Below are positions 1-32,000 of a DNA stretch of 32,000 nt, one piece after another (position 1 is the first letter of the stretch; each line of letters starts with the position of its first letter). The position numbers were made by a program, and so were the translations under genes. Source of the DNA: Candidatus Saccharimonadota bacterium. GTDB taxonomy: Bacteria > Patescibacteriota > Patescibacteriia > 2-12-FULL-60-25. The notes beneath the pieces are model-generated. The model worked only from the letters and a program-made list of their open reading frames with translations. It was not told the DNA's origin and ran no database searches. The DNA is taken from contig CP060222.1 of assembly GCA_023898425.1 (NCBI GenBank), positions 780,001 to 812,000 of the forward strand, given 5' to 3'.

Positions 1-38
1 AGTAAAAACCTGTTTTGTTGGCATAATATATTTTTGTA

Positions 39-878
39 CTAGCTTGTACTAACCGATCTCCCCGCAGGGTTGACATAATCCATTGCCTCCAAATCTGCCA
101 ACGACTTACCATTCGATGACTTCCAAGCCAGCCTCCCGTTTGAACTATGACCAAGCACAACGGTTGCCGCGGTTGAAGGAGAACCAAAATCAAAGTCCTG
201 TGAAAAAACATACTTACCTTCATCTGTTGGAACCAAAACTGACCGCTGTATCAATCCTTCACGGAGCACATGCATAGAGTTTGAGAGTGATGGGACTTCG
301 TTTATAACAGCCTCTGAACCTTTTAGAACCAAGAACCCTTGGTTCGTGACATGACCAAAAGCCTTTACGCCTTTTGCACTAATTGAAAGCTCTACACCCG
401 AGTAGCTGGTTGGCGGCTCTTCAAATGCATCAACACCCAAAATTGGAGCAATTTTCAAAATACTTGTGAAAAACCTCTCTACCACGGCTTGCTCTGATTC
501 TGAAATGCTAGGAAGTCCTGGCGAATTACTATTTTCAAGATCAGCAATCTTATACTCTTTCGCTATCTGGATAAGTCTCGATTCCAGATATTGTATATGC
601 GTCTTATTCAGGCTTTGATCCGTTGTTGTGAAACAGATTACTTTTGACCAGAAGTCTTTGTTTCGCTCATGATTCAACAAACGATCGATAATTGGATCAC
701 CCTCCCCGATGTAAATCTTTTGTAAACCTTCTTCTTTTGGGTTCACTAATATATAAACACCAGGCTTCTCGAGCTCCTTCCGTTCTTTTTCTTTACAGTC
801 AATAACGCACGAGGACACACGAGCGCCGTAATCGTTAATCCACCTATCGTCACAACCCAAAGCCCATCTGATTTCCAT
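39..878 (-). CDS. GIY-YIG nuclease domain protein with C-terminal DUF4357-like domain (restriction/defence-associated accessory gene)
   Basis: Intact 279-aa ORF. The N-terminal GVYILV..IYIGEG..R..YLESRL pattern fits GIY-YIG. The C-terminal FGSPSTAATVVLGHSSNGRLAWK resembles the DUF4357 signature. It lies directly downstream of the hsdRMS remnants on the same strand. Confidence 0.65.
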   Translation of the reverse strand: MEIRWALGCDDRWINDYGARVSSCVIDCKEKERKELEKPGVYILVNPKEEGLQKIYIGEGDPIIDRLLNHERNKDFWSKVICFTTTDQSLNKTHIQYLESRLIQIAKEYKIADLENSNSPGLPSISESEQAVVERFFTSILKIAPILGVDAFEEPPTSYSGVELSISAKGVKAFGHVTNQGFLVLKGSEAVINEVPSLSNSMHVLREGLIQRSVLVPTDEGKYVFSQDFDFGSPSTAATVVLGHSSNGRLAWKSSNGKSLADLEAMDYVNPAGRSVSTS

Positions 879-1012
879 CAGGAAGAAAGATATTTATTGA
901 ATATGCTGTTTCTTTATGCATATACCATCGTTATTACTAAATTAATTGTATCGTACCATCTAGCCGCCTATGACTCTCTTCAGAGCTATCTATTCACTCC
1001 AAAGCTTCGCAA

Positions 1013-2151
1013 TCACCTCTTTGGTTTTTTGTTCGTAGATTTCAATAAGTTTTTGGCGGATTCAACAAGGGTACCCTCGGCTTCGATTTTTTCCACTATT
1101 TGTTTCTGTATATTTAGAGGTGGAATAGGAATTTCAAACTGCTTTATCTGATCCGTTGTTAGGTTTTTAAACACTGCCCTGACAGATTGTAAATTATTTG
1201 CTTCCTGCTGATGAAGAAAGACGAAATACAGAAATTCGGGTAATAGCTTTGAAGACAGAGCTCTGAAACCAACAAATCCATCGTGAATACAAGCATCTAT
1301 GGAAAGTATAGAAGGTAAACCAGGATTTCCACTCACTGCCATTACAACATCTCCCTTTTTCATTAGCCTACTTAATTTCGCGCCCTCTTCTGTTAAAAAA
1401 TCAGTCTTGGGAGTTGTGTACATCCCATCACGAGTAACATCTGAAACCATAAGTCGTGGGATGGTGCCACCGTAGTAACGTGAATCCCTTGTGGCCTTGG
1501 TGAACTACCGCGTACCAAGGTGGTTATACTTTCAATCTTCACCTTCTCCCACTCCGGATCAATCTCAATCCTCGGTTTCCAGTTTTTAGCGATTTGTTTA
1601 GCGCCACTAATAATACCCGCATAGCCGTCTAGCTCTGCCACGATTTGTTCTTGGATTTCGAGAGGTGGGAGAGGGATTTCGTACCGTCTTAGTTTCGTAA
1701 AATGTCGTTGGTAGCCTTCTGATTCAATTGGTTTTTATTTAAAAGATAGTAAAGAAACTTTGGTACTAATTGGTCATTGGTAAGTAGAATTTTTATACCA
1801 TCAGCACCCTGCGCGAACGATTTGTCAACATATTTGACCACACAGGTATGATCCCCAAATATCACTAGTGGTTTCACTTTTTACTAAAGCACTTTCATCA
1901 TTTGTCCATCCTGCAATCTCAACTTGTGACTGGTCAATTACAGGAAAGTCGCCCTTGTTCTTATAGTTCTCTTTCAAGATCTTAGTAGGAGGAGTTATCG
2001 TTGTAACAACAGTATCAAATTTGACTATTGGCCATTTTGCGTTAGTGTAATCCGTTGCCACGCGATAACGATCACCAGAAAGACTGTAGTCTCCCGTCTT
2101 TGAAATTTCCTCTTTGCTGATTTTCCAGGCGAATGAGTTTTTATCCGGCAA
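1013..2151 (-). pseudogene. hsdS: Type I restriction-modification specificity subunit HsdS, frameshifted
   Basis: Four overlapping ORF fragments (1013..1450, 1393..1641, 1689..1877, 1825..2151) read as one HsdS. Two conserved spacer helices are present: EIPLPPLEIQEQIVAELDGY (about 1621-1685) and EIPIPPLNIQKQIVEKIEAE (about 1081-1140). The GSSPRPQG / SRYYGGTIPRLMVSDVTRDG motif is split by a shift at the C3/G3 run near 1487. Another shift lies at the T5/A5 run 1878-1882. Confidence 0.75.
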
Positions 2152-3446
2152 GCTCCATTTCGCACCAAATAAAACATGCTCTCGCCAATATTTGATTGCT
2201 TTTTTGCATCAAGCTGATCCCCTAGCATATCCAAATCATTAGGCAGGTCAGGTCTAGGGCGGCGCTGGGCATTTAAGTCAAAGCCATCGTTAAGAACTCT
2301 AACAAATAGAATATCTTCAGTTTTGTCAGCTACCTCATTATCAAAAAAACAAAATACTCGTCTTAACACCACTATAAGGGTAAAAGACACCGCTTGGTAA
2401 GCTAACGACAGCAAAAAAGGCCGTCTTCTACAAGATTTTTACGTAGCTGCTTGTATGCATTTCCAGATTGGAAAATAATACCCTCAGGAACAATAACACC
2501 CGCTCTGCCCTTTGGCTTAAGATGACTCATTATATAATCCACAAAAGCACTTCAGCGCGATTAGATTCAACGCCAAATTTCTTATGTGGTCGCACGCCGC
2601 CTTTCGGCGACATAAACGGAGGGTTAGCCAAGATCACATCAAACTTATCATTCCATCGTTCTTCGCTCGCAAGCGAATTATAGTTAAAAATCTTCGGCTG
2701 TTTAAAACCATGTAAGTAGGCATTTACTTGAGAAATACGCACCATGGTCGGATCAATATCATAGCCCTCGAAATTCTCACGAAGATTCTTGCGCTCTGTC
2801 GGTGTTAGTGGTTTTTCAGCATTCTTAGAGCCGTCTTCATTCTTACCATCGTGCTGATCTAGAATGTGTTTGTATGCGCTAATCAAAAAAGCCAGCCGTG
2901 CCACAAGCAGGATCTAAGATTTTATCATCTTTCGTTGGGTTAACGACTTTTACAATGAAATCGATAATATGACGCGGGGTTCTGAACTGTCCTGCATCGC
3001 CCTGTGAACCCATGATTGAGAGAAGGTATTCATACGCGTTACCCAGCTCCTCCGAGTGCGAGTAGTCAAAGTATTCAATCTCTTTCAAGAAAGATAAAGA
3101 ACTTCTGGCTCGCGATACGGCAAGAAGGCTGACTTGAAGATGTCGCGAAAAAAGCTCAGGAGTTTTTTCGATTCAGAAAACGCCTGAAGAGCTTCTGTGT
3201 ATAGATTCATCTTGCCCTGATTTTCAAGGCGAGAATCCATGAGCTTCGTCCATGAATATTTTTCAAGTGGCCCAACAAAAAATCTGGCTTTCCACCCGCA
3301 TTAATTGATGACTGATCGATATCATCCATGAATTTATAGATCAAAGCCGTCGTGATCTGCTCGATTTGTGACGATGGATTTGGCACAACGCCAACAAGCA
3401 CCTGACGTGCTGCATCAATATGTCGTTTGGTCTCAGCGTTCAACAT
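2152..3446 (-). pseudogene. hsdM: Type I restriction-modification N6-adenine DNA methyltransferase HsdM, multiply frameshifted
   Basis: Fragments 3207..3446 (HsdM N-terminal style helix bundle), 2879..3088 (FRTPRHI..DPACGTAGFF, SAM-binding motif I), 2530..2904 (ILANPPF, catalytic motif IV) and part of 2025..2414 (C-terminal DGFDLN..R..DLPND) lie in different frames. The M/S boundary near 2150 is approximate. Confidence 0.8.
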
Positions 3447-3453
3447 AGATTAT

Positions 3454-6010
3454 TCAGCAAAAGCGGTTAGAGGCACATAATCTTTCACGTATCTCGGAAC
3501 AGTTTCTTTGTAGCCATTGCAAGCAAGTAACTCTTCCATTGAAAAACAGGTGACTCATCAAGTCTACCGTATGTTTTTCATCAATTGCCTTGCGCACGTC
3601 TTCGTCGACAATATAAGACTTGAAAAGCATCTTTACTGGATCGTAGTGCACCTGGTCTACGCTGTACTCTTCTTGAAACTTACCCCATTCAGACTCAAGA
3701 AGCTCTTCTTTTGTCTCAAAACCTTCTTTCTGACCAAAAGCAACCTGTAAAAACTCTTTGATTGTCACGCGACGATCGAGGCTAAAAAGCCTTACGGATC
3801 TTATCCAGGTTCAAAAATGTGAGGGTCGGTTAAGAATATGACGTTTTGTGTACTCTTCAGCAGCCTCAACATCGCCATTGTCCCACATTGTCTTAAGTAC
3901 CTCATTACCCACAACGTCTTCTGCGACAGCCCTTCTAAAGCCTTCACGATCAATACGCATCCCTTCAGGGCTGACCTCAGTTTCTTGAAGAGACTCCATT
4001 CTATCGTCAGATTTTAGATCGAATTTACCTTTAAATACCTTGTTGCCTTGCTCATCAATGTATTCTGACTCTTTTACTTCGCCCATTTCGGAAACGGTAA
4101 GCTCGGCCTCGGCTACTTTTTTTAATAACCGGTAACTTTAATTTCTCGTCGTATACAAATTCTTTTTCGAAATACTCACATGTTGCAAAAAAAGTCAAAG
4201 AGTTTGAATGTCTTTTTATCTTTTTATATACCTCTTTGTTTTCATAATCCATGTATTCAAAGCGATGTTTGCGTGTACCACGCCCTTTAATCTGAACAAA
4301 ATCTGCGGGGCTGAATACTGGGCGCATCAAGCCAATATTCAAAAGATCCTGACAATCATAGCCAGTTGTCATCATGCCAACGGTTACACAAACACGCGTC
4401 TTTCCAGATTCATAGCCGCTAGGCGCCTTTACCTTGCCGTTTAAGTTGTTATTAGAAAACTGAATAGTCATTTGCTGCGCAGTTTGAACTAAAGAGGTGA
4501 CCTGCATAGCAAAATCTGACTGCGAATAGTACTCAGGCCAACGATCCATAGCGAGTTTATTCAAGATATTGGTAACACGTGCCGCATGTGCTTGTGAGAC
4601 ACAAAAGACAATACCTTTGCCAAATAACGTTATACCCCGTTCGTGTGCAACAGGATCCAAGAGACCATTATCAAGAAATGCTTTCGCCATAGCGATATTC
4701 GTTTCTTCATTAAAGAACTTTCGCTCGTAATGGCGAGCATTATATTTCTTATCAATCTCTTCACCTTCATCAGTCGTCGTGTGCACGGCGTAGCCATCCT
4801 TAGAAAGAAGCTTCGTTGTCACTTCGGTGCGCGCATCAACAACGATAGGGTTAATTAAGAAACCGTCTTTTACCCTGATAAAAGATCGTATCTAAAGGTT
4901 GGCTCACCAGCATCACAGCCAAACGTTTTATAGGTATCTAAAAGCTGACGACGTTCAAATTCGCGTTGCGTATCATCGTCTTCTGTATCAAAGCCCTTAA
5001 GATAGTCCTTTGGTGTTGCCGTGAGACCAAGCTTATAACCAACAAAGTACTCAAAAACAGCACGGCTATTACCACCGATTGAACGATGTGCCTCATCTGA
5101 GATCACCAACTCAAAATCCGTAGGAGAGAAATCTTTTATATCTATCCCCTGCCATAAATGTCTGAATGGTGGATACAACGATTTGAGCATTTTGCCAGCT
5201 ATCCCTACTATCTTTATAGATAACAGCTTTGTAGTCCAACTTTAGATAATTTCTGAAAGCTTTGTACGATTGATCCTCTAACTCAATTCGATCAACCAAG
5301 AACAACACTCTTCGAGCATTGCCGGATTTTAGGAAGAGCTTAATGATTGCCGCCGAGGTAAGTGTCTTACCTGTTCCGGTAGCCATCTCGAACAAGAATC
5401 GACTCTTACCTTCTTTTGCAGCAGCCTGTAGGGCTTTCATAGCCTGTACCTGGTAGGGGCGCATCTGAGCCAAGCCATGTTTACGTAAAAAATCAGCTCT
5501 CGTCTTTTCACCTAGAAAAGCAGGATCCTTTGCGTAGCTAGCCATCTGAGAAGTAAGAATATAATTTTCATCGACAGCCGTATTAGCTAGCTCATTCGGA
5601 TTTGGAATATATGACCGATACTGCGTTAACGATTCTTGAGTAGGAAACCGAGAGATCGTTTCTGGATTACCATGAAGAGTATCCCAGAAATAATGAATAT
5701 TACCGTTTGAGAGAATAATGAAACGAGCACTTACATTGCGCGCATAATTTCTCGCCTGCTCTTTTGCCGACAATGGATCCACCGATTCTTTCTTTGCTTC
5801 AACAACAACAAGAGCTCGGCCATCTTTATCCAAAAGCAAAAAATCAATAAATCCTTTTTGGGCGTTTTCAAAATCATCACCGAGATCCGAGAGTTTTACA
5901 CCTGGCTCCAACTGAATATTCACTGGACCGGTTTTATCGGCTTCAAAACGCCAACCAGCGCTCTCCAGAAGCTTATTTATTTTAATACGTGCCTGTGCTT
6001 CTTTATTCAT
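3454..6010 (-). pseudogene. hsdR: Type I restriction enzyme R subunit HsdR (SF2 helicase-nuclease), multiply frameshifted
   Basis: Five fragments: 5111..6010, 4870..5190, 4055..4822, 3811..4086 and 3454..3768. They carry the N-terminal nuclease-type region, helicase motif I (FEMATGTGKT), motif II (VISDEAHRS), motif III (LGLTATP) and motif VI (QIKGRGTR). Shifts visible at the C4 run 5146-5149 and the C3 run 4873-4875 restore continuity (STIQTFMAG|IDIKDFSPTDFELVISDEAH and RYDLLSG|VKDGFLINP). Confidence 0.8.
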
Positions 6011-6077
6011 AAATTATCCTAAGGATATCATTGGATCTCAACACTAACAATATTTTGCTATTTATTATTCTCATCAC

Positions 6078-6104
6078 AAAAACTCCGCCTTTCGGCGGAG
6101 TTTT
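6078..6104. terminator. Bidirectional rho-independent terminator (ends the tRNA transcription unit)
   Basis: A5 run, stem ctccgcc (6083-6089), loop tttc, stem ggcggag (6094-6100), then T4 run. Confidence 0.7.
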
Positions 6105-6109
6105 CTTGG

Positions 6110-6196
6110 TGGTGGGCAGAGAAGGATTCGAACCTTCGAAGGCACAAGGCCAGCAGATTTACAGTCTGCCCCGGTTGACCACTTCGGTATCTACCC
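6110..6196 (-). tRNA. tRNA-Tyr (anticodon GTA), class II with long variable arm, CCA encoded
   Basis: The reverse complement reads GGGTAGA..CAGACTGTAAATCTG..GAAGGTTCGAATCCTTC TCTGCCC A CCA. A 7-bp acceptor stem (one G-T pair), a T-loop TTCGAAT and a GTA anticodon in a 7-nt loop are present. Confidence 0.9.
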
Positions 6197-6234
6197 ATGT
6201 AATCCCGTGATCCGCCCCTAGGCGGTTTACGGGA

Positions 6235-6310
6235 TGGAGCCGTTGACCAGGATTGAACTGGTGACCTCATCCTTACCATGGATGTGCTCTACCAACTGAG
6301 CTACAACGGC
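6235..6310 (-). tRNA. tRNA-Thr (anticodon GGT), CCA encoded
   Basis: The reverse complement reads GCCGTTG TAGCTCAGTTGGTAGAGC A CATCC ATGGTAA GGATG AGGTC ACCAGTTCAATCCTGGT CAACGGC T CCA. This is a canonical cloverleaf. Confidence 0.9.
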
Positions 6311-6332
6311 ATATTAGCTCTTTCGACCCCGT

Positions 6333-6384
6333 CACCCTGAGCGACCCCGAGCGAGCGAAGCGAACTGAGGGGAGTCGAAGGGTG
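6333..6384. repeat. GC-rich nested hairpin module (short intergenic repeat family 2)
   Basis: Outer inverted repeat caccct (6333-6338) / agggtg (6379-6384). Inner pair gacccc (6343-6348) / ggggagtc (6369-6376). Same style as the hairpins at 15971-15992 and 25929-25952. Confidence 0.5.
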
Positions 6385-6401
6385 GCGGTATTTAACCAGA
6401 A

Positions 6402-7322
6402 CTACATGTCTTTGGCAACTCCCATGCTCTCCTCGATTTGCTCGAGTTTTTCTTTCCAGTGAGACGCACGATCTGCGTCATCGGCGGCAATACGTAATCG
6501 TTGATAGAGCTCGCGTGCTTCTTTTGGCATTCTATTCGCGATAGCAACATCAAAGGCTAATTCAAGAAACTTTACGCTTTGCTTTTCTAAATCAATGGCG
6601 CGCTCTGCAGGACCCCAGGCATATTCTGGACGCTTACGCGCGAGATAAAATTGAGCTAACTCTGCATGACGAAAGGCTTGGTTTGGAGATGCCTCGGCCG
6701 CTTTTACGCGATAGACCTCGGCCTTTTCCATATCACCTTCGGCTTCGGCGATTTCTGCAAGACAGGCAAAGGTGGTGTCGTCGGTCTTTTTGTTTTAAGC
6801 AAGAATTCAAGCGTTTCTTTTGCTTGCGGATAGAGCTTTTTTTTTGAGATAGATTTGGCCAATGCCTTTATAGGCATCAATGCTTCTTGGATCGATTTGC
6901 AAGACGTCTAAATAGCGACGTTCTGCTTCTGCCCATTTGGTATCACGGGCAAGTGATTTTGCTTCGCTGATAAGCGTTGGTGACGCGATCTTTTTGGGAA
7001 GGTGCCATTGAAGCAAGTGGATTTTTTTTACCTTCTTGTAGGAGGCGTCTAAAGCGCGTAAGCGACGATAGAATGAACGATAGGAGTCACGTAATGACTT
7101 CCAAAGTCCACGAAAGGCGCGTGATAGTGAGGCTGCTTGTTCTGAGCTCACACGTTCGAAGCGACGATTCATGAGTTCTTGGCGTTCTTTCTTTTGACGC
7201 TCTTCTTTGATCGTCATTGGATCGAGCAATCGTAAATCACCCCAATGCATAAGCAGGAGCCAGCCGATCGTAAGAAGTGAGAGAATCAGAACCGCCAGAG
7301 CGATCCAAGCAAGTAAGGACAT
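6402..7322 (-). pseudogene. Membrane-anchored TPR-repeat protein, interrupted (or two adjacent ORFs 6807..7322 and 6402..6731)
   Basis: N-terminal TM helix (LLAWIALAVLILSLLTIGWLLL), then TPR-like helices. Both ORFs are in the same frame. A third frame between the T9 run (6837-6845) and the T5 run (6787-6791) reads LYPQAKETLEFLLKTK, which bridges them as a continuous TPR sequence. Confidence 0.55.
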
Positions 7323-7331
7323 GGGGGTAGT

Positions 7332-8096
7332 TTACGCTGGATTTGCCGCGCGGCAAAGCAAGCCAAAGGCACGAGGGTCTAGTGATGCGCCACCAACGAG
7401 TACGCCATCAATGTCTGTCGTTGAAACATATTCAGCAACGGAGCGTTGATCAACGGATCCACCGTAGATAATCGAGATCTCTTTTGCAATCTCTTTGCCT
7501 AGTTTCTTGCCTAAAACATCACGAATAGCCGCATGAACAACTTTTGCATCTTCTGCGGTGCAGCCTTTGCCTGAGCCGATTGCCCAGACAGGTTCATACG
7601 CAAAAACAGGAGCTGCTTCGCCATCGCCTTCGAGGCCTGCGCAAGCTGCTGTTACTTGAGCGCGAACAACTTTTAATGTTTCACCTTTTTTCTTTTGCGC
7701 TTCGGTTTCGCCGACACAAATAACAGGACGAATACCTGCCTTTTGGAGAGCGATCGCTTTTTTGTTAACCATTTCATCAGTCTCACCAAGATTCATGCGA
7801 CGCTCACTGTGACCAACAAGTGAGAAAGAGAGTCCAAACTCCTTTAACATTGCTGGTGAGATTTCGCCGGTATAAGCACCTTCGTTGGCCCAAAAAACAT
7901 CCTGTGCACCAAGCAAAGGGACTCCAGCACGGCCGAGCGAGGCTCGGGCAGCCGCCAATGAAACATGCGGTACCGCTACACCGATGTCGAGATCTTTTGG
8001 CAAACGTTCGCGACGAAAGGCACGGATCCAGGCACCAGCTTTTACTGGGCCATAATGCATTTTCCAATTGGCTATTACCAATTTACGCATAGTCAT
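7332..8096 (-). CDS. tpiA: Triosephosphate isomerase
   Basis: 254-aa ORF with VIANWKMH, VGHSERR, ICVGE, AYEPVWAIGSG and IIYGGSV motifs typical of TIM. The start could be 8096 or 8090. Confidence 0.9.
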   Translation of the reverse strand: MTMRKLVIANWKMHYGPVKAGAWIRAFRRERLPKDLDIGVAVPHVSLAAARASLGRAGVPLLGAQDVFWANEGAYTGEISPAMLKEFGLSFSLVGHSERRMNLGETDEMVNKKAIALQKAGIRPVICVGETEAQKKKGETLKVVRAQVTAACAGLEGDGEAAPVFAYEPVWAIGSGKGCTAEDAKVVHAAIRDVLGKKLGKEIAKEISIIYGGSVDQRSVAEYVSTTDIDGVLVGGASLDPRAFGLLCRAANPA

Positions 8097-8181
8097 GTCC
8101 CTTTCCTACCTTAAATTTTAGATTTGAGCAAGTCTCAATAACCTCTCATTCACCTATATTATTCATCCCCGCAATACCTCG

Positions 8182-8378
8182 CCTCTCTATCCTCTCCATC
8201 CTCTCCGCGAAGCGAAGAGGTACACATCCCTAACCGTCATCTCGACCGACTGAGCATAGCGAAGAAGTGGAGAGATCTCGTAGTAACGGGCAGATGCCTC
8301 CACTCCTCCTTGCGTCGTCGGTCGGCATGACGGGGGTGTCACCCTTCGTTCACACGGAGGGTAGGGAGGATAACGAAG
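8182..8378 (+). repeat. Composite interspersed intergenic repeat, copy A (one 31-bp subrepeat)
   Basis: Shares ordered modules with copies at 9716, 16026 and 21091. The modules are cctctc.atcctctcc, hairpin cctctccgcgaagcgaagagg, cgtcatctcgaccgactgagcatagcgaagaagtggagagatc, cagatgcctccactcctcct, tgcgtcgtcggtcggcatgacg and cttcgttcacacggagggtagggaggataacgaag. Confidence 0.85.
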
Positions 8379-8382
8379 CTAG

Positions 8383-9672
8383 TTATTGTATTTTTTTAAA
8401 TACGGCTTCTACGGCTGCTTTATCTTCGAATGGCCCGATGATCGCAAAGGCCATGCGATCACGTTGAAACGCAAGCTTTGCCACTCGTCTAATATCTGCC
8501 GCTGTGACTTTTTGAATGCGCTTAATACGTTCTTCGGGTGTTTCAAGTTTGTTTTGAAAAATCCATTGTCTTCCGTAATAGTCGGCTTGTGTTGAAGAAT
8601 CTTCGAAGGCAAGTAAAAACTTTCCACGAACATGATCTTTAGCGCGCTTTAACTCTTCTGCGGTAACGAGCTTATTCGTCATCTTTTTTAATTCTTGCCA
8701 AATAACTTTTACGGCTTCTTCGATGCGTGTTTTATCTAAGCCGGCCATTACCTGAAACATCCCAACGTCTTCCATGGCTTGGTGAGAAGCATAGACGGAG
8801 TAACACAAACCACGACGTTCACGAACTTCGATAAAAAGACGCGATGACATGGTGCCACCTAAAATCGTCGACAATAAGCTCATGGCTGCTAAATCTTTAT
8901 GGCCAAGAGGTAAACCATAAAAAGACATCCCGAGCTGTACCTGCTCTGTTTCTTTTTTCTGAAACGCTATCGGATGAGCGAGAGACTCTGGTGATACAAA
9001 CGGCACAAAGTCTTTTGCTTTATTGGTTTTTGGACTTTTTACCTTACCAAAGGTCTTTTGTAGCTGTGTCATCACCTGTGCGTCCACCTTGCCCGTCACT
9101 GTCACCACCATGCGCTCCGGCACATAGTACGCGTCACGATAGTCGATAAGCTGCTGGCGGGTCACCTTGCGAATATTCTCGCGTGGTCCGGCGATATTCC
9201 ATCCAAGCGTTGAATCCTGAAAGAGCGCTTCTTCCATAATGTCATCAATATGCATACGAGGATTATCTTCGTACATATTAATCTCTTCGATAATCACGCT
9301 ACGTTCGCGATTGATTTCTTTCGCATCATACTTTGAATGGAAAAGCATGTCGTGAAGTAAATCGATCGCGAGTTTTGTCTGCGTAGCATCCATCTTAACG
9401 TAATACGCCGTAAGATCTTTTGAAGTAAAGGCGTTATATTCTGCACCATATCGATCAAGCTCTTTTGAGACATCAAGCGTGGTAGGACGACGCTTTGTCC
9501 CTTTAAACATCAAGTGCTCAATAAAATGCGAGGCGCCATTAATCTCTGGTGACTCATAACGTGACCCAACCTTTGTAAACACCATTACGGTCGTAGAGGT
9601 AGCGCCTTTTTGCGGCACAAGAATAGCCTTCATCCCATTGTTTAGGGTTTTTAACTGCGGTTTTGTGGACAT
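8383..9672 (-). CDS. M16 family (pitrilysin-like) zinc peptidase
   Basis: Inverted zinc motif HFIEH..F.G near the N-terminus and a two-domain M16 length. The start is taken at MSTKPQLKTLNNG (9672) rather than the upstream ATG at 9708. Confidence 0.8.
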   Translation of the reverse strand: MSTKPQLKTLNNGMKAILVPQKGATSTTVMVFTKVGSRYESPEINGASHFIEHLMFKGTKRRPTTLDVSKELDRYGAEYNAFTSKDLTAYYVKMDATQTKLAIDLLHDMLFHSKYDAKEINRERSVIIEEINMYEDNPRMHIDDIMEEALFQDSTLGWNIAGPRENIRKVTRQQLIDYRDAYYVPERMVVTVTGKVDAQVMTQLQKTFGKVKSPKTNKAKDFVPFVSPESLAHPIAFQKKETEQVQLGMSFYGLPLGHKDLAAMSLLSTILGGTMSSRLFIEVRERRGLCYSVYASHQAMEDVGMFQVMAGLDKTRIEEAVKVIWQELKKMTNKLVTAEELKRAKDHVRGKFLLAFEDSSTQADYYGRQWIFQNKLETPEERIKRIQKVTAADIRRVAKLAFQRDRMAFAIIGPFEDKAAVEAVFKKIQ

Positions 9673-9715
9673 AGCGCATAGAGTACTGAGCCAACAGATA
9701 ACCATCAAGCCTTAG

Positions 9716-9972
9716 CCTCTCGATCCTCTCCTTACCTCTCCGCGTAGCGAAGAGGTACACAGCCCTAACCGTCATCTCGACCGACTGAGCATAGCGAAGA
9801 AGTGGAGAGATCTCGTAGCGACAGGCAGATGCCTCCACTCCTCCTTACGTCGTCGGTCGGCATGACGGGGCGGGATGCGTCGTCGGTCGGCATGACGGGC
9901 GGTGCTTTGTCATCGATTGACAGTGAGGCGTGTAACCCTTCGTTCACACGGAGGGTAGGGAGGATAACGAGG
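9716..9972 (+). repeat. Composite interspersed intergenic repeat, copy B (two 31-bp subrepeats plus a unique insert)
   Basis: Same module order as copy A. The subrepeat cgtcgtcggtcggcatgacggg occurs twice. An extra segment ctttgtcatcgattgacagtg carries a tgtca/tgaca inverted repeat. Confidence 0.85.
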
Positions 9973-10003
9973 CCGGGGTGATTGAGTTATATTGAGAATA
10001 GTG

Positions 10004-10037
10004 AAATCTAAAACTCCCCGAAGGGAGTTTTAGATTT
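10004..10037 (-). other. Perfect 15-bp hairpin spanning the glyQS stop codon
   Basis: aaatctaaaactccc (10004-10018), loop cgaa, gggagttttagattt (10023-10037). The last codons KSKTPFGEF* form the hairpin. No clear U-run follows on the minus strand, so terminator function is uncertain. Confidence 0.4.
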
Positions 10038-11408
10038 TGGATTTGATCCAGCCAACCAATTCTTCTTTTTGATGGTGATTTGTTCCATGGTGTCGCGATC
10101 TCTGATGGTGATGGTGCCCTGTTCTTTGGTGGCGCCGTCGATTGCGATACACCATGGTGTACCGATTTCGTCTTGACGACGATAGCGCTTACCGATGGAT
10201 CCTGAATCATCATATTCGGTAACGATACCTGCTTTGCGCAATTCACCGGTGATCTCTTTACCAATTTCTGGTAAACCGTCTTTCTTTACAACAGGTAACA
10301 CTGCGACTTTTACTGGAGCGAGTGCTGCAGGCAAGCGCAATACCATACGTGGTTCTTTTTCGCCTTCGTTTGCTGTATCTGCTTCATCGATATCGAGATG
10401 TTCGCAAAGCACAGCAAGAACAGTGCGGCTTAATCCCCACGTTGGTTCAATGACGTATGGGATATAGCGCTCACCGGACTCTTGATCAAACCAACGAAGA
10501 TCTTCGTTTGAGTACTTCATGTGTCTACCAAGGTCATGGTCGGTGCGATTTGCTAAACCGTAGAGCTCTTTTTGACCAAATGGGTATTGGTATTCTGTAT
10601 CAATGGTACGAGCTGAGTAAAAAGCACGGTCAGCTTCGCTAATTTCTTTGTAGACCACATTTTCTGGCTTGAGCTTGAGTACGTCGTGGATCCATGTCTT
10701 CATCTCGCTCAACCAATGTTCGAAGTGCTCCGGAGCTTCTTCTGGTTTTACAAAGTACTCAATCTCCATTTGCTCAAATTCACGCGTACGAAAAATAAAG
10801 TTGCCAGGTGTGATTTCGTTACGAAAAGCACGACCAACTTGAGCGATACCAAATGGTAATTTTTTGCGCATGGTGTCACGAATATCCTTCCAGGTTGTAA
10901 ACATCCCCGCGGCTGTCTCTGGACGTAAGTAAGCGGTATTTACCGTGTCTTCCGTCACACCGATAAATGTTTTGAACATCAAATTGAAATTACGCACTTC
11001 ACCAAGCTCCCCACCACATGAAGGACAGACGGTATCATGAATCGTAATACTGGATGCTTTTTCTTCGCCAACCTCTGCTTGCTTTGCTTCGATCAAATGA
11101 TCAGCACGATGACGTTTTTTACATTTTTTACAATCAACAAGTGGGTCACTAAATGTTTCAAGATGACCAGATGCCTCCCATACTTTTGGATTTTGGATAA
11201 TAGGCGTATCAACACCAACAATATCTTCGCGACCATGCACAAACATCTTCCACCATGCATCACGAATATTGTTTTTTAGCTCAGTACCGTATGGACCATA
11301 ATCAAAAGAGTTGGCAAAACCTCCATAGATATCCGAATCCGGATACACAAAGCCGCGTCGTTTGCATAACGACACAAGGAGCTCCATTTTTTTCTCGTTG
11401 GATATCAT
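10008..11408 (-). CDS. glyQS: Glycine--tRNA ligase, alpha2 (GlyQS) type
   Basis: 466-aa ORF. The N-terminus reads LVSLCKRRGFVYPDSDIYGG..FDYGPYG, class II motifs are present, and the C-terminus has an anticodon-binding domain (VAVLP..). Confidence 0.9.
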   Translation of the reverse strand: MISNEKKMELLVSLCKRRGFVYPDSDIYGGFANSFDYGPYGTELKNNIRDAWWKMFVHGREDIVGVDTPIIQNPKVWEASGHLETFSDPLVDCKKCKKRHRADHLIEAKQAEVGEEKASSITIHDTVCPSCGGELGEVRNFNLMFKTFIGVTEDTVNTAYLRPETAAGMFTTWKDIRDTMRKKLPFGIAQVGRAFRNEITPGNFIFRTREFEQMEIEYFVKPEEAPEHFEHWLSEMKTWIHDVLKLKPENVVYKEISEADRAFYSARTIDTEYQYPFGQKELYGLANRTDHDLGRHMKYSNEDLRWFDQESGERYIPYVIEPTWGLSRTVLAVLCEHLDIDEADTANEGEKEPRMVLRLPAALAPVKVAVLPVVKKDGLPEIGKEITGELRKAGIVTEYDDSGSIGKRYRRQDEIGTPWCIAIDGATKEQGTITIRDRDTMEQITIKKKNWLAGSNPKSKTPFGEF

Positions 11409-11418
11409 AGTAGAGAGG

Positions 11419-11973
11419 TTAGACGGTCATGATTTCTTTTTCTTTGTCTTCGGTCATGATCTCGATTTTAGCATTCCATTCGCCTGTTGCTTTATCAAGA
11501 CGTTCAAGCTCACGACGTTCTTCGTCTTCACCAATCGCTTTGTCTTTTTTGTCTTGCTGGATTGCTGAGCGAACTTTTTCGCGTACGTTACGAATAGCGA
11601 TCTTTGCTCCTTCTTCGCGTTGACGTAAAAGCTTTACCATCGATTTACGATTGTCTTCGGTCATTGGTGGCATTACCAAACGAATAATCGTTCCTGCCGT
11701 ATTTGGCATCATCCCAATATTTGCCTCAACAATAGCCTTCTCAACATCTTTTACGATGGTCTTGTCCCAAGGCTCAATTTGAAGTGTCTTGGCATCCGGT
11801 ACAGTAACCGAAGCGCAGGATTTTAAATCCATCGACTGACCGTAGGCAACAACATGAATGCCCTCAACCAAACCTGGATGAGCGCGCCCTGTACGAAAAC
11901 CTTGTAATTCTTGGTGAAAGTGATCAATCACCGCCTGAAATTCTGCTTTATTTGCATCAATATGATTAGCCAT
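11419..11973 (-). CDS. frr: Ribosome recycling factor
   Basis: 184 aa from MANHIDANKAEF. Matches include FRTGRAHPGLVEGI, PWDK and AIRNVRE. The upstream ATG at 12018 adds an implausible extension. Confidence 0.9.
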   Translation of the reverse strand: MANHIDANKAEFQAVIDHFHQELQGFRTGRAHPGLVEGIHVVAYGQSMDLKSCASVTVPDAKTLQIEPWDKTIVKDVEKAIVEANIGMMPNTAGTIIRLVMPPMTEDNRKSMVKLLRQREEGAKIAIRNVREKVRSAIQQDKKDKAIGEDEERRELERLDKATGEWNAKIEIMTEDKEKEIMTV

Positions 11974-12033
11974 AGTTAGGCGAAGATTGCCACGAGCTAA
12001 AAGAAAAAGCAACCTCACGGTTGCTTTTTGCGT

Positions 12034-13101
12034 TTATTTTTTTGTTCCTGGCAATGTTCCCATATACAACGTCGTCTGTGTCGGTGTTACGGTATATTGA
12101 AAGAATGATGCCCCGCGACTCGAAGGAAGTTTCTTTGGCGTCCATGTTTGACCACCATCCGCGCTCCAAATGATAGCCTTGTCAGTTGCATAGACGAGGC
12201 GGTTTGCGTCTTTTGGATGAACGGCGAAAGCACGCATTTCAACAGAGTTTGGTGGCGTTGGTAGATTGAGAGCCGTCCACGTTGCGCCTGCATCATCAGA
12301 TCGAACAATACCAAATTTTGAAACAAGGTAGAGGCGATTTTTTGTTAGCGGATCAAGAGCGATAAAGTTTCCACGACGAGCGCCATCAAAAGCGTCGAGC
12401 TCTTTGCGGATTTGCGTCCATGTTTGACCACCATCAACAGATTTTACTAATCCCTGACGATCTACCAAACCGTACACAACACGAGAATCGGTAGGGTCCA
12501 TGATGAGCTGAAGAATCTTTGCTCCTTCTACACGATGAACAACCTTCCAGGCAACTCCACCATTATCTGATCTCACAATATCCCCATCAGAAGTACCAGC
12601 GTAGAGAATATTTGGATTATACCAATCGATCATCATCGAAAGAAACTGTTTGTCGGTGCGTGGATCAAAATAGGCTTGTGTCCAATCACGCGCACAGTTA
12701 TCCGTCTTCATGATCTGATTGTTACGAGCGGCAAAAATCGTACACTTTTCTTTTGGATGTACGCTGATAGCATTTACATGTCCTGCATTTAAACCTCCAG
12801 CGCTTTGCCATGACTCGCCCGCATCAAGTGAGTAGATGACGCCATTCTCAACGGTGCCTGCATACATCGCTTTGGCATCTTGCGGATCGCTTGCGAGGGT
12901 CACGATCCCCATATTGGCAATACTCGCTTGTTTTACACCAAGGTTTAGCACTTTTAGCTGACTCCAGATTTCGCCTTGATCACGCGTGATAAAAATACCG
13001 CCATCAGGACCTGTTGGTTGCGCGGTTGATGTACCGCAGCCAGCACCGGTAAGGACAAGCGCCATCAAAACAGGCGCGATCATTCGAGAAGTAAGGTTCA
13101 T
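12034..13101 (-). CDS. BNR/Asp-box repeat beta-propeller lipoprotein (Ycf48/sialidase-like fold)
   Basis: Signal peptide with lipobox LTGAGC. There are six S/T-x-D-x-G-x-x-W boxes (TRDQGEIW, SLDAGESW, SDNGGVAW, SVDGGQTW, SDDAGATW, SADGGQTW). Confidence 0.7.
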   Translation of the reverse strand: MNLTSRMIAPVLMALVLTGAGCGTSTAQPTGPDGGIFITRDQGEIWSQLKVLNLGVKQASIANMGIVTLASDPQDAKAMYAGTVENGVIYSLDAGESWQSAGGLNAGHVNAISVHPKEKCTIFAARNNQIMKTDNCARDWTQAYFDPRTDKQFLSMMIDWYNPNILYAGTSDGDIVRSDNGGVAWKVVHRVEGAKILQLIMDPTDSRVVYGLVDRQGLVKSVDGGQTWTQIRKELDAFDGARRGNFIALDPLTKNRLYLVSKFGIVRSDDAGATWTALNLPTPPNSVEMRAFAVHPKDANRLVYATDKAIIWSADGGQTWTPKKLPSSRGASFFQYTVTPTQTTLYMGTLPGTKK

Positions 13102-14033
13102 ACAAAAAGAGTTTTAATAAAAGTAGGGATTCGATGTTGTGGGTCACGATACGGTTTTAGCGCTCCCCATTCGAGAGCAAGGTGCGGAGAAATCGCCGTA
13201 CCCAATAATCTCCATGCCCATACTATAGCATGAGCGACCTCTTTTGAACGCATTCCGTCTTGTTTCATAATTGTCGTAGAAGCAGATTGCAACAAAAGTA
13301 ATTCATCCTCCCAAGCTTGCTCTGAGTTTTCGGCATACTGACAGCGCTTCGCGAGCCGCTCTAATTCACTCACTACACGACCTGGATTACCATCAACCAA
13401 AACCCTGACAAGTCGAAAAGCTTCTTCGCGATTACGTGTCACGGTATCGAGTTGATAAACAAGTCTTAGCGCCATACCCATCGCACCATGTGCATATGTT
13501 GCTGCAATACCTGCTTCGTCAGGTTTGATGCCTCTGCCGATAAGTTCTTGCTGAATCGTCACTGTATCAAGGGGCAAAAAACGAATCGGCACGAGACGTG
13601 AACGAATCGTTCCAAAAACACGCTCTTCGCGATCGGACGTACAAAGAAAAACTACACCTGCCGGTGGCTCTTCGATAAGCTTTAACAAACTATTTGCAGA
13701 CTCTTCGTTTAAACGATCAATCGCCTCAATAATAACTACCTGGTGACCACCCTTTGCGGATGTAAGTGATAATCGAGAAATAAGATCACGTGCTTGTTTT
13801 ACTTTAATTTCTTTGGCGCCTTCTTCGCGCTTTAATACCATAAAATCTGGATGATGTTCGAGCGCATCAACATCATCAATTCTTAATAACTCTGCCGCAA
13901 CATGCTCTGCAATAAAACGCTTACCTGTACCTCGTGCACCCAAAAATAAATAGCCATTTACCGGCTGTATGGCGATACGCTTTAATACACGTAATAACTC
14001 TGGACGAACAACGACATCTTGCCATGGCTTCAT
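13098..14033 (-). CDS. holB: DNA polymerase III delta-prime subunit (clamp-loader AAA+)
   Basis: Matches include GYLFLGARGTGKRFIA, VVIIEAIDRLNEESANSLLKLIEEPP and SRLVPIRF. The start is set at MKPWQD (14033). A TTGACG (14064-14069) - 17 nt - CACACT (14041-14046) promoter 7 nt upstream suggests a leaderless mRNA. An alternative ATG lies at 14069. Confidence 0.8.
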   Translation of the reverse strand: MKPWQDVVVRPELLRVLKRIAIQPVNGYLFLGARGTGKRFIAEHVAAELLRIDDVDALEHHPDFMVLKREEGAKEIKVKQARDLISRLSLTSAKGGHQVVIIEAIDRLNEESANSLLKLIEEPPAGVVFLCTSDREERVFGTIRSRLVPIRFLPLDTVTIQQELIGRGIKPDEAGIAATYAHGAMGMALRLVYQLDTVTRNREEAFRLVRVLVDGNPGRVVSELERLAKRCQYAENSEQAWEDELLLLQSASTTIMKQDGMRSKEVAHAIVWAWRLLGTAISPHLALEWGALKPYRDPQHRIPTFIKTLFV

Positions 14034-14072
14034 ATAGAGGAGTGTGCCGTTCGTGCGAGATAGCGTCAAACG

Positions 14073-14099
14073 AAAAAAGCCCCATCAAAAGACAGGGCT
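14073..14099 (-). terminator. Weak rho-independent terminator after the 14144..15772 gene
   Basis: On the minus strand: agccc, 12-nt loop, gggct, followed by TTTTTT. The stem is short. Confidence 0.4.
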
Positions 14100-14143
14100 C
14101 TCATTCAGTAGTGTGACTCACGAGTTAAGTGAATCTAAAAGAG

Positions 14144-15772
14144 CTAACGACCGAGGTTCATCCCGCCGATCGTGATGATCAAGCCCGGATCAAAACGGGT
14201 TTGGGCACCATCGTTCAAGCGACGATCGGCATGATCAGCGACGCCAATCACACCTGACACCATCACAAATGGCGACCATCCTCGTTCACGCCAGGTATAA
14301 CCCACGTCGAGACGCAAGCCTCGTTGCCGCAGTTGGTACCAAGTACCATTTTGTTCCGCCAATTCTCCGTTACCGGAGTAGCGATGGCCAAAATGTGCAT
14401 TCGCTCCGAGGAGCAAATGACCTGCGGCGACGCCGAGCAGACCGACGCGATAATGCACCTGCCCTTGAACGGGGACATGCACACCGTCACGAAGACCAGC
14501 GCCTGCATCAACACCTCCAAGAAGGTAAAGATGAGGGACAAGCCGAATCGTGAGCGCGAGTCCGAGGCCAAAAAACTTCGGCGATCTTGATCCAGCGTGC
14601 GCTACCAATTGGTAGTACGAGGTAGCGAAGGATGTCTCGACGATCAAGCCGACACGTCCTTCGTTTGTTCGACGACCGCCACGTGAGCGACGAAGCTCCG
14701 GCACCTGAATGCCCTGACGATCATCTCCGTTTGTTGACAAAGGTGACTGTCGTGAAGGTTCGTCACCTTCAGCATCAGTGCTGGATCCTGCGGCCGAATC
14801 CGAATGAGTAGTTACTTCAGAGGTCGTACAGGACAATCGTTCTGTCGTGCCCCCGATTTCGTACTCAATAAATTCTTGGCCGGGTCGGCATAGCTGAGTA
14901 CGCTGCGCTCGGTAGATGCCACGCACCATGACACGTACGTGTTCCAAGATGACGTGATCCATTTCGAGCGAATCTGCTCGCACTTGTCCAATCTCTCGAC
15001 GAAGATCTTCGATCTGCATACGAAGAGCTTGAAGATCTCCGACCTGTTCTCGAAGCGCTTCGATTTGTTGCGCTTGTGTCAGGTCAGCGGTGCGCATCTC
15101 GAGCATCGCCTGCCGAATCACTTCGGCAAGAATGACACCTTCGGGCGTCAAACAAACGCCGGGGTTGCGATCCTCATCCGGTGTACCGCCAGACCCACTA
15201 TTGGGCTCGACGAGGTTTTGGATGAGTGCAACGAAACGAGCGCGAGAAGGATTTGCTGTACGACCTTCGCCGTACCACACACCACCAAGTCGCTCACAAA
15301 GCGTCTGCGCAATCTGCGCACGACCATCGCGCGCTGCAGGACCTTCGCCCAAAATCGGTAGCGACGGAATGACATAGGTCAACGCCGTATTATCCACCGC
15401 TGGTGAGCTAGGTTCTTGCGTTACGACAACCGTCGTTGTTCGTCTCGTGGTCGTTCTTGTCGGACGACGCCGAGGCTGCTGCGTTTCTGCCTGTGGTGTT
15501 GCCACATGTGCAGGCACATTACTGCAGCTATTCGCCCCAATGATGTACATGGTAGCAGCCGTGATACGCGCAGGGTTACCTACACAATCAGGCTGACTCG
15601 CAACGCACTGAATGGCTGCCGTTGGATCTGCACATGCTTGCCCCAGTTGATTGAGACATGTCATCGCACAGTTATATGCAGCCACCTGATCTGCTTCGGT
15701 TTGAGCATGAGTCGTCCCCGTATGGGCCGCCCACGCCAGCACCACGCTGACCACGATGATTGTTTTTCTCAT
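14144..15772 (-). CDS. Secreted protein of unknown function, high GC; signal peptide, Cys-containing N-domain, coiled coil, beta-rich C-terminal domain
   Basis: AGGAG lies 7 nt before the ATG at 15772. The signal peptide is MRKTIIVVSVVLAWAAHTGTTHAQ. There is a Thr/Arg-rich linker and a heptad-like QAQQIEALREQVGDLQALRMQIEDLRREIG. The C-terminal roughly 170 aa show alternating hydrophobic periodicity. It is intact and markedly GC-richer than the neighbouring holB. Confidence 0.7.
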   Translation of the reverse strand: MRKTIIVVSVVLAWAAHTGTTHAQTEADQVAAYNCAMTCLNQLGQACADPTAAIQCVASQPDCVGNPARITAATMYIIGANSCSNVPAHVATPQAETQQPRRRPTRTTTRRTTTVVVTQEPSSPAVDNTALTYVIPSLPILGEGPAARDGRAQIAQTLCERLGGVWYGEGRTANPSRARFVALIQNLVEPNSGSGGTPDEDRNPGVCLTPEGVILAEVIRQAMLEMRTADLTQAQQIEALREQVGDLQALRMQIEDLRREIGQVRADSLEMDHVILEHVRVMVRGIYRAQRTQLCRPGQEFIEYEIGGTTERLSCTTSEVTTHSDSAAGSSTDAEGDEPSRQSPLSTNGDDRQGIQVPELRRSRGGRRTNEGRVGLIVETSFATSYYQLVAHAGSRSPKFFGLGLALTIRLVPHLYLLGGVDAGAGLRDGVHVPVQGQVHYRVGLLGVAAGHLLLGANAHFGHRYSGNGELAEQNGTWYQLRQRGLRLDVGYTWRERGWSPFVMVSGVIGVADHADRRLNDGAQTRFDPGLIITIGGMNLGR

Positions 15773-15970
15773 CGTAATTCTCCTTGTGAAGGTGCGGCCC
15801 ATCCGCAACCAATTCGCCCGGCACGCTTGTCATCGGAGGAGATAGACAAACAAACCGAGCAAATAGGGTGCGGATGTTCTCCAAACAAGCTCTTCTCATT
15901 TACGATAAGGAGTTGTGTGGACGTTGGTCTTTACCATTAAAATATGGTTTTTGTCAACCCCCGTAGCGAC

Positions 15971-15992
15971 ATCCCTCGACTGCGCTCGGGAT
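15971..15992. repeat. Short GC-rich hairpin (family 2: stem + tcgact.cgctc loop)
   Basis: atccc tcgactgcgctc gggat. It is nearly identical in loop and layout to cacccc tcgactttgctc ggggtg at 25929-25952. Confidence 0.6.
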
Positions 15993-16025
15993 GACGTCAG
16001 ACCGCCCACGGAATGACAGTAATAG

Positions 16026-16260
16026 CCTCTCGATCCTCTCCTGGCCTCTCCGCGGAGCGAAGAGGTACACTGCGGAACCCTTACCGTCATCTCGACCGAC
16101 TGAGCACAGCGAAGAAGTGGAGAGATCATCGCAGCACGGCAGATGCCTCCACCCTCCTTACGTCGTCGGTCGGCATGACGGGGTGGTGCTGCGTCGTCGG
16201 TCGGCATGACGAGGCGGTGTCACCCTTCGTTCACACGGAGGGCAAGGGAGGATAACGAAG
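16026..16260 (+). repeat. Composite interspersed intergenic repeat, copy C (two 31-bp subrepeats)
   Basis: Same ordered modules as copies A, B and D. It lies inside the high-GC island, between the 15772 gene start and the lipoprotein pseudogene. Confidence 0.85.
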
Positions 16261-16869
16261 CCAGGATGACAGCCCGTTAGCGAAAGGCGGAGAAAGCCTT
16301 AAAATCCTCTCTACAATCATTCTCCTTTGTTGCCTTTTCTGGGCAATATCAATAATGCGATGCTCTAAACTAGCGCCATTTACACGAATATCTTGAACAA
16401 TAAGACCTCTGGCAAACTGACATTCGTTGGTAGGTTCACCACGTTTTGGGTAATTGGTCACGACAGCGTATTGCTCATCACCGGCATAAAAACGCACAAG
16501 AAACTGCTTATCTTCTGGGATGTCTTTGGTGATACAGGTAAAGCCAAATAATGTTGACGGCTTGTCTATAGGTGTTTGAATATCACACTTGGCAAGCACT
16601 CGTGACAAATCCTGACACCATCTCTACAGACGTTACAGCGCTCCAAGAGCGATCAATCGTACCTGTGACCACTAAAGTACCCGTACAGTCTGGTTGTTTA
16701 TAGGTACAAGGTTTAATCTCGTCTAATACAACCAAATTTGCTGCTGGTACTGGTTCTGTTGATGTTACCGTTATTGGTTCATCTTTATCTAAAAAGCAGG
16801 TAACTCACCGCAACCAGATAATGTCGTAACAGCGATAATCGCGCAGAGCGAGGTAATGAGGTGTTTCAT
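16231..16869 (-). pseudogene. Lipoprotein of unknown function, low GC, two frameshifts
   Basis: The ATG at 16869 gives MKHLITSLCAIIAVTTLSGC (lipobox LSGC), then a stop after 27 codons. Adding one T at the T5 run continues as AFLDKDEPITVTSTEPVPAANLVVLDEIKPC... A second shift joins ORF 16231..16608. The 3' end runs into repeat copy C. Confidence 0.6.
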
Positions 16870-16914
16870 AATCTTTCTCTTGGTCTATCGAACCCGCAAT
16901 CACCTGTCAAAGCC

Positions 16915-16948
16915 TAAAACGCAAAACCCACCACGAGAAGTGATGGGT
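16915..16948 (-). terminator. Rho-independent terminator immediately after the stop at 16949
   Basis: On the minus strand: acccatcac, loop, gtggtgggt (9 bp with one G-U pair), followed by tttgcgtttt. Confidence 0.6.
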
Positions 16949-17547
16949 TCAGCAGTTGGTGCTCGCACCGAGGTGCGAGCAAGGAACGGATCTCAAGTCG
17001 TCGAGAACGACCGTGGCGTCGTAGACGCCGGCAGTGGTTGCCTCGACGTTGACGCCGGGGCGGTCGAACACCCGTAGTGGTGAGCCTTCTGCACCTGGGA
17101 TGAACACCTGGCGTATCCTGTCGTCAACACCGGGTGGTGACCGCCGGACTGCCGTTCGCCGAAGCGGACGTGGATGTGTCGGAAGGAGCCGACACCAGAT
17201 CGCAGACGAATCGTCTGGTCGTGCCGGCATCGCTCGATGCCGTGCCGACGCATCGGAGGCAGGACATCGCGTGACCATCCGATCGACGAATGCGACCGGA
17301 GCGAGCGTCCTCGCCACGGTGACGTGCGGTGGGCACTGACATCCATCCGACCCTGGGTCAATGCGCTGCCCCGGGCAGCGGATGGCCGGACAGGTGATCA
17401 CGCCGCTGTCGGGGTGATCACGCCGCTGTCGAGGGTTGCCATCCCGCTGTCGGGGCTTGATGAGGTCCGCGTCGCACCCGATGGGGTGCGGCGCCGGCAG
17501 ATGCGATGATGAGGGCCGCAGGATCGAGATCTGCTTACGTTGGTCAT
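16949..17547 (-). pseudogene. High-GC ORF of unknown function with unstable reading frame
   Basis: A strong SD (AAGGAGG) lies 5 nt before the ATG at 17547. The frame closes at 17398, inside a 20/21/21-nt tandem repeat. The best-looking coding frame then changes at least twice more. The last segment (VFDRPGVNVEATTAGVYDATVVLDDL) has very high third-position GC. Confidence 0.4.
17393..17454. repeat. Tandem repeat, three units of 20, 21 and 21 nt
   Basis: The units are ggtgatcacgccgctgtcgg, ggtgatcacgccgctgtcgag and ggttgccatcccgctgtcggg. The 20-nt unit breaks the frame that would otherwise read DSG(M/V)(A/I)T.. three times. Confidence 0.8.
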
Positions 17548-17706
17548 TTTGCCCTCCTTAGGGCAACGTCGAATCGTGCATTTCGACGCGAAACTTTGAA
17601 AGAACAGACTCATAAGACCACCTGGCATATTTTGTCTTCACACGCATTGACAGTGAATGATGTTTCACGCCCAATGCCTAAGAAGACGCTAATTCAACTA
17701 GAGGAT

Positions 17707-17735
17707 ATTGTACACTATTTATTTGACATTGTCAA
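17707..17735 (-). promoter_or_regulatory. Strong sigma70-type promoter for the 17547 gene
   Basis: On the minus strand: TTGACA (17730-17735), 17-nt spacer, TACAAT (17707-17712). The -35 box is half of the perfect palindrome TTGACA-T-TGTCAA (17723-17735). Confidence 0.65.
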
Positions 17736-17831
17736 GGTTTCTTCACCTTCCAACTATCGGTTCACCACGTATGTGATGGACTCATAGATGGAGGTGAAAT
17801 GTAGAATACACTCAAGCCTCACCCAGATTCA

Positions 17832-19031
17832 TCAGATACTACTGGACATACAGGCAGAGACGGTTTGCACGCCACGCGGCCGCCAGGCGCGATCACGTAT
17901 CGTGTCACCCGTCAACGCGATGCCGTTGAAGGTGTAGTGAAACCCGTTGTCGGACAAGTCCGATCCAACAGGCGGTAGCGTGATGAGACGTCCGTACTCC
18001 CACCACCGAGACAGGTTGTTGCGCATGCCGACCGGGTCGGTCCATCGCAGACGACCTGCGCTCGAACGAACCCGCCCCAGACGATGAGCTTTCACCACCG
18101 AAGGTGGGTTGATCGTTTCGACCAGTACGTTGCGTGAAGCCGGACAAGGCGGGGTTACCCACGTTGTCGAATTGCAATGGCTCGGTTCGGCAACGACGAC
18201 GCAGCTTTTGCTGCGCTGAGCTCGAACACTGAGGGTGCCACCCTCGGGAGGAGGCGAGACCGGTACGCATCCGCATCGTTGGTCGACGAGCCCGGTCGCG
18301 AGTCATCGTCCTCACCGTTGTGGCAAAGGGCGTCCGTTTCGTGGGGGCGCCTGAGGAACCGGCGTGCAGTCGTTGGAGCTGTGACTGTGGTCGTCGCAGT
18401 CACGGTGTTTGAGCACGTAGCCCTCAGGCTGCGTCACTGACACCTGAGTGTGACAGGTCGCCACTGACAGCCGAAGCCATCGTCGTCGTAGTCTCGTACC
18501 AGGTCGTTCCCGACGAGCAGTCGAACTTCTCGTCGGGATCGTTATCGTCACAGTCTCCCGTGACCAGAACCCAGCCGGGTCACAGACGCCGGTGGTGAAC
18601 ACCTGACTCTGTGTCCCACCAACACTGTCACCGTCGACATCACGGAAGCATGTGACCGGAGTCACACACGCCGCGAGGGCGACGCAGATGACCGACTGGT
18701 TGTTGCAGAAGAGCTGGCCTCTACCCGAGGGGCAACCCTGCGGGGTGCAGGCGTCGCCGATCTCGTCGAAGCGAGGGTCATTCTGACACGGGGCCGGCGG
18801 ACTGCTTTCGCAGACCTCACCGGGCTTCACTGCGCAGATGCCGGTGGTGCCGGAGGCGTCGCACACGAGGTGCGTCGATCCGTCATCGCACGAGGCATCG
18901 CAGTCGTTCGCATCCAGGACTTCTCCCGGCGTACAGTAGCGAACGACACCGTCGGGCGCGTCGTCGACCGGGCCTGTGCAGTTGAAGCCGAAGAGCGGCA
19001 GAGCTGCGACTAGAATCAGAAACTTCTTCAT
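17832..19031 (-). pseudogene. Secreted Cys-rich protein with MopE-like DxDGD / DCDDxD metal-binding-type repeats, multiply frameshifted
   Basis: AAGGAG precedes the ATG at 19031. The signal peptide is MKKFLILVAALPLFGF and the N-terminal domain has many Cys. The motif elements DVDGDSVGG, PGWV..GDCDDNDP, RDYDDDGFG, PEGYV..DCDD and ETDALCHNGEDDD occur consecutively but in different frames between about 18300 and 18640. A further open frame continues to the stop at 17832. Confidence 0.5.
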
Positions 19032-19213
19032 GATGTCTCCTTCCCCACTAACCCGTGAGGGGTGGGTGGGGATTGGGTTGATTGTTAAAGAACGAGAGGC
19101 GCTGCATACTTGCAACGTTTACCCCTCAATCTCATGACGACAGAGTCATCACGAGGTATTGGAGGCCCAGCAGGAAAGTTTTTCAACTCTCAACTGCTGG
19201 GCAGAAGACCAAA

Positions 19214-20619
19214 CTAATGTGCGAGGATCGCACCCGAGCCGAGGCGAAGGCCGAAGCCAATCATCCCAGCCACACCTGTGCGGTTCACGTAGTTGTGACC
19301 GCCGGACGTCGTGAAGATGTCCCAGGTGATGCGCTGCACGTCGACCCCGATACGGAAGTAGGGAACGGCCCTAAATCCTTCTCGAGGACGAGTGAGGTCG
19401 ACCGTGAAGGCCAACTCGGTCCGAAGACCGTTGCCTCGAGCGCCGTCGCCCGAACCGTTCGGGGCGCTGTTGCCCGTTGTGTAACGGACGAAGCCGCCGA
19501 GAAGATCGAGACGAAGGCGCGGCGCCAGAGTGATCTGAAGTCCAAGCGAGACAGAGCCTCGCGTGAACCGATCGACCGGGACGTAGTCCTGGATGGCCAG
19601 GCTTTCGTCACCGATGTTGCCACCACCGAACGAGCCACGAAGAACGAAGCCGACCCGATTGGAGGCGAACGGTCGCAGATTGATCTGCCCACCGATCTCG
19701 CCACAAACCAGCGAAGACTCGAGACCGCTTTGGCCCGCGCAGAGGTTGACGTCGACTTGGAAGTCGACGTTCTGCGACAGGAACTCGCCAACCGAACTTC
19801 CACCCGCACTCGGGGGGCACAGCTCGACACGACGAGCCGGAGTCGCAGCCTCCCATTCTTGGAAGGTGACGACGTCCATCTTGTCAGCGCACTCGAACCG
19901 ATAGTTCGTCTCGAGGTTGTCGTCGATCTGCCGCTGTTGCGCCGGGTCCACGTCCGGACAAAGCGCGTTGCGACCTTCTGGAGTGGCGTTGAACCACTCT
20001 TCGAAGATGACGTTGGGGTAGTTCGCGCTGCACATGTGCAGCCAGAGCGTACGCTCGTCTCTTTCTAGCCTCGCGACAAGCTCCTCGAACATCACCACGG
20101 TGACGTACTCACTCATGTCGATGTTGATCGTGTCACCTTGCCTTACCGACCCGTTAGGGACGGCGCAGAAGGTACCAGCCACGAACCGATGACCGGCCGC
20201 GTCGCGCAGGTGCCGAAGCCCCGATGGCGCAATGACAAGCGGAACGGTGTTAGGCGGACAAACCGCTTCACCACCGATACCGTACTCGGCAACACCGTAG
20301 TCGGTTTCGACCTCGCCGTGCTGACGGGAACCTTGACGTCCGCCAGAGAGGTGGCGTTGACGACGATTCGCCATGCCGTGGGAGGCGGCGGATCGTCGTC
20401 GATCACCACGGTTGTGGTGGTCTCACCAGGGCTGCAGTAGCCCTCCTCCTCGCACCAGGTGCGAGGATTGGCCGGAATCGGCATCACCGACGCATTGGGC
20501 GCCGATGCCGTGGGCGGTGGCTCGAACTCGTCAGCCTGCACGAACGCAGGCATCGAGAACGAACCAGTGATGACCATCATGACGATGACCATCTTGAAAA
20601 ACTTGATTTGAAAGGACAT
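19214..20619 (-). pseudogene. Secreted protein paralogous (C-terminal domain) to 14144..15772, one frameshift
   Basis: GGAGG precedes the ATG at 20619. The signal peptide MSFQIKFFKMVIVMMVITGSFSMPAFVQA is in one frame (ORF 20143..20619). The remaining 386-aa body (19214..20374) is in another frame, with the shift somewhere around 20300-20380. The C-terminus aligns with the 14144 protein (LGLQITLAPRLRLDLLGG versus LGLALTIRLVPHLYLLGG). Confidence 0.6.
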
Positions 20620-20760
20620 TTCTACTCCTCCCCACTACCGCGAGGGCCTGTGGGTGATGGGACGTTTTGGTAAACCGAGGATCAGATGTCATCGATTCTC
20701 CAGCCGTCCCGCAGCCTCGCAAAGGAGGATGCGGTGCAACGGAACGGCTACAGAATCTAT

Positions 20761-20805
20761 GAAAGGGCTATCAAGTTAACGAAAAGGGCTATCAAGTTAA
20801 CGAAA
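20761..20805. repeat. Tandem direct repeat (20 + 21 nt + partial) containing GTTAAC palindromes
   Basis: gaaagggctatcaagttaac, then gaaaagggctatcaagttaac, then gaaa. It starts about where transcription from the 20807-20834 promoter should initiate. Confidence 0.8.
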
Positions 20806-20806
20806 T

Positions 20807-20834
20807 AGTATACGCCAAAAACCCATTTTGTCAA
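20807..20834 (-). promoter_or_regulatory. Strong sigma70-type promoter for the 20619 gene
   Basis: On the minus strand: TTGACA (20829-20834), 16-nt spacer, TATACT (20807-20812). This implies a leader of roughly 180 nt. Confidence 0.65.
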
Positions 20835-20841
20835 GGGGCTT

Positions 20842-20903
20842 GTGACATAATGATTATGTATCTCAAAATAGACTATTTGAGACCAATCATTATTTCTTGT
20901 CAC
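20842..20903. repeat. 62-bp imperfect palindrome upstream of the island promoter
   Basis: gtgaca-taatgatt-atgta-tctcaaa-atagacta-tttgaga-cc-aatcatta-tttct-tgtcac. Three nested arm pairs (6, 8 and 7 bp) are all perfectly complementary. Confidence 0.7.
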
Positions 20904-20988
20904 GCCCTCCATCTCGTGAATATTGTGTGAAGTTACAACCGAACACTTCTCTTCTTTCTTAACTACACTATAGCAAATATCAGGTTAT

Positions 20989-21016
20989 TTGTCAAGTTTC
21001 TGTTTTGCATTATACT
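20989..21016 (+). promoter_or_regulatory. Candidate plus-strand promoter with no ORF downstream
   Basis: TTGTCA (20989-20994), 16-nt spacer, TATACT (21011-21016). The next elements are the terminator hairpin at 21044-21070 and repeat copy D. Confidence 0.4.
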
Positions 21017-21043
21017 GATTCTTCTCTAGAATTAGTAAATAGC

Positions 21044-21070
21044 AAAAACCTCCACTAAATGGAGGTTTTT
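21044..21070. terminator. Bidirectional rho-independent terminator
   Basis: A5, stem acctcca (21048-21054), loop ctaaa, stem tggaggt (21060-21066), T4-5. On the minus strand it would end the 23227..21430 operon after repeat copy D. Confidence 0.7.
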
Positions 21071-21090
21071 GACTTCTGACGGTGTCTTCG

Positions 21091-21409
21091 CCTCTCGATC
21101 CTCTCCAGCCTCTCCGCGAAGCGAAGAGGTACGTTACTCGTCATCTCGACCCATGTCTCGAGCAACGCCGAAAGAGACTGAGCATAGTGGAGAGGTACGC
21201 TACTCGTCATCTCGACCGACTGAGCATAGCGAAGAAGTGGAGAGATCTCGTAGTGATGGACAGATGCCTCCACTCCTCCTTGCGTCGTCGGTCGGCATGA
21301 CGAGGCGGTGCTGCGTCGTCGGTCGGCATGACGGGGTGGTGCTGCGTCGTCGGTCGGCATGACGGGGTGTCACCTTCGTTCACACGGAGGGCAAGAGAGG
21401 ATAACGAAG
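21091..21409 (+). repeat. Composite interspersed intergenic repeat, copy D (three 31-bp subrepeats, duplicated 5' module)
   Basis: Same module order as the other copies. The gaggtac..ctcgtcatctcgacc module occurs twice. The 31-bp unit tgcgtcgtcggtcggcatgacg.gg.ggtgc occurs 2 full times plus one partial (21281-21373). Confidence 0.85.
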
Positions 21410-21429
21410 CCGGGGTGATATCTTTTAAA

Positions 21430-22044
21430 TTAGCCTCTTTTTTGTCTACGTAATAGGAGCCACGCGACTGATAACATCCCTCCGATGACGGCACCATAGG
21501 CGGTATTCATCGGGATATTTGGCCTTGCATACCATCTAGAATCCAGAGGAGAGTCGATAACCGCTACTCGAACCACCGAACCAAAGTAGTTAGGTGCCTG
21601 TTTTGCGATTTCATTTGATGCGGCCACTACAAGACTTCTTGCCTGGGTTACGCGCTCATCAAAGACTGTAATGGTCATTAGACCAGATCCAGCCTCAACA
21701 CCGACATTAATAGCGTTGTTCCAGTAACGACGTTTATCGTATTCGTTTTGGGGGATTTGTGATCGATCAAGATTTTCTGCTTGAGCAACGATATTATCAA
21801 AAAACGATGAGGTCGAAAGAAGCTGGGCAAGATTTTGCGCGATTCTCTCGTTAGACTTTAATACCGTAAACGAATCAACATTTACCGTATTTGGCTGGGT
21901 GATAAGAAGACGTACACTTGATGAATACTCTAACGGCGACAAAAAGGATAAGGCGAAGCCTGCTAATGCACCGAGGATGGTGTAGCCCACGATACGCTTC
22001 CAGCCTATCGTGAGAATCTGCAAAGGATGTTCTTTATTACTCAT
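21430..22044 (-). CDS. Wzz-like (polysaccharide chain-length determinant N-terminal domain type) bitopic membrane protein
   Basis: 204 aa. An N-terminal TM helix is followed by LEYSSSVRLLI, a soluble middle region and a C-terminal TM helix (AYGAVIGGMLSVAWLLL). The topology and N-terminal motif fit the Wzz family. Confidence 0.5.
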   Translation of the reverse strand: MSNKEHPLQILTIGWKRIVGYTILGALAGFALSFLSPLEYSSSVRLLITQPNTVNVDSFTVLKSNERIAQNLAQLLSTSSFFDNIVAQAENLDRSQIPQNEYDKRRYWNNAINVGVEAGSGLMTITVFDERVTQARSLVVAASNEIAKQAPNYFGSVVRVAVIDSPLDSRWYARPNIPMNTAYGAVIGGMLSVAWLLLRRQKRG

Positions 22045-22045
22045 A

Positions 22046-23227
22046 CTATTTAATCATTTCGGTTGTTGTGGCTGTGCCAAGAGTTATTTTTGTTTGAAAG
22101 ACCTCTTCTTTGCGTTTGCCGTAAAACGTAATACTTACACCAGGGCGATAATCCATAAGTAAGCTCGCAAGATCTACCGAACCATCAAGCACATCGCGTT
22201 CTACACGTTGTATGATATCACCTTCGACCATATTACCAGAAGCGGGGCTGTCGCTTTTTACCGCAGCGCCAAGACGCTTGTTTGCTTTCAATAAAAAGCC
22301 GAGCGGTTCTGCCACGGTTGATGTTGTCGTCGGTAAAATGGTTTGCGCTAGATCGATACCACGTACACCGAGCGTCGCTCGCTGGATAAATCCATTAGCG
22401 GTGATCGAATTAATATCGCTTGCAACGGTACCAACAGGCAATGCGAGCCATGAGCCAAGTGATTTATCAAATTGATCGATCATACCTACAACACGACCAG
22501 TGGCATCACGAAGTGGAGCGCCTTGCAAAGGGGCATCAAGCGGAGAAATAACGCGAAGTCTTCTTGTAGAGATTTCAGAACTTTGCCAACCAGGCGATAA
22601 AGCAAGATCGCTCAATGTAACAGGTACGAATATAGTAGGGGCAATTTCTGCATAGACGGTAGCACCTTCTTCGATGAGCTCTGGGCGAACAAAGCTTGCT
22701 GCCGTCATCGTGATAGCATCTGCTTTAAGATAAACGTATCCCGTAGATTTGTCGTGAATGATCTTTTTTATTGATACGAGACCTCCGCGAACCTGCAAAG
22801 CAAGAAGACTCGTTGATTCTCCTTCGATGATCGAATATGGAACAACAAACCAACCATCGCTTGTAACGGCAATAGCATGCCCAATAGTCTGCTCGCCTTG
22901 AATAATCCCCTCGGCTTCGATAGCTGTAGAACGCCGAATAATATTTACCGTACTCACCGGCTGACTTGTGAGCTCGCTTGGTAATGCGCTTAGTAATGGA
23001 CGACTTGAGATTGGCACAACCTCAACCTGCGGCACTTGAGGAATAGGCGTTGTGCTCGTTGAACCTAAAACAAGTTCGTTGATTTTTGCGTCTAGCTTTT
23101 GGATAGCTGGGGCAAGCAAAATAAAATAGAGAGCTCCAGAAATAAGGCCACTCGCAAATAATGCGACAATAGCACTTACCACCGCATGGTCACGAGAAAA
23201 AAAAGACGGCTCTAAGCGTTGTTTCAT
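22046..23227 (-). CDS. Membrane-anchored HtrA/DegP-like trypsin-fold + PDZ protein lacking catalytic His and Ser
   Basis: N-terminal TM helix. The protease-like core reads LQGAPLRDATGRVVGMI where GNSGGPL..G..IGI is expected, and no His occurs at the TNxHV position. The C-terminal PDZ-like segment reads LGVRGIDL..GDIIQRVERDVL. Confidence 0.55.
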   Translation of the reverse strand: MKQRLEPSFFSRDHAVVSAIVALFASGLISGALYFILLAPAIQKLDAKINELVLGSTSTTPIPQVPQVEVVPISSRPLLSALPSELTSQPVSTVNIIRRSTAIEAEGIIQGEQTIGHAIAVTSDGWFVVPYSIIEGESTSLLALQVRGGLVSIKKIIHDKSTGYVYLKADAITMTAASFVRPELIEEGATVYAEIAPTIFVPVTLSDLALSPGWQSSEISTRRLRVISPLDAPLQGAPLRDATGRVVGMIDQFDKSLGSWLALPVGTVASDINSITANGFIQRATLGVRGIDLAQTILPTTTSTVAEPLGFLLKANKRLGAAVKSDSPASGNMVEGDIIQRVERDVLDGSVDLASLLMDYRPGVSITFYGKRKEEVFQTKITLGTATTTEMIK

Positions 23228-23254
23228 GACGCCATGATACCACGAAGTCGTTTT

Positions 23255-24016
23255 TTATGCCCAGCGCGAAAATAAGATGACGGCAAAAAAACACGCCAAG
23301 AATAACGACGCTTCAATGAGGCCACTTCTTCGTTTTGGTTTTGGTTCGTGACTATATCTGCGTGCACGAAACGGAAATGCAAAGAGAAGCGCTGCCATAA
23401 CTCCGCTAGCGATAACATCAAGAGGCAATATCATAGCAAAGATACCTGCGTGCAATCCTACAAGACCACCCATAAATAACCAGCGTTTATTTTGTTCTTT
23501 GTCAGCCGTATGATGAGAGGTGCAGGCAAATGTTAAAACACCATATGCGAGACCAAAAAACGGACTCATCCAAAACGGAAAACGAATGAAGGCTTGCAAA
23601 CCTGATAGTGTCATCGTCAAAAAGAACATCCCTAATGGAATAAGTGCGAGGTTAAGTCTCGATAATCCATGTACGGGATACTTACTTGGCTCTACGCCTA
23701 AAAGATAAAGCAGTTCTAATGTGAGGTAAGCAAGTCCACTCACAAAAAGACTAAATAGTATTTGTTGTGAACCGCTCTCTACAAGTAATGCTGCACCACC
23801 AGCGATTAGAAAGGTCACAACCGGTGGGATTACCTTTATCCATTCACGCCATGCAAGACGACGGTAACCAATGAGTGCCGCCGATACAATAAATACGAGC
23901 GCCGAAGCAATATATAAAAGAGGAAACGTTCTCCAAGCAATAAATTGCCACCGACTCAAAAACAAGATGCTGATGGCAGCAAGAAGCGGCAGTGATCGTA
24001 AAAGCAAGAATATCAT
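23255..24016 (-). CDS. Polytopic integral membrane protein, unknown function
   Basis: 253-aa ORF with about 7-8 hydrophobic helices. It overlaps the upstream permease gene by 4 nt. Confidence 0.6.
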   Translation of the reverse strand: MIFLLLRSLPLLAAISILFLSRWQFIAWRTFPLLYIASALVFIVSAALIGYRRLAWREWIKVIPPVVTFLIAGGAALLVESGSQQILFSLFVSGLAYLTLELLYLLGVEPSKYPVHGLSRLNLALIPLGMFFLTMTLSGLQAFIRFPFWMSPFFGLAYGVLTFACTSHHTADKEQNKRWLFMGGLVGLHAGIFAMILPLDVIASGVMAALLFAFPFRARRYSHEPKPKRRSGLIEASLFLACFFAVILFSRWA

Positions 24017-25008
24017 GTCACGCGTAAAGAAAAGGCTTTTCTGTATTCGGTATACACGACTGAAAGCGCTGTCGCAACCGGGATCGCAAAAAGCGCACCA
24101 GCAATCCCAAAAAGCTTAGCCCCGATAAGAAAAGCCAGAATACTAATAACTGGGCTTAGTCCCACTGCGCGGCGCATCACAAGCGGAGAAAGCACATGAT
24201 TTTGTAATTGTTGAACAATCAACATAAATAAGAGGACTGCCAATGAGTGCCATGGCGAAATACCGAAGGCAAAAAACAATGCCGGCACCGCGGCCATCAC
24301 TGGACCGATATACGGAACGAATTCTAAAAGCCCGCCAATAAGCGCCAAGAGCAAGGCATACGGCACACCAACAATACTAAAACCAACAAAATAAGCTCCT
24401 GCGATTACCGCAGAAAGAAACGATTGACCACGTACCCAATCTCCAAGTTTTTCTACGACTTGCCACAATGCTTTTGTGGCAAACTCTTGATATCTATCAG
24501 GTATCGTAGAACGAAATAATGTTTTTGCCGCACTCTCTTCTAAGAGCATATAGAATGCTAAAACAATGACAATGATGATGTTTGCAAATGACGTGGCGAC
24601 AATATCAATACTCGATGCAAACTGAGAAAGAAGGCTTTTTGGATCAGGAATAATATCTTGCAGGCTACCAATATCAATATAGGATGACCATTGTTGATTG
24701 GCGCTAAGGATATTAAATGAATCAATAGCGAGCCTTGCTTGTGTAAGCGTTGCCGGCACCAATAACGCTACGAGTGTTGCGCTTATAATAACAAACCCGA
24801 GTAAGAGTCCACCGATGGCTAGCGTTTTCGGAATGTTTTTTTGCTTTGCCCAAACAACAAGCGGATAGAGCAAGCCAGCCAACAAGATCGAAAGAAACAC
24901 CGATACAAGAATATCGCGAAGTACCCATGTTAAGCCTATGACAAGCAAAAAAGCCAAGGTCTTAAGCAAGGAGTTAAGTGATAGCTCTACATTGTAAACG
25001 CGATCCAT
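24013..25008 (-). CDS. AI-2E family (PerM/YdiK-like) transporter
   Basis: Multi-TM protein. The C-terminal FVPYIGPV..A.P....F and QQLQNHVLSPLVM motifs are typical of PF01594-type permeases. The start is placed at MDRVYNVE (25008). The longer ORF to 25074 would abut the smpB start (25073). Confidence 0.7.
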   Translation of the reverse strand: MDRVYNVELSLNSLLKTLAFLLVIGLTWVLRDILVSVFLSILLAGLLYPLVVWAKQKNIPKTLAIGGLLLGFVIISATLVALLVPATLTQARLAIDSFNILSANQQWSSYIDIGSLQDIIPDPKSLLSQFASSIDIVATSFANIIIVIVLAFYMLLEESAAKTLFRSTIPDRYQEFATKALWQVVEKLGDWVRGQSFLSAVIAGAYFVGFSIVGVPYALLLALIGGLLEFVPYIGPVMAAVPALFFAFGISPWHSLAVLLFMLIVQQLQNHVLSPLVMRRAVGLSPVISILAFLIGAKLFGIAGALFAIPVATALSVVYTEYRKAFSLRVT

Positions 25009-25072
25009 AGACAAAGCATAACGCCTGCGTAAAAACGTTGCCACTGTGGGTAAATAGTGACATGATACGGCC

Positions 25073-25522
25073 ATGCTTTTTACCGAGAACCGTAAGGCGC
25101 GGCACGAGTATCAATTTCTCAAAACCATTGAGGCTGGCTTGGTATTGGAGGGCCACGAGGTTAAAGCGATACGCGAAGGTGGAGCAAAGCTCGATGGGAG
25201 TTATCTTAAAATACTTGGTGGTGAACTCAAGCTTGTCGGTAGCCATATTCGGCCCTATAGCAAGGCAGCGCATCGCGAGACCATCGACCCAAACCGAACA
25301 ATTACCGTACTCGTAAGCAAGAAAGAATTGCGAGAATTAGCAGAAAAATCAGCAGAAAAAGGTTTGACAATGGTGCCTATTTCGTTCTACCCTGTCGGGC
25401 GACGCATCAAGCTCTCATTTGCGATTGCCAAGGGTAAACAAGCCCATGACAAACGTGATGCCTTAAAACAGCGAGACATTGAGCGCACCGTCCGTCGCGT
25501 TATGCGTGGCGAAGACGAATAA
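25073..25522 (+). CDS. smpB: SsrA-binding protein SmpB
   Basis: 149 aa. Matches include NRKARHEY, EAGLVL.G.EVK, K.KLSFAIAKGKQ.HDKR and a basic tail. The tmRNA gene starts 2 nt after the stop. Confidence 0.9.
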   Translation: MLFTENRKARHEYQFLKTIEAGLVLEGHEVKAIREGGAKLDGSYLKILGGELKLVGSHIRPYSKAAHRETIDPNRTITVLVSKKELRELAEKSAEKGLTMVPISFYPVGRRIKLSFAIAKGKQAHDKRDALKQRDIERTVRRVMRGEDE

Positions 25523-25523
25523 C

Positions 25524-25930
25524 GGGGATGAATCAGCATCGACGTTTAGTCCATTCACATCTTTGCAAGCCGAGCCTGTAAAACCGCTCGTAAATATCGT
25601 TTTACACATGACAATTGCCAACGTCATTTCCAAGGTTCGCGAAACGGTTGCTCACGCATTCCGTGCTCCAGCCTTTGTTCCGACCTTCGCTTAACGCGAA
25701 TACCTTCGGACCGGTCCTTGCTTAAGCGCCTTCTTAAGCAAACGGCTGTTATACTTCGAGGCTAGCTCCAAGTGCCCATGCTCGGCACAAGGAGGACAGG
25801 CTTGAGCATCCATCTAGATGATCTTGTTCTTTTATCCCATCTAGACTAGCTCTTAGAAAGAACTAAGCTTGTGAGCGAAAAGGGTGATTAGGTTAGACGG
25901 ACGGGGGTGCGATACCCCCCATCTCCACCA
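25524..25930 (+). ncRNA. ssrA: tmRNA (SsrA)
   Basis: The 5' GGGGAUG pairs with the 3' CAUCUCC-A-CCA and includes the G3-U alanine identity pair. The T-arm is GGGGG UGCGAUA CCCCC. An internal tag frame ends in ..PAFVPTFA followed by TAA at 25692-25694, with a possible resume codon GCC at 25617. Confidence 0.85.
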
Positions 25931-25971
25931 CCCCTCGACTTTGCTCGGGGTGACAACACTATTTACATACA

Positions 25972-26532
25972 ATGCGAATCCACTATCGTCGCCGCGGCGG
26001 CCAACAAAAGAAAGAAGAACTCGTTAAATACAATATTAATGAGCAGATCAGCGTACCTGAAGTACGTGTTATTGATGATAACGAAGAGTTCTTAGGCGTC
26101 ATGGCAACCGAAAAAGCGCTTGCCTTAGCCCAAGAACGCGAAATGGACTTGGTCGAAGTCTCCCCAAAAGAGAATCCTCCCGTTTGTAAAATCCTTAATT
26201 ACGGTCAATTTAAATACCACAAAGAAAAGGAGCTTCGTACCCAAAAAGCTCATGCCAAGAAAATTGATGTTAAGGGTATTCGTTTATCGGTAAAAATGGG
26301 TCAAAATGACTTTGATACACGTGTAAACCAAGCAAAAACCTTCTTTAAAGAAGGCGACAAGGTTAAAGTAGAGATCAGATTACGTGGCCGCGAAAAAGAG
26401 CATGGTCACCTTGCCCAGGATCGAATACAGGTCTTTATTGATCAAATCGCCCTTGAGTATGGCGTTACCGTAGAACAACCTATTACTCGTAGCGGAGGCA
26501 ATGTTTCGGCTATTATCGCCAGAAAGACCTAA
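25972..26532 (+). CDS. infC: Translation initiation factor IF-3
   Basis: Matches include INEQISVPEVRVIDDNEEFLGV, MDLVEVSP, PVCKILNYGQFKY and the C-terminal domain KGIRLSVKMGQNDFD. The true start may be a non-ATG codon, as is common for infC. Confidence 0.85.
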   Translation: MRIHYRRRGGQQKKEELVKYNINEQISVPEVRVIDDNEEFLGVMATEKALALAQEREMDLVEVSPKENPPVCKILNYGQFKYHKEKELRTQKAHAKKIDVKGIRLSVKMGQNDFDTRVNQAKTFFKEGDKVKVEIRLRGREKEHGHLAQDRIQVFIDQIALEYGVTVEQPITRSGGNVSAIIARKT

Positions 26533-26592
26533 GCTCTTGCATTTTTTTTGAAAATAACCTAACCTTCGGCCTCATCACACCCATCCGAGTTT

Positions 26593-26787
26593 ATGAAGAT
26601 TAAAACTACAAAAGCCATCGCTAAGCGCATTATCAAAACCAAGAGCGGCAAGCTCTTGAAGCGTAAAGGCGGCCAAGGCCACTTCAATAGCCGCGAAAGC
26701 GGTACAGTAACCCGCAATAAGCGTCGCGATATTGCCGTTGCAGACCAATTTGTCCGCACCATGAAGACGCTCACCCCGCATAACTAA
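26593..26787 (+). CDS. rpmI: Ribosomal protein L35
   Basis: 64-aa basic ORF beginning MKIKTTKAIAKRIIKTKSGKLLKRK, in the conserved infC-rpmI-rplT order. Confidence 0.85.
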   Translation: MKIKTTKAIAKRIIKTKSGKLLKRKGGQGHFNSRESGTVTRNKRRDIAVADQFVRTMKTLTPHN

Positions 26788-26806
26788 CCTATCCTCTGAA
26801 TAACGT

Positions 26807-27145
26807 ATGCCAAGAGTCAAACGCGGTACCCAACATGTAAAACGTCGCAAAAATATCCTTGCCCGTACTAAAGGCATGATGTGGGGTCGCAAATCCAAAC
26901 TTAAACTCGCAAAAATCGCTGCTGTAAAGGCAGGTAAAAATGCGTATGTCGGTCGCAAGCTCAAGAAGCGTGAAAATCGCGGCTTACAGCAAATGCGCAT
27001 CGGCGCTGCTTCTCGTGAACTCGGCGTGAGCTACTCAAAGCTCATGGGTGATCTCAAAAAACGTGATATCTCATTGAACCGTGTGGTTCTTTCAGAAATC
27101 GCTGCAAAGCATCCAAACATTTTTGCAAAAATTGCAAAGGGTTAA
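26807..27145 (+). CDS. rplT: Ribosomal protein L20
   Basis: 112 aa. Matches include MPRVKRGTQHVKRRKNIL..TKG and the RKLKKRENRGLQQMRI pattern of L20. Confidence 0.9.
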   Translation: MPRVKRGTQHVKRRKNILARTKGMMWGRKSKLKLAKIAAVKAGKNAYVGRKLKKRENRGLQQMRIGAASRELGVSYSKLMGDLKKRDISLNRVVLSEIAAKHPNIFAKIAKG

Positions 27146-27152
27146 TCCCAAT

Positions 27153-27187
27153 AAAAAAAACACCTCGATCATCTCGAGGTGTTTTTT
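27153..27187. terminator. Bidirectional rho-independent terminator between convergent genes
   Basis: A8, stem cacctcga (27161-27168), 5-nt loop, stem tcgaggtg (27174-27181), T6. Confidence 0.8.
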
Positions 27188-27204
27188 ACTATGAAGCTTT
27201 TTAC

Positions 27205-29070
27205 TCACCGAAAAGGTTTGGAGCTTCTCCACAAAATCTTCAACCCCGGTTTTCGTAACAAGCTTTTTATTTTTAATGACTTAATGAATACAGGGATAAA
27301 ACGTTTTACCACTTTATCATAACGCGCTTCTGCCTCTTGATGCGTTCCACGTTTAATAAAAGCGATATCTTTTTTATAGGCAGGACCCAAATCAAACGTC
27401 TTAATGAGATATTCTAAGACCTCAGCTCTCGCCTCACGTGTAGGGACGCTGTAAAGCTCAGTGGTGATCCATTCTGTAGGAGTAGGCTTATGGTTCACTA
27501 TTGCTGACATGAGCTGATCAGCGATATTAGATGCTCGATCTTCGTCTGCTCCATTCCTCTTTTGATTATCACGATCTACCTTTGGATATTTTTTTGCAGA
27601 CTCAGGAATACTGGCTTTGGGTGACTTGGTTGATGGCGTGACATAACTACCATCGCTCTGATTTGAATCCATTTCTATAATTCTACGACGTAGACTTTCT
27701 GTTTTCGATACGCGCTGCTCTTGAGGCTGATGCATCTCGCTTATAGGCTCTTGTTTTTGAAAACTTTGTTCGAATTGAGCAGAAAGATCAGTAAGGGTTG
27801 GAGGCTCGTCAAGATACTCATCGATAGACTCCCAACTTACAGGGTTACTAGTAAAAGCTTCTGTATAATCATCGTTGTCTTTTTCTCTATCTAACATCTC
27901 GCCATTTGGCGTCATGGGGATTGCTGGTGATTTTTGTGCTTTAGGTTCGCTTGCAAGAAACGCTTGTTGTTGCTGTTCTTCTGCTACCAATTTATCCGCA
28001 AACGTATTAAGTCGATCCATCCGAAGCTCTTTTGCCAAAGGAGGGACTCCGCGAGGTTTTGAAAGAACTACTGGATTTTTCTTTGCACTTTTTGCTCGCT
28101 CTGAAACAAGTCCGTGCAATGTGCGAGCGCGATCAATGTCTTGCTTATCGCGTGTTGGAATACCGTGCTCTAATAATCTCGTCGCCCGCTGATAGACACG
28201 TTGCGCGATATCGCCACCCATATCAGATACGCCCGTAGCTTCTGCGCGATCTAGTTGATAGGCATGCAAAGCATAAGCCGTAGCAATATCTTCTGTGCCA
28301 AACAATCTCTGAAGTGCCGCTCGGTTAATAGGGTGAAAACGCTTATCTTCAAGAAAATTCTTTGCTTTCGCAAAACGTTGTGATGCCGTAGCCTTTTCTT
28401 CTGGGGACATCTGCTGAATGACTTTTTGCCACTTTAACCGATAGCTCTTTGCATCAAAAGGCTGCTCAGAACGTATCATGTTATTTCTTTGACCAATCGC
28501 AAGTGTTGAGCCCTTAAAAGAAGGGGCGCTCGTTGGAGATCCTCCCGACATTGATACTGATTTACGCTCAACCGCGAGTCTTCCAACGGGTTGTGCACGA
28601 ACACCCGTCTCTTCTTGAGGATATCTGTTAGAAGGGCTCTGCTGTATTCGAAGAGACTCGAGACTCTTTTCAATAGCAAGTAATTCTTTTGCCCATTGTT
28701 CTATTTCTTCACGTTTAGCTAGGCCCAATAAACCACGATAGCGCGAAAATTCTTTTTGGATATATGGGTTAGGTTCTTGGTCGGCATATACCAACGCGAG
28801 TTGAAGCTTATACTCATCTAACCCCGCTTTAAACAAACGTGAACGCAGACTTAAACGTTGACTCTCGAGAGCGTCGATATTTTGCTGACGCCTCTCTAAA
28901 CGTTCTGCGTCTTCAGCAGCCGTTTTCTTTAAGTCGAGCGAAGTAATGATGTCTCCCCCATCATCTACAAATATTGGTGACGCTGGTCTGATTCTCACAC
29001 CTGAAACCTCTTCCCATACGGGAGAATCTGCCTGATGACGTCTTCTTGAAGACGGTACTTCGCTTTTCAT
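27205..29070 (-). CDS. Large charged orphan protein (621 aa), no signal peptide or TM
   Basis: Intact ORF rich in K/E/R/Q/A, with helical or disordered character. It contains the short motif RGVPPLAKEL, shared with the divergent neighbour. Confidence 0.6.
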   Translation of the reverse strand: MKSEVPSSRRRHQADSPVWEEVSGVRIRPASPIFVDDGGDIITSLDLKKTAAEDAERLERRQQNIDALESQRLSLRSRLFKAGLDEYKLQLALVYADQEPNPYIQKEFSRYRGLLGLAKREEIEQWAKELLAIEKSLESLRIQQSPSNRYPQEETGVRAQPVGRLAVERKSVSMSGGSPTSAPSFKGSTLAIGQRNNMIRSEQPFDAKSYRLKWQKVIQQMSPEEKATASQRFAKAKNFLEDKRFHPINRAALQRLFGTEDIATAYALHAYQLDRAEATGVSDMGGDIAQRVYQRATRLLEHGIPTRDKQDIDRARTLHGLVSERAKSAKKNPVVLSKPRGVPPLAKELRMDRLNTFADKLVAEEQQQQAFLASEPKAQKSPAIPMTPNGEMLDREKDNDDYTEAFTSNPVSWESIDEYLDEPPTLTDLSAQFEQSFQKQEPISEMHQPQEQRVSKTESLRRRIIEMDSNQSDGSYVTPSTKSPKASIPESAKKYPKVDRDNQKRNGADEDRASNIADQLMSAIVNHKPTPTEWITTELYSVPTREARAEVLEYLIKTFDLGPAYKKDIAFIKRGTHQEAEARYDKVVKRFIPVFIKSLKIKSLLRKPGLKILWRSSKPFR

Positions 29071-29143
29071 AGTGTCAGTATATCATGACTTATCCACTAG
29101 TATAAAATATATAGTGAATTAATTTGCTATACTGCGATTATCT
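29071..29143. promoter_or_regulatory. 73-bp divergent promoter region with two extended -10 boxes (TGnTATACT) and essentially leaderless starts
   Basis: On the minus strand, TGATATACT (the -10 at 29077-29082) ends 6 nt before the ATG at 29070. On the plus strand, TGCTATACT (the -10 at 29128-29133) ends 10 nt before the ATG at 29144. Neither start has an SD. Confidence 0.5.
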
Positions 29144-30805
29144 ATGCCACGTAAACTCAAAAAATTGGAGACAGGCCCAATAGAAAACACACCTGTGATG
29201 GAGAATCCAGCAACAATGCCTGCTGCAAAAAAAGAACTCATGAGCAAAAGCCGTAAAAACGCTCTTGAGGCCGAAGCTGATAAGCTTGCAACAGAAGAAC
29301 GTACCGCTGCACGCGATGAACGCGCCGTTGAAAGCATTCGTAAACAAATGAATGAATCTAACGAGGATCGCACGAATCCAGGTGCGGTCTTTGAAGCACG
29401 TAGAGAAGCAGCTAAAAAAACCCAGGAGGAGCAGATCGCTCAATCAGGTCTCTCACAGTCACAGTTCTTAAAGATGCTAGAGAGCTATCCCTTAGAAGAA
29501 CAAACCGAGCGCTTTAGCGGTACAAAAAATTTCTTCCGTCGTCTCGCTGGCCAAGCTTGGGCCGGTAAAAACCCTGCCGAACTTAACGCTCTTATGAAGC
29601 GCTATACCGAAGCTGAATCGATCATGAACGAAGACAAAAATAAAGCTCTTCGACAAATGCAAGATGCGCCTAGCAGTCGGCCAACACGTAGTGGCAATAT
29701 GCCAACTCGTGGTGATAACGCTGAATTAGTTAATAACACTCCGATGGAGATGGATAAACCTGTCGCTGCAAACCTAGAGTCAAGAAATGAAGAGCTCGCT
29801 ATCTCTTTTGATGACGCGGTTAACCATCAGGCACAGCTTGAAGCAGCCTATAACGAGCTCTTAACGAAAGATAAGAAGAGTGCCAATATCCTTCTTCAGA
29901 CAGTTGCTCGTGCACGTTATGAAAAGTTTGGCTCAACGCTAGGCACTGAAGATGAGCAAAGTACAACAGCTTCAAAAACAAAACGTGGTGGGTCACAAAC
30001 AGGTGGCTTTATCCCTGGTACACAAATTTCTGGCAAAGTAGGCAGCGCTTCAGGTGCGCTTTATGATCAATTACAGAAACTTGATACGCAATTCATCAAT
30101 GAAGAGACGCCTAATGCTTATAAAGAAGCTGCCAAAGAGACAGTCGAAGAAGCTGAATGGACTAATGCCATTAATAAAGCAAAGGCAAAACTCGCAAAAA
30201 CTGAAGTCGCAAAACCTGTAGTGACGTCCACAAAAACTGAGACCATCGACTCACCAGTTGATCAACGCAATGAACAACAGGATCGTGAAGTTGCTTGGCT
30301 AGCAGCCTTCTCCAAAGAAGATGCTGCCAAGGCCTATAAGCTTATGGTGCCTGATGCATCAGCCGCTACACTTAAAGCTGTTACAGCTCGTGCAATGGCA
30401 GACACCTATCGAGCAATGGCTACCGAAGAACAAATGATAGAAGCAAAGACAAAAAGCCGCGTCACAAAAGCTGATAAAGAACGTCTCAAAGCGGTCAAAG
30501 CGCAGCTCGCCGCTGTCAAAGCATTTGCAGCCACTGTTACTGTTGAACTTACAGAAGAAGACCTACTTGATGTAGAAGATAGCGAAGAAACGAAGATGGC
30601 CCAGGTATCTGCACAAGGGCGTGAAGAAATGACCGCCTTTGAAGCTCGTAAGGCCGAGAACGACGCAAAACAAGCTCGCTTAAAGGAGCAAGATCGTCAA
30701 GAAGCCCAAAAAACCGCTAAAGCCGTTCGATCAAGAGCGGTACCGCCACTCGCAAAGTCTTTACAAGGCACAATAAAACCAAGATCAAATAAGAAGGCTG
30801 GCTAA
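29144..30805 (+). CDS. Large charged orphan protein (553 aa), no signal peptide or TM
   Basis: Intact A/K/E/Q-rich ORF. The C-terminal RAVPPLAKSL motif matches the neighbour at protein level but not at DNA level. Confidence 0.6.
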   Translation: MPRKLKKLETGPIENTPVMENPATMPAAKKELMSKSRKNALEAEADKLATEERTAARDERAVESIRKQMNESNEDRTNPGAVFEARREAAKKTQEEQIAQSGLSQSQFLKMLESYPLEEQTERFSGTKNFFRRLAGQAWAGKNPAELNALMKRYTEAESIMNEDKNKALRQMQDAPSSRPTRSGNMPTRGDNAELVNNTPMEMDKPVAANLESRNEELAISFDDAVNHQAQLEAAYNELLTKDKKSANILLQTVARARYEKFGSTLGTEDEQSTTASKTKRGGSQTGGFIPGTQISGKVGSASGALYDQLQKLDTQFINEETPNAYKEAAKETVEEAEWTNAINKAKAKLAKTEVAKPVVTSTKTETIDSPVDQRNEQQDREVAWLAAFSKEDAAKAYKLMVPDASAATLKAVTARAMADTYRAMATEEQMIEAKTKSRVTKADKERLKAVKAQLAAVKAFAATVTVELTEEDLLDVEDSEETKMAQVSAQGREEMTAFEARKAENDAKQARLKEQDRQEAQKTAKAVRSRAVPPLAKSLQGTIKPRSNKKAG

Positions 30806-30807
30806 TC

Positions 30808-30835
30808 AAAAAACTCCGTTTATACGGAGTTTTTT
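30808..30835. terminator. Rho-independent terminator
   Basis: A5, stem actccgt (30813-30819), loop ttat, stem acggagt (30824-30830), T5. Confidence 0.8.
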
Positions 30836-30849
30836 ATTTGATTAAAATA

Positions 30850-30878
30850 TTGACAAAATATTATATTTCTGTTAGGTT
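30850..30878 (+). promoter_or_regulatory. Candidate promoter for the 30898 gene
   Basis: TTGACA (30850-30855), 17 nt, TAGGTT (30873-30878). GAGGTG lies 4 nt before the ATG at 30898. Confidence 0.45.
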
Positions 30879-30897
30879 CATTTCTACGAGGTGCACC

Positions 30898-31689
30898 ATG
30901 AAAACAGAAGACGCAGCCATTACACCACATGATTTCGATGGTCATTTTAGCCCATTTAGCTATCCCATCACCGAAATCTTTTGGATGCTCACCGAACTCG
31001 GTGAGCATGGCCTCTCAACGCGTGCAGATCACGACCATCTCTTTGCAGCGCTAGAGGAGATCTATACACATGTACCTTCTGAGGTCTTTACCTCAGAAGA
31101 TGATTATATGGTGTTAGATCCATACTCAGATAAGCCTACGGGACTTGAGCTGAATAACTTTGGTTGGCAACTCGCCGACGAAGGCAATACCATTGATCAC
31201 GAAGAACATTTTCACGAAAATGAGCTCAATCTCTTTCGTTGTGGCATTGATAATAAAACGCGAGAGATTCTCGTAGCAATGGCTACCGATCCTTGCCGTA
31301 AGGATCACCTATTCGGACTTCATCCGAAGCAGCTACAAGCGACCCTAGACTCGTTCGAGAAAAAAGTGATTGCTGAACGCAAGAGCAGCCATGCTCGACG
31401 ATTTGTTTTGCACCGTTGCGCGAAGCTCTATCGCAATCTCCTTGCGCATATCGCTCATGCAACAGAGCCAGGGTTTCTGACGGTTACCTCGCGAATACAA
31501 CGCGATCCTTTTATGGTCCCAAGAGCGGATCATCAGGCCCAAAAGGCACGCTCGATTTATCGAAAGCACCTTGCCCTATATGAAAGCGAACTAAAGCGAT
31601 TGGAAGGCAAAGATCTTCAAACGAAGACTGAACCAACGCCATCCAAAAGTCGTCCTATGCTCCGCCTCATTCTTGGTGGAGCCATCTGA
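30898..31689 (+). CDS. Orphan cytoplasmic protein (263 aa), His/Asp/Glu-rich N-terminal half
   Basis: The ORF starts at MKTEDAAITPHDF, behind a good SD. The longer annotated ORF from 30838 overlaps the promoter and lacks an SD. Confidence 0.55.
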   Translation: MKTEDAAITPHDFDGHFSPFSYPITEIFWMLTELGEHGLSTRADHDHLFAALEEIYTHVPSEVFTSEDDYMVLDPYSDKPTGLELNNFGWQLADEGNTIDHEEHFHENELNLFRCGIDNKTREILVAMATDPCRKDHLFGLHPKQLQATLDSFEKKVIAERKSSHARRFVLHRCAKLYRNLLAHIAHATEPGFLTVTSRIQRDPFMVPRADHQAQKARSIYRKHLALYESELKRLEGKDLQTKTEPTPSKSRPMLRLILGGAI

Positions 31690-31703
31690 GAATGCTGGTT
31701 ACG

Positions 31704-31740
31704 AAAACCCTCCCATGCCTACTAGCAGGGAGGGTATTTT
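31704..31740 (+). terminator. Rho-independent terminator
   Basis: Stem ccctccc (31708-31714), 13-nt loop, stem gggaggg (31728-31734), followed by tatttt. Confidence 0.65.
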
Positions 31741-31742
31741 GA

Positions 31743-31771
31743 TTGACAATTTATTATAGATCTATTACTCT
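31743..31771 (+). promoter_or_regulatory. Candidate promoter for the 31799 gene
   Basis: TTGACA (31743-31748), 17 nt, TACTCT (31766-31771). GGAGG lies 5 nt before the ATG. Confidence 0.5.
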
Positions 31772-31798
31772 GCGCGAGCACATTTTATTGGAGGCAAC

Positions 31799-32000
31799 AT
31801 GAAGACACTCAAAGCTCGCTATCGTCATTGGGAACAACTCGTTTCTTCTATCGATCATCATCTGGGCCATGATATGTCACGCTCGAATATGCCTGGCCCT
31901 TGTAGCCAGGCTCTTCTCTACTTGGTTGATAGCCATGAACAAAGGCATATAAGCACGGATAACGTCGAAGTAGCCCTAGAGCCTCTTCGAGCTATTATGA
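31799..32000 (+). CDS. Orphan protein, 5' part only (runs off the window)
   Basis: The ATG at 31799 is preceded by GGAGG. The open frame MKTLKARYRHWEQLVSSIDHHLGHD... continues to the window end. Confidence 0.5.
   Translation, partial: MKTLKARYRHWEQLVSSIDHHLGHDMSRSNMPGPCSQALLYLVDSHEQRHISTDNVEVALEPLRAIM

Follow-up and report, generated by a model that had tools for sequence, protein, structure and literature searches.

The 32,000-nucleotide stretch of DNA analysed here, referred to as the window, holds four collinear copies (A to D) of a non-coding repeat of 199–330 bp, all in the same orientation. The explanation that we favour, with reasonable rather than strong confidence, is that they belong to a family of short interspersed foldback repeats, non-coding and specific to one lineage, residing in Uhrbacteria-like hosts and of the same general kind as MITEs and BOX elements. 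The family is probably selfish, and previously undescribed but of an ordinary kind. Judged from sequence, it resides in a member of the Patescibacteria with affinity to Uhrbacteria, the nearest records being metagenome-assembled genomes of Patescibacteria and Candidatus Uhrbacteria.

A profile built from the four copies matches the window only at 8173–8391, 9707–9987, 16018–16272 and 21083–21424, with E-values of 1e-69 to 1e-96, far above chance expectation. The boundaries, set by direct reading of the sequence and by the empty site of copy D, place copy A at 8181–8379 (199 bp, one 31-bp unit), copy B at 9715–9982 (268 bp, two units and a degenerate third), copy C at 16025–16269 (245 bp, two units), and copy D at 21090–21419 (330 bp, three units), all on the minus strand. 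Copy A has outer arms at approximately 8181–8225 and 8336–8379 and a nested inner foldback at approximately 8235–8332. Copy B carries a left extension of the inverted repeat, ATCAAGCCTTA, starting at 9704, and the left arm of copy D holds an extra 66-bp duplication of the left-arm module. The 31-bp units are nearly identical and abut with a spacing of 30–31 bp. Those of copy D, with the core GCGTCGTCGGTCGGCATGACGGG, lie at 21272–21304, 21303–21335 and 21334–21366 (overall 21272–21366, minus strand), and the others at 8302–8334 (A), 9837–9899 (B) and 16150–16213 (C). Element segments have a GC content of about 57–66%, against 41–49% in the surrounding housekeeping region. Each copy contains a 16-bp motif, CGTCAT-NN-CGACCGAC, with one or two occurrences in forward orientation and between one and three in inverted orientation.

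An earlier note on this DNA had described the four copies, their module order and common orientation, the series of one to three 31-bp units, and a 7-bp inverted repeat (CTTCGTT/AACGAAG), and all of these are present. Its positions were approximately right, with the left ends 1 nt inside the true ones; its right ends of B, C and D were about 10 nt too short, omitting GCCRGGRTGA(T). The 9-bp hairpin that it reported is there as well, and consists in fact of five and three pairs around a 1x1 mismatch, closed by a GNA triloop.

What had been overlooked is that each copy is a single imperfect palindrome over its whole length. The outer foldback brings together a pyrimidine-rich and a purine-rich arm, with two small arm hairpins, and is delimited by terminal inverted repeats in which GCCTCTCGATCCTCTCC pairs with GGAGGATAACGAGGC. 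At its apex, the window species has a second, nested foldback, where the left-arm module CGTCATCTCGACCGAC pairs with the one to three 31-bp units, each of which is its reverse complement; this pairing also appears in the predicted folds. The family profile matches the reverse strand of each copy with E-values of 1e-5 to 1e-10. Folded as a single strand, copy A forms one long hairpin of -112.5 kcal/mol (z = -8.4), and so does copy D (z = -5.8).

Two related species carry short forms of 105–125 bp that consist of the outer foldback only and lack the 16-bp motif. In the first (L099, GCA_963852945.1; M16 87% identical) they are found at 11343–11460, 7926–8036 and 3944–4061, together with a half copy at 20272–20326, and in the second (L110; M16 83% identical) at 3–115 and 530–642. 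This comparison shows that the basic element of the family is a foldback of about 105–125 bp, made of the two arms, the two arm hairpins, and an apex that is variable.

The four copies are all found among genes of the minus strand, as the earlier note had stated. These neighbours are core housekeeping genes, and their order is conserved. Copy A lies between the stop of a peptidase M16 gene (8383) and the start of the triosephosphate isomerase gene (8096). Copy B lies between a terminator-like hairpin (approximately 10003–10025), at the stop of a glycyl-type class II tRNA synthetase gene, and the M16 start (9672). Copy C separates two conserved ORFs of unknown function; the last codons of a conserved 125-aa ORF (16231–16608) extend into it, and a TTGACA promoter-like site, read by eye, is located about 65 nt downstream, ahead of a 554-aa ORF. 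Copy D occupies the 3' untranslated stretch between the stop of a Wzz-like gene (21430) and an intrinsic-terminator-like hairpin (21043–21071, minus strand; a 13-pair stem followed by a T-run), which stands directly after D and outside the repeat. The best reading of this arrangement is that the elements would be co-transcribed with their neighbouring genes. They are non-coding, as the earlier note had claimed, because indels, among them the 31-bp unit, put different copies in different reading frames, and the longest ORF of an element returned no match in a protein search.

The pairing of the outer foldback has been maintained through sequence change. A covariation check, proposed in the earlier note, found 98.7% of cells paired, with 47–56% in slid controls. 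Five of the 31 pairs have changed on both sides (16 cells), and in none of 500 shuffles is the cell count or the covariation score as high as observed; in a ten-sequence alignment, compensatory changes affect 6 of 29 pairs. Compensatory change is not predicted by transposase end recognition alone, and this counts against a mobile repeat. Stems preserved in this way could instead belong to selected cis-acting RNA structures, that is, intercistronic or 3'-end hairpins kept for stabilising, processing or attenuating operon transcripts, an explanation that we regard as possible but unlikely. It would fit with the location of every copy in a transcribed gap, with D preceding a terminator, and with the presence of unrelated long hairpins in the same synthetase–M16 and M16–isomerase gaps of other Uhrbacteria (L009, L055, L064, L066 and L110). 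It would also fit with an orientation relative to the flanking genes that is shared by seven of the eight judgeable copies (A to D and the three of L099, against the first of L110). However, these orientation counts are not independent, because the copies within a genome have probably been homogenised by mutual exchange. Moreover, the agreement among the four window copies does not extend to a strict rule, since one of the two L110 copies is inverted relative to its genes and the other is symmetric. The spacing between copy and downstream start codon is also uneven, 44 nt at the least and over 200 nt at the most. Folding energy does not consistently favour the transcribed strand over its complement, and the stabilising, processing or attenuating role that the earlier note had suggested is not established.

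Strains L092 and L093 have copy A, whereas L096, L097 and L098 lack it and have a gap of 70 nt instead; copy B is absent from all five (L092, L093, L096, L097, L098). Copy C is found in L091 and partly in L089; in L091 its left arm is of the D type and its left junction differs. Copy D is present in L089, L094, L101 and L104, and in L102 it has two units against three in the window. It is absent from L100, a strain 99.8–99.9% identical to the window on both flanks, where site D is taken up by a patch of about 1 kb of partly diverged sequence (498 bp aligns at 90.5%). The synthetase–M16 gap, site B, is only 6–75 nt long in most relatives, and the gap at site A in L009 only 60 nt. The orthologous sites that the earlier note wanted compared are thus polymorphic for A, B and D, and most relatives have only a short gap at site A or B. 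The dispensability of A, B and D within the species, down to 99.8% identity, and the short synthetase–M16 gap speak against hairpins kept for a function. Among the roles that had been listed for the repeat, a non-autonomous mobile element receives the strongest support, each of these three copies being lacking in other strains of the same species. The comparison of strains shows that copies exchange segments (arms) with each other, that their gain and loss between genes takes little time, and that at least some presence/absence alleles pass between strains via homologous recombination. Sites A and C are both occupied in L099, a short form sitting at the position that corresponds to copy C, and this occupancy could reflect ancient residence with repeated loss instead of recent movement.

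The empty and filled alleles at site D (L100 and the window), which form the cleanest pair, show no target-site duplication. In the comparison at site A a TA pair is possible as a duplication, and the junctions of B and C are blurred by additional sequence differences. Pfam scans of 30 window ORFs revealed neither a transposase nor an integrase, nor an insertion sequence that matches, and none of these is listed in the gene tables of same-strain loci, which reach about 9 kb past the right end of the window. Both the lack of a target-site duplication at D and the lack of a transposase in the scanned ORFs count against a mobile repeat. MITEs are typically AT-rich, and the high GC content of the element counts against a MITE-like nature.

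A related but distinctly unlikely explanation is mobilisation as single-stranded DNA by an HUH/Y1 transposase, which would recognise the hairpins on one strand, as for IS200/IS605-derived palindromes and RAYT-moved REPs. The missing target-site duplication at site D would fit it, most of the copies point the same way along one strand, and what is conserved are hairpins with compensatory change rather than linear end sequences. One arm hairpin has, in addition, a GNA triloop of the GCGAAGC type, an unusually stable DNA mini-hairpin. Nevertheless, no Y1 transposase is found among the 30 window ORFs (Pfam) or in the precomputed gene lists for loci from the protein look-up, and the left flanks of the four copies (CCTC, CTTA, AATA and CTTC) share no target tetranucleotide. 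REP units, moreover, are shorter than the element and less completely palindromic.

The count of copies rests on about 41 kb read out of a genome of 1.03 Mb. The four documented copies all lie within 13 kb, with none in the next 9 kb or so, which also counts against a mobile repeat. This clustering and the repetition of the 16-bp motif in both orientations would suit arrays of sites for a DNA-binding protein that mark the 13-kb region for a chromosomal function. This idea is highly improbable, given that the short forms of related species carry no such motif, that copies are dispensable between strains, that no candidate binding protein is known, and that the cumulative GC skew in the window has no origin-like turning point.

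Database searches gave no prior name to the repeat. The only Rfam hits above threshold in the window are a tmRNA and two tRNAs, and no copy reaches the gathering threshold of any Rfam family, in line with the earlier view that the copies are not tRNAs; at a permissive E-value, the matches in copy D are weak, below threshold and centred on the adjacent terminator. Phage and plasmid collections contain no match, the literature searched holds no matching description, and in JGI metagenomes exact 22-mer matches were confined to contigs of this same region. CRISPR or TIGR-type guide arrays were rejected, as the earlier note had done for CRISPR repeats, because the 31-bp units abut without spacers; the flanking genes encode no effector-like Pfam domain. 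Integron attC sites are imperfect palindromes of 57–141 bp that separate cassettes without promoters and lie close to an integrase. They were rejected as well, given the length of 199–330 bp, ends that on direct reading lack RYYYAAC...GTTRRRY, and the core housekeeping genes on the flanks.

Among known systems, BOX of Streptococcus pneumoniae (boxA–boxB(n)–boxC) is a closer architectural analogue, by layout, than REP/BIME. BOX elements combine terminal modules with a variable tandem internal module, and their length differs between strains (PMC3049150). The two have in common a composite intergenic structure with mutually pairing terminal modules, a predicted stem-loop when transcribed, and a frequent location inside or after operons (PMC3049150). 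They also share a tandem internal module of variable number (one to three units in the window, two against three between strains), as an analogy of layout only. In the window repeat, however, the tandem units form one arm of a nested hairpin, whereas in BOX they are a separate insert, and four documented copies compare with more than 100 BOX elements. Sequence similarity between a streptococcal repeat and one from an uncultured Patescibacteria host would not be expected, and the collections searched gave none. Membership of BOX is not claimed because of this host.

MITEs such as Correia/NEMIS of Neisseria, RUP and Nezha are likewise small, non-coding, multi-copy and intergenic, with terminal inverted repeats, heavy base-pairing, and presence or absence that differs between strains, as for A, B and D. 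They differ in that Correia elements duplicate TA, while no target-site duplication was found here, and in that the window repeat is GC-rich, has arms with compensatory evolution, and lacks a partner insertion sequence in the scanned ORFs. REP/BIME and ERIC (IRU) of enterobacteria are also palindromic, extragenic and co-transcribed with operons, with possible effects on mRNA stability or processing, and REPs, like site D, show no target duplications. The likeness to REP/BIME drawn in the earlier note is nonetheless loose, because the window units are much longer and nested: REP units measure 20–40 bp and are associated with RAYT transposases, whereas the foldbacks here span 100–330 bp with no Y1 transposase in the window ORFs. 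ERIC is a single 127-bp palindrome restricted to enterobacteria. The sequences of both are unrelated to the window repeat.

For a lineage-specific family of foldback repeats, slippage would explain why the number of 31-bp units differs between copies and between strains, a variation that is common in tandem arrays. To enter a new site for the first time, the element would presumably require either template switching or an enzyme supplied in trans. A copy within an operon or ahead of a terminator would be transcribed with its neighbours and is expected to form a near-continuous RNA duplex of 80–120 bp, which may stop 3' exonucleases or recruit RNase III. Effects on neighbouring genes would therefore be a by-product of insertion, and not the reason for the family.

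A broader proposal, to which we assign a low probability, is that Uhrbacteria-like bacteria as a group fill intercistronic and 3' gaps with long hairpins of fast turnover, the window family, with units mirrored on both arms, being one visible product. An undescribed hairpin-templated mechanism without target duplication could make or move these hairpins, and the reduced genomes could also use them as general RNA-processing or 3'-end signals. Some would form multi-copy families like that of the window, and the arms of others, in L064, L066 and L086, are tandem sub-repeats of 7–10 nt mirrored on both sides.

Genomes of the candidate phyla radiation, of about 1 Mb, are commonly regarded as streamlined, with little mobile DNA. 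The locus analysed here represents an active repeat family, with copies gained or lost between strains that are 99.8% identical, and it therefore offers a natural marker for recombination and for genome changes of very recent date in uncultured populations. Several contigs end exactly at an element, the repeat being the reason why short-read assemblies of these organisms break there. If the hairpins alter transcript ends, the family would give rise to strain-level expression differences in core operons, namely those of glycyl-tRNA synthetase, the M16 peptidase and triosephosphate isomerase; apart from this, it is one more case of a well-known class of bacterial repeats.

Of the readings of the four copies A-D, the best supported is that of an interspersed, MITE/BOX-type foldback repeat. 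The element is palindromic and non-coding; it is built of modules, with one tandem part that varies, is polymorphic between strains and is limited to a narrow lineage. The four copies described in the earlier note were all recovered by direct-repeat search, pairwise alignment and profile search (E = 1e-69 to 1e-96), and are the only matches in the window. They carry their modules in the order that the note had given, and its positions were refined; on the right, B, C and D extend further by GCCRGGRTGA(T). Copy A (8181-8379) holds one 31-bp unit, copy B (9715-9982) two units and a degenerate third, copy C (16025-16269) two units, and copy D (21090-21419) three units together with a 66-bp duplication in the left arm. 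The element ends are GCCTCTCGATCCTCTCC and ATCA-N6-GCCTC. Gene calls and annotation confirm that the flanking genes lie on the minus strand; they encode triosephosphate isomerase, a peptidase of family M16, a class II glycyl-type tRNA synthetase and the ribosome recycling factor (RRF), a BNR-repeat protein and the delta' subunit of DNA polymerase III, as well as conserved ORFs without assigned function and a Wzz-like protein. Copy D, said to lie between the last gene and its terminator, indeed has the Wzz-like stop codon on one side and a terminator-like hairpin of 13 pairs on the other. Beyond the right end of the window, about 9 kb follow without any copy.

What the earlier note overlooked is that every copy is one imperfect palindrome over its whole length. 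Base pairs join the pyrimidine-rich head to the purine-rich tail, CGAAGAGGTACAC to GTGTCACCCTTCG, CGTCATCTCGACCGAC to the core of a 31-bp unit, GTCGGTCGGCATGACG, and, at the apex, GTGGAGAGATC to GATGCCTCCAC. Single-strand folding of the copies yields a single long hairpin, at -112.5 kcal/mol and z = -8.4 for copy A and at z = -5.8 for copy D, and the opposite strand of each copy is also matched by the profile. An imperfect hairpin adjoining copy C, CGACATCCC-N12-GGGATGACG at 15960-16000, resembles the inner foldback's CGTCAT/ATGACG arms and is a possible remnant; the adjoining junction shows a 15-nt difference between strains.

The neighbouring M16 peptidase places the host, whose genome is a 1.03-Mb contig, in the Patescibacteria, beside genomes labelled Candidatus Uhrbacteria. 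Neither the element nor its 22-mer core had an exact match when one genome per GTDB species was scanned, and the full element had no match in phage or plasmid collections nor, at first, in 88 loci of relatives searched by BLASTN and nhmmer. A 101-aa ORF crossing copy D, used as a protein query to find copies called as spurious genes, gave no match. The search of Rfam was also without a match, and the literature searched for such repeats in this bacterial group yielded nothing relevant. Two 19-mer matches in viral contigs, both within a phage capsid gene, and one metagenome 22-mer match at the end of a coding sequence (L090) were set aside as chance.

Copies in two related species surfaced only once contigs were obtained via close homologues of the M16 protein. 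The first of these contigs, L099 (GCA_963852945.1; M16 87% identical), carries three full copies and one half copy of a short form within 21 kb, and the second, L110 (M16 83% identical), carries two short-form copies. Two of the L099 copies are at positions matching A and C, and the family is judged from these sequences to predate the window's species. The short forms measure 105-125 bp and have outer arms and a short apex, nothing else; the long form of the window is therefore a short form in whose apex another foldback is nested, the tandem 31-bp units being one arm of this inner foldback. The inner module on its own was found nowhere. A covariance model of the short form additionally retrieved a 110-nt GC-rich foldback from a distant member of Uhrbacteria (L055, 10094-10202; -87.7 kcal/mol, z = -7.6), located in the gap between the M16 and isomerase genes, which is the site of copy A. 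Its layout of pyrimidine arm, two arm hairpins and purine arm is like that of the short form, and its homology to the family is uncertain. The closest GTDB representative holds a single-copy 170-nt foldback in the synthetase-M16 gap, where copy B lies (L009:9823-9993; z = -7.3); it was ruled out as a diverged family member by its dissimilar sequence.

Conservation of the structure was assessed on the window's outer foldbacks, spliced and aligned with the copies from L099; the consensus is a terminal stem with two arm hairpins. Paired cells amount to 98.7%, against 47-56% in slid controls, and both-sided changes affect 5 of 31 pairs (16 cells); none of 500 shuffles matched the observed cell count or covariation score. 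With the L110 copies added, 6 of 29 pairs are compensatory. The inner foldback offers one clear case, where the left module ACCGTCAT and unit ATGACGGG of copy A become CTCGTCAT and ATGACGAG in copy D. The covariation check proposed in the earlier note thus did find compensatory changes, but since such events are few, and most of them distinguish two clades, they support a conserved pairing and fall short of proof. The folded species may be RNA or single-stranded DNA, as covariation is compatible with either. A selected RNA role for the element and a single-stranded DNA mechanism with a Y1 transposase are both rated less likely than the MITE/BOX reading. Folding and consensus energies are mixed, with neither strand favoured consistently, and G-U outnumber A-C cells on the transcribed strand by 29 to 10, a count made on the same strand on which the structure had been predicted.

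As the element is nearly palindromic, its orientation was read from the loops of the two arms, which are asymmetric: one arm has CCGTGTGAACGAAG, its partner CTTCGC-NNN-GCGGAG. Judged in this way, all four copies of the window, as had been noted, and the three full copies of L099 share one direction relative to the genes, whereas copy 1 of L110 is inverted and copy 2 is symmetric. The orientation bias is real, yet not absolute, and the copies are non-independent; effects of transcription and replication are inseparable here because all loci share one gene direction. A clade-wide rule by which the pyrimidine arm comes first in the transcription sense was refuted by many hairpins of opposite polarity in 82 loci.

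Turnover within the species is seen in independent assemblies from JGI, ENA, Logan and NCBI. The species is represented by the assembly GCA_020429715.1 and occurs in read sets such as SRR14932560, SRR12358676, ERZ28656179 and JGI 3300010349. Copy B is missing from L092 and L093, which retain A, and both A and B are missing from L096-L098, whose M16-isomerase gap measures 70 nt. Copy D is missing from L100, whose two flanks, of 1.6 kb and 10.6 kb, are 99.8-99.9% identical to the window. The sole difference between the two is a patch of about 1 kb, window 20334-21418 versus L100:1556-2278, of which 498 bp align at 90.5%; it spans the D site and the promoter/terminator region, carries a different terminator, and looks like an allele exchanged by homologous recombination. 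Comparison of the empty and filled alleles at site D revealed clean ends and no target duplication. The 31-bp units of copy D number two in L102, against three in L101 and L104, and copy C in L091 has a D-type left arm. Several short-read contigs stop exactly at an element. Separately, two exact 21-bp units lie upstream of a 158-aa ORF at window 20762-20803, where L100 appears to have just one.

Many Uhrbacteria have lineage-specific long hairpins in similar gaps, as revealed by a scan of the 82 loci, made in windows of 140 nt and with GC-corrected energy. In L064 a hairpin occupies nearly all intercistronic gaps between 2298 and 20048 (for example 6559-6661, 7747-7839, 8477-8540, 9880-10003, 12059-12131, 14804-14864, and 15652-15729), and several of these hairpins have arms composed of sub-repeats of 7-10 nt in tandem, mirrored on the opposite arm, such as (GAGTCGT)n or (GGGCGTC/GTTGCGTC)n; some arm types occur at three sites. 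Long near-perfect hairpins with arms of this tandem kind are also found at L066:9854-9967, L066:5479-5609 and L086:15326-15446. The synthetase-M16 gap, only 6-75 nt in most relatives, holds unrelated foldbacks in the window, L009, L064, L066 and L110. In L110 a second, different foldback family fills the BNR-RRF gap and the synthetase-M16 gap (2722-2914 and 4858-5068); its ends are CTCACCCTG...CAGGGTGAG, and it includes two CCCTCTCC-loop-GGAGAGGG hairpins.

Other loci of the window were also inspected. The stretch 14000-21000 has 54-63% GC against 40-50% in the rest; its ORFs are without Pfam matches and have N-termini that resemble signal peptides or those of lipoproteins. A recent island is ruled out, since block and gene order are kept in L009 and L099 with high GC, which also refutes an island bounded by C and D as direct repeats. 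Three 20-bp tandem units lie in or near it (17393-17453). A one-piece tmRNA (25524-25930; Rfam 113.9 bits) has an unusually long predicted tag, ANVISKVRETVAHAFRAPAFVPTFA. Type I restriction-modification parts (specificity, methylase, restriction) at 1013-6010 appear as several short separate ORFs, which suggests decay or a phase shift of the system; in L096 and L099, other restriction-modification genes occupy the corresponding place.

Among other known systems, attC, CRISPR/TIGR, retron, diversity-generating retroelement and type III toxin-antitoxin repeat readings were set aside by anatomy and missing partner genes. A DUF559 (Vsr-like) endonuclease gene lies between two short-form copies at L110:1-730, its ORF extending into the second copy; as a mobilising enzyme it was rejected, being absent from the window and L099, with one other locus (L036) having the gene. 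The MITE/BOX reading is itself qualified. The likeness to BOX elements (PMC3049150) is an analogy of shared layout and no claim of membership, and the element differs from a textbook MITE in lacking a target duplication, in its GC-rich composition, in having no partner transposase in sight and in arms that evolve compensatorily. The earlier note thus described a real feature correctly, but interpreted it correctly only in part. Judged by position only, operon messages and one 3' untranslated region would contain a long duplex where the copies lie, which might affect the transcripts. The feature belongs to a known class of bacterial repeats, as a hitherto undescribed member.

Follow-up and report, generated by a model that had tools for sequence, protein, structure and literature searches.

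The GC-rich block of secreted-protein genes between holB and a Wzz-like gene is best explained, with a probability that we put at about 0.6, as an ancestral, lineage-specific and recombining cluster of surface genes in a small clade of Patescibacteria, and not as a recent foreign island. Composition, synteny, narrow distribution, recombination and predicted folds are shown directly, whereas surface display, membrane insertion, the cause of the GC excess and an error origin of the frameshifts are inferred. The cluster lies in a window of 32,000 nucleotides (contig CP060222.1, positions 780,001 to 812,000) from a Candidatus Saccharimonadota bacterium; positions below are those of the window.

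Gene content and layout

The cluster and its boundaries comprise the following elements.

14075..14102, minus strand: terminator-like hairpin lying after the g4 stop codon and before the start of holB
14144..15772, minus strand: g4, intact open reading frame for a 542-aa secreted protein
15952..15957, minus strand: TTGACA box of the spacer preceding g4
16023..16260, no strand assigned: one copy of the composite intergenic repeat, folding as a long imperfect hairpin
16299..16869, minus strand: g3b, low-GC lipoprotein gene (MKHLITSLCAIIAVTTLSGC...), located by tblastn with the g3 of L003
16924-16950: terminator-like site by g3a
16991..17547, minus strand: g3a, GC-rich lipoprotein gene, 203 aa with lipobox LSGC in L011
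17707-17735: promoter-like site by g3a
17832..19031, minus strand: g2, cysteine-rich and lipoprotein-like, 402-408 aa where intact (L011/P0019)
19214..20619, minus strand: g1, secreted protein, 462-465 aa where intact (P0009/P0010)
20805..20995, minus strand: AT-rich spacer preceding g1 and holding two strong promoter-like sites (TTGACA-17-TATAGT and TTGACA-16-TATACT)
21043-21071: terminator-like hairpin near the Wzz-side repeat copy
21088..21410, no strand assigned: second copy of the composite repeat, the Wzz-side boundary of the cluster

Several features reported in a first-pass annotation of this DNA are confirmed here. The gene bodies all lie on the minus strand, TTGACA boxes stand in the spacers on that strand (15957, 16910, 17735, 20834, and 20995), and a copy of the composite repeat, of which four were counted, separates the blocks at 16023-16260. 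The products are secreted proteins or lipoproteins that contain cysteines and belong to families no library names, their signal peptides and lipoboxes being read straight from the sequences. Searches of the island open reading frames against Pfam, NCBIfam, and PHROG gave no match to an enzyme, integrase, or transposase, in agreement with the earlier statement that no mobility genes accompany the cluster. Neither an integrase nor a tRNA target was found at the cluster, no direct repeats flank it, and its genes have no phage or plasmid relatives. The g4 spacer and 5' end of g4 (15714-15961) are conserved across species, with 83-91 % identity to L013 and L017-L019.

Composition of the cluster

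The sharp GC shift first described at 14106-20740 holds by windowed GC, GC3, delta*, and tetranucleotide correlation. Recomputing the five single-line counts behind it gave 0.70 (noted as 68 %), 0.60, 0.63, 0.50, and 0.47. Between 14144 and 20619 the G+C content is 56.9 % (0.569) versus 44.6 % (0.446) in the flanks, where 500-nt windows have a standard deviation of 0.029 and a maximum of 0.516. The 500-nt profile runs at 0.52-0.67 across 14.0-20.5 kb and at 0.39-0.47 outside, with dips inside the cluster at 16.3-16.9 kb and 17.55-17.8 kb. Karlin delta*, the distance in dinucleotide signature, is 187 x 10^-3 between cluster and flanks, against a null (flank chunk versus rest) with a mean of 56 and a maximum of 85. 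The tetranucleotide correlation reaches 0.47, where the lowest null value is 0.68.

The compositional anomaly is carried mostly by synonymous sites. GC3 is 0.71-0.77 in g1 and g2, 0.49 in g4, and 0.40 in g3b; in the 13 neighbouring genes measured it is mostly 0.33-0.43 (SmpB, 0.48), and the translation-factor genes IF3 and RRF have a host-like 0.37-0.40. GC1 and GC2 of the cluster genes are somewhat raised, at about 0.62-0.67 and 0.48-0.52; most neighbours have a GC1 of about 0.51-0.60 (TIM, 0.64) and a GC2 of about 0.30-0.47.

Synteny and distribution among relatives

The order Wzz-like gene, g1, g2, g3, g4, holB is found in L003, L004, L005, and L007, the contigs that reach both flanks. Among further, short contigs, the g1-g4 set adjoins holB in L006 and L013, and g4 adjoins holB in L008 and L016-L018; L009 carries g1-g4. 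It had been suggested that related genomes be checked for holB directly beside the Wzz-like operon; this adjacency was not found in any relative, and in four lineages the cluster sits between the two. The relatives' clusters have a GC of 0.60-0.67 versus 0.50-0.54 in their own flanks, with GC3 of 0.60-0.94, and the excess recurs in every relative where both cluster and flanks were measurable. In the window and its relatives, delta* is 184-187 for a cluster versus its own flanks, and 30-42 between the clusters of different lineages. Recent acquisition of a novel module is thus not supported, because orthologues share both locus and composition, which is the pattern that the first-pass annotation had itself set against its proposal.

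Searches of 5.8 and 1.84 billion proteins gave no homologues of g1 or g4 beyond the clade, and as far as sequence searches reach, both families are lineage-specific. All eight g4 homologues are on Patescibacteria-type contigs, and the g4 profile matches only four clusters among 1.84 billion representatives. The cluster resembles classical genomic islands in its sharp GC and oligonucleotide contrast and its accessory-type surface genes. Unlike them, it occupies one locus clade-wide, without a sporadic distribution, and it lacks their integrase, tRNA target, and flanking direct repeats.

Rapid divergence and recombination

The whole of g4 and the large g1 open reading frame show 27-51 % amino-acid identity, versus 76-85 % for holB, BNR, and Wzz in the same pairs. 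The g4 frame is unbroken and evolves under purifying selection, with a dN/dS of 0.18 against L008. Within the species, the 49 mismatches to L008 all fall in a sharp-edged 1.2-kb tract (14400-15600), whereas the flanking genes (14000-10515, roughly 3.6 kb) hold about 5; dS is 0.10 in g4 and 0-0.012 in the flanking genes. The allele differences in g4 show no GC bias (18-20 versus 23-25), a point against GC-biased conversion.

In g1, a 300-nt patch is of L010 type and 61-84 % identical to L011 amid 99-100 % identity. The N-termini of g1 are mosaic, and the predicted barrel beneath them is 92-100 % conserved. Against another species, L013, this barrel has 92 % amino-acid identity and a dS of 0.35, as compared with 83-84 % and 1.7-1.9 for housekeeping genes, yet in L004, the close relative of L013, the g1 barrel is only about 30 % identical. 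The idea of horizontal transfer therefore survives in a modified form, as an exchange of alleles and segments among strains and sister species. The GC-richest genes of this low-GC lineage, g1-g3a, may have entered it from relatives of higher GC.

Frame breaks in the assembly

Four of the cluster genes are broken in the window. One missing G at about 20355 splits g1 into open reading frames at 20143-20619 and 19214-20374, the g2 frame is broken from 18579 downstream, g3a is disrupted by many frame-breaking indels in alignment with L011, and three-frame translation of g3b reveals at least three frame changes. The first-pass annotation had taken the module to be partly decaying. However, contigs that are otherwise 99-100 % identical carry intact open reading frames, and the broken stretches differ from them mainly by 1-nt indels. 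Towards the 3' end of g2 there are 34 indels to 13 substitutions; across g3a and its 5' leader of about 60 nt (16990-17609) there are 65, with deletions predominating, to 37. We infer from this excess that the breaks in g1, g2, g3a, and g3b are most likely consensus indel errors, and the intact g4 also speaks against decay. The supposed low-GC lipoprotein pseudogene at about 16299-16869 (g3b) does have low GC and frame breaks, but is probably not decaying: strain L016 has an intact C-terminus, compared with which the window lacks single nucleotides. Real pseudogenisation is the less likely reading; the type I restriction-modification genes of the window are also fragmented, an observation that we list against our preferred explanation.

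Lipoprotein genes

The g2 product resembles MopE-related cysteine-rich repeat proteins (PF11617; the NCBIfam acidic double-disulfide repeat). Orthologues from L003, L004, and L009 have 2-5 repeats that score above the PF11617 threshold, but the window-type g2 (L011) falls below both the Pfam and NCBIfam thresholds, and its C-terminal half has no known relatives. Outside the clade, g2 matches only MopE-related proteins, which come from Myxococcota, Bacteroidales, and Flavobacteriaceae, and these matches are limited to the short repeat (query coverage 20-34 %, E 1e-4 to 1e-7). The function of the MopE-type motif is itself putative. The low-GC g3b is the orthologue of the GC-rich g3 of L003, and the GC3 of this family is 0.40 in the window versus 0.94 in L003.

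Predicted barrels of g1 and g4

Structurally, g1 has a signal peptide and a variable mosaic N-terminal half followed by a conserved C-terminal domain, and g4 is made up of a signal peptide, a helical cysteine-containing N-domain, a T/R/P-rich linker, a long coiled coil, and a conserved C-terminal domain (about residues 374-540). AF2 models built on 9-sequence alignments (overall pLDDT 58-64) predict 8 long strands, as of a putative β-barrel, in both C-terminal domains, at a pLDDT of around 80-87. The best Foldseek matches of both are almost all outer-membrane barrels, including OmpW for g1 (TM 0.60, rmsd 4.7) and NspA, OmpW, Ail, OmpX, and OmpA for g4. These models suggest outer-membrane-type 8-stranded barrels, in a phylum described as monoderm (PMC11665869), that is, without an outer membrane, which we count against the barrel reading, as we do the small alignments and the overall pLDDT.

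The likeness to small outer-membrane barrels (OmpW, NspA, Ail/OmpX, the OmpA transmembrane domain, and the OprF N-domain) lies in 8 predicted antiparallel amphipathic strands, in which a hydrophobic face alternates with a polar or glycine face (glycine, 16-17 %), and in target-normalised Foldseek TM-scores of 0.5-0.62 (E about 1e-4 to 1e-5). Unlike these proteins, g1 and g4 carry an N-terminal passenger of 270-370 residues, do not end in an aromatic residue, and have no sequence-profile match to outer-membrane protein families; the last two points also weigh against barrels. The domain order of signal peptide, variable passenger, linker, and C-terminal β-barrel is also that of type Va autotransporters, whose barrels (EspP, NalP, Hbp, and AIDA-I) appear in the Foldseek lists at lower TM-scores. 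However, g1 and g4 have 8 predicted strands rather than 12, no predicted helix threading the barrel, and no PF03797 match. BAM machinery is not known from the phylum.

Origin of the cluster and of its GC excess

A recently gained island of unrelated, high-GC origin that is in decay, as first proposed, would fit the strong contrast with the flanks, the frame-broken genes of this assembly, and the host-type repeat and low-GC gene interleaved with the GC-rich blocks. It is very improbable given that every relative found, including lineages with saturated housekeeping synonymous sites, has the same genes, locus, and contrast, that g1 and g4 have no homologues beyond the clade, that the hallmarks of integration are absent, and that g4 is constrained and near-identical strains keep intact copies. 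A chimeric misassembly or contamination could be suspected from the local indel noise, from the joining of L011-type and L010-type g1 segments near a frameshift (about 20334-20355), and from short-read contigs ending at repeats. Yet the island/housekeeping junctions recur in more than 10 independent assemblies (ENA, JGI, NCBI, and Logan samples), L008 and L016 run from g4 into holB at 95-98 % identity, and L011 spans the Wzz-side repeat through g3a, leaving an artefact scarcely credible. It is also highly doubtful that the GC excess is a mere by-product of proteins rich in Gly, Ala, Arg, Pro, and Cys. The raised GC1 and GC2 and the glycine of the barrels point that way, but the excess is largest at third positions (0.71-0.94 versus 0.33-0.65), and the g3b family has a GC3 of 0.40 here but 0.94 in L003.

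Alternatively, the clade ancestor may have acquired the cluster once from a GC-rich diderm donor (e.g., Myxococcota-like), its GC since being held by selection on proteins or mRNAs and not by recombination. Outer-membrane-type barrels and MopE-type cysteine-rich repeats are characteristic of bacteria that are diderm and often rich in GC. Its out-of-clade g2 matches are all MopE-related, and its signature is unlike the host's and common to clusters of different lineages. We nevertheless regard this origin as unlikely, since those matches span the short repeat only, and g1 and g4 lack outside relatives. Between lineages, synonymous substitution has reached saturation (dS above 1.2, or undefined) while GC3 is still high, so the excess is not inherited donor composition, which cannot persist passively at saturated sites. 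In this lineage the GC3 of g3b and g4 has moved to, or towards, that of the host; any selection has thus not been uniform, and a uniform locus-wide force of any kind is argued against.

Under the preferred reading of an ancestral, recombining cluster, the locus would encode two Sec-exported proteins (g1 and g4) as well as lipoproteins, two or three in number (g2, g3a, and g3b). Most of these genes have a promoter-like box to themselves, placed in an AT-rich spacer. In g1 and g4, a fast-diverging, cysteine-containing N-terminal ectodomain would be joined to a conserved, glycine-rich, amphipathic C-terminal domain, with a coiled coil added in g4. The predicted barrel may anchor or insert these proteins in a membrane-like layer, with the variable part displayed towards a host cell or the environment under diversifying pressure. 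The locus would be a recombination hot spot in which strains, and also sister species, exchange tracts and entire domains, and its standing high GC across the clade is most plausibly kept by that recombination, through GC-biased conversion and/or imports from GC-richer relatives. Bacterial genes that recombine tend towards higher GC3 (PMC4450053), although the excess of +0.3 to +0.4 here is much above the genome-wide effects described in that work. As in recombination-driven variable surface-antigen loci, the cluster is mosaic, with sharp-edged divergent tracts and raised GC3 (PMC4450053 for GC3), and g1 and g4 likewise appear to pair a conserved anchor with a variable exposed part.

Gene content and signals

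The GC-rich block between holB and the Wzz-like gene contains five gene slots, which were resolved through comparison with intact relatives. All of them lie on the minus strand, as the first-pass annotation had read the gene bodies.

19214-20619, minus strand: g1, signal peptide …PAFVQA/DEF, two ORFs in the window
17832-19031, minus strand: g2, Cys-rich with a lipoprotein-like N-terminal signal, intact at 402-408 aa in the related contig L011 and the homologue P0019
16991-17547, minus strand: g3a, GC-rich lipoprotein, 203 aa in L011 with lipobox LSGC
about 16299-16869, minus strand: g3b, low-GC lipoprotein (…TTLSGC), orthologue of g3 in the related contig L003 (45 % identical)
14144-15772, minus strand: g4, intact at 542 aa, signal peptide …THAQ/TE

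Where g1 is intact, its length is 462 aa in P0009, which is 98 % identical to the window's g1, and 465 aa in P0010. The annotation had also placed TTGACA boxes in the AT-rich spacers, and five are present there on the minus strand (15957, 16910, 17735, 20834, and 20995), three of which lie within 11/12 sigma-70-like matches. Terminator-like hairpins follow the Wzz-like gene, g3a, and g4.

No enzymatic family could be named for these genes at first reading, nor any accompanying integrase, transposase, or phage gene, and searches of the island proteins and their intact orthologues against Pfam, NCBIfam, and PHROGs agree, returning no enzymatic, mobility, or phage family. The sole library match is PF11617, a repeat of the MopE type found in some g2 proteins. 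This repeat scores above the Pfam gathering threshold in g2 of three related contigs, L003 (29.6 bits), L004 (53.2), and L009 (82.0), but not in g2 of L011, the intact counterpart of the window's gene, and the corresponding NCBIfam repeat reaches 21.9 bits on g2, under its cut-off of 41. The g2 protein would be at most a partial member of the PF11617 repeat proteins, and it is the only product of the cluster with any such link to a described family. Rfam matches over the window are limited to the tmRNA and two tRNAs, with none in the island, and the island has no match in the E. coli genome, as expected.

Integrity of the reading frames

The first-pass annotation regarded the module as partly decaying. 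This is probably not a biological property of the cluster, as judged from alignment with its closest relatives. A single missing G at about 20355 splits g1 into two ORFs, and restoring it yields one continuous frame; L010 and L011, two independent assemblies, agree with each other against the window. Compared with L011, the 3′ part of g2 carries 13 substitutions and 34 indels, 32 of which are not multiples of three, and in the g3a segment 37 substitutions stand against 65 indels, of which 46 are deletions in the window and 19 are insertions. Indels thus exceed substitutions 2-3 fold in both segments, directly next to sequence identical to L011 (455 nt of 5′ g2 and, in g1, 264 nt of its 5′ part). 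The 615-nt spacer between the Wzz-like gene and g1 (20620-21234) has 2 substitutions against 8 one-base indels, several in short homopolymer runs, and both this spacer and 16904-18579 show many single-base deletions in the window relative to contigs that are 99-100 % identical. In g3b, three 1-nt deletions fall within 60 nt when the window is compared with L016, in which the C-terminus is intact and ends …NDCRQGF*, like the L003 orthologue. An excess of indels over substitutions beside identical stretches points to consensus error and not to pseudogene evolution, and the ORFs are intact in L010, L011, and L016. Such frame breaks could arise from long-read data or from strain-mixed regions.

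Frameshift artefacts appear to affect the relatives' assemblies as well, since two JGI contigs, L004 (13767-14322) and L005 (13767-14320), carry RRF as two separate ORFs and the gene is intact in L006 and L003. Elsewhere in the window, the type I restriction-modification genes (1-6010) are fragmented, with HsdR spread over 5111-6010, 4870-5190, and 4055-4822, HsdM present only as a fragment at 2530-2904, and HsdS as a fragment at 1013-1450. Either these genes are being eroded or they show the indel noise of the island, and the accessory regions of the assembly in general are either prone to error or in true decay. The single-base deletions also reach intergenic DNA, which suggests uneven assembly quality outside the conserved genes.

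Composition and conservation of the locus

The sharp change in composition noticed at first reading is confirmed. In 500-nt windows, GC is 0.39-0.47 on both flanks (the highest flank window is 0.516) and 0.52-0.67 across 14.0-20.5 kb, dropping locally at 16.3-16.9 and 17.55-17.8 kb; over 14144-20619 it is 0.569, compared with 0.446 in the flanks. Hand counts had been made on five single lines, for which we obtain 0.70, 0.60, 0.63, 0.50, and 0.47; the first had been given as 68 % and the other four agree. The GC excess is largest at third codon positions, with GC3 of 0.71-0.77 in g1 and g2 and 0.49 in g4, while most of 13 measured neighbours, including IF3 and RRF, have 0.33-0.43 (SmpB, also among the 13, has 0.48). 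The GC-rich blocks are separated from the flanks by a Karlin dinucleotide distance (delta*, x 10^-3) of 187, whereas equally sized pieces of flank lie at a mean of 56 and a maximum of 85 from the remainder, and the GC-normalised tetranucleotide profiles correlate at 0.47 against a null minimum of 0.68. The anomaly of the block therefore exceeds a mere GC shift, as its oligonucleotide signature differs too.

Homologues of these genes are rare. Eight were found for g4 among 5.8 billion clustered proteins, and a g4 profile search recovered four clusters among 1.84 billion representatives; nine were found for g1, the alignment of which is too variable for search patterns. The single named source is a "Patescibacteria group bacterium" MAG. 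Scanning GTDB genomes placed a g4 relative in one species genome only, the STL-PAT1 MAG, on which we found no paper, and scanning JGI metagenomes added four further short contigs. The g4 alignment matched no viral contig, and tblastn matched no plasmid.

In this restricted clade, the position of the cluster is conserved. The related contigs L003, L004, L005, and L007 share the order SmpB, AI-2E-type permease, 253-aa protein, PDZ-like protein, Wzz-like protein, g1, g2, g3, g4, holB, and BNR (the conserved neighbour beyond holB), followed by RRF, GlyRS, M16, and TIM where the contig extends. Partial contigs are consistent with this arrangement: L006 and L013 contain g1-g4, holB, and BNR, L009 contains g1-g4, and g4 adjoins holB in L008 and L016-L018. 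The first-pass annotation had asked whether holB lies directly beside the Wzz-like operon in relatives; we looked for this and found it in none. In each lineage for which both parts are available, the cluster is also richer in GC than its own flanks (GC 0.60-0.67 against 0.50-0.54, GC3 0.60-0.94 against 0.45-0.65). In L003 and L004, delta* between island and own flank is 184-187, and only 30-42 separates their islands from that of the window.

A module acquired horizontally from a high-GC donor had been proposed; these results do not bear out a recent foreign acquisition. Orthologues at the same locus with the same composition throughout the lineage had been named as the evidence that would mark the genes as native, and this is what we find. 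The holB, BNR, and Wzz-like proteins are 76-85 % identical between lineages, and their synonymous sites are saturated (dS from 1.7 to undefined), so passive retention of a donor's composition is impossible and something must keep the locus GC-rich. The cluster shares atypical composition (GC, GC3, and delta*) with genomic islands; it differs from the classical kind in lacking both a sporadic distribution, being present in L003, L004, L005, L007, L006, and L013, and mobility signatures, with no integrase or transposase in Pfam or PHROG searches. The nearest tRNAs lie at 6.1-6.3 kb, and the sole flanking repeat is a genome-wide composite element. The cluster is a native, undescribed secreted module of the lineage with a real compositional anomaly.

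Divergence and recombination

Over the genome pairs used for the housekeeping comparison, whole g4 and the large g1 ORF share 27-51 % protein identity. Within the window's own species, comparison with L008 places 49 mismatches inside g4 at 14400-15600; the 400 nt next to this segment on each side have none, and the flanking genes contain about 5 mismatches in roughly 3.6 kb. The segment is a recombination tract with sharp edges, and L016 repeats the pattern. Within-species dS is 0.10 in g4, compared with 0-0.012 in holB, BNR, RRF, and GlyRS, and the dN/dS of 0.18 indicates that g4 is functional. A smaller patch is seen in g1: the window is 99-100 % identical to L011 over most of 16.9-21.2 kb, but 300 nt of g1 (20334-20034) are 61-84 % identical to L011 and there match the L010 allele.

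Across strains, the last 200 residues of g1 are 92-100 % conserved and the N-terminal halves are barely alignable. Between L013 and the window, housekeeping proteins have 83-84 % amino acid identity (dS 1.7-1.9) and the g1 barrel, the predicted C-terminal domain discussed below, has 92 % (dS 0.35). L004 and L013 are 99 % identical in their holB and BNR proteins, yet the g1 barrel of L004 shares just about 30 % identity with the window type (g1 at 5666-7108 in L004 and 443-1897 in L013). The g1 of L013 is therefore chimeric, joining an N-terminus of L004 type to a barrel of window type, and barrel classes segregate independently of the species tree. Horizontal movement of segments of the cluster genes does thus occur, but within the clade and into the homologous locus.

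For g4 and g3a, the spacers with the 5′ ends (15714-15961 and 17543-17794) are 76-91 % identical to other species in which holB/BNR DNA is only 74-77 % identical to the window and the gene bodies of the cluster have diverged much further. In both genes, the regions of promoter, leader, and signal peptide are conserved as the ectodomains turn over, and it is possible that these regions act as recombination anchors. A diversity-generating retroelement was set aside as the source of the variability: an examination of the ORFs and a repeat search gave no reverse transcriptase or template repeat, and the differences include indels and whole-domain swaps instead of adenine-specific changes.

Predicted structures of g1 and g4

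The AlphaFold2 model of g4, built from a 9-sequence alignment (mean pLDDT 57.6), is made up of a helical Cys-containing N-terminal domain, disordered T/R/P-rich linkers, a 74-residue helix (216-289), and, from residue 374, a run of eight or nine long strands whose block pLDDT reaches 87. The model of g1 (P0009, mean pLDDT 64) has a mixed N-terminal part followed by eight strands of 13-20 residues at 279-455. In these predictions from shallow alignments, the barrel strands have pLDDT of about 80-87. Most strands present a hydrophobic face (e.g., KFLLLIL, LLGVAAL, VFVVLAQ) alternating with a glycine or polar face, and the C-terminal domains are 16-17 % glycine. For both proteins, the top-ranked Foldseek matches in the PDB are almost all outer-membrane barrels. 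Target-normalised TM scores for g4 are 0.62 to NspA, 0.61 to OmpW, 0.57 to Ail, and 0.51 to both OmpX and the OmpA transmembrane domain (E of about 1e-4 to 5e-3); those for g1 are 0.60 to OmpW (rmsd 4.7), 0.60 to the OprF N-terminal domain, and 0.59 to NspA and Ail.

Membership in known families does not follow. Neither protein matches an outer-membrane protein profile (e.g., PF13505, PF01389, PF03922) in Pfam, NCBIfam, or PDB sequences, the g4 profile matches no PDB sequence, and the C-terminal aromatic beta-signal is absent, as the proteins end …GGMNLGR and …SGAILAH; they are therefore not members of the OmpA, OmpX, or OmpW families. Nor are they type Va autotransporters, having eight predicted strands and not twelve and no PF03797 match. 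BLASTP of g4 against g1 and profile-profile comparison with hhalign (probability 2 %) detected no homology, so a common origin of the two barrels is not demonstrable. The phylum Patescibacteria is described as monoderm (PMC11665869; see also PMC8871954), and our literature search found no report of outer-membrane-type barrels in them. The "beta-barrel" of a CPR pilus preprint is unrelated and refers to Ig-like pilin domains. The models, of modest confidence, would place barrel-anchored variable surface proteins, in two families unnamed in the libraries, in a phylum where they are unexpected.

Possible function and the GC excess

The locus is a compact candidate for the little-understood ways in which Patescibacteria recognise and hold their hosts, with four to five genes that are hypervariable, recombining, secreted, and conserved in position across the clade, in a group whose genomes are full of unannotated surface proteins (PMC11665869). 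The cluster may be a surface-display module of a likely episymbiotic bacterium, in which amphipathic predicted barrels would tether g1 and g4 to a lipid layer or insert them into it, and variable ectodomains and Cys-rich lipoproteins would mediate contact under diversifying pressure. Its predicted plan of a passenger plus a barrel is like adhesin or autotransporter-style display, and it would work like a variable surface-antigen locus. If the barrels are true, a textbook diderm protein architecture would exist inside a phylum described as monoderm, giving a testable lead on host-membrane insertion or envelope diversity. A bolder and less likely reading is that a monoderm, probably episymbiotic clade exports two unrelated families with outer-membrane-type 8-stranded barrels that act outside its own cytoplasmic membrane, for example inserted in the outer membrane of a Gram-negative host as anchor or conduit, or that reveal an unrecognised outer lipid layer, with intense recombination between strains and between species keeping the locus hypervariable and GC-rich. 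We give this whole reading a probability of roughly 15 %.

As to what keeps the locus GC-rich, translational selection for high GC3 was set aside because IF3 and RRF have host-like GC3. Recombination is weakly favoured, as the locus is demonstrably a hot spot for it and a tendency to higher GC3 is described for bacterial genes that recombine (PMC4450053). In this lineage, which is low in GC, the GC3 gradient across the cluster, from 0.40 in g3b through 0.49 in g4 to 0.71-0.86 in g1-g3a, would fit g3b and g4 being older residents that drift to host composition and g1-g3a being more recent imports from GC-richer sister species. Allelic differences in g4 show no GC bias. Whatever the force, a strong GC3 excess (+0.3 to +0.4) has outlasted the saturation of synonymous sites between the lineages, which makes this a clean natural case and a caution for island-calling, as compositional atypicality at the locus is not readable as recent horizontal transfer.

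Other features of the window

The composite repeat that the first-pass annotation saw inside the island (16023-16260) is one of four copies, the others being at 8179-8380, 9713-9973, and 21088-21410. These modular intergenic elements of 210-340 nt hold 1-3 tandem 31-nt units and have no Rfam match. The copy that was folded gives a single long imperfect hairpin; its RNA MFE is -115.8 kcal/mol for the minus strand (z -9.0) and -103.2 for the plus strand (z -7.2). Same-species short-read contigs (L001, L002, L008, L011, and L016) end in the repeat or carry it near an end, and it looks like a MITE- or REP-like element.

Several large conserved neighbours (22046-24016 and 26575-31689) have no Pfam family, comprising the 393-aa PDZ-like ORF and ORFs of 253, 141, 621, 553, and 283 aa, so the GC-rich cluster is not the sole unannotated protein content of the window. 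Between these two regions, the tmRNA gene (25524-25930) lies within 2 nt downstream of smpB (25073-25522, plus strand), and for it ARAGORN predicts a seemingly long tag of 25 residues, ANVISKVRETVAHAFRAPAFVPTFA.
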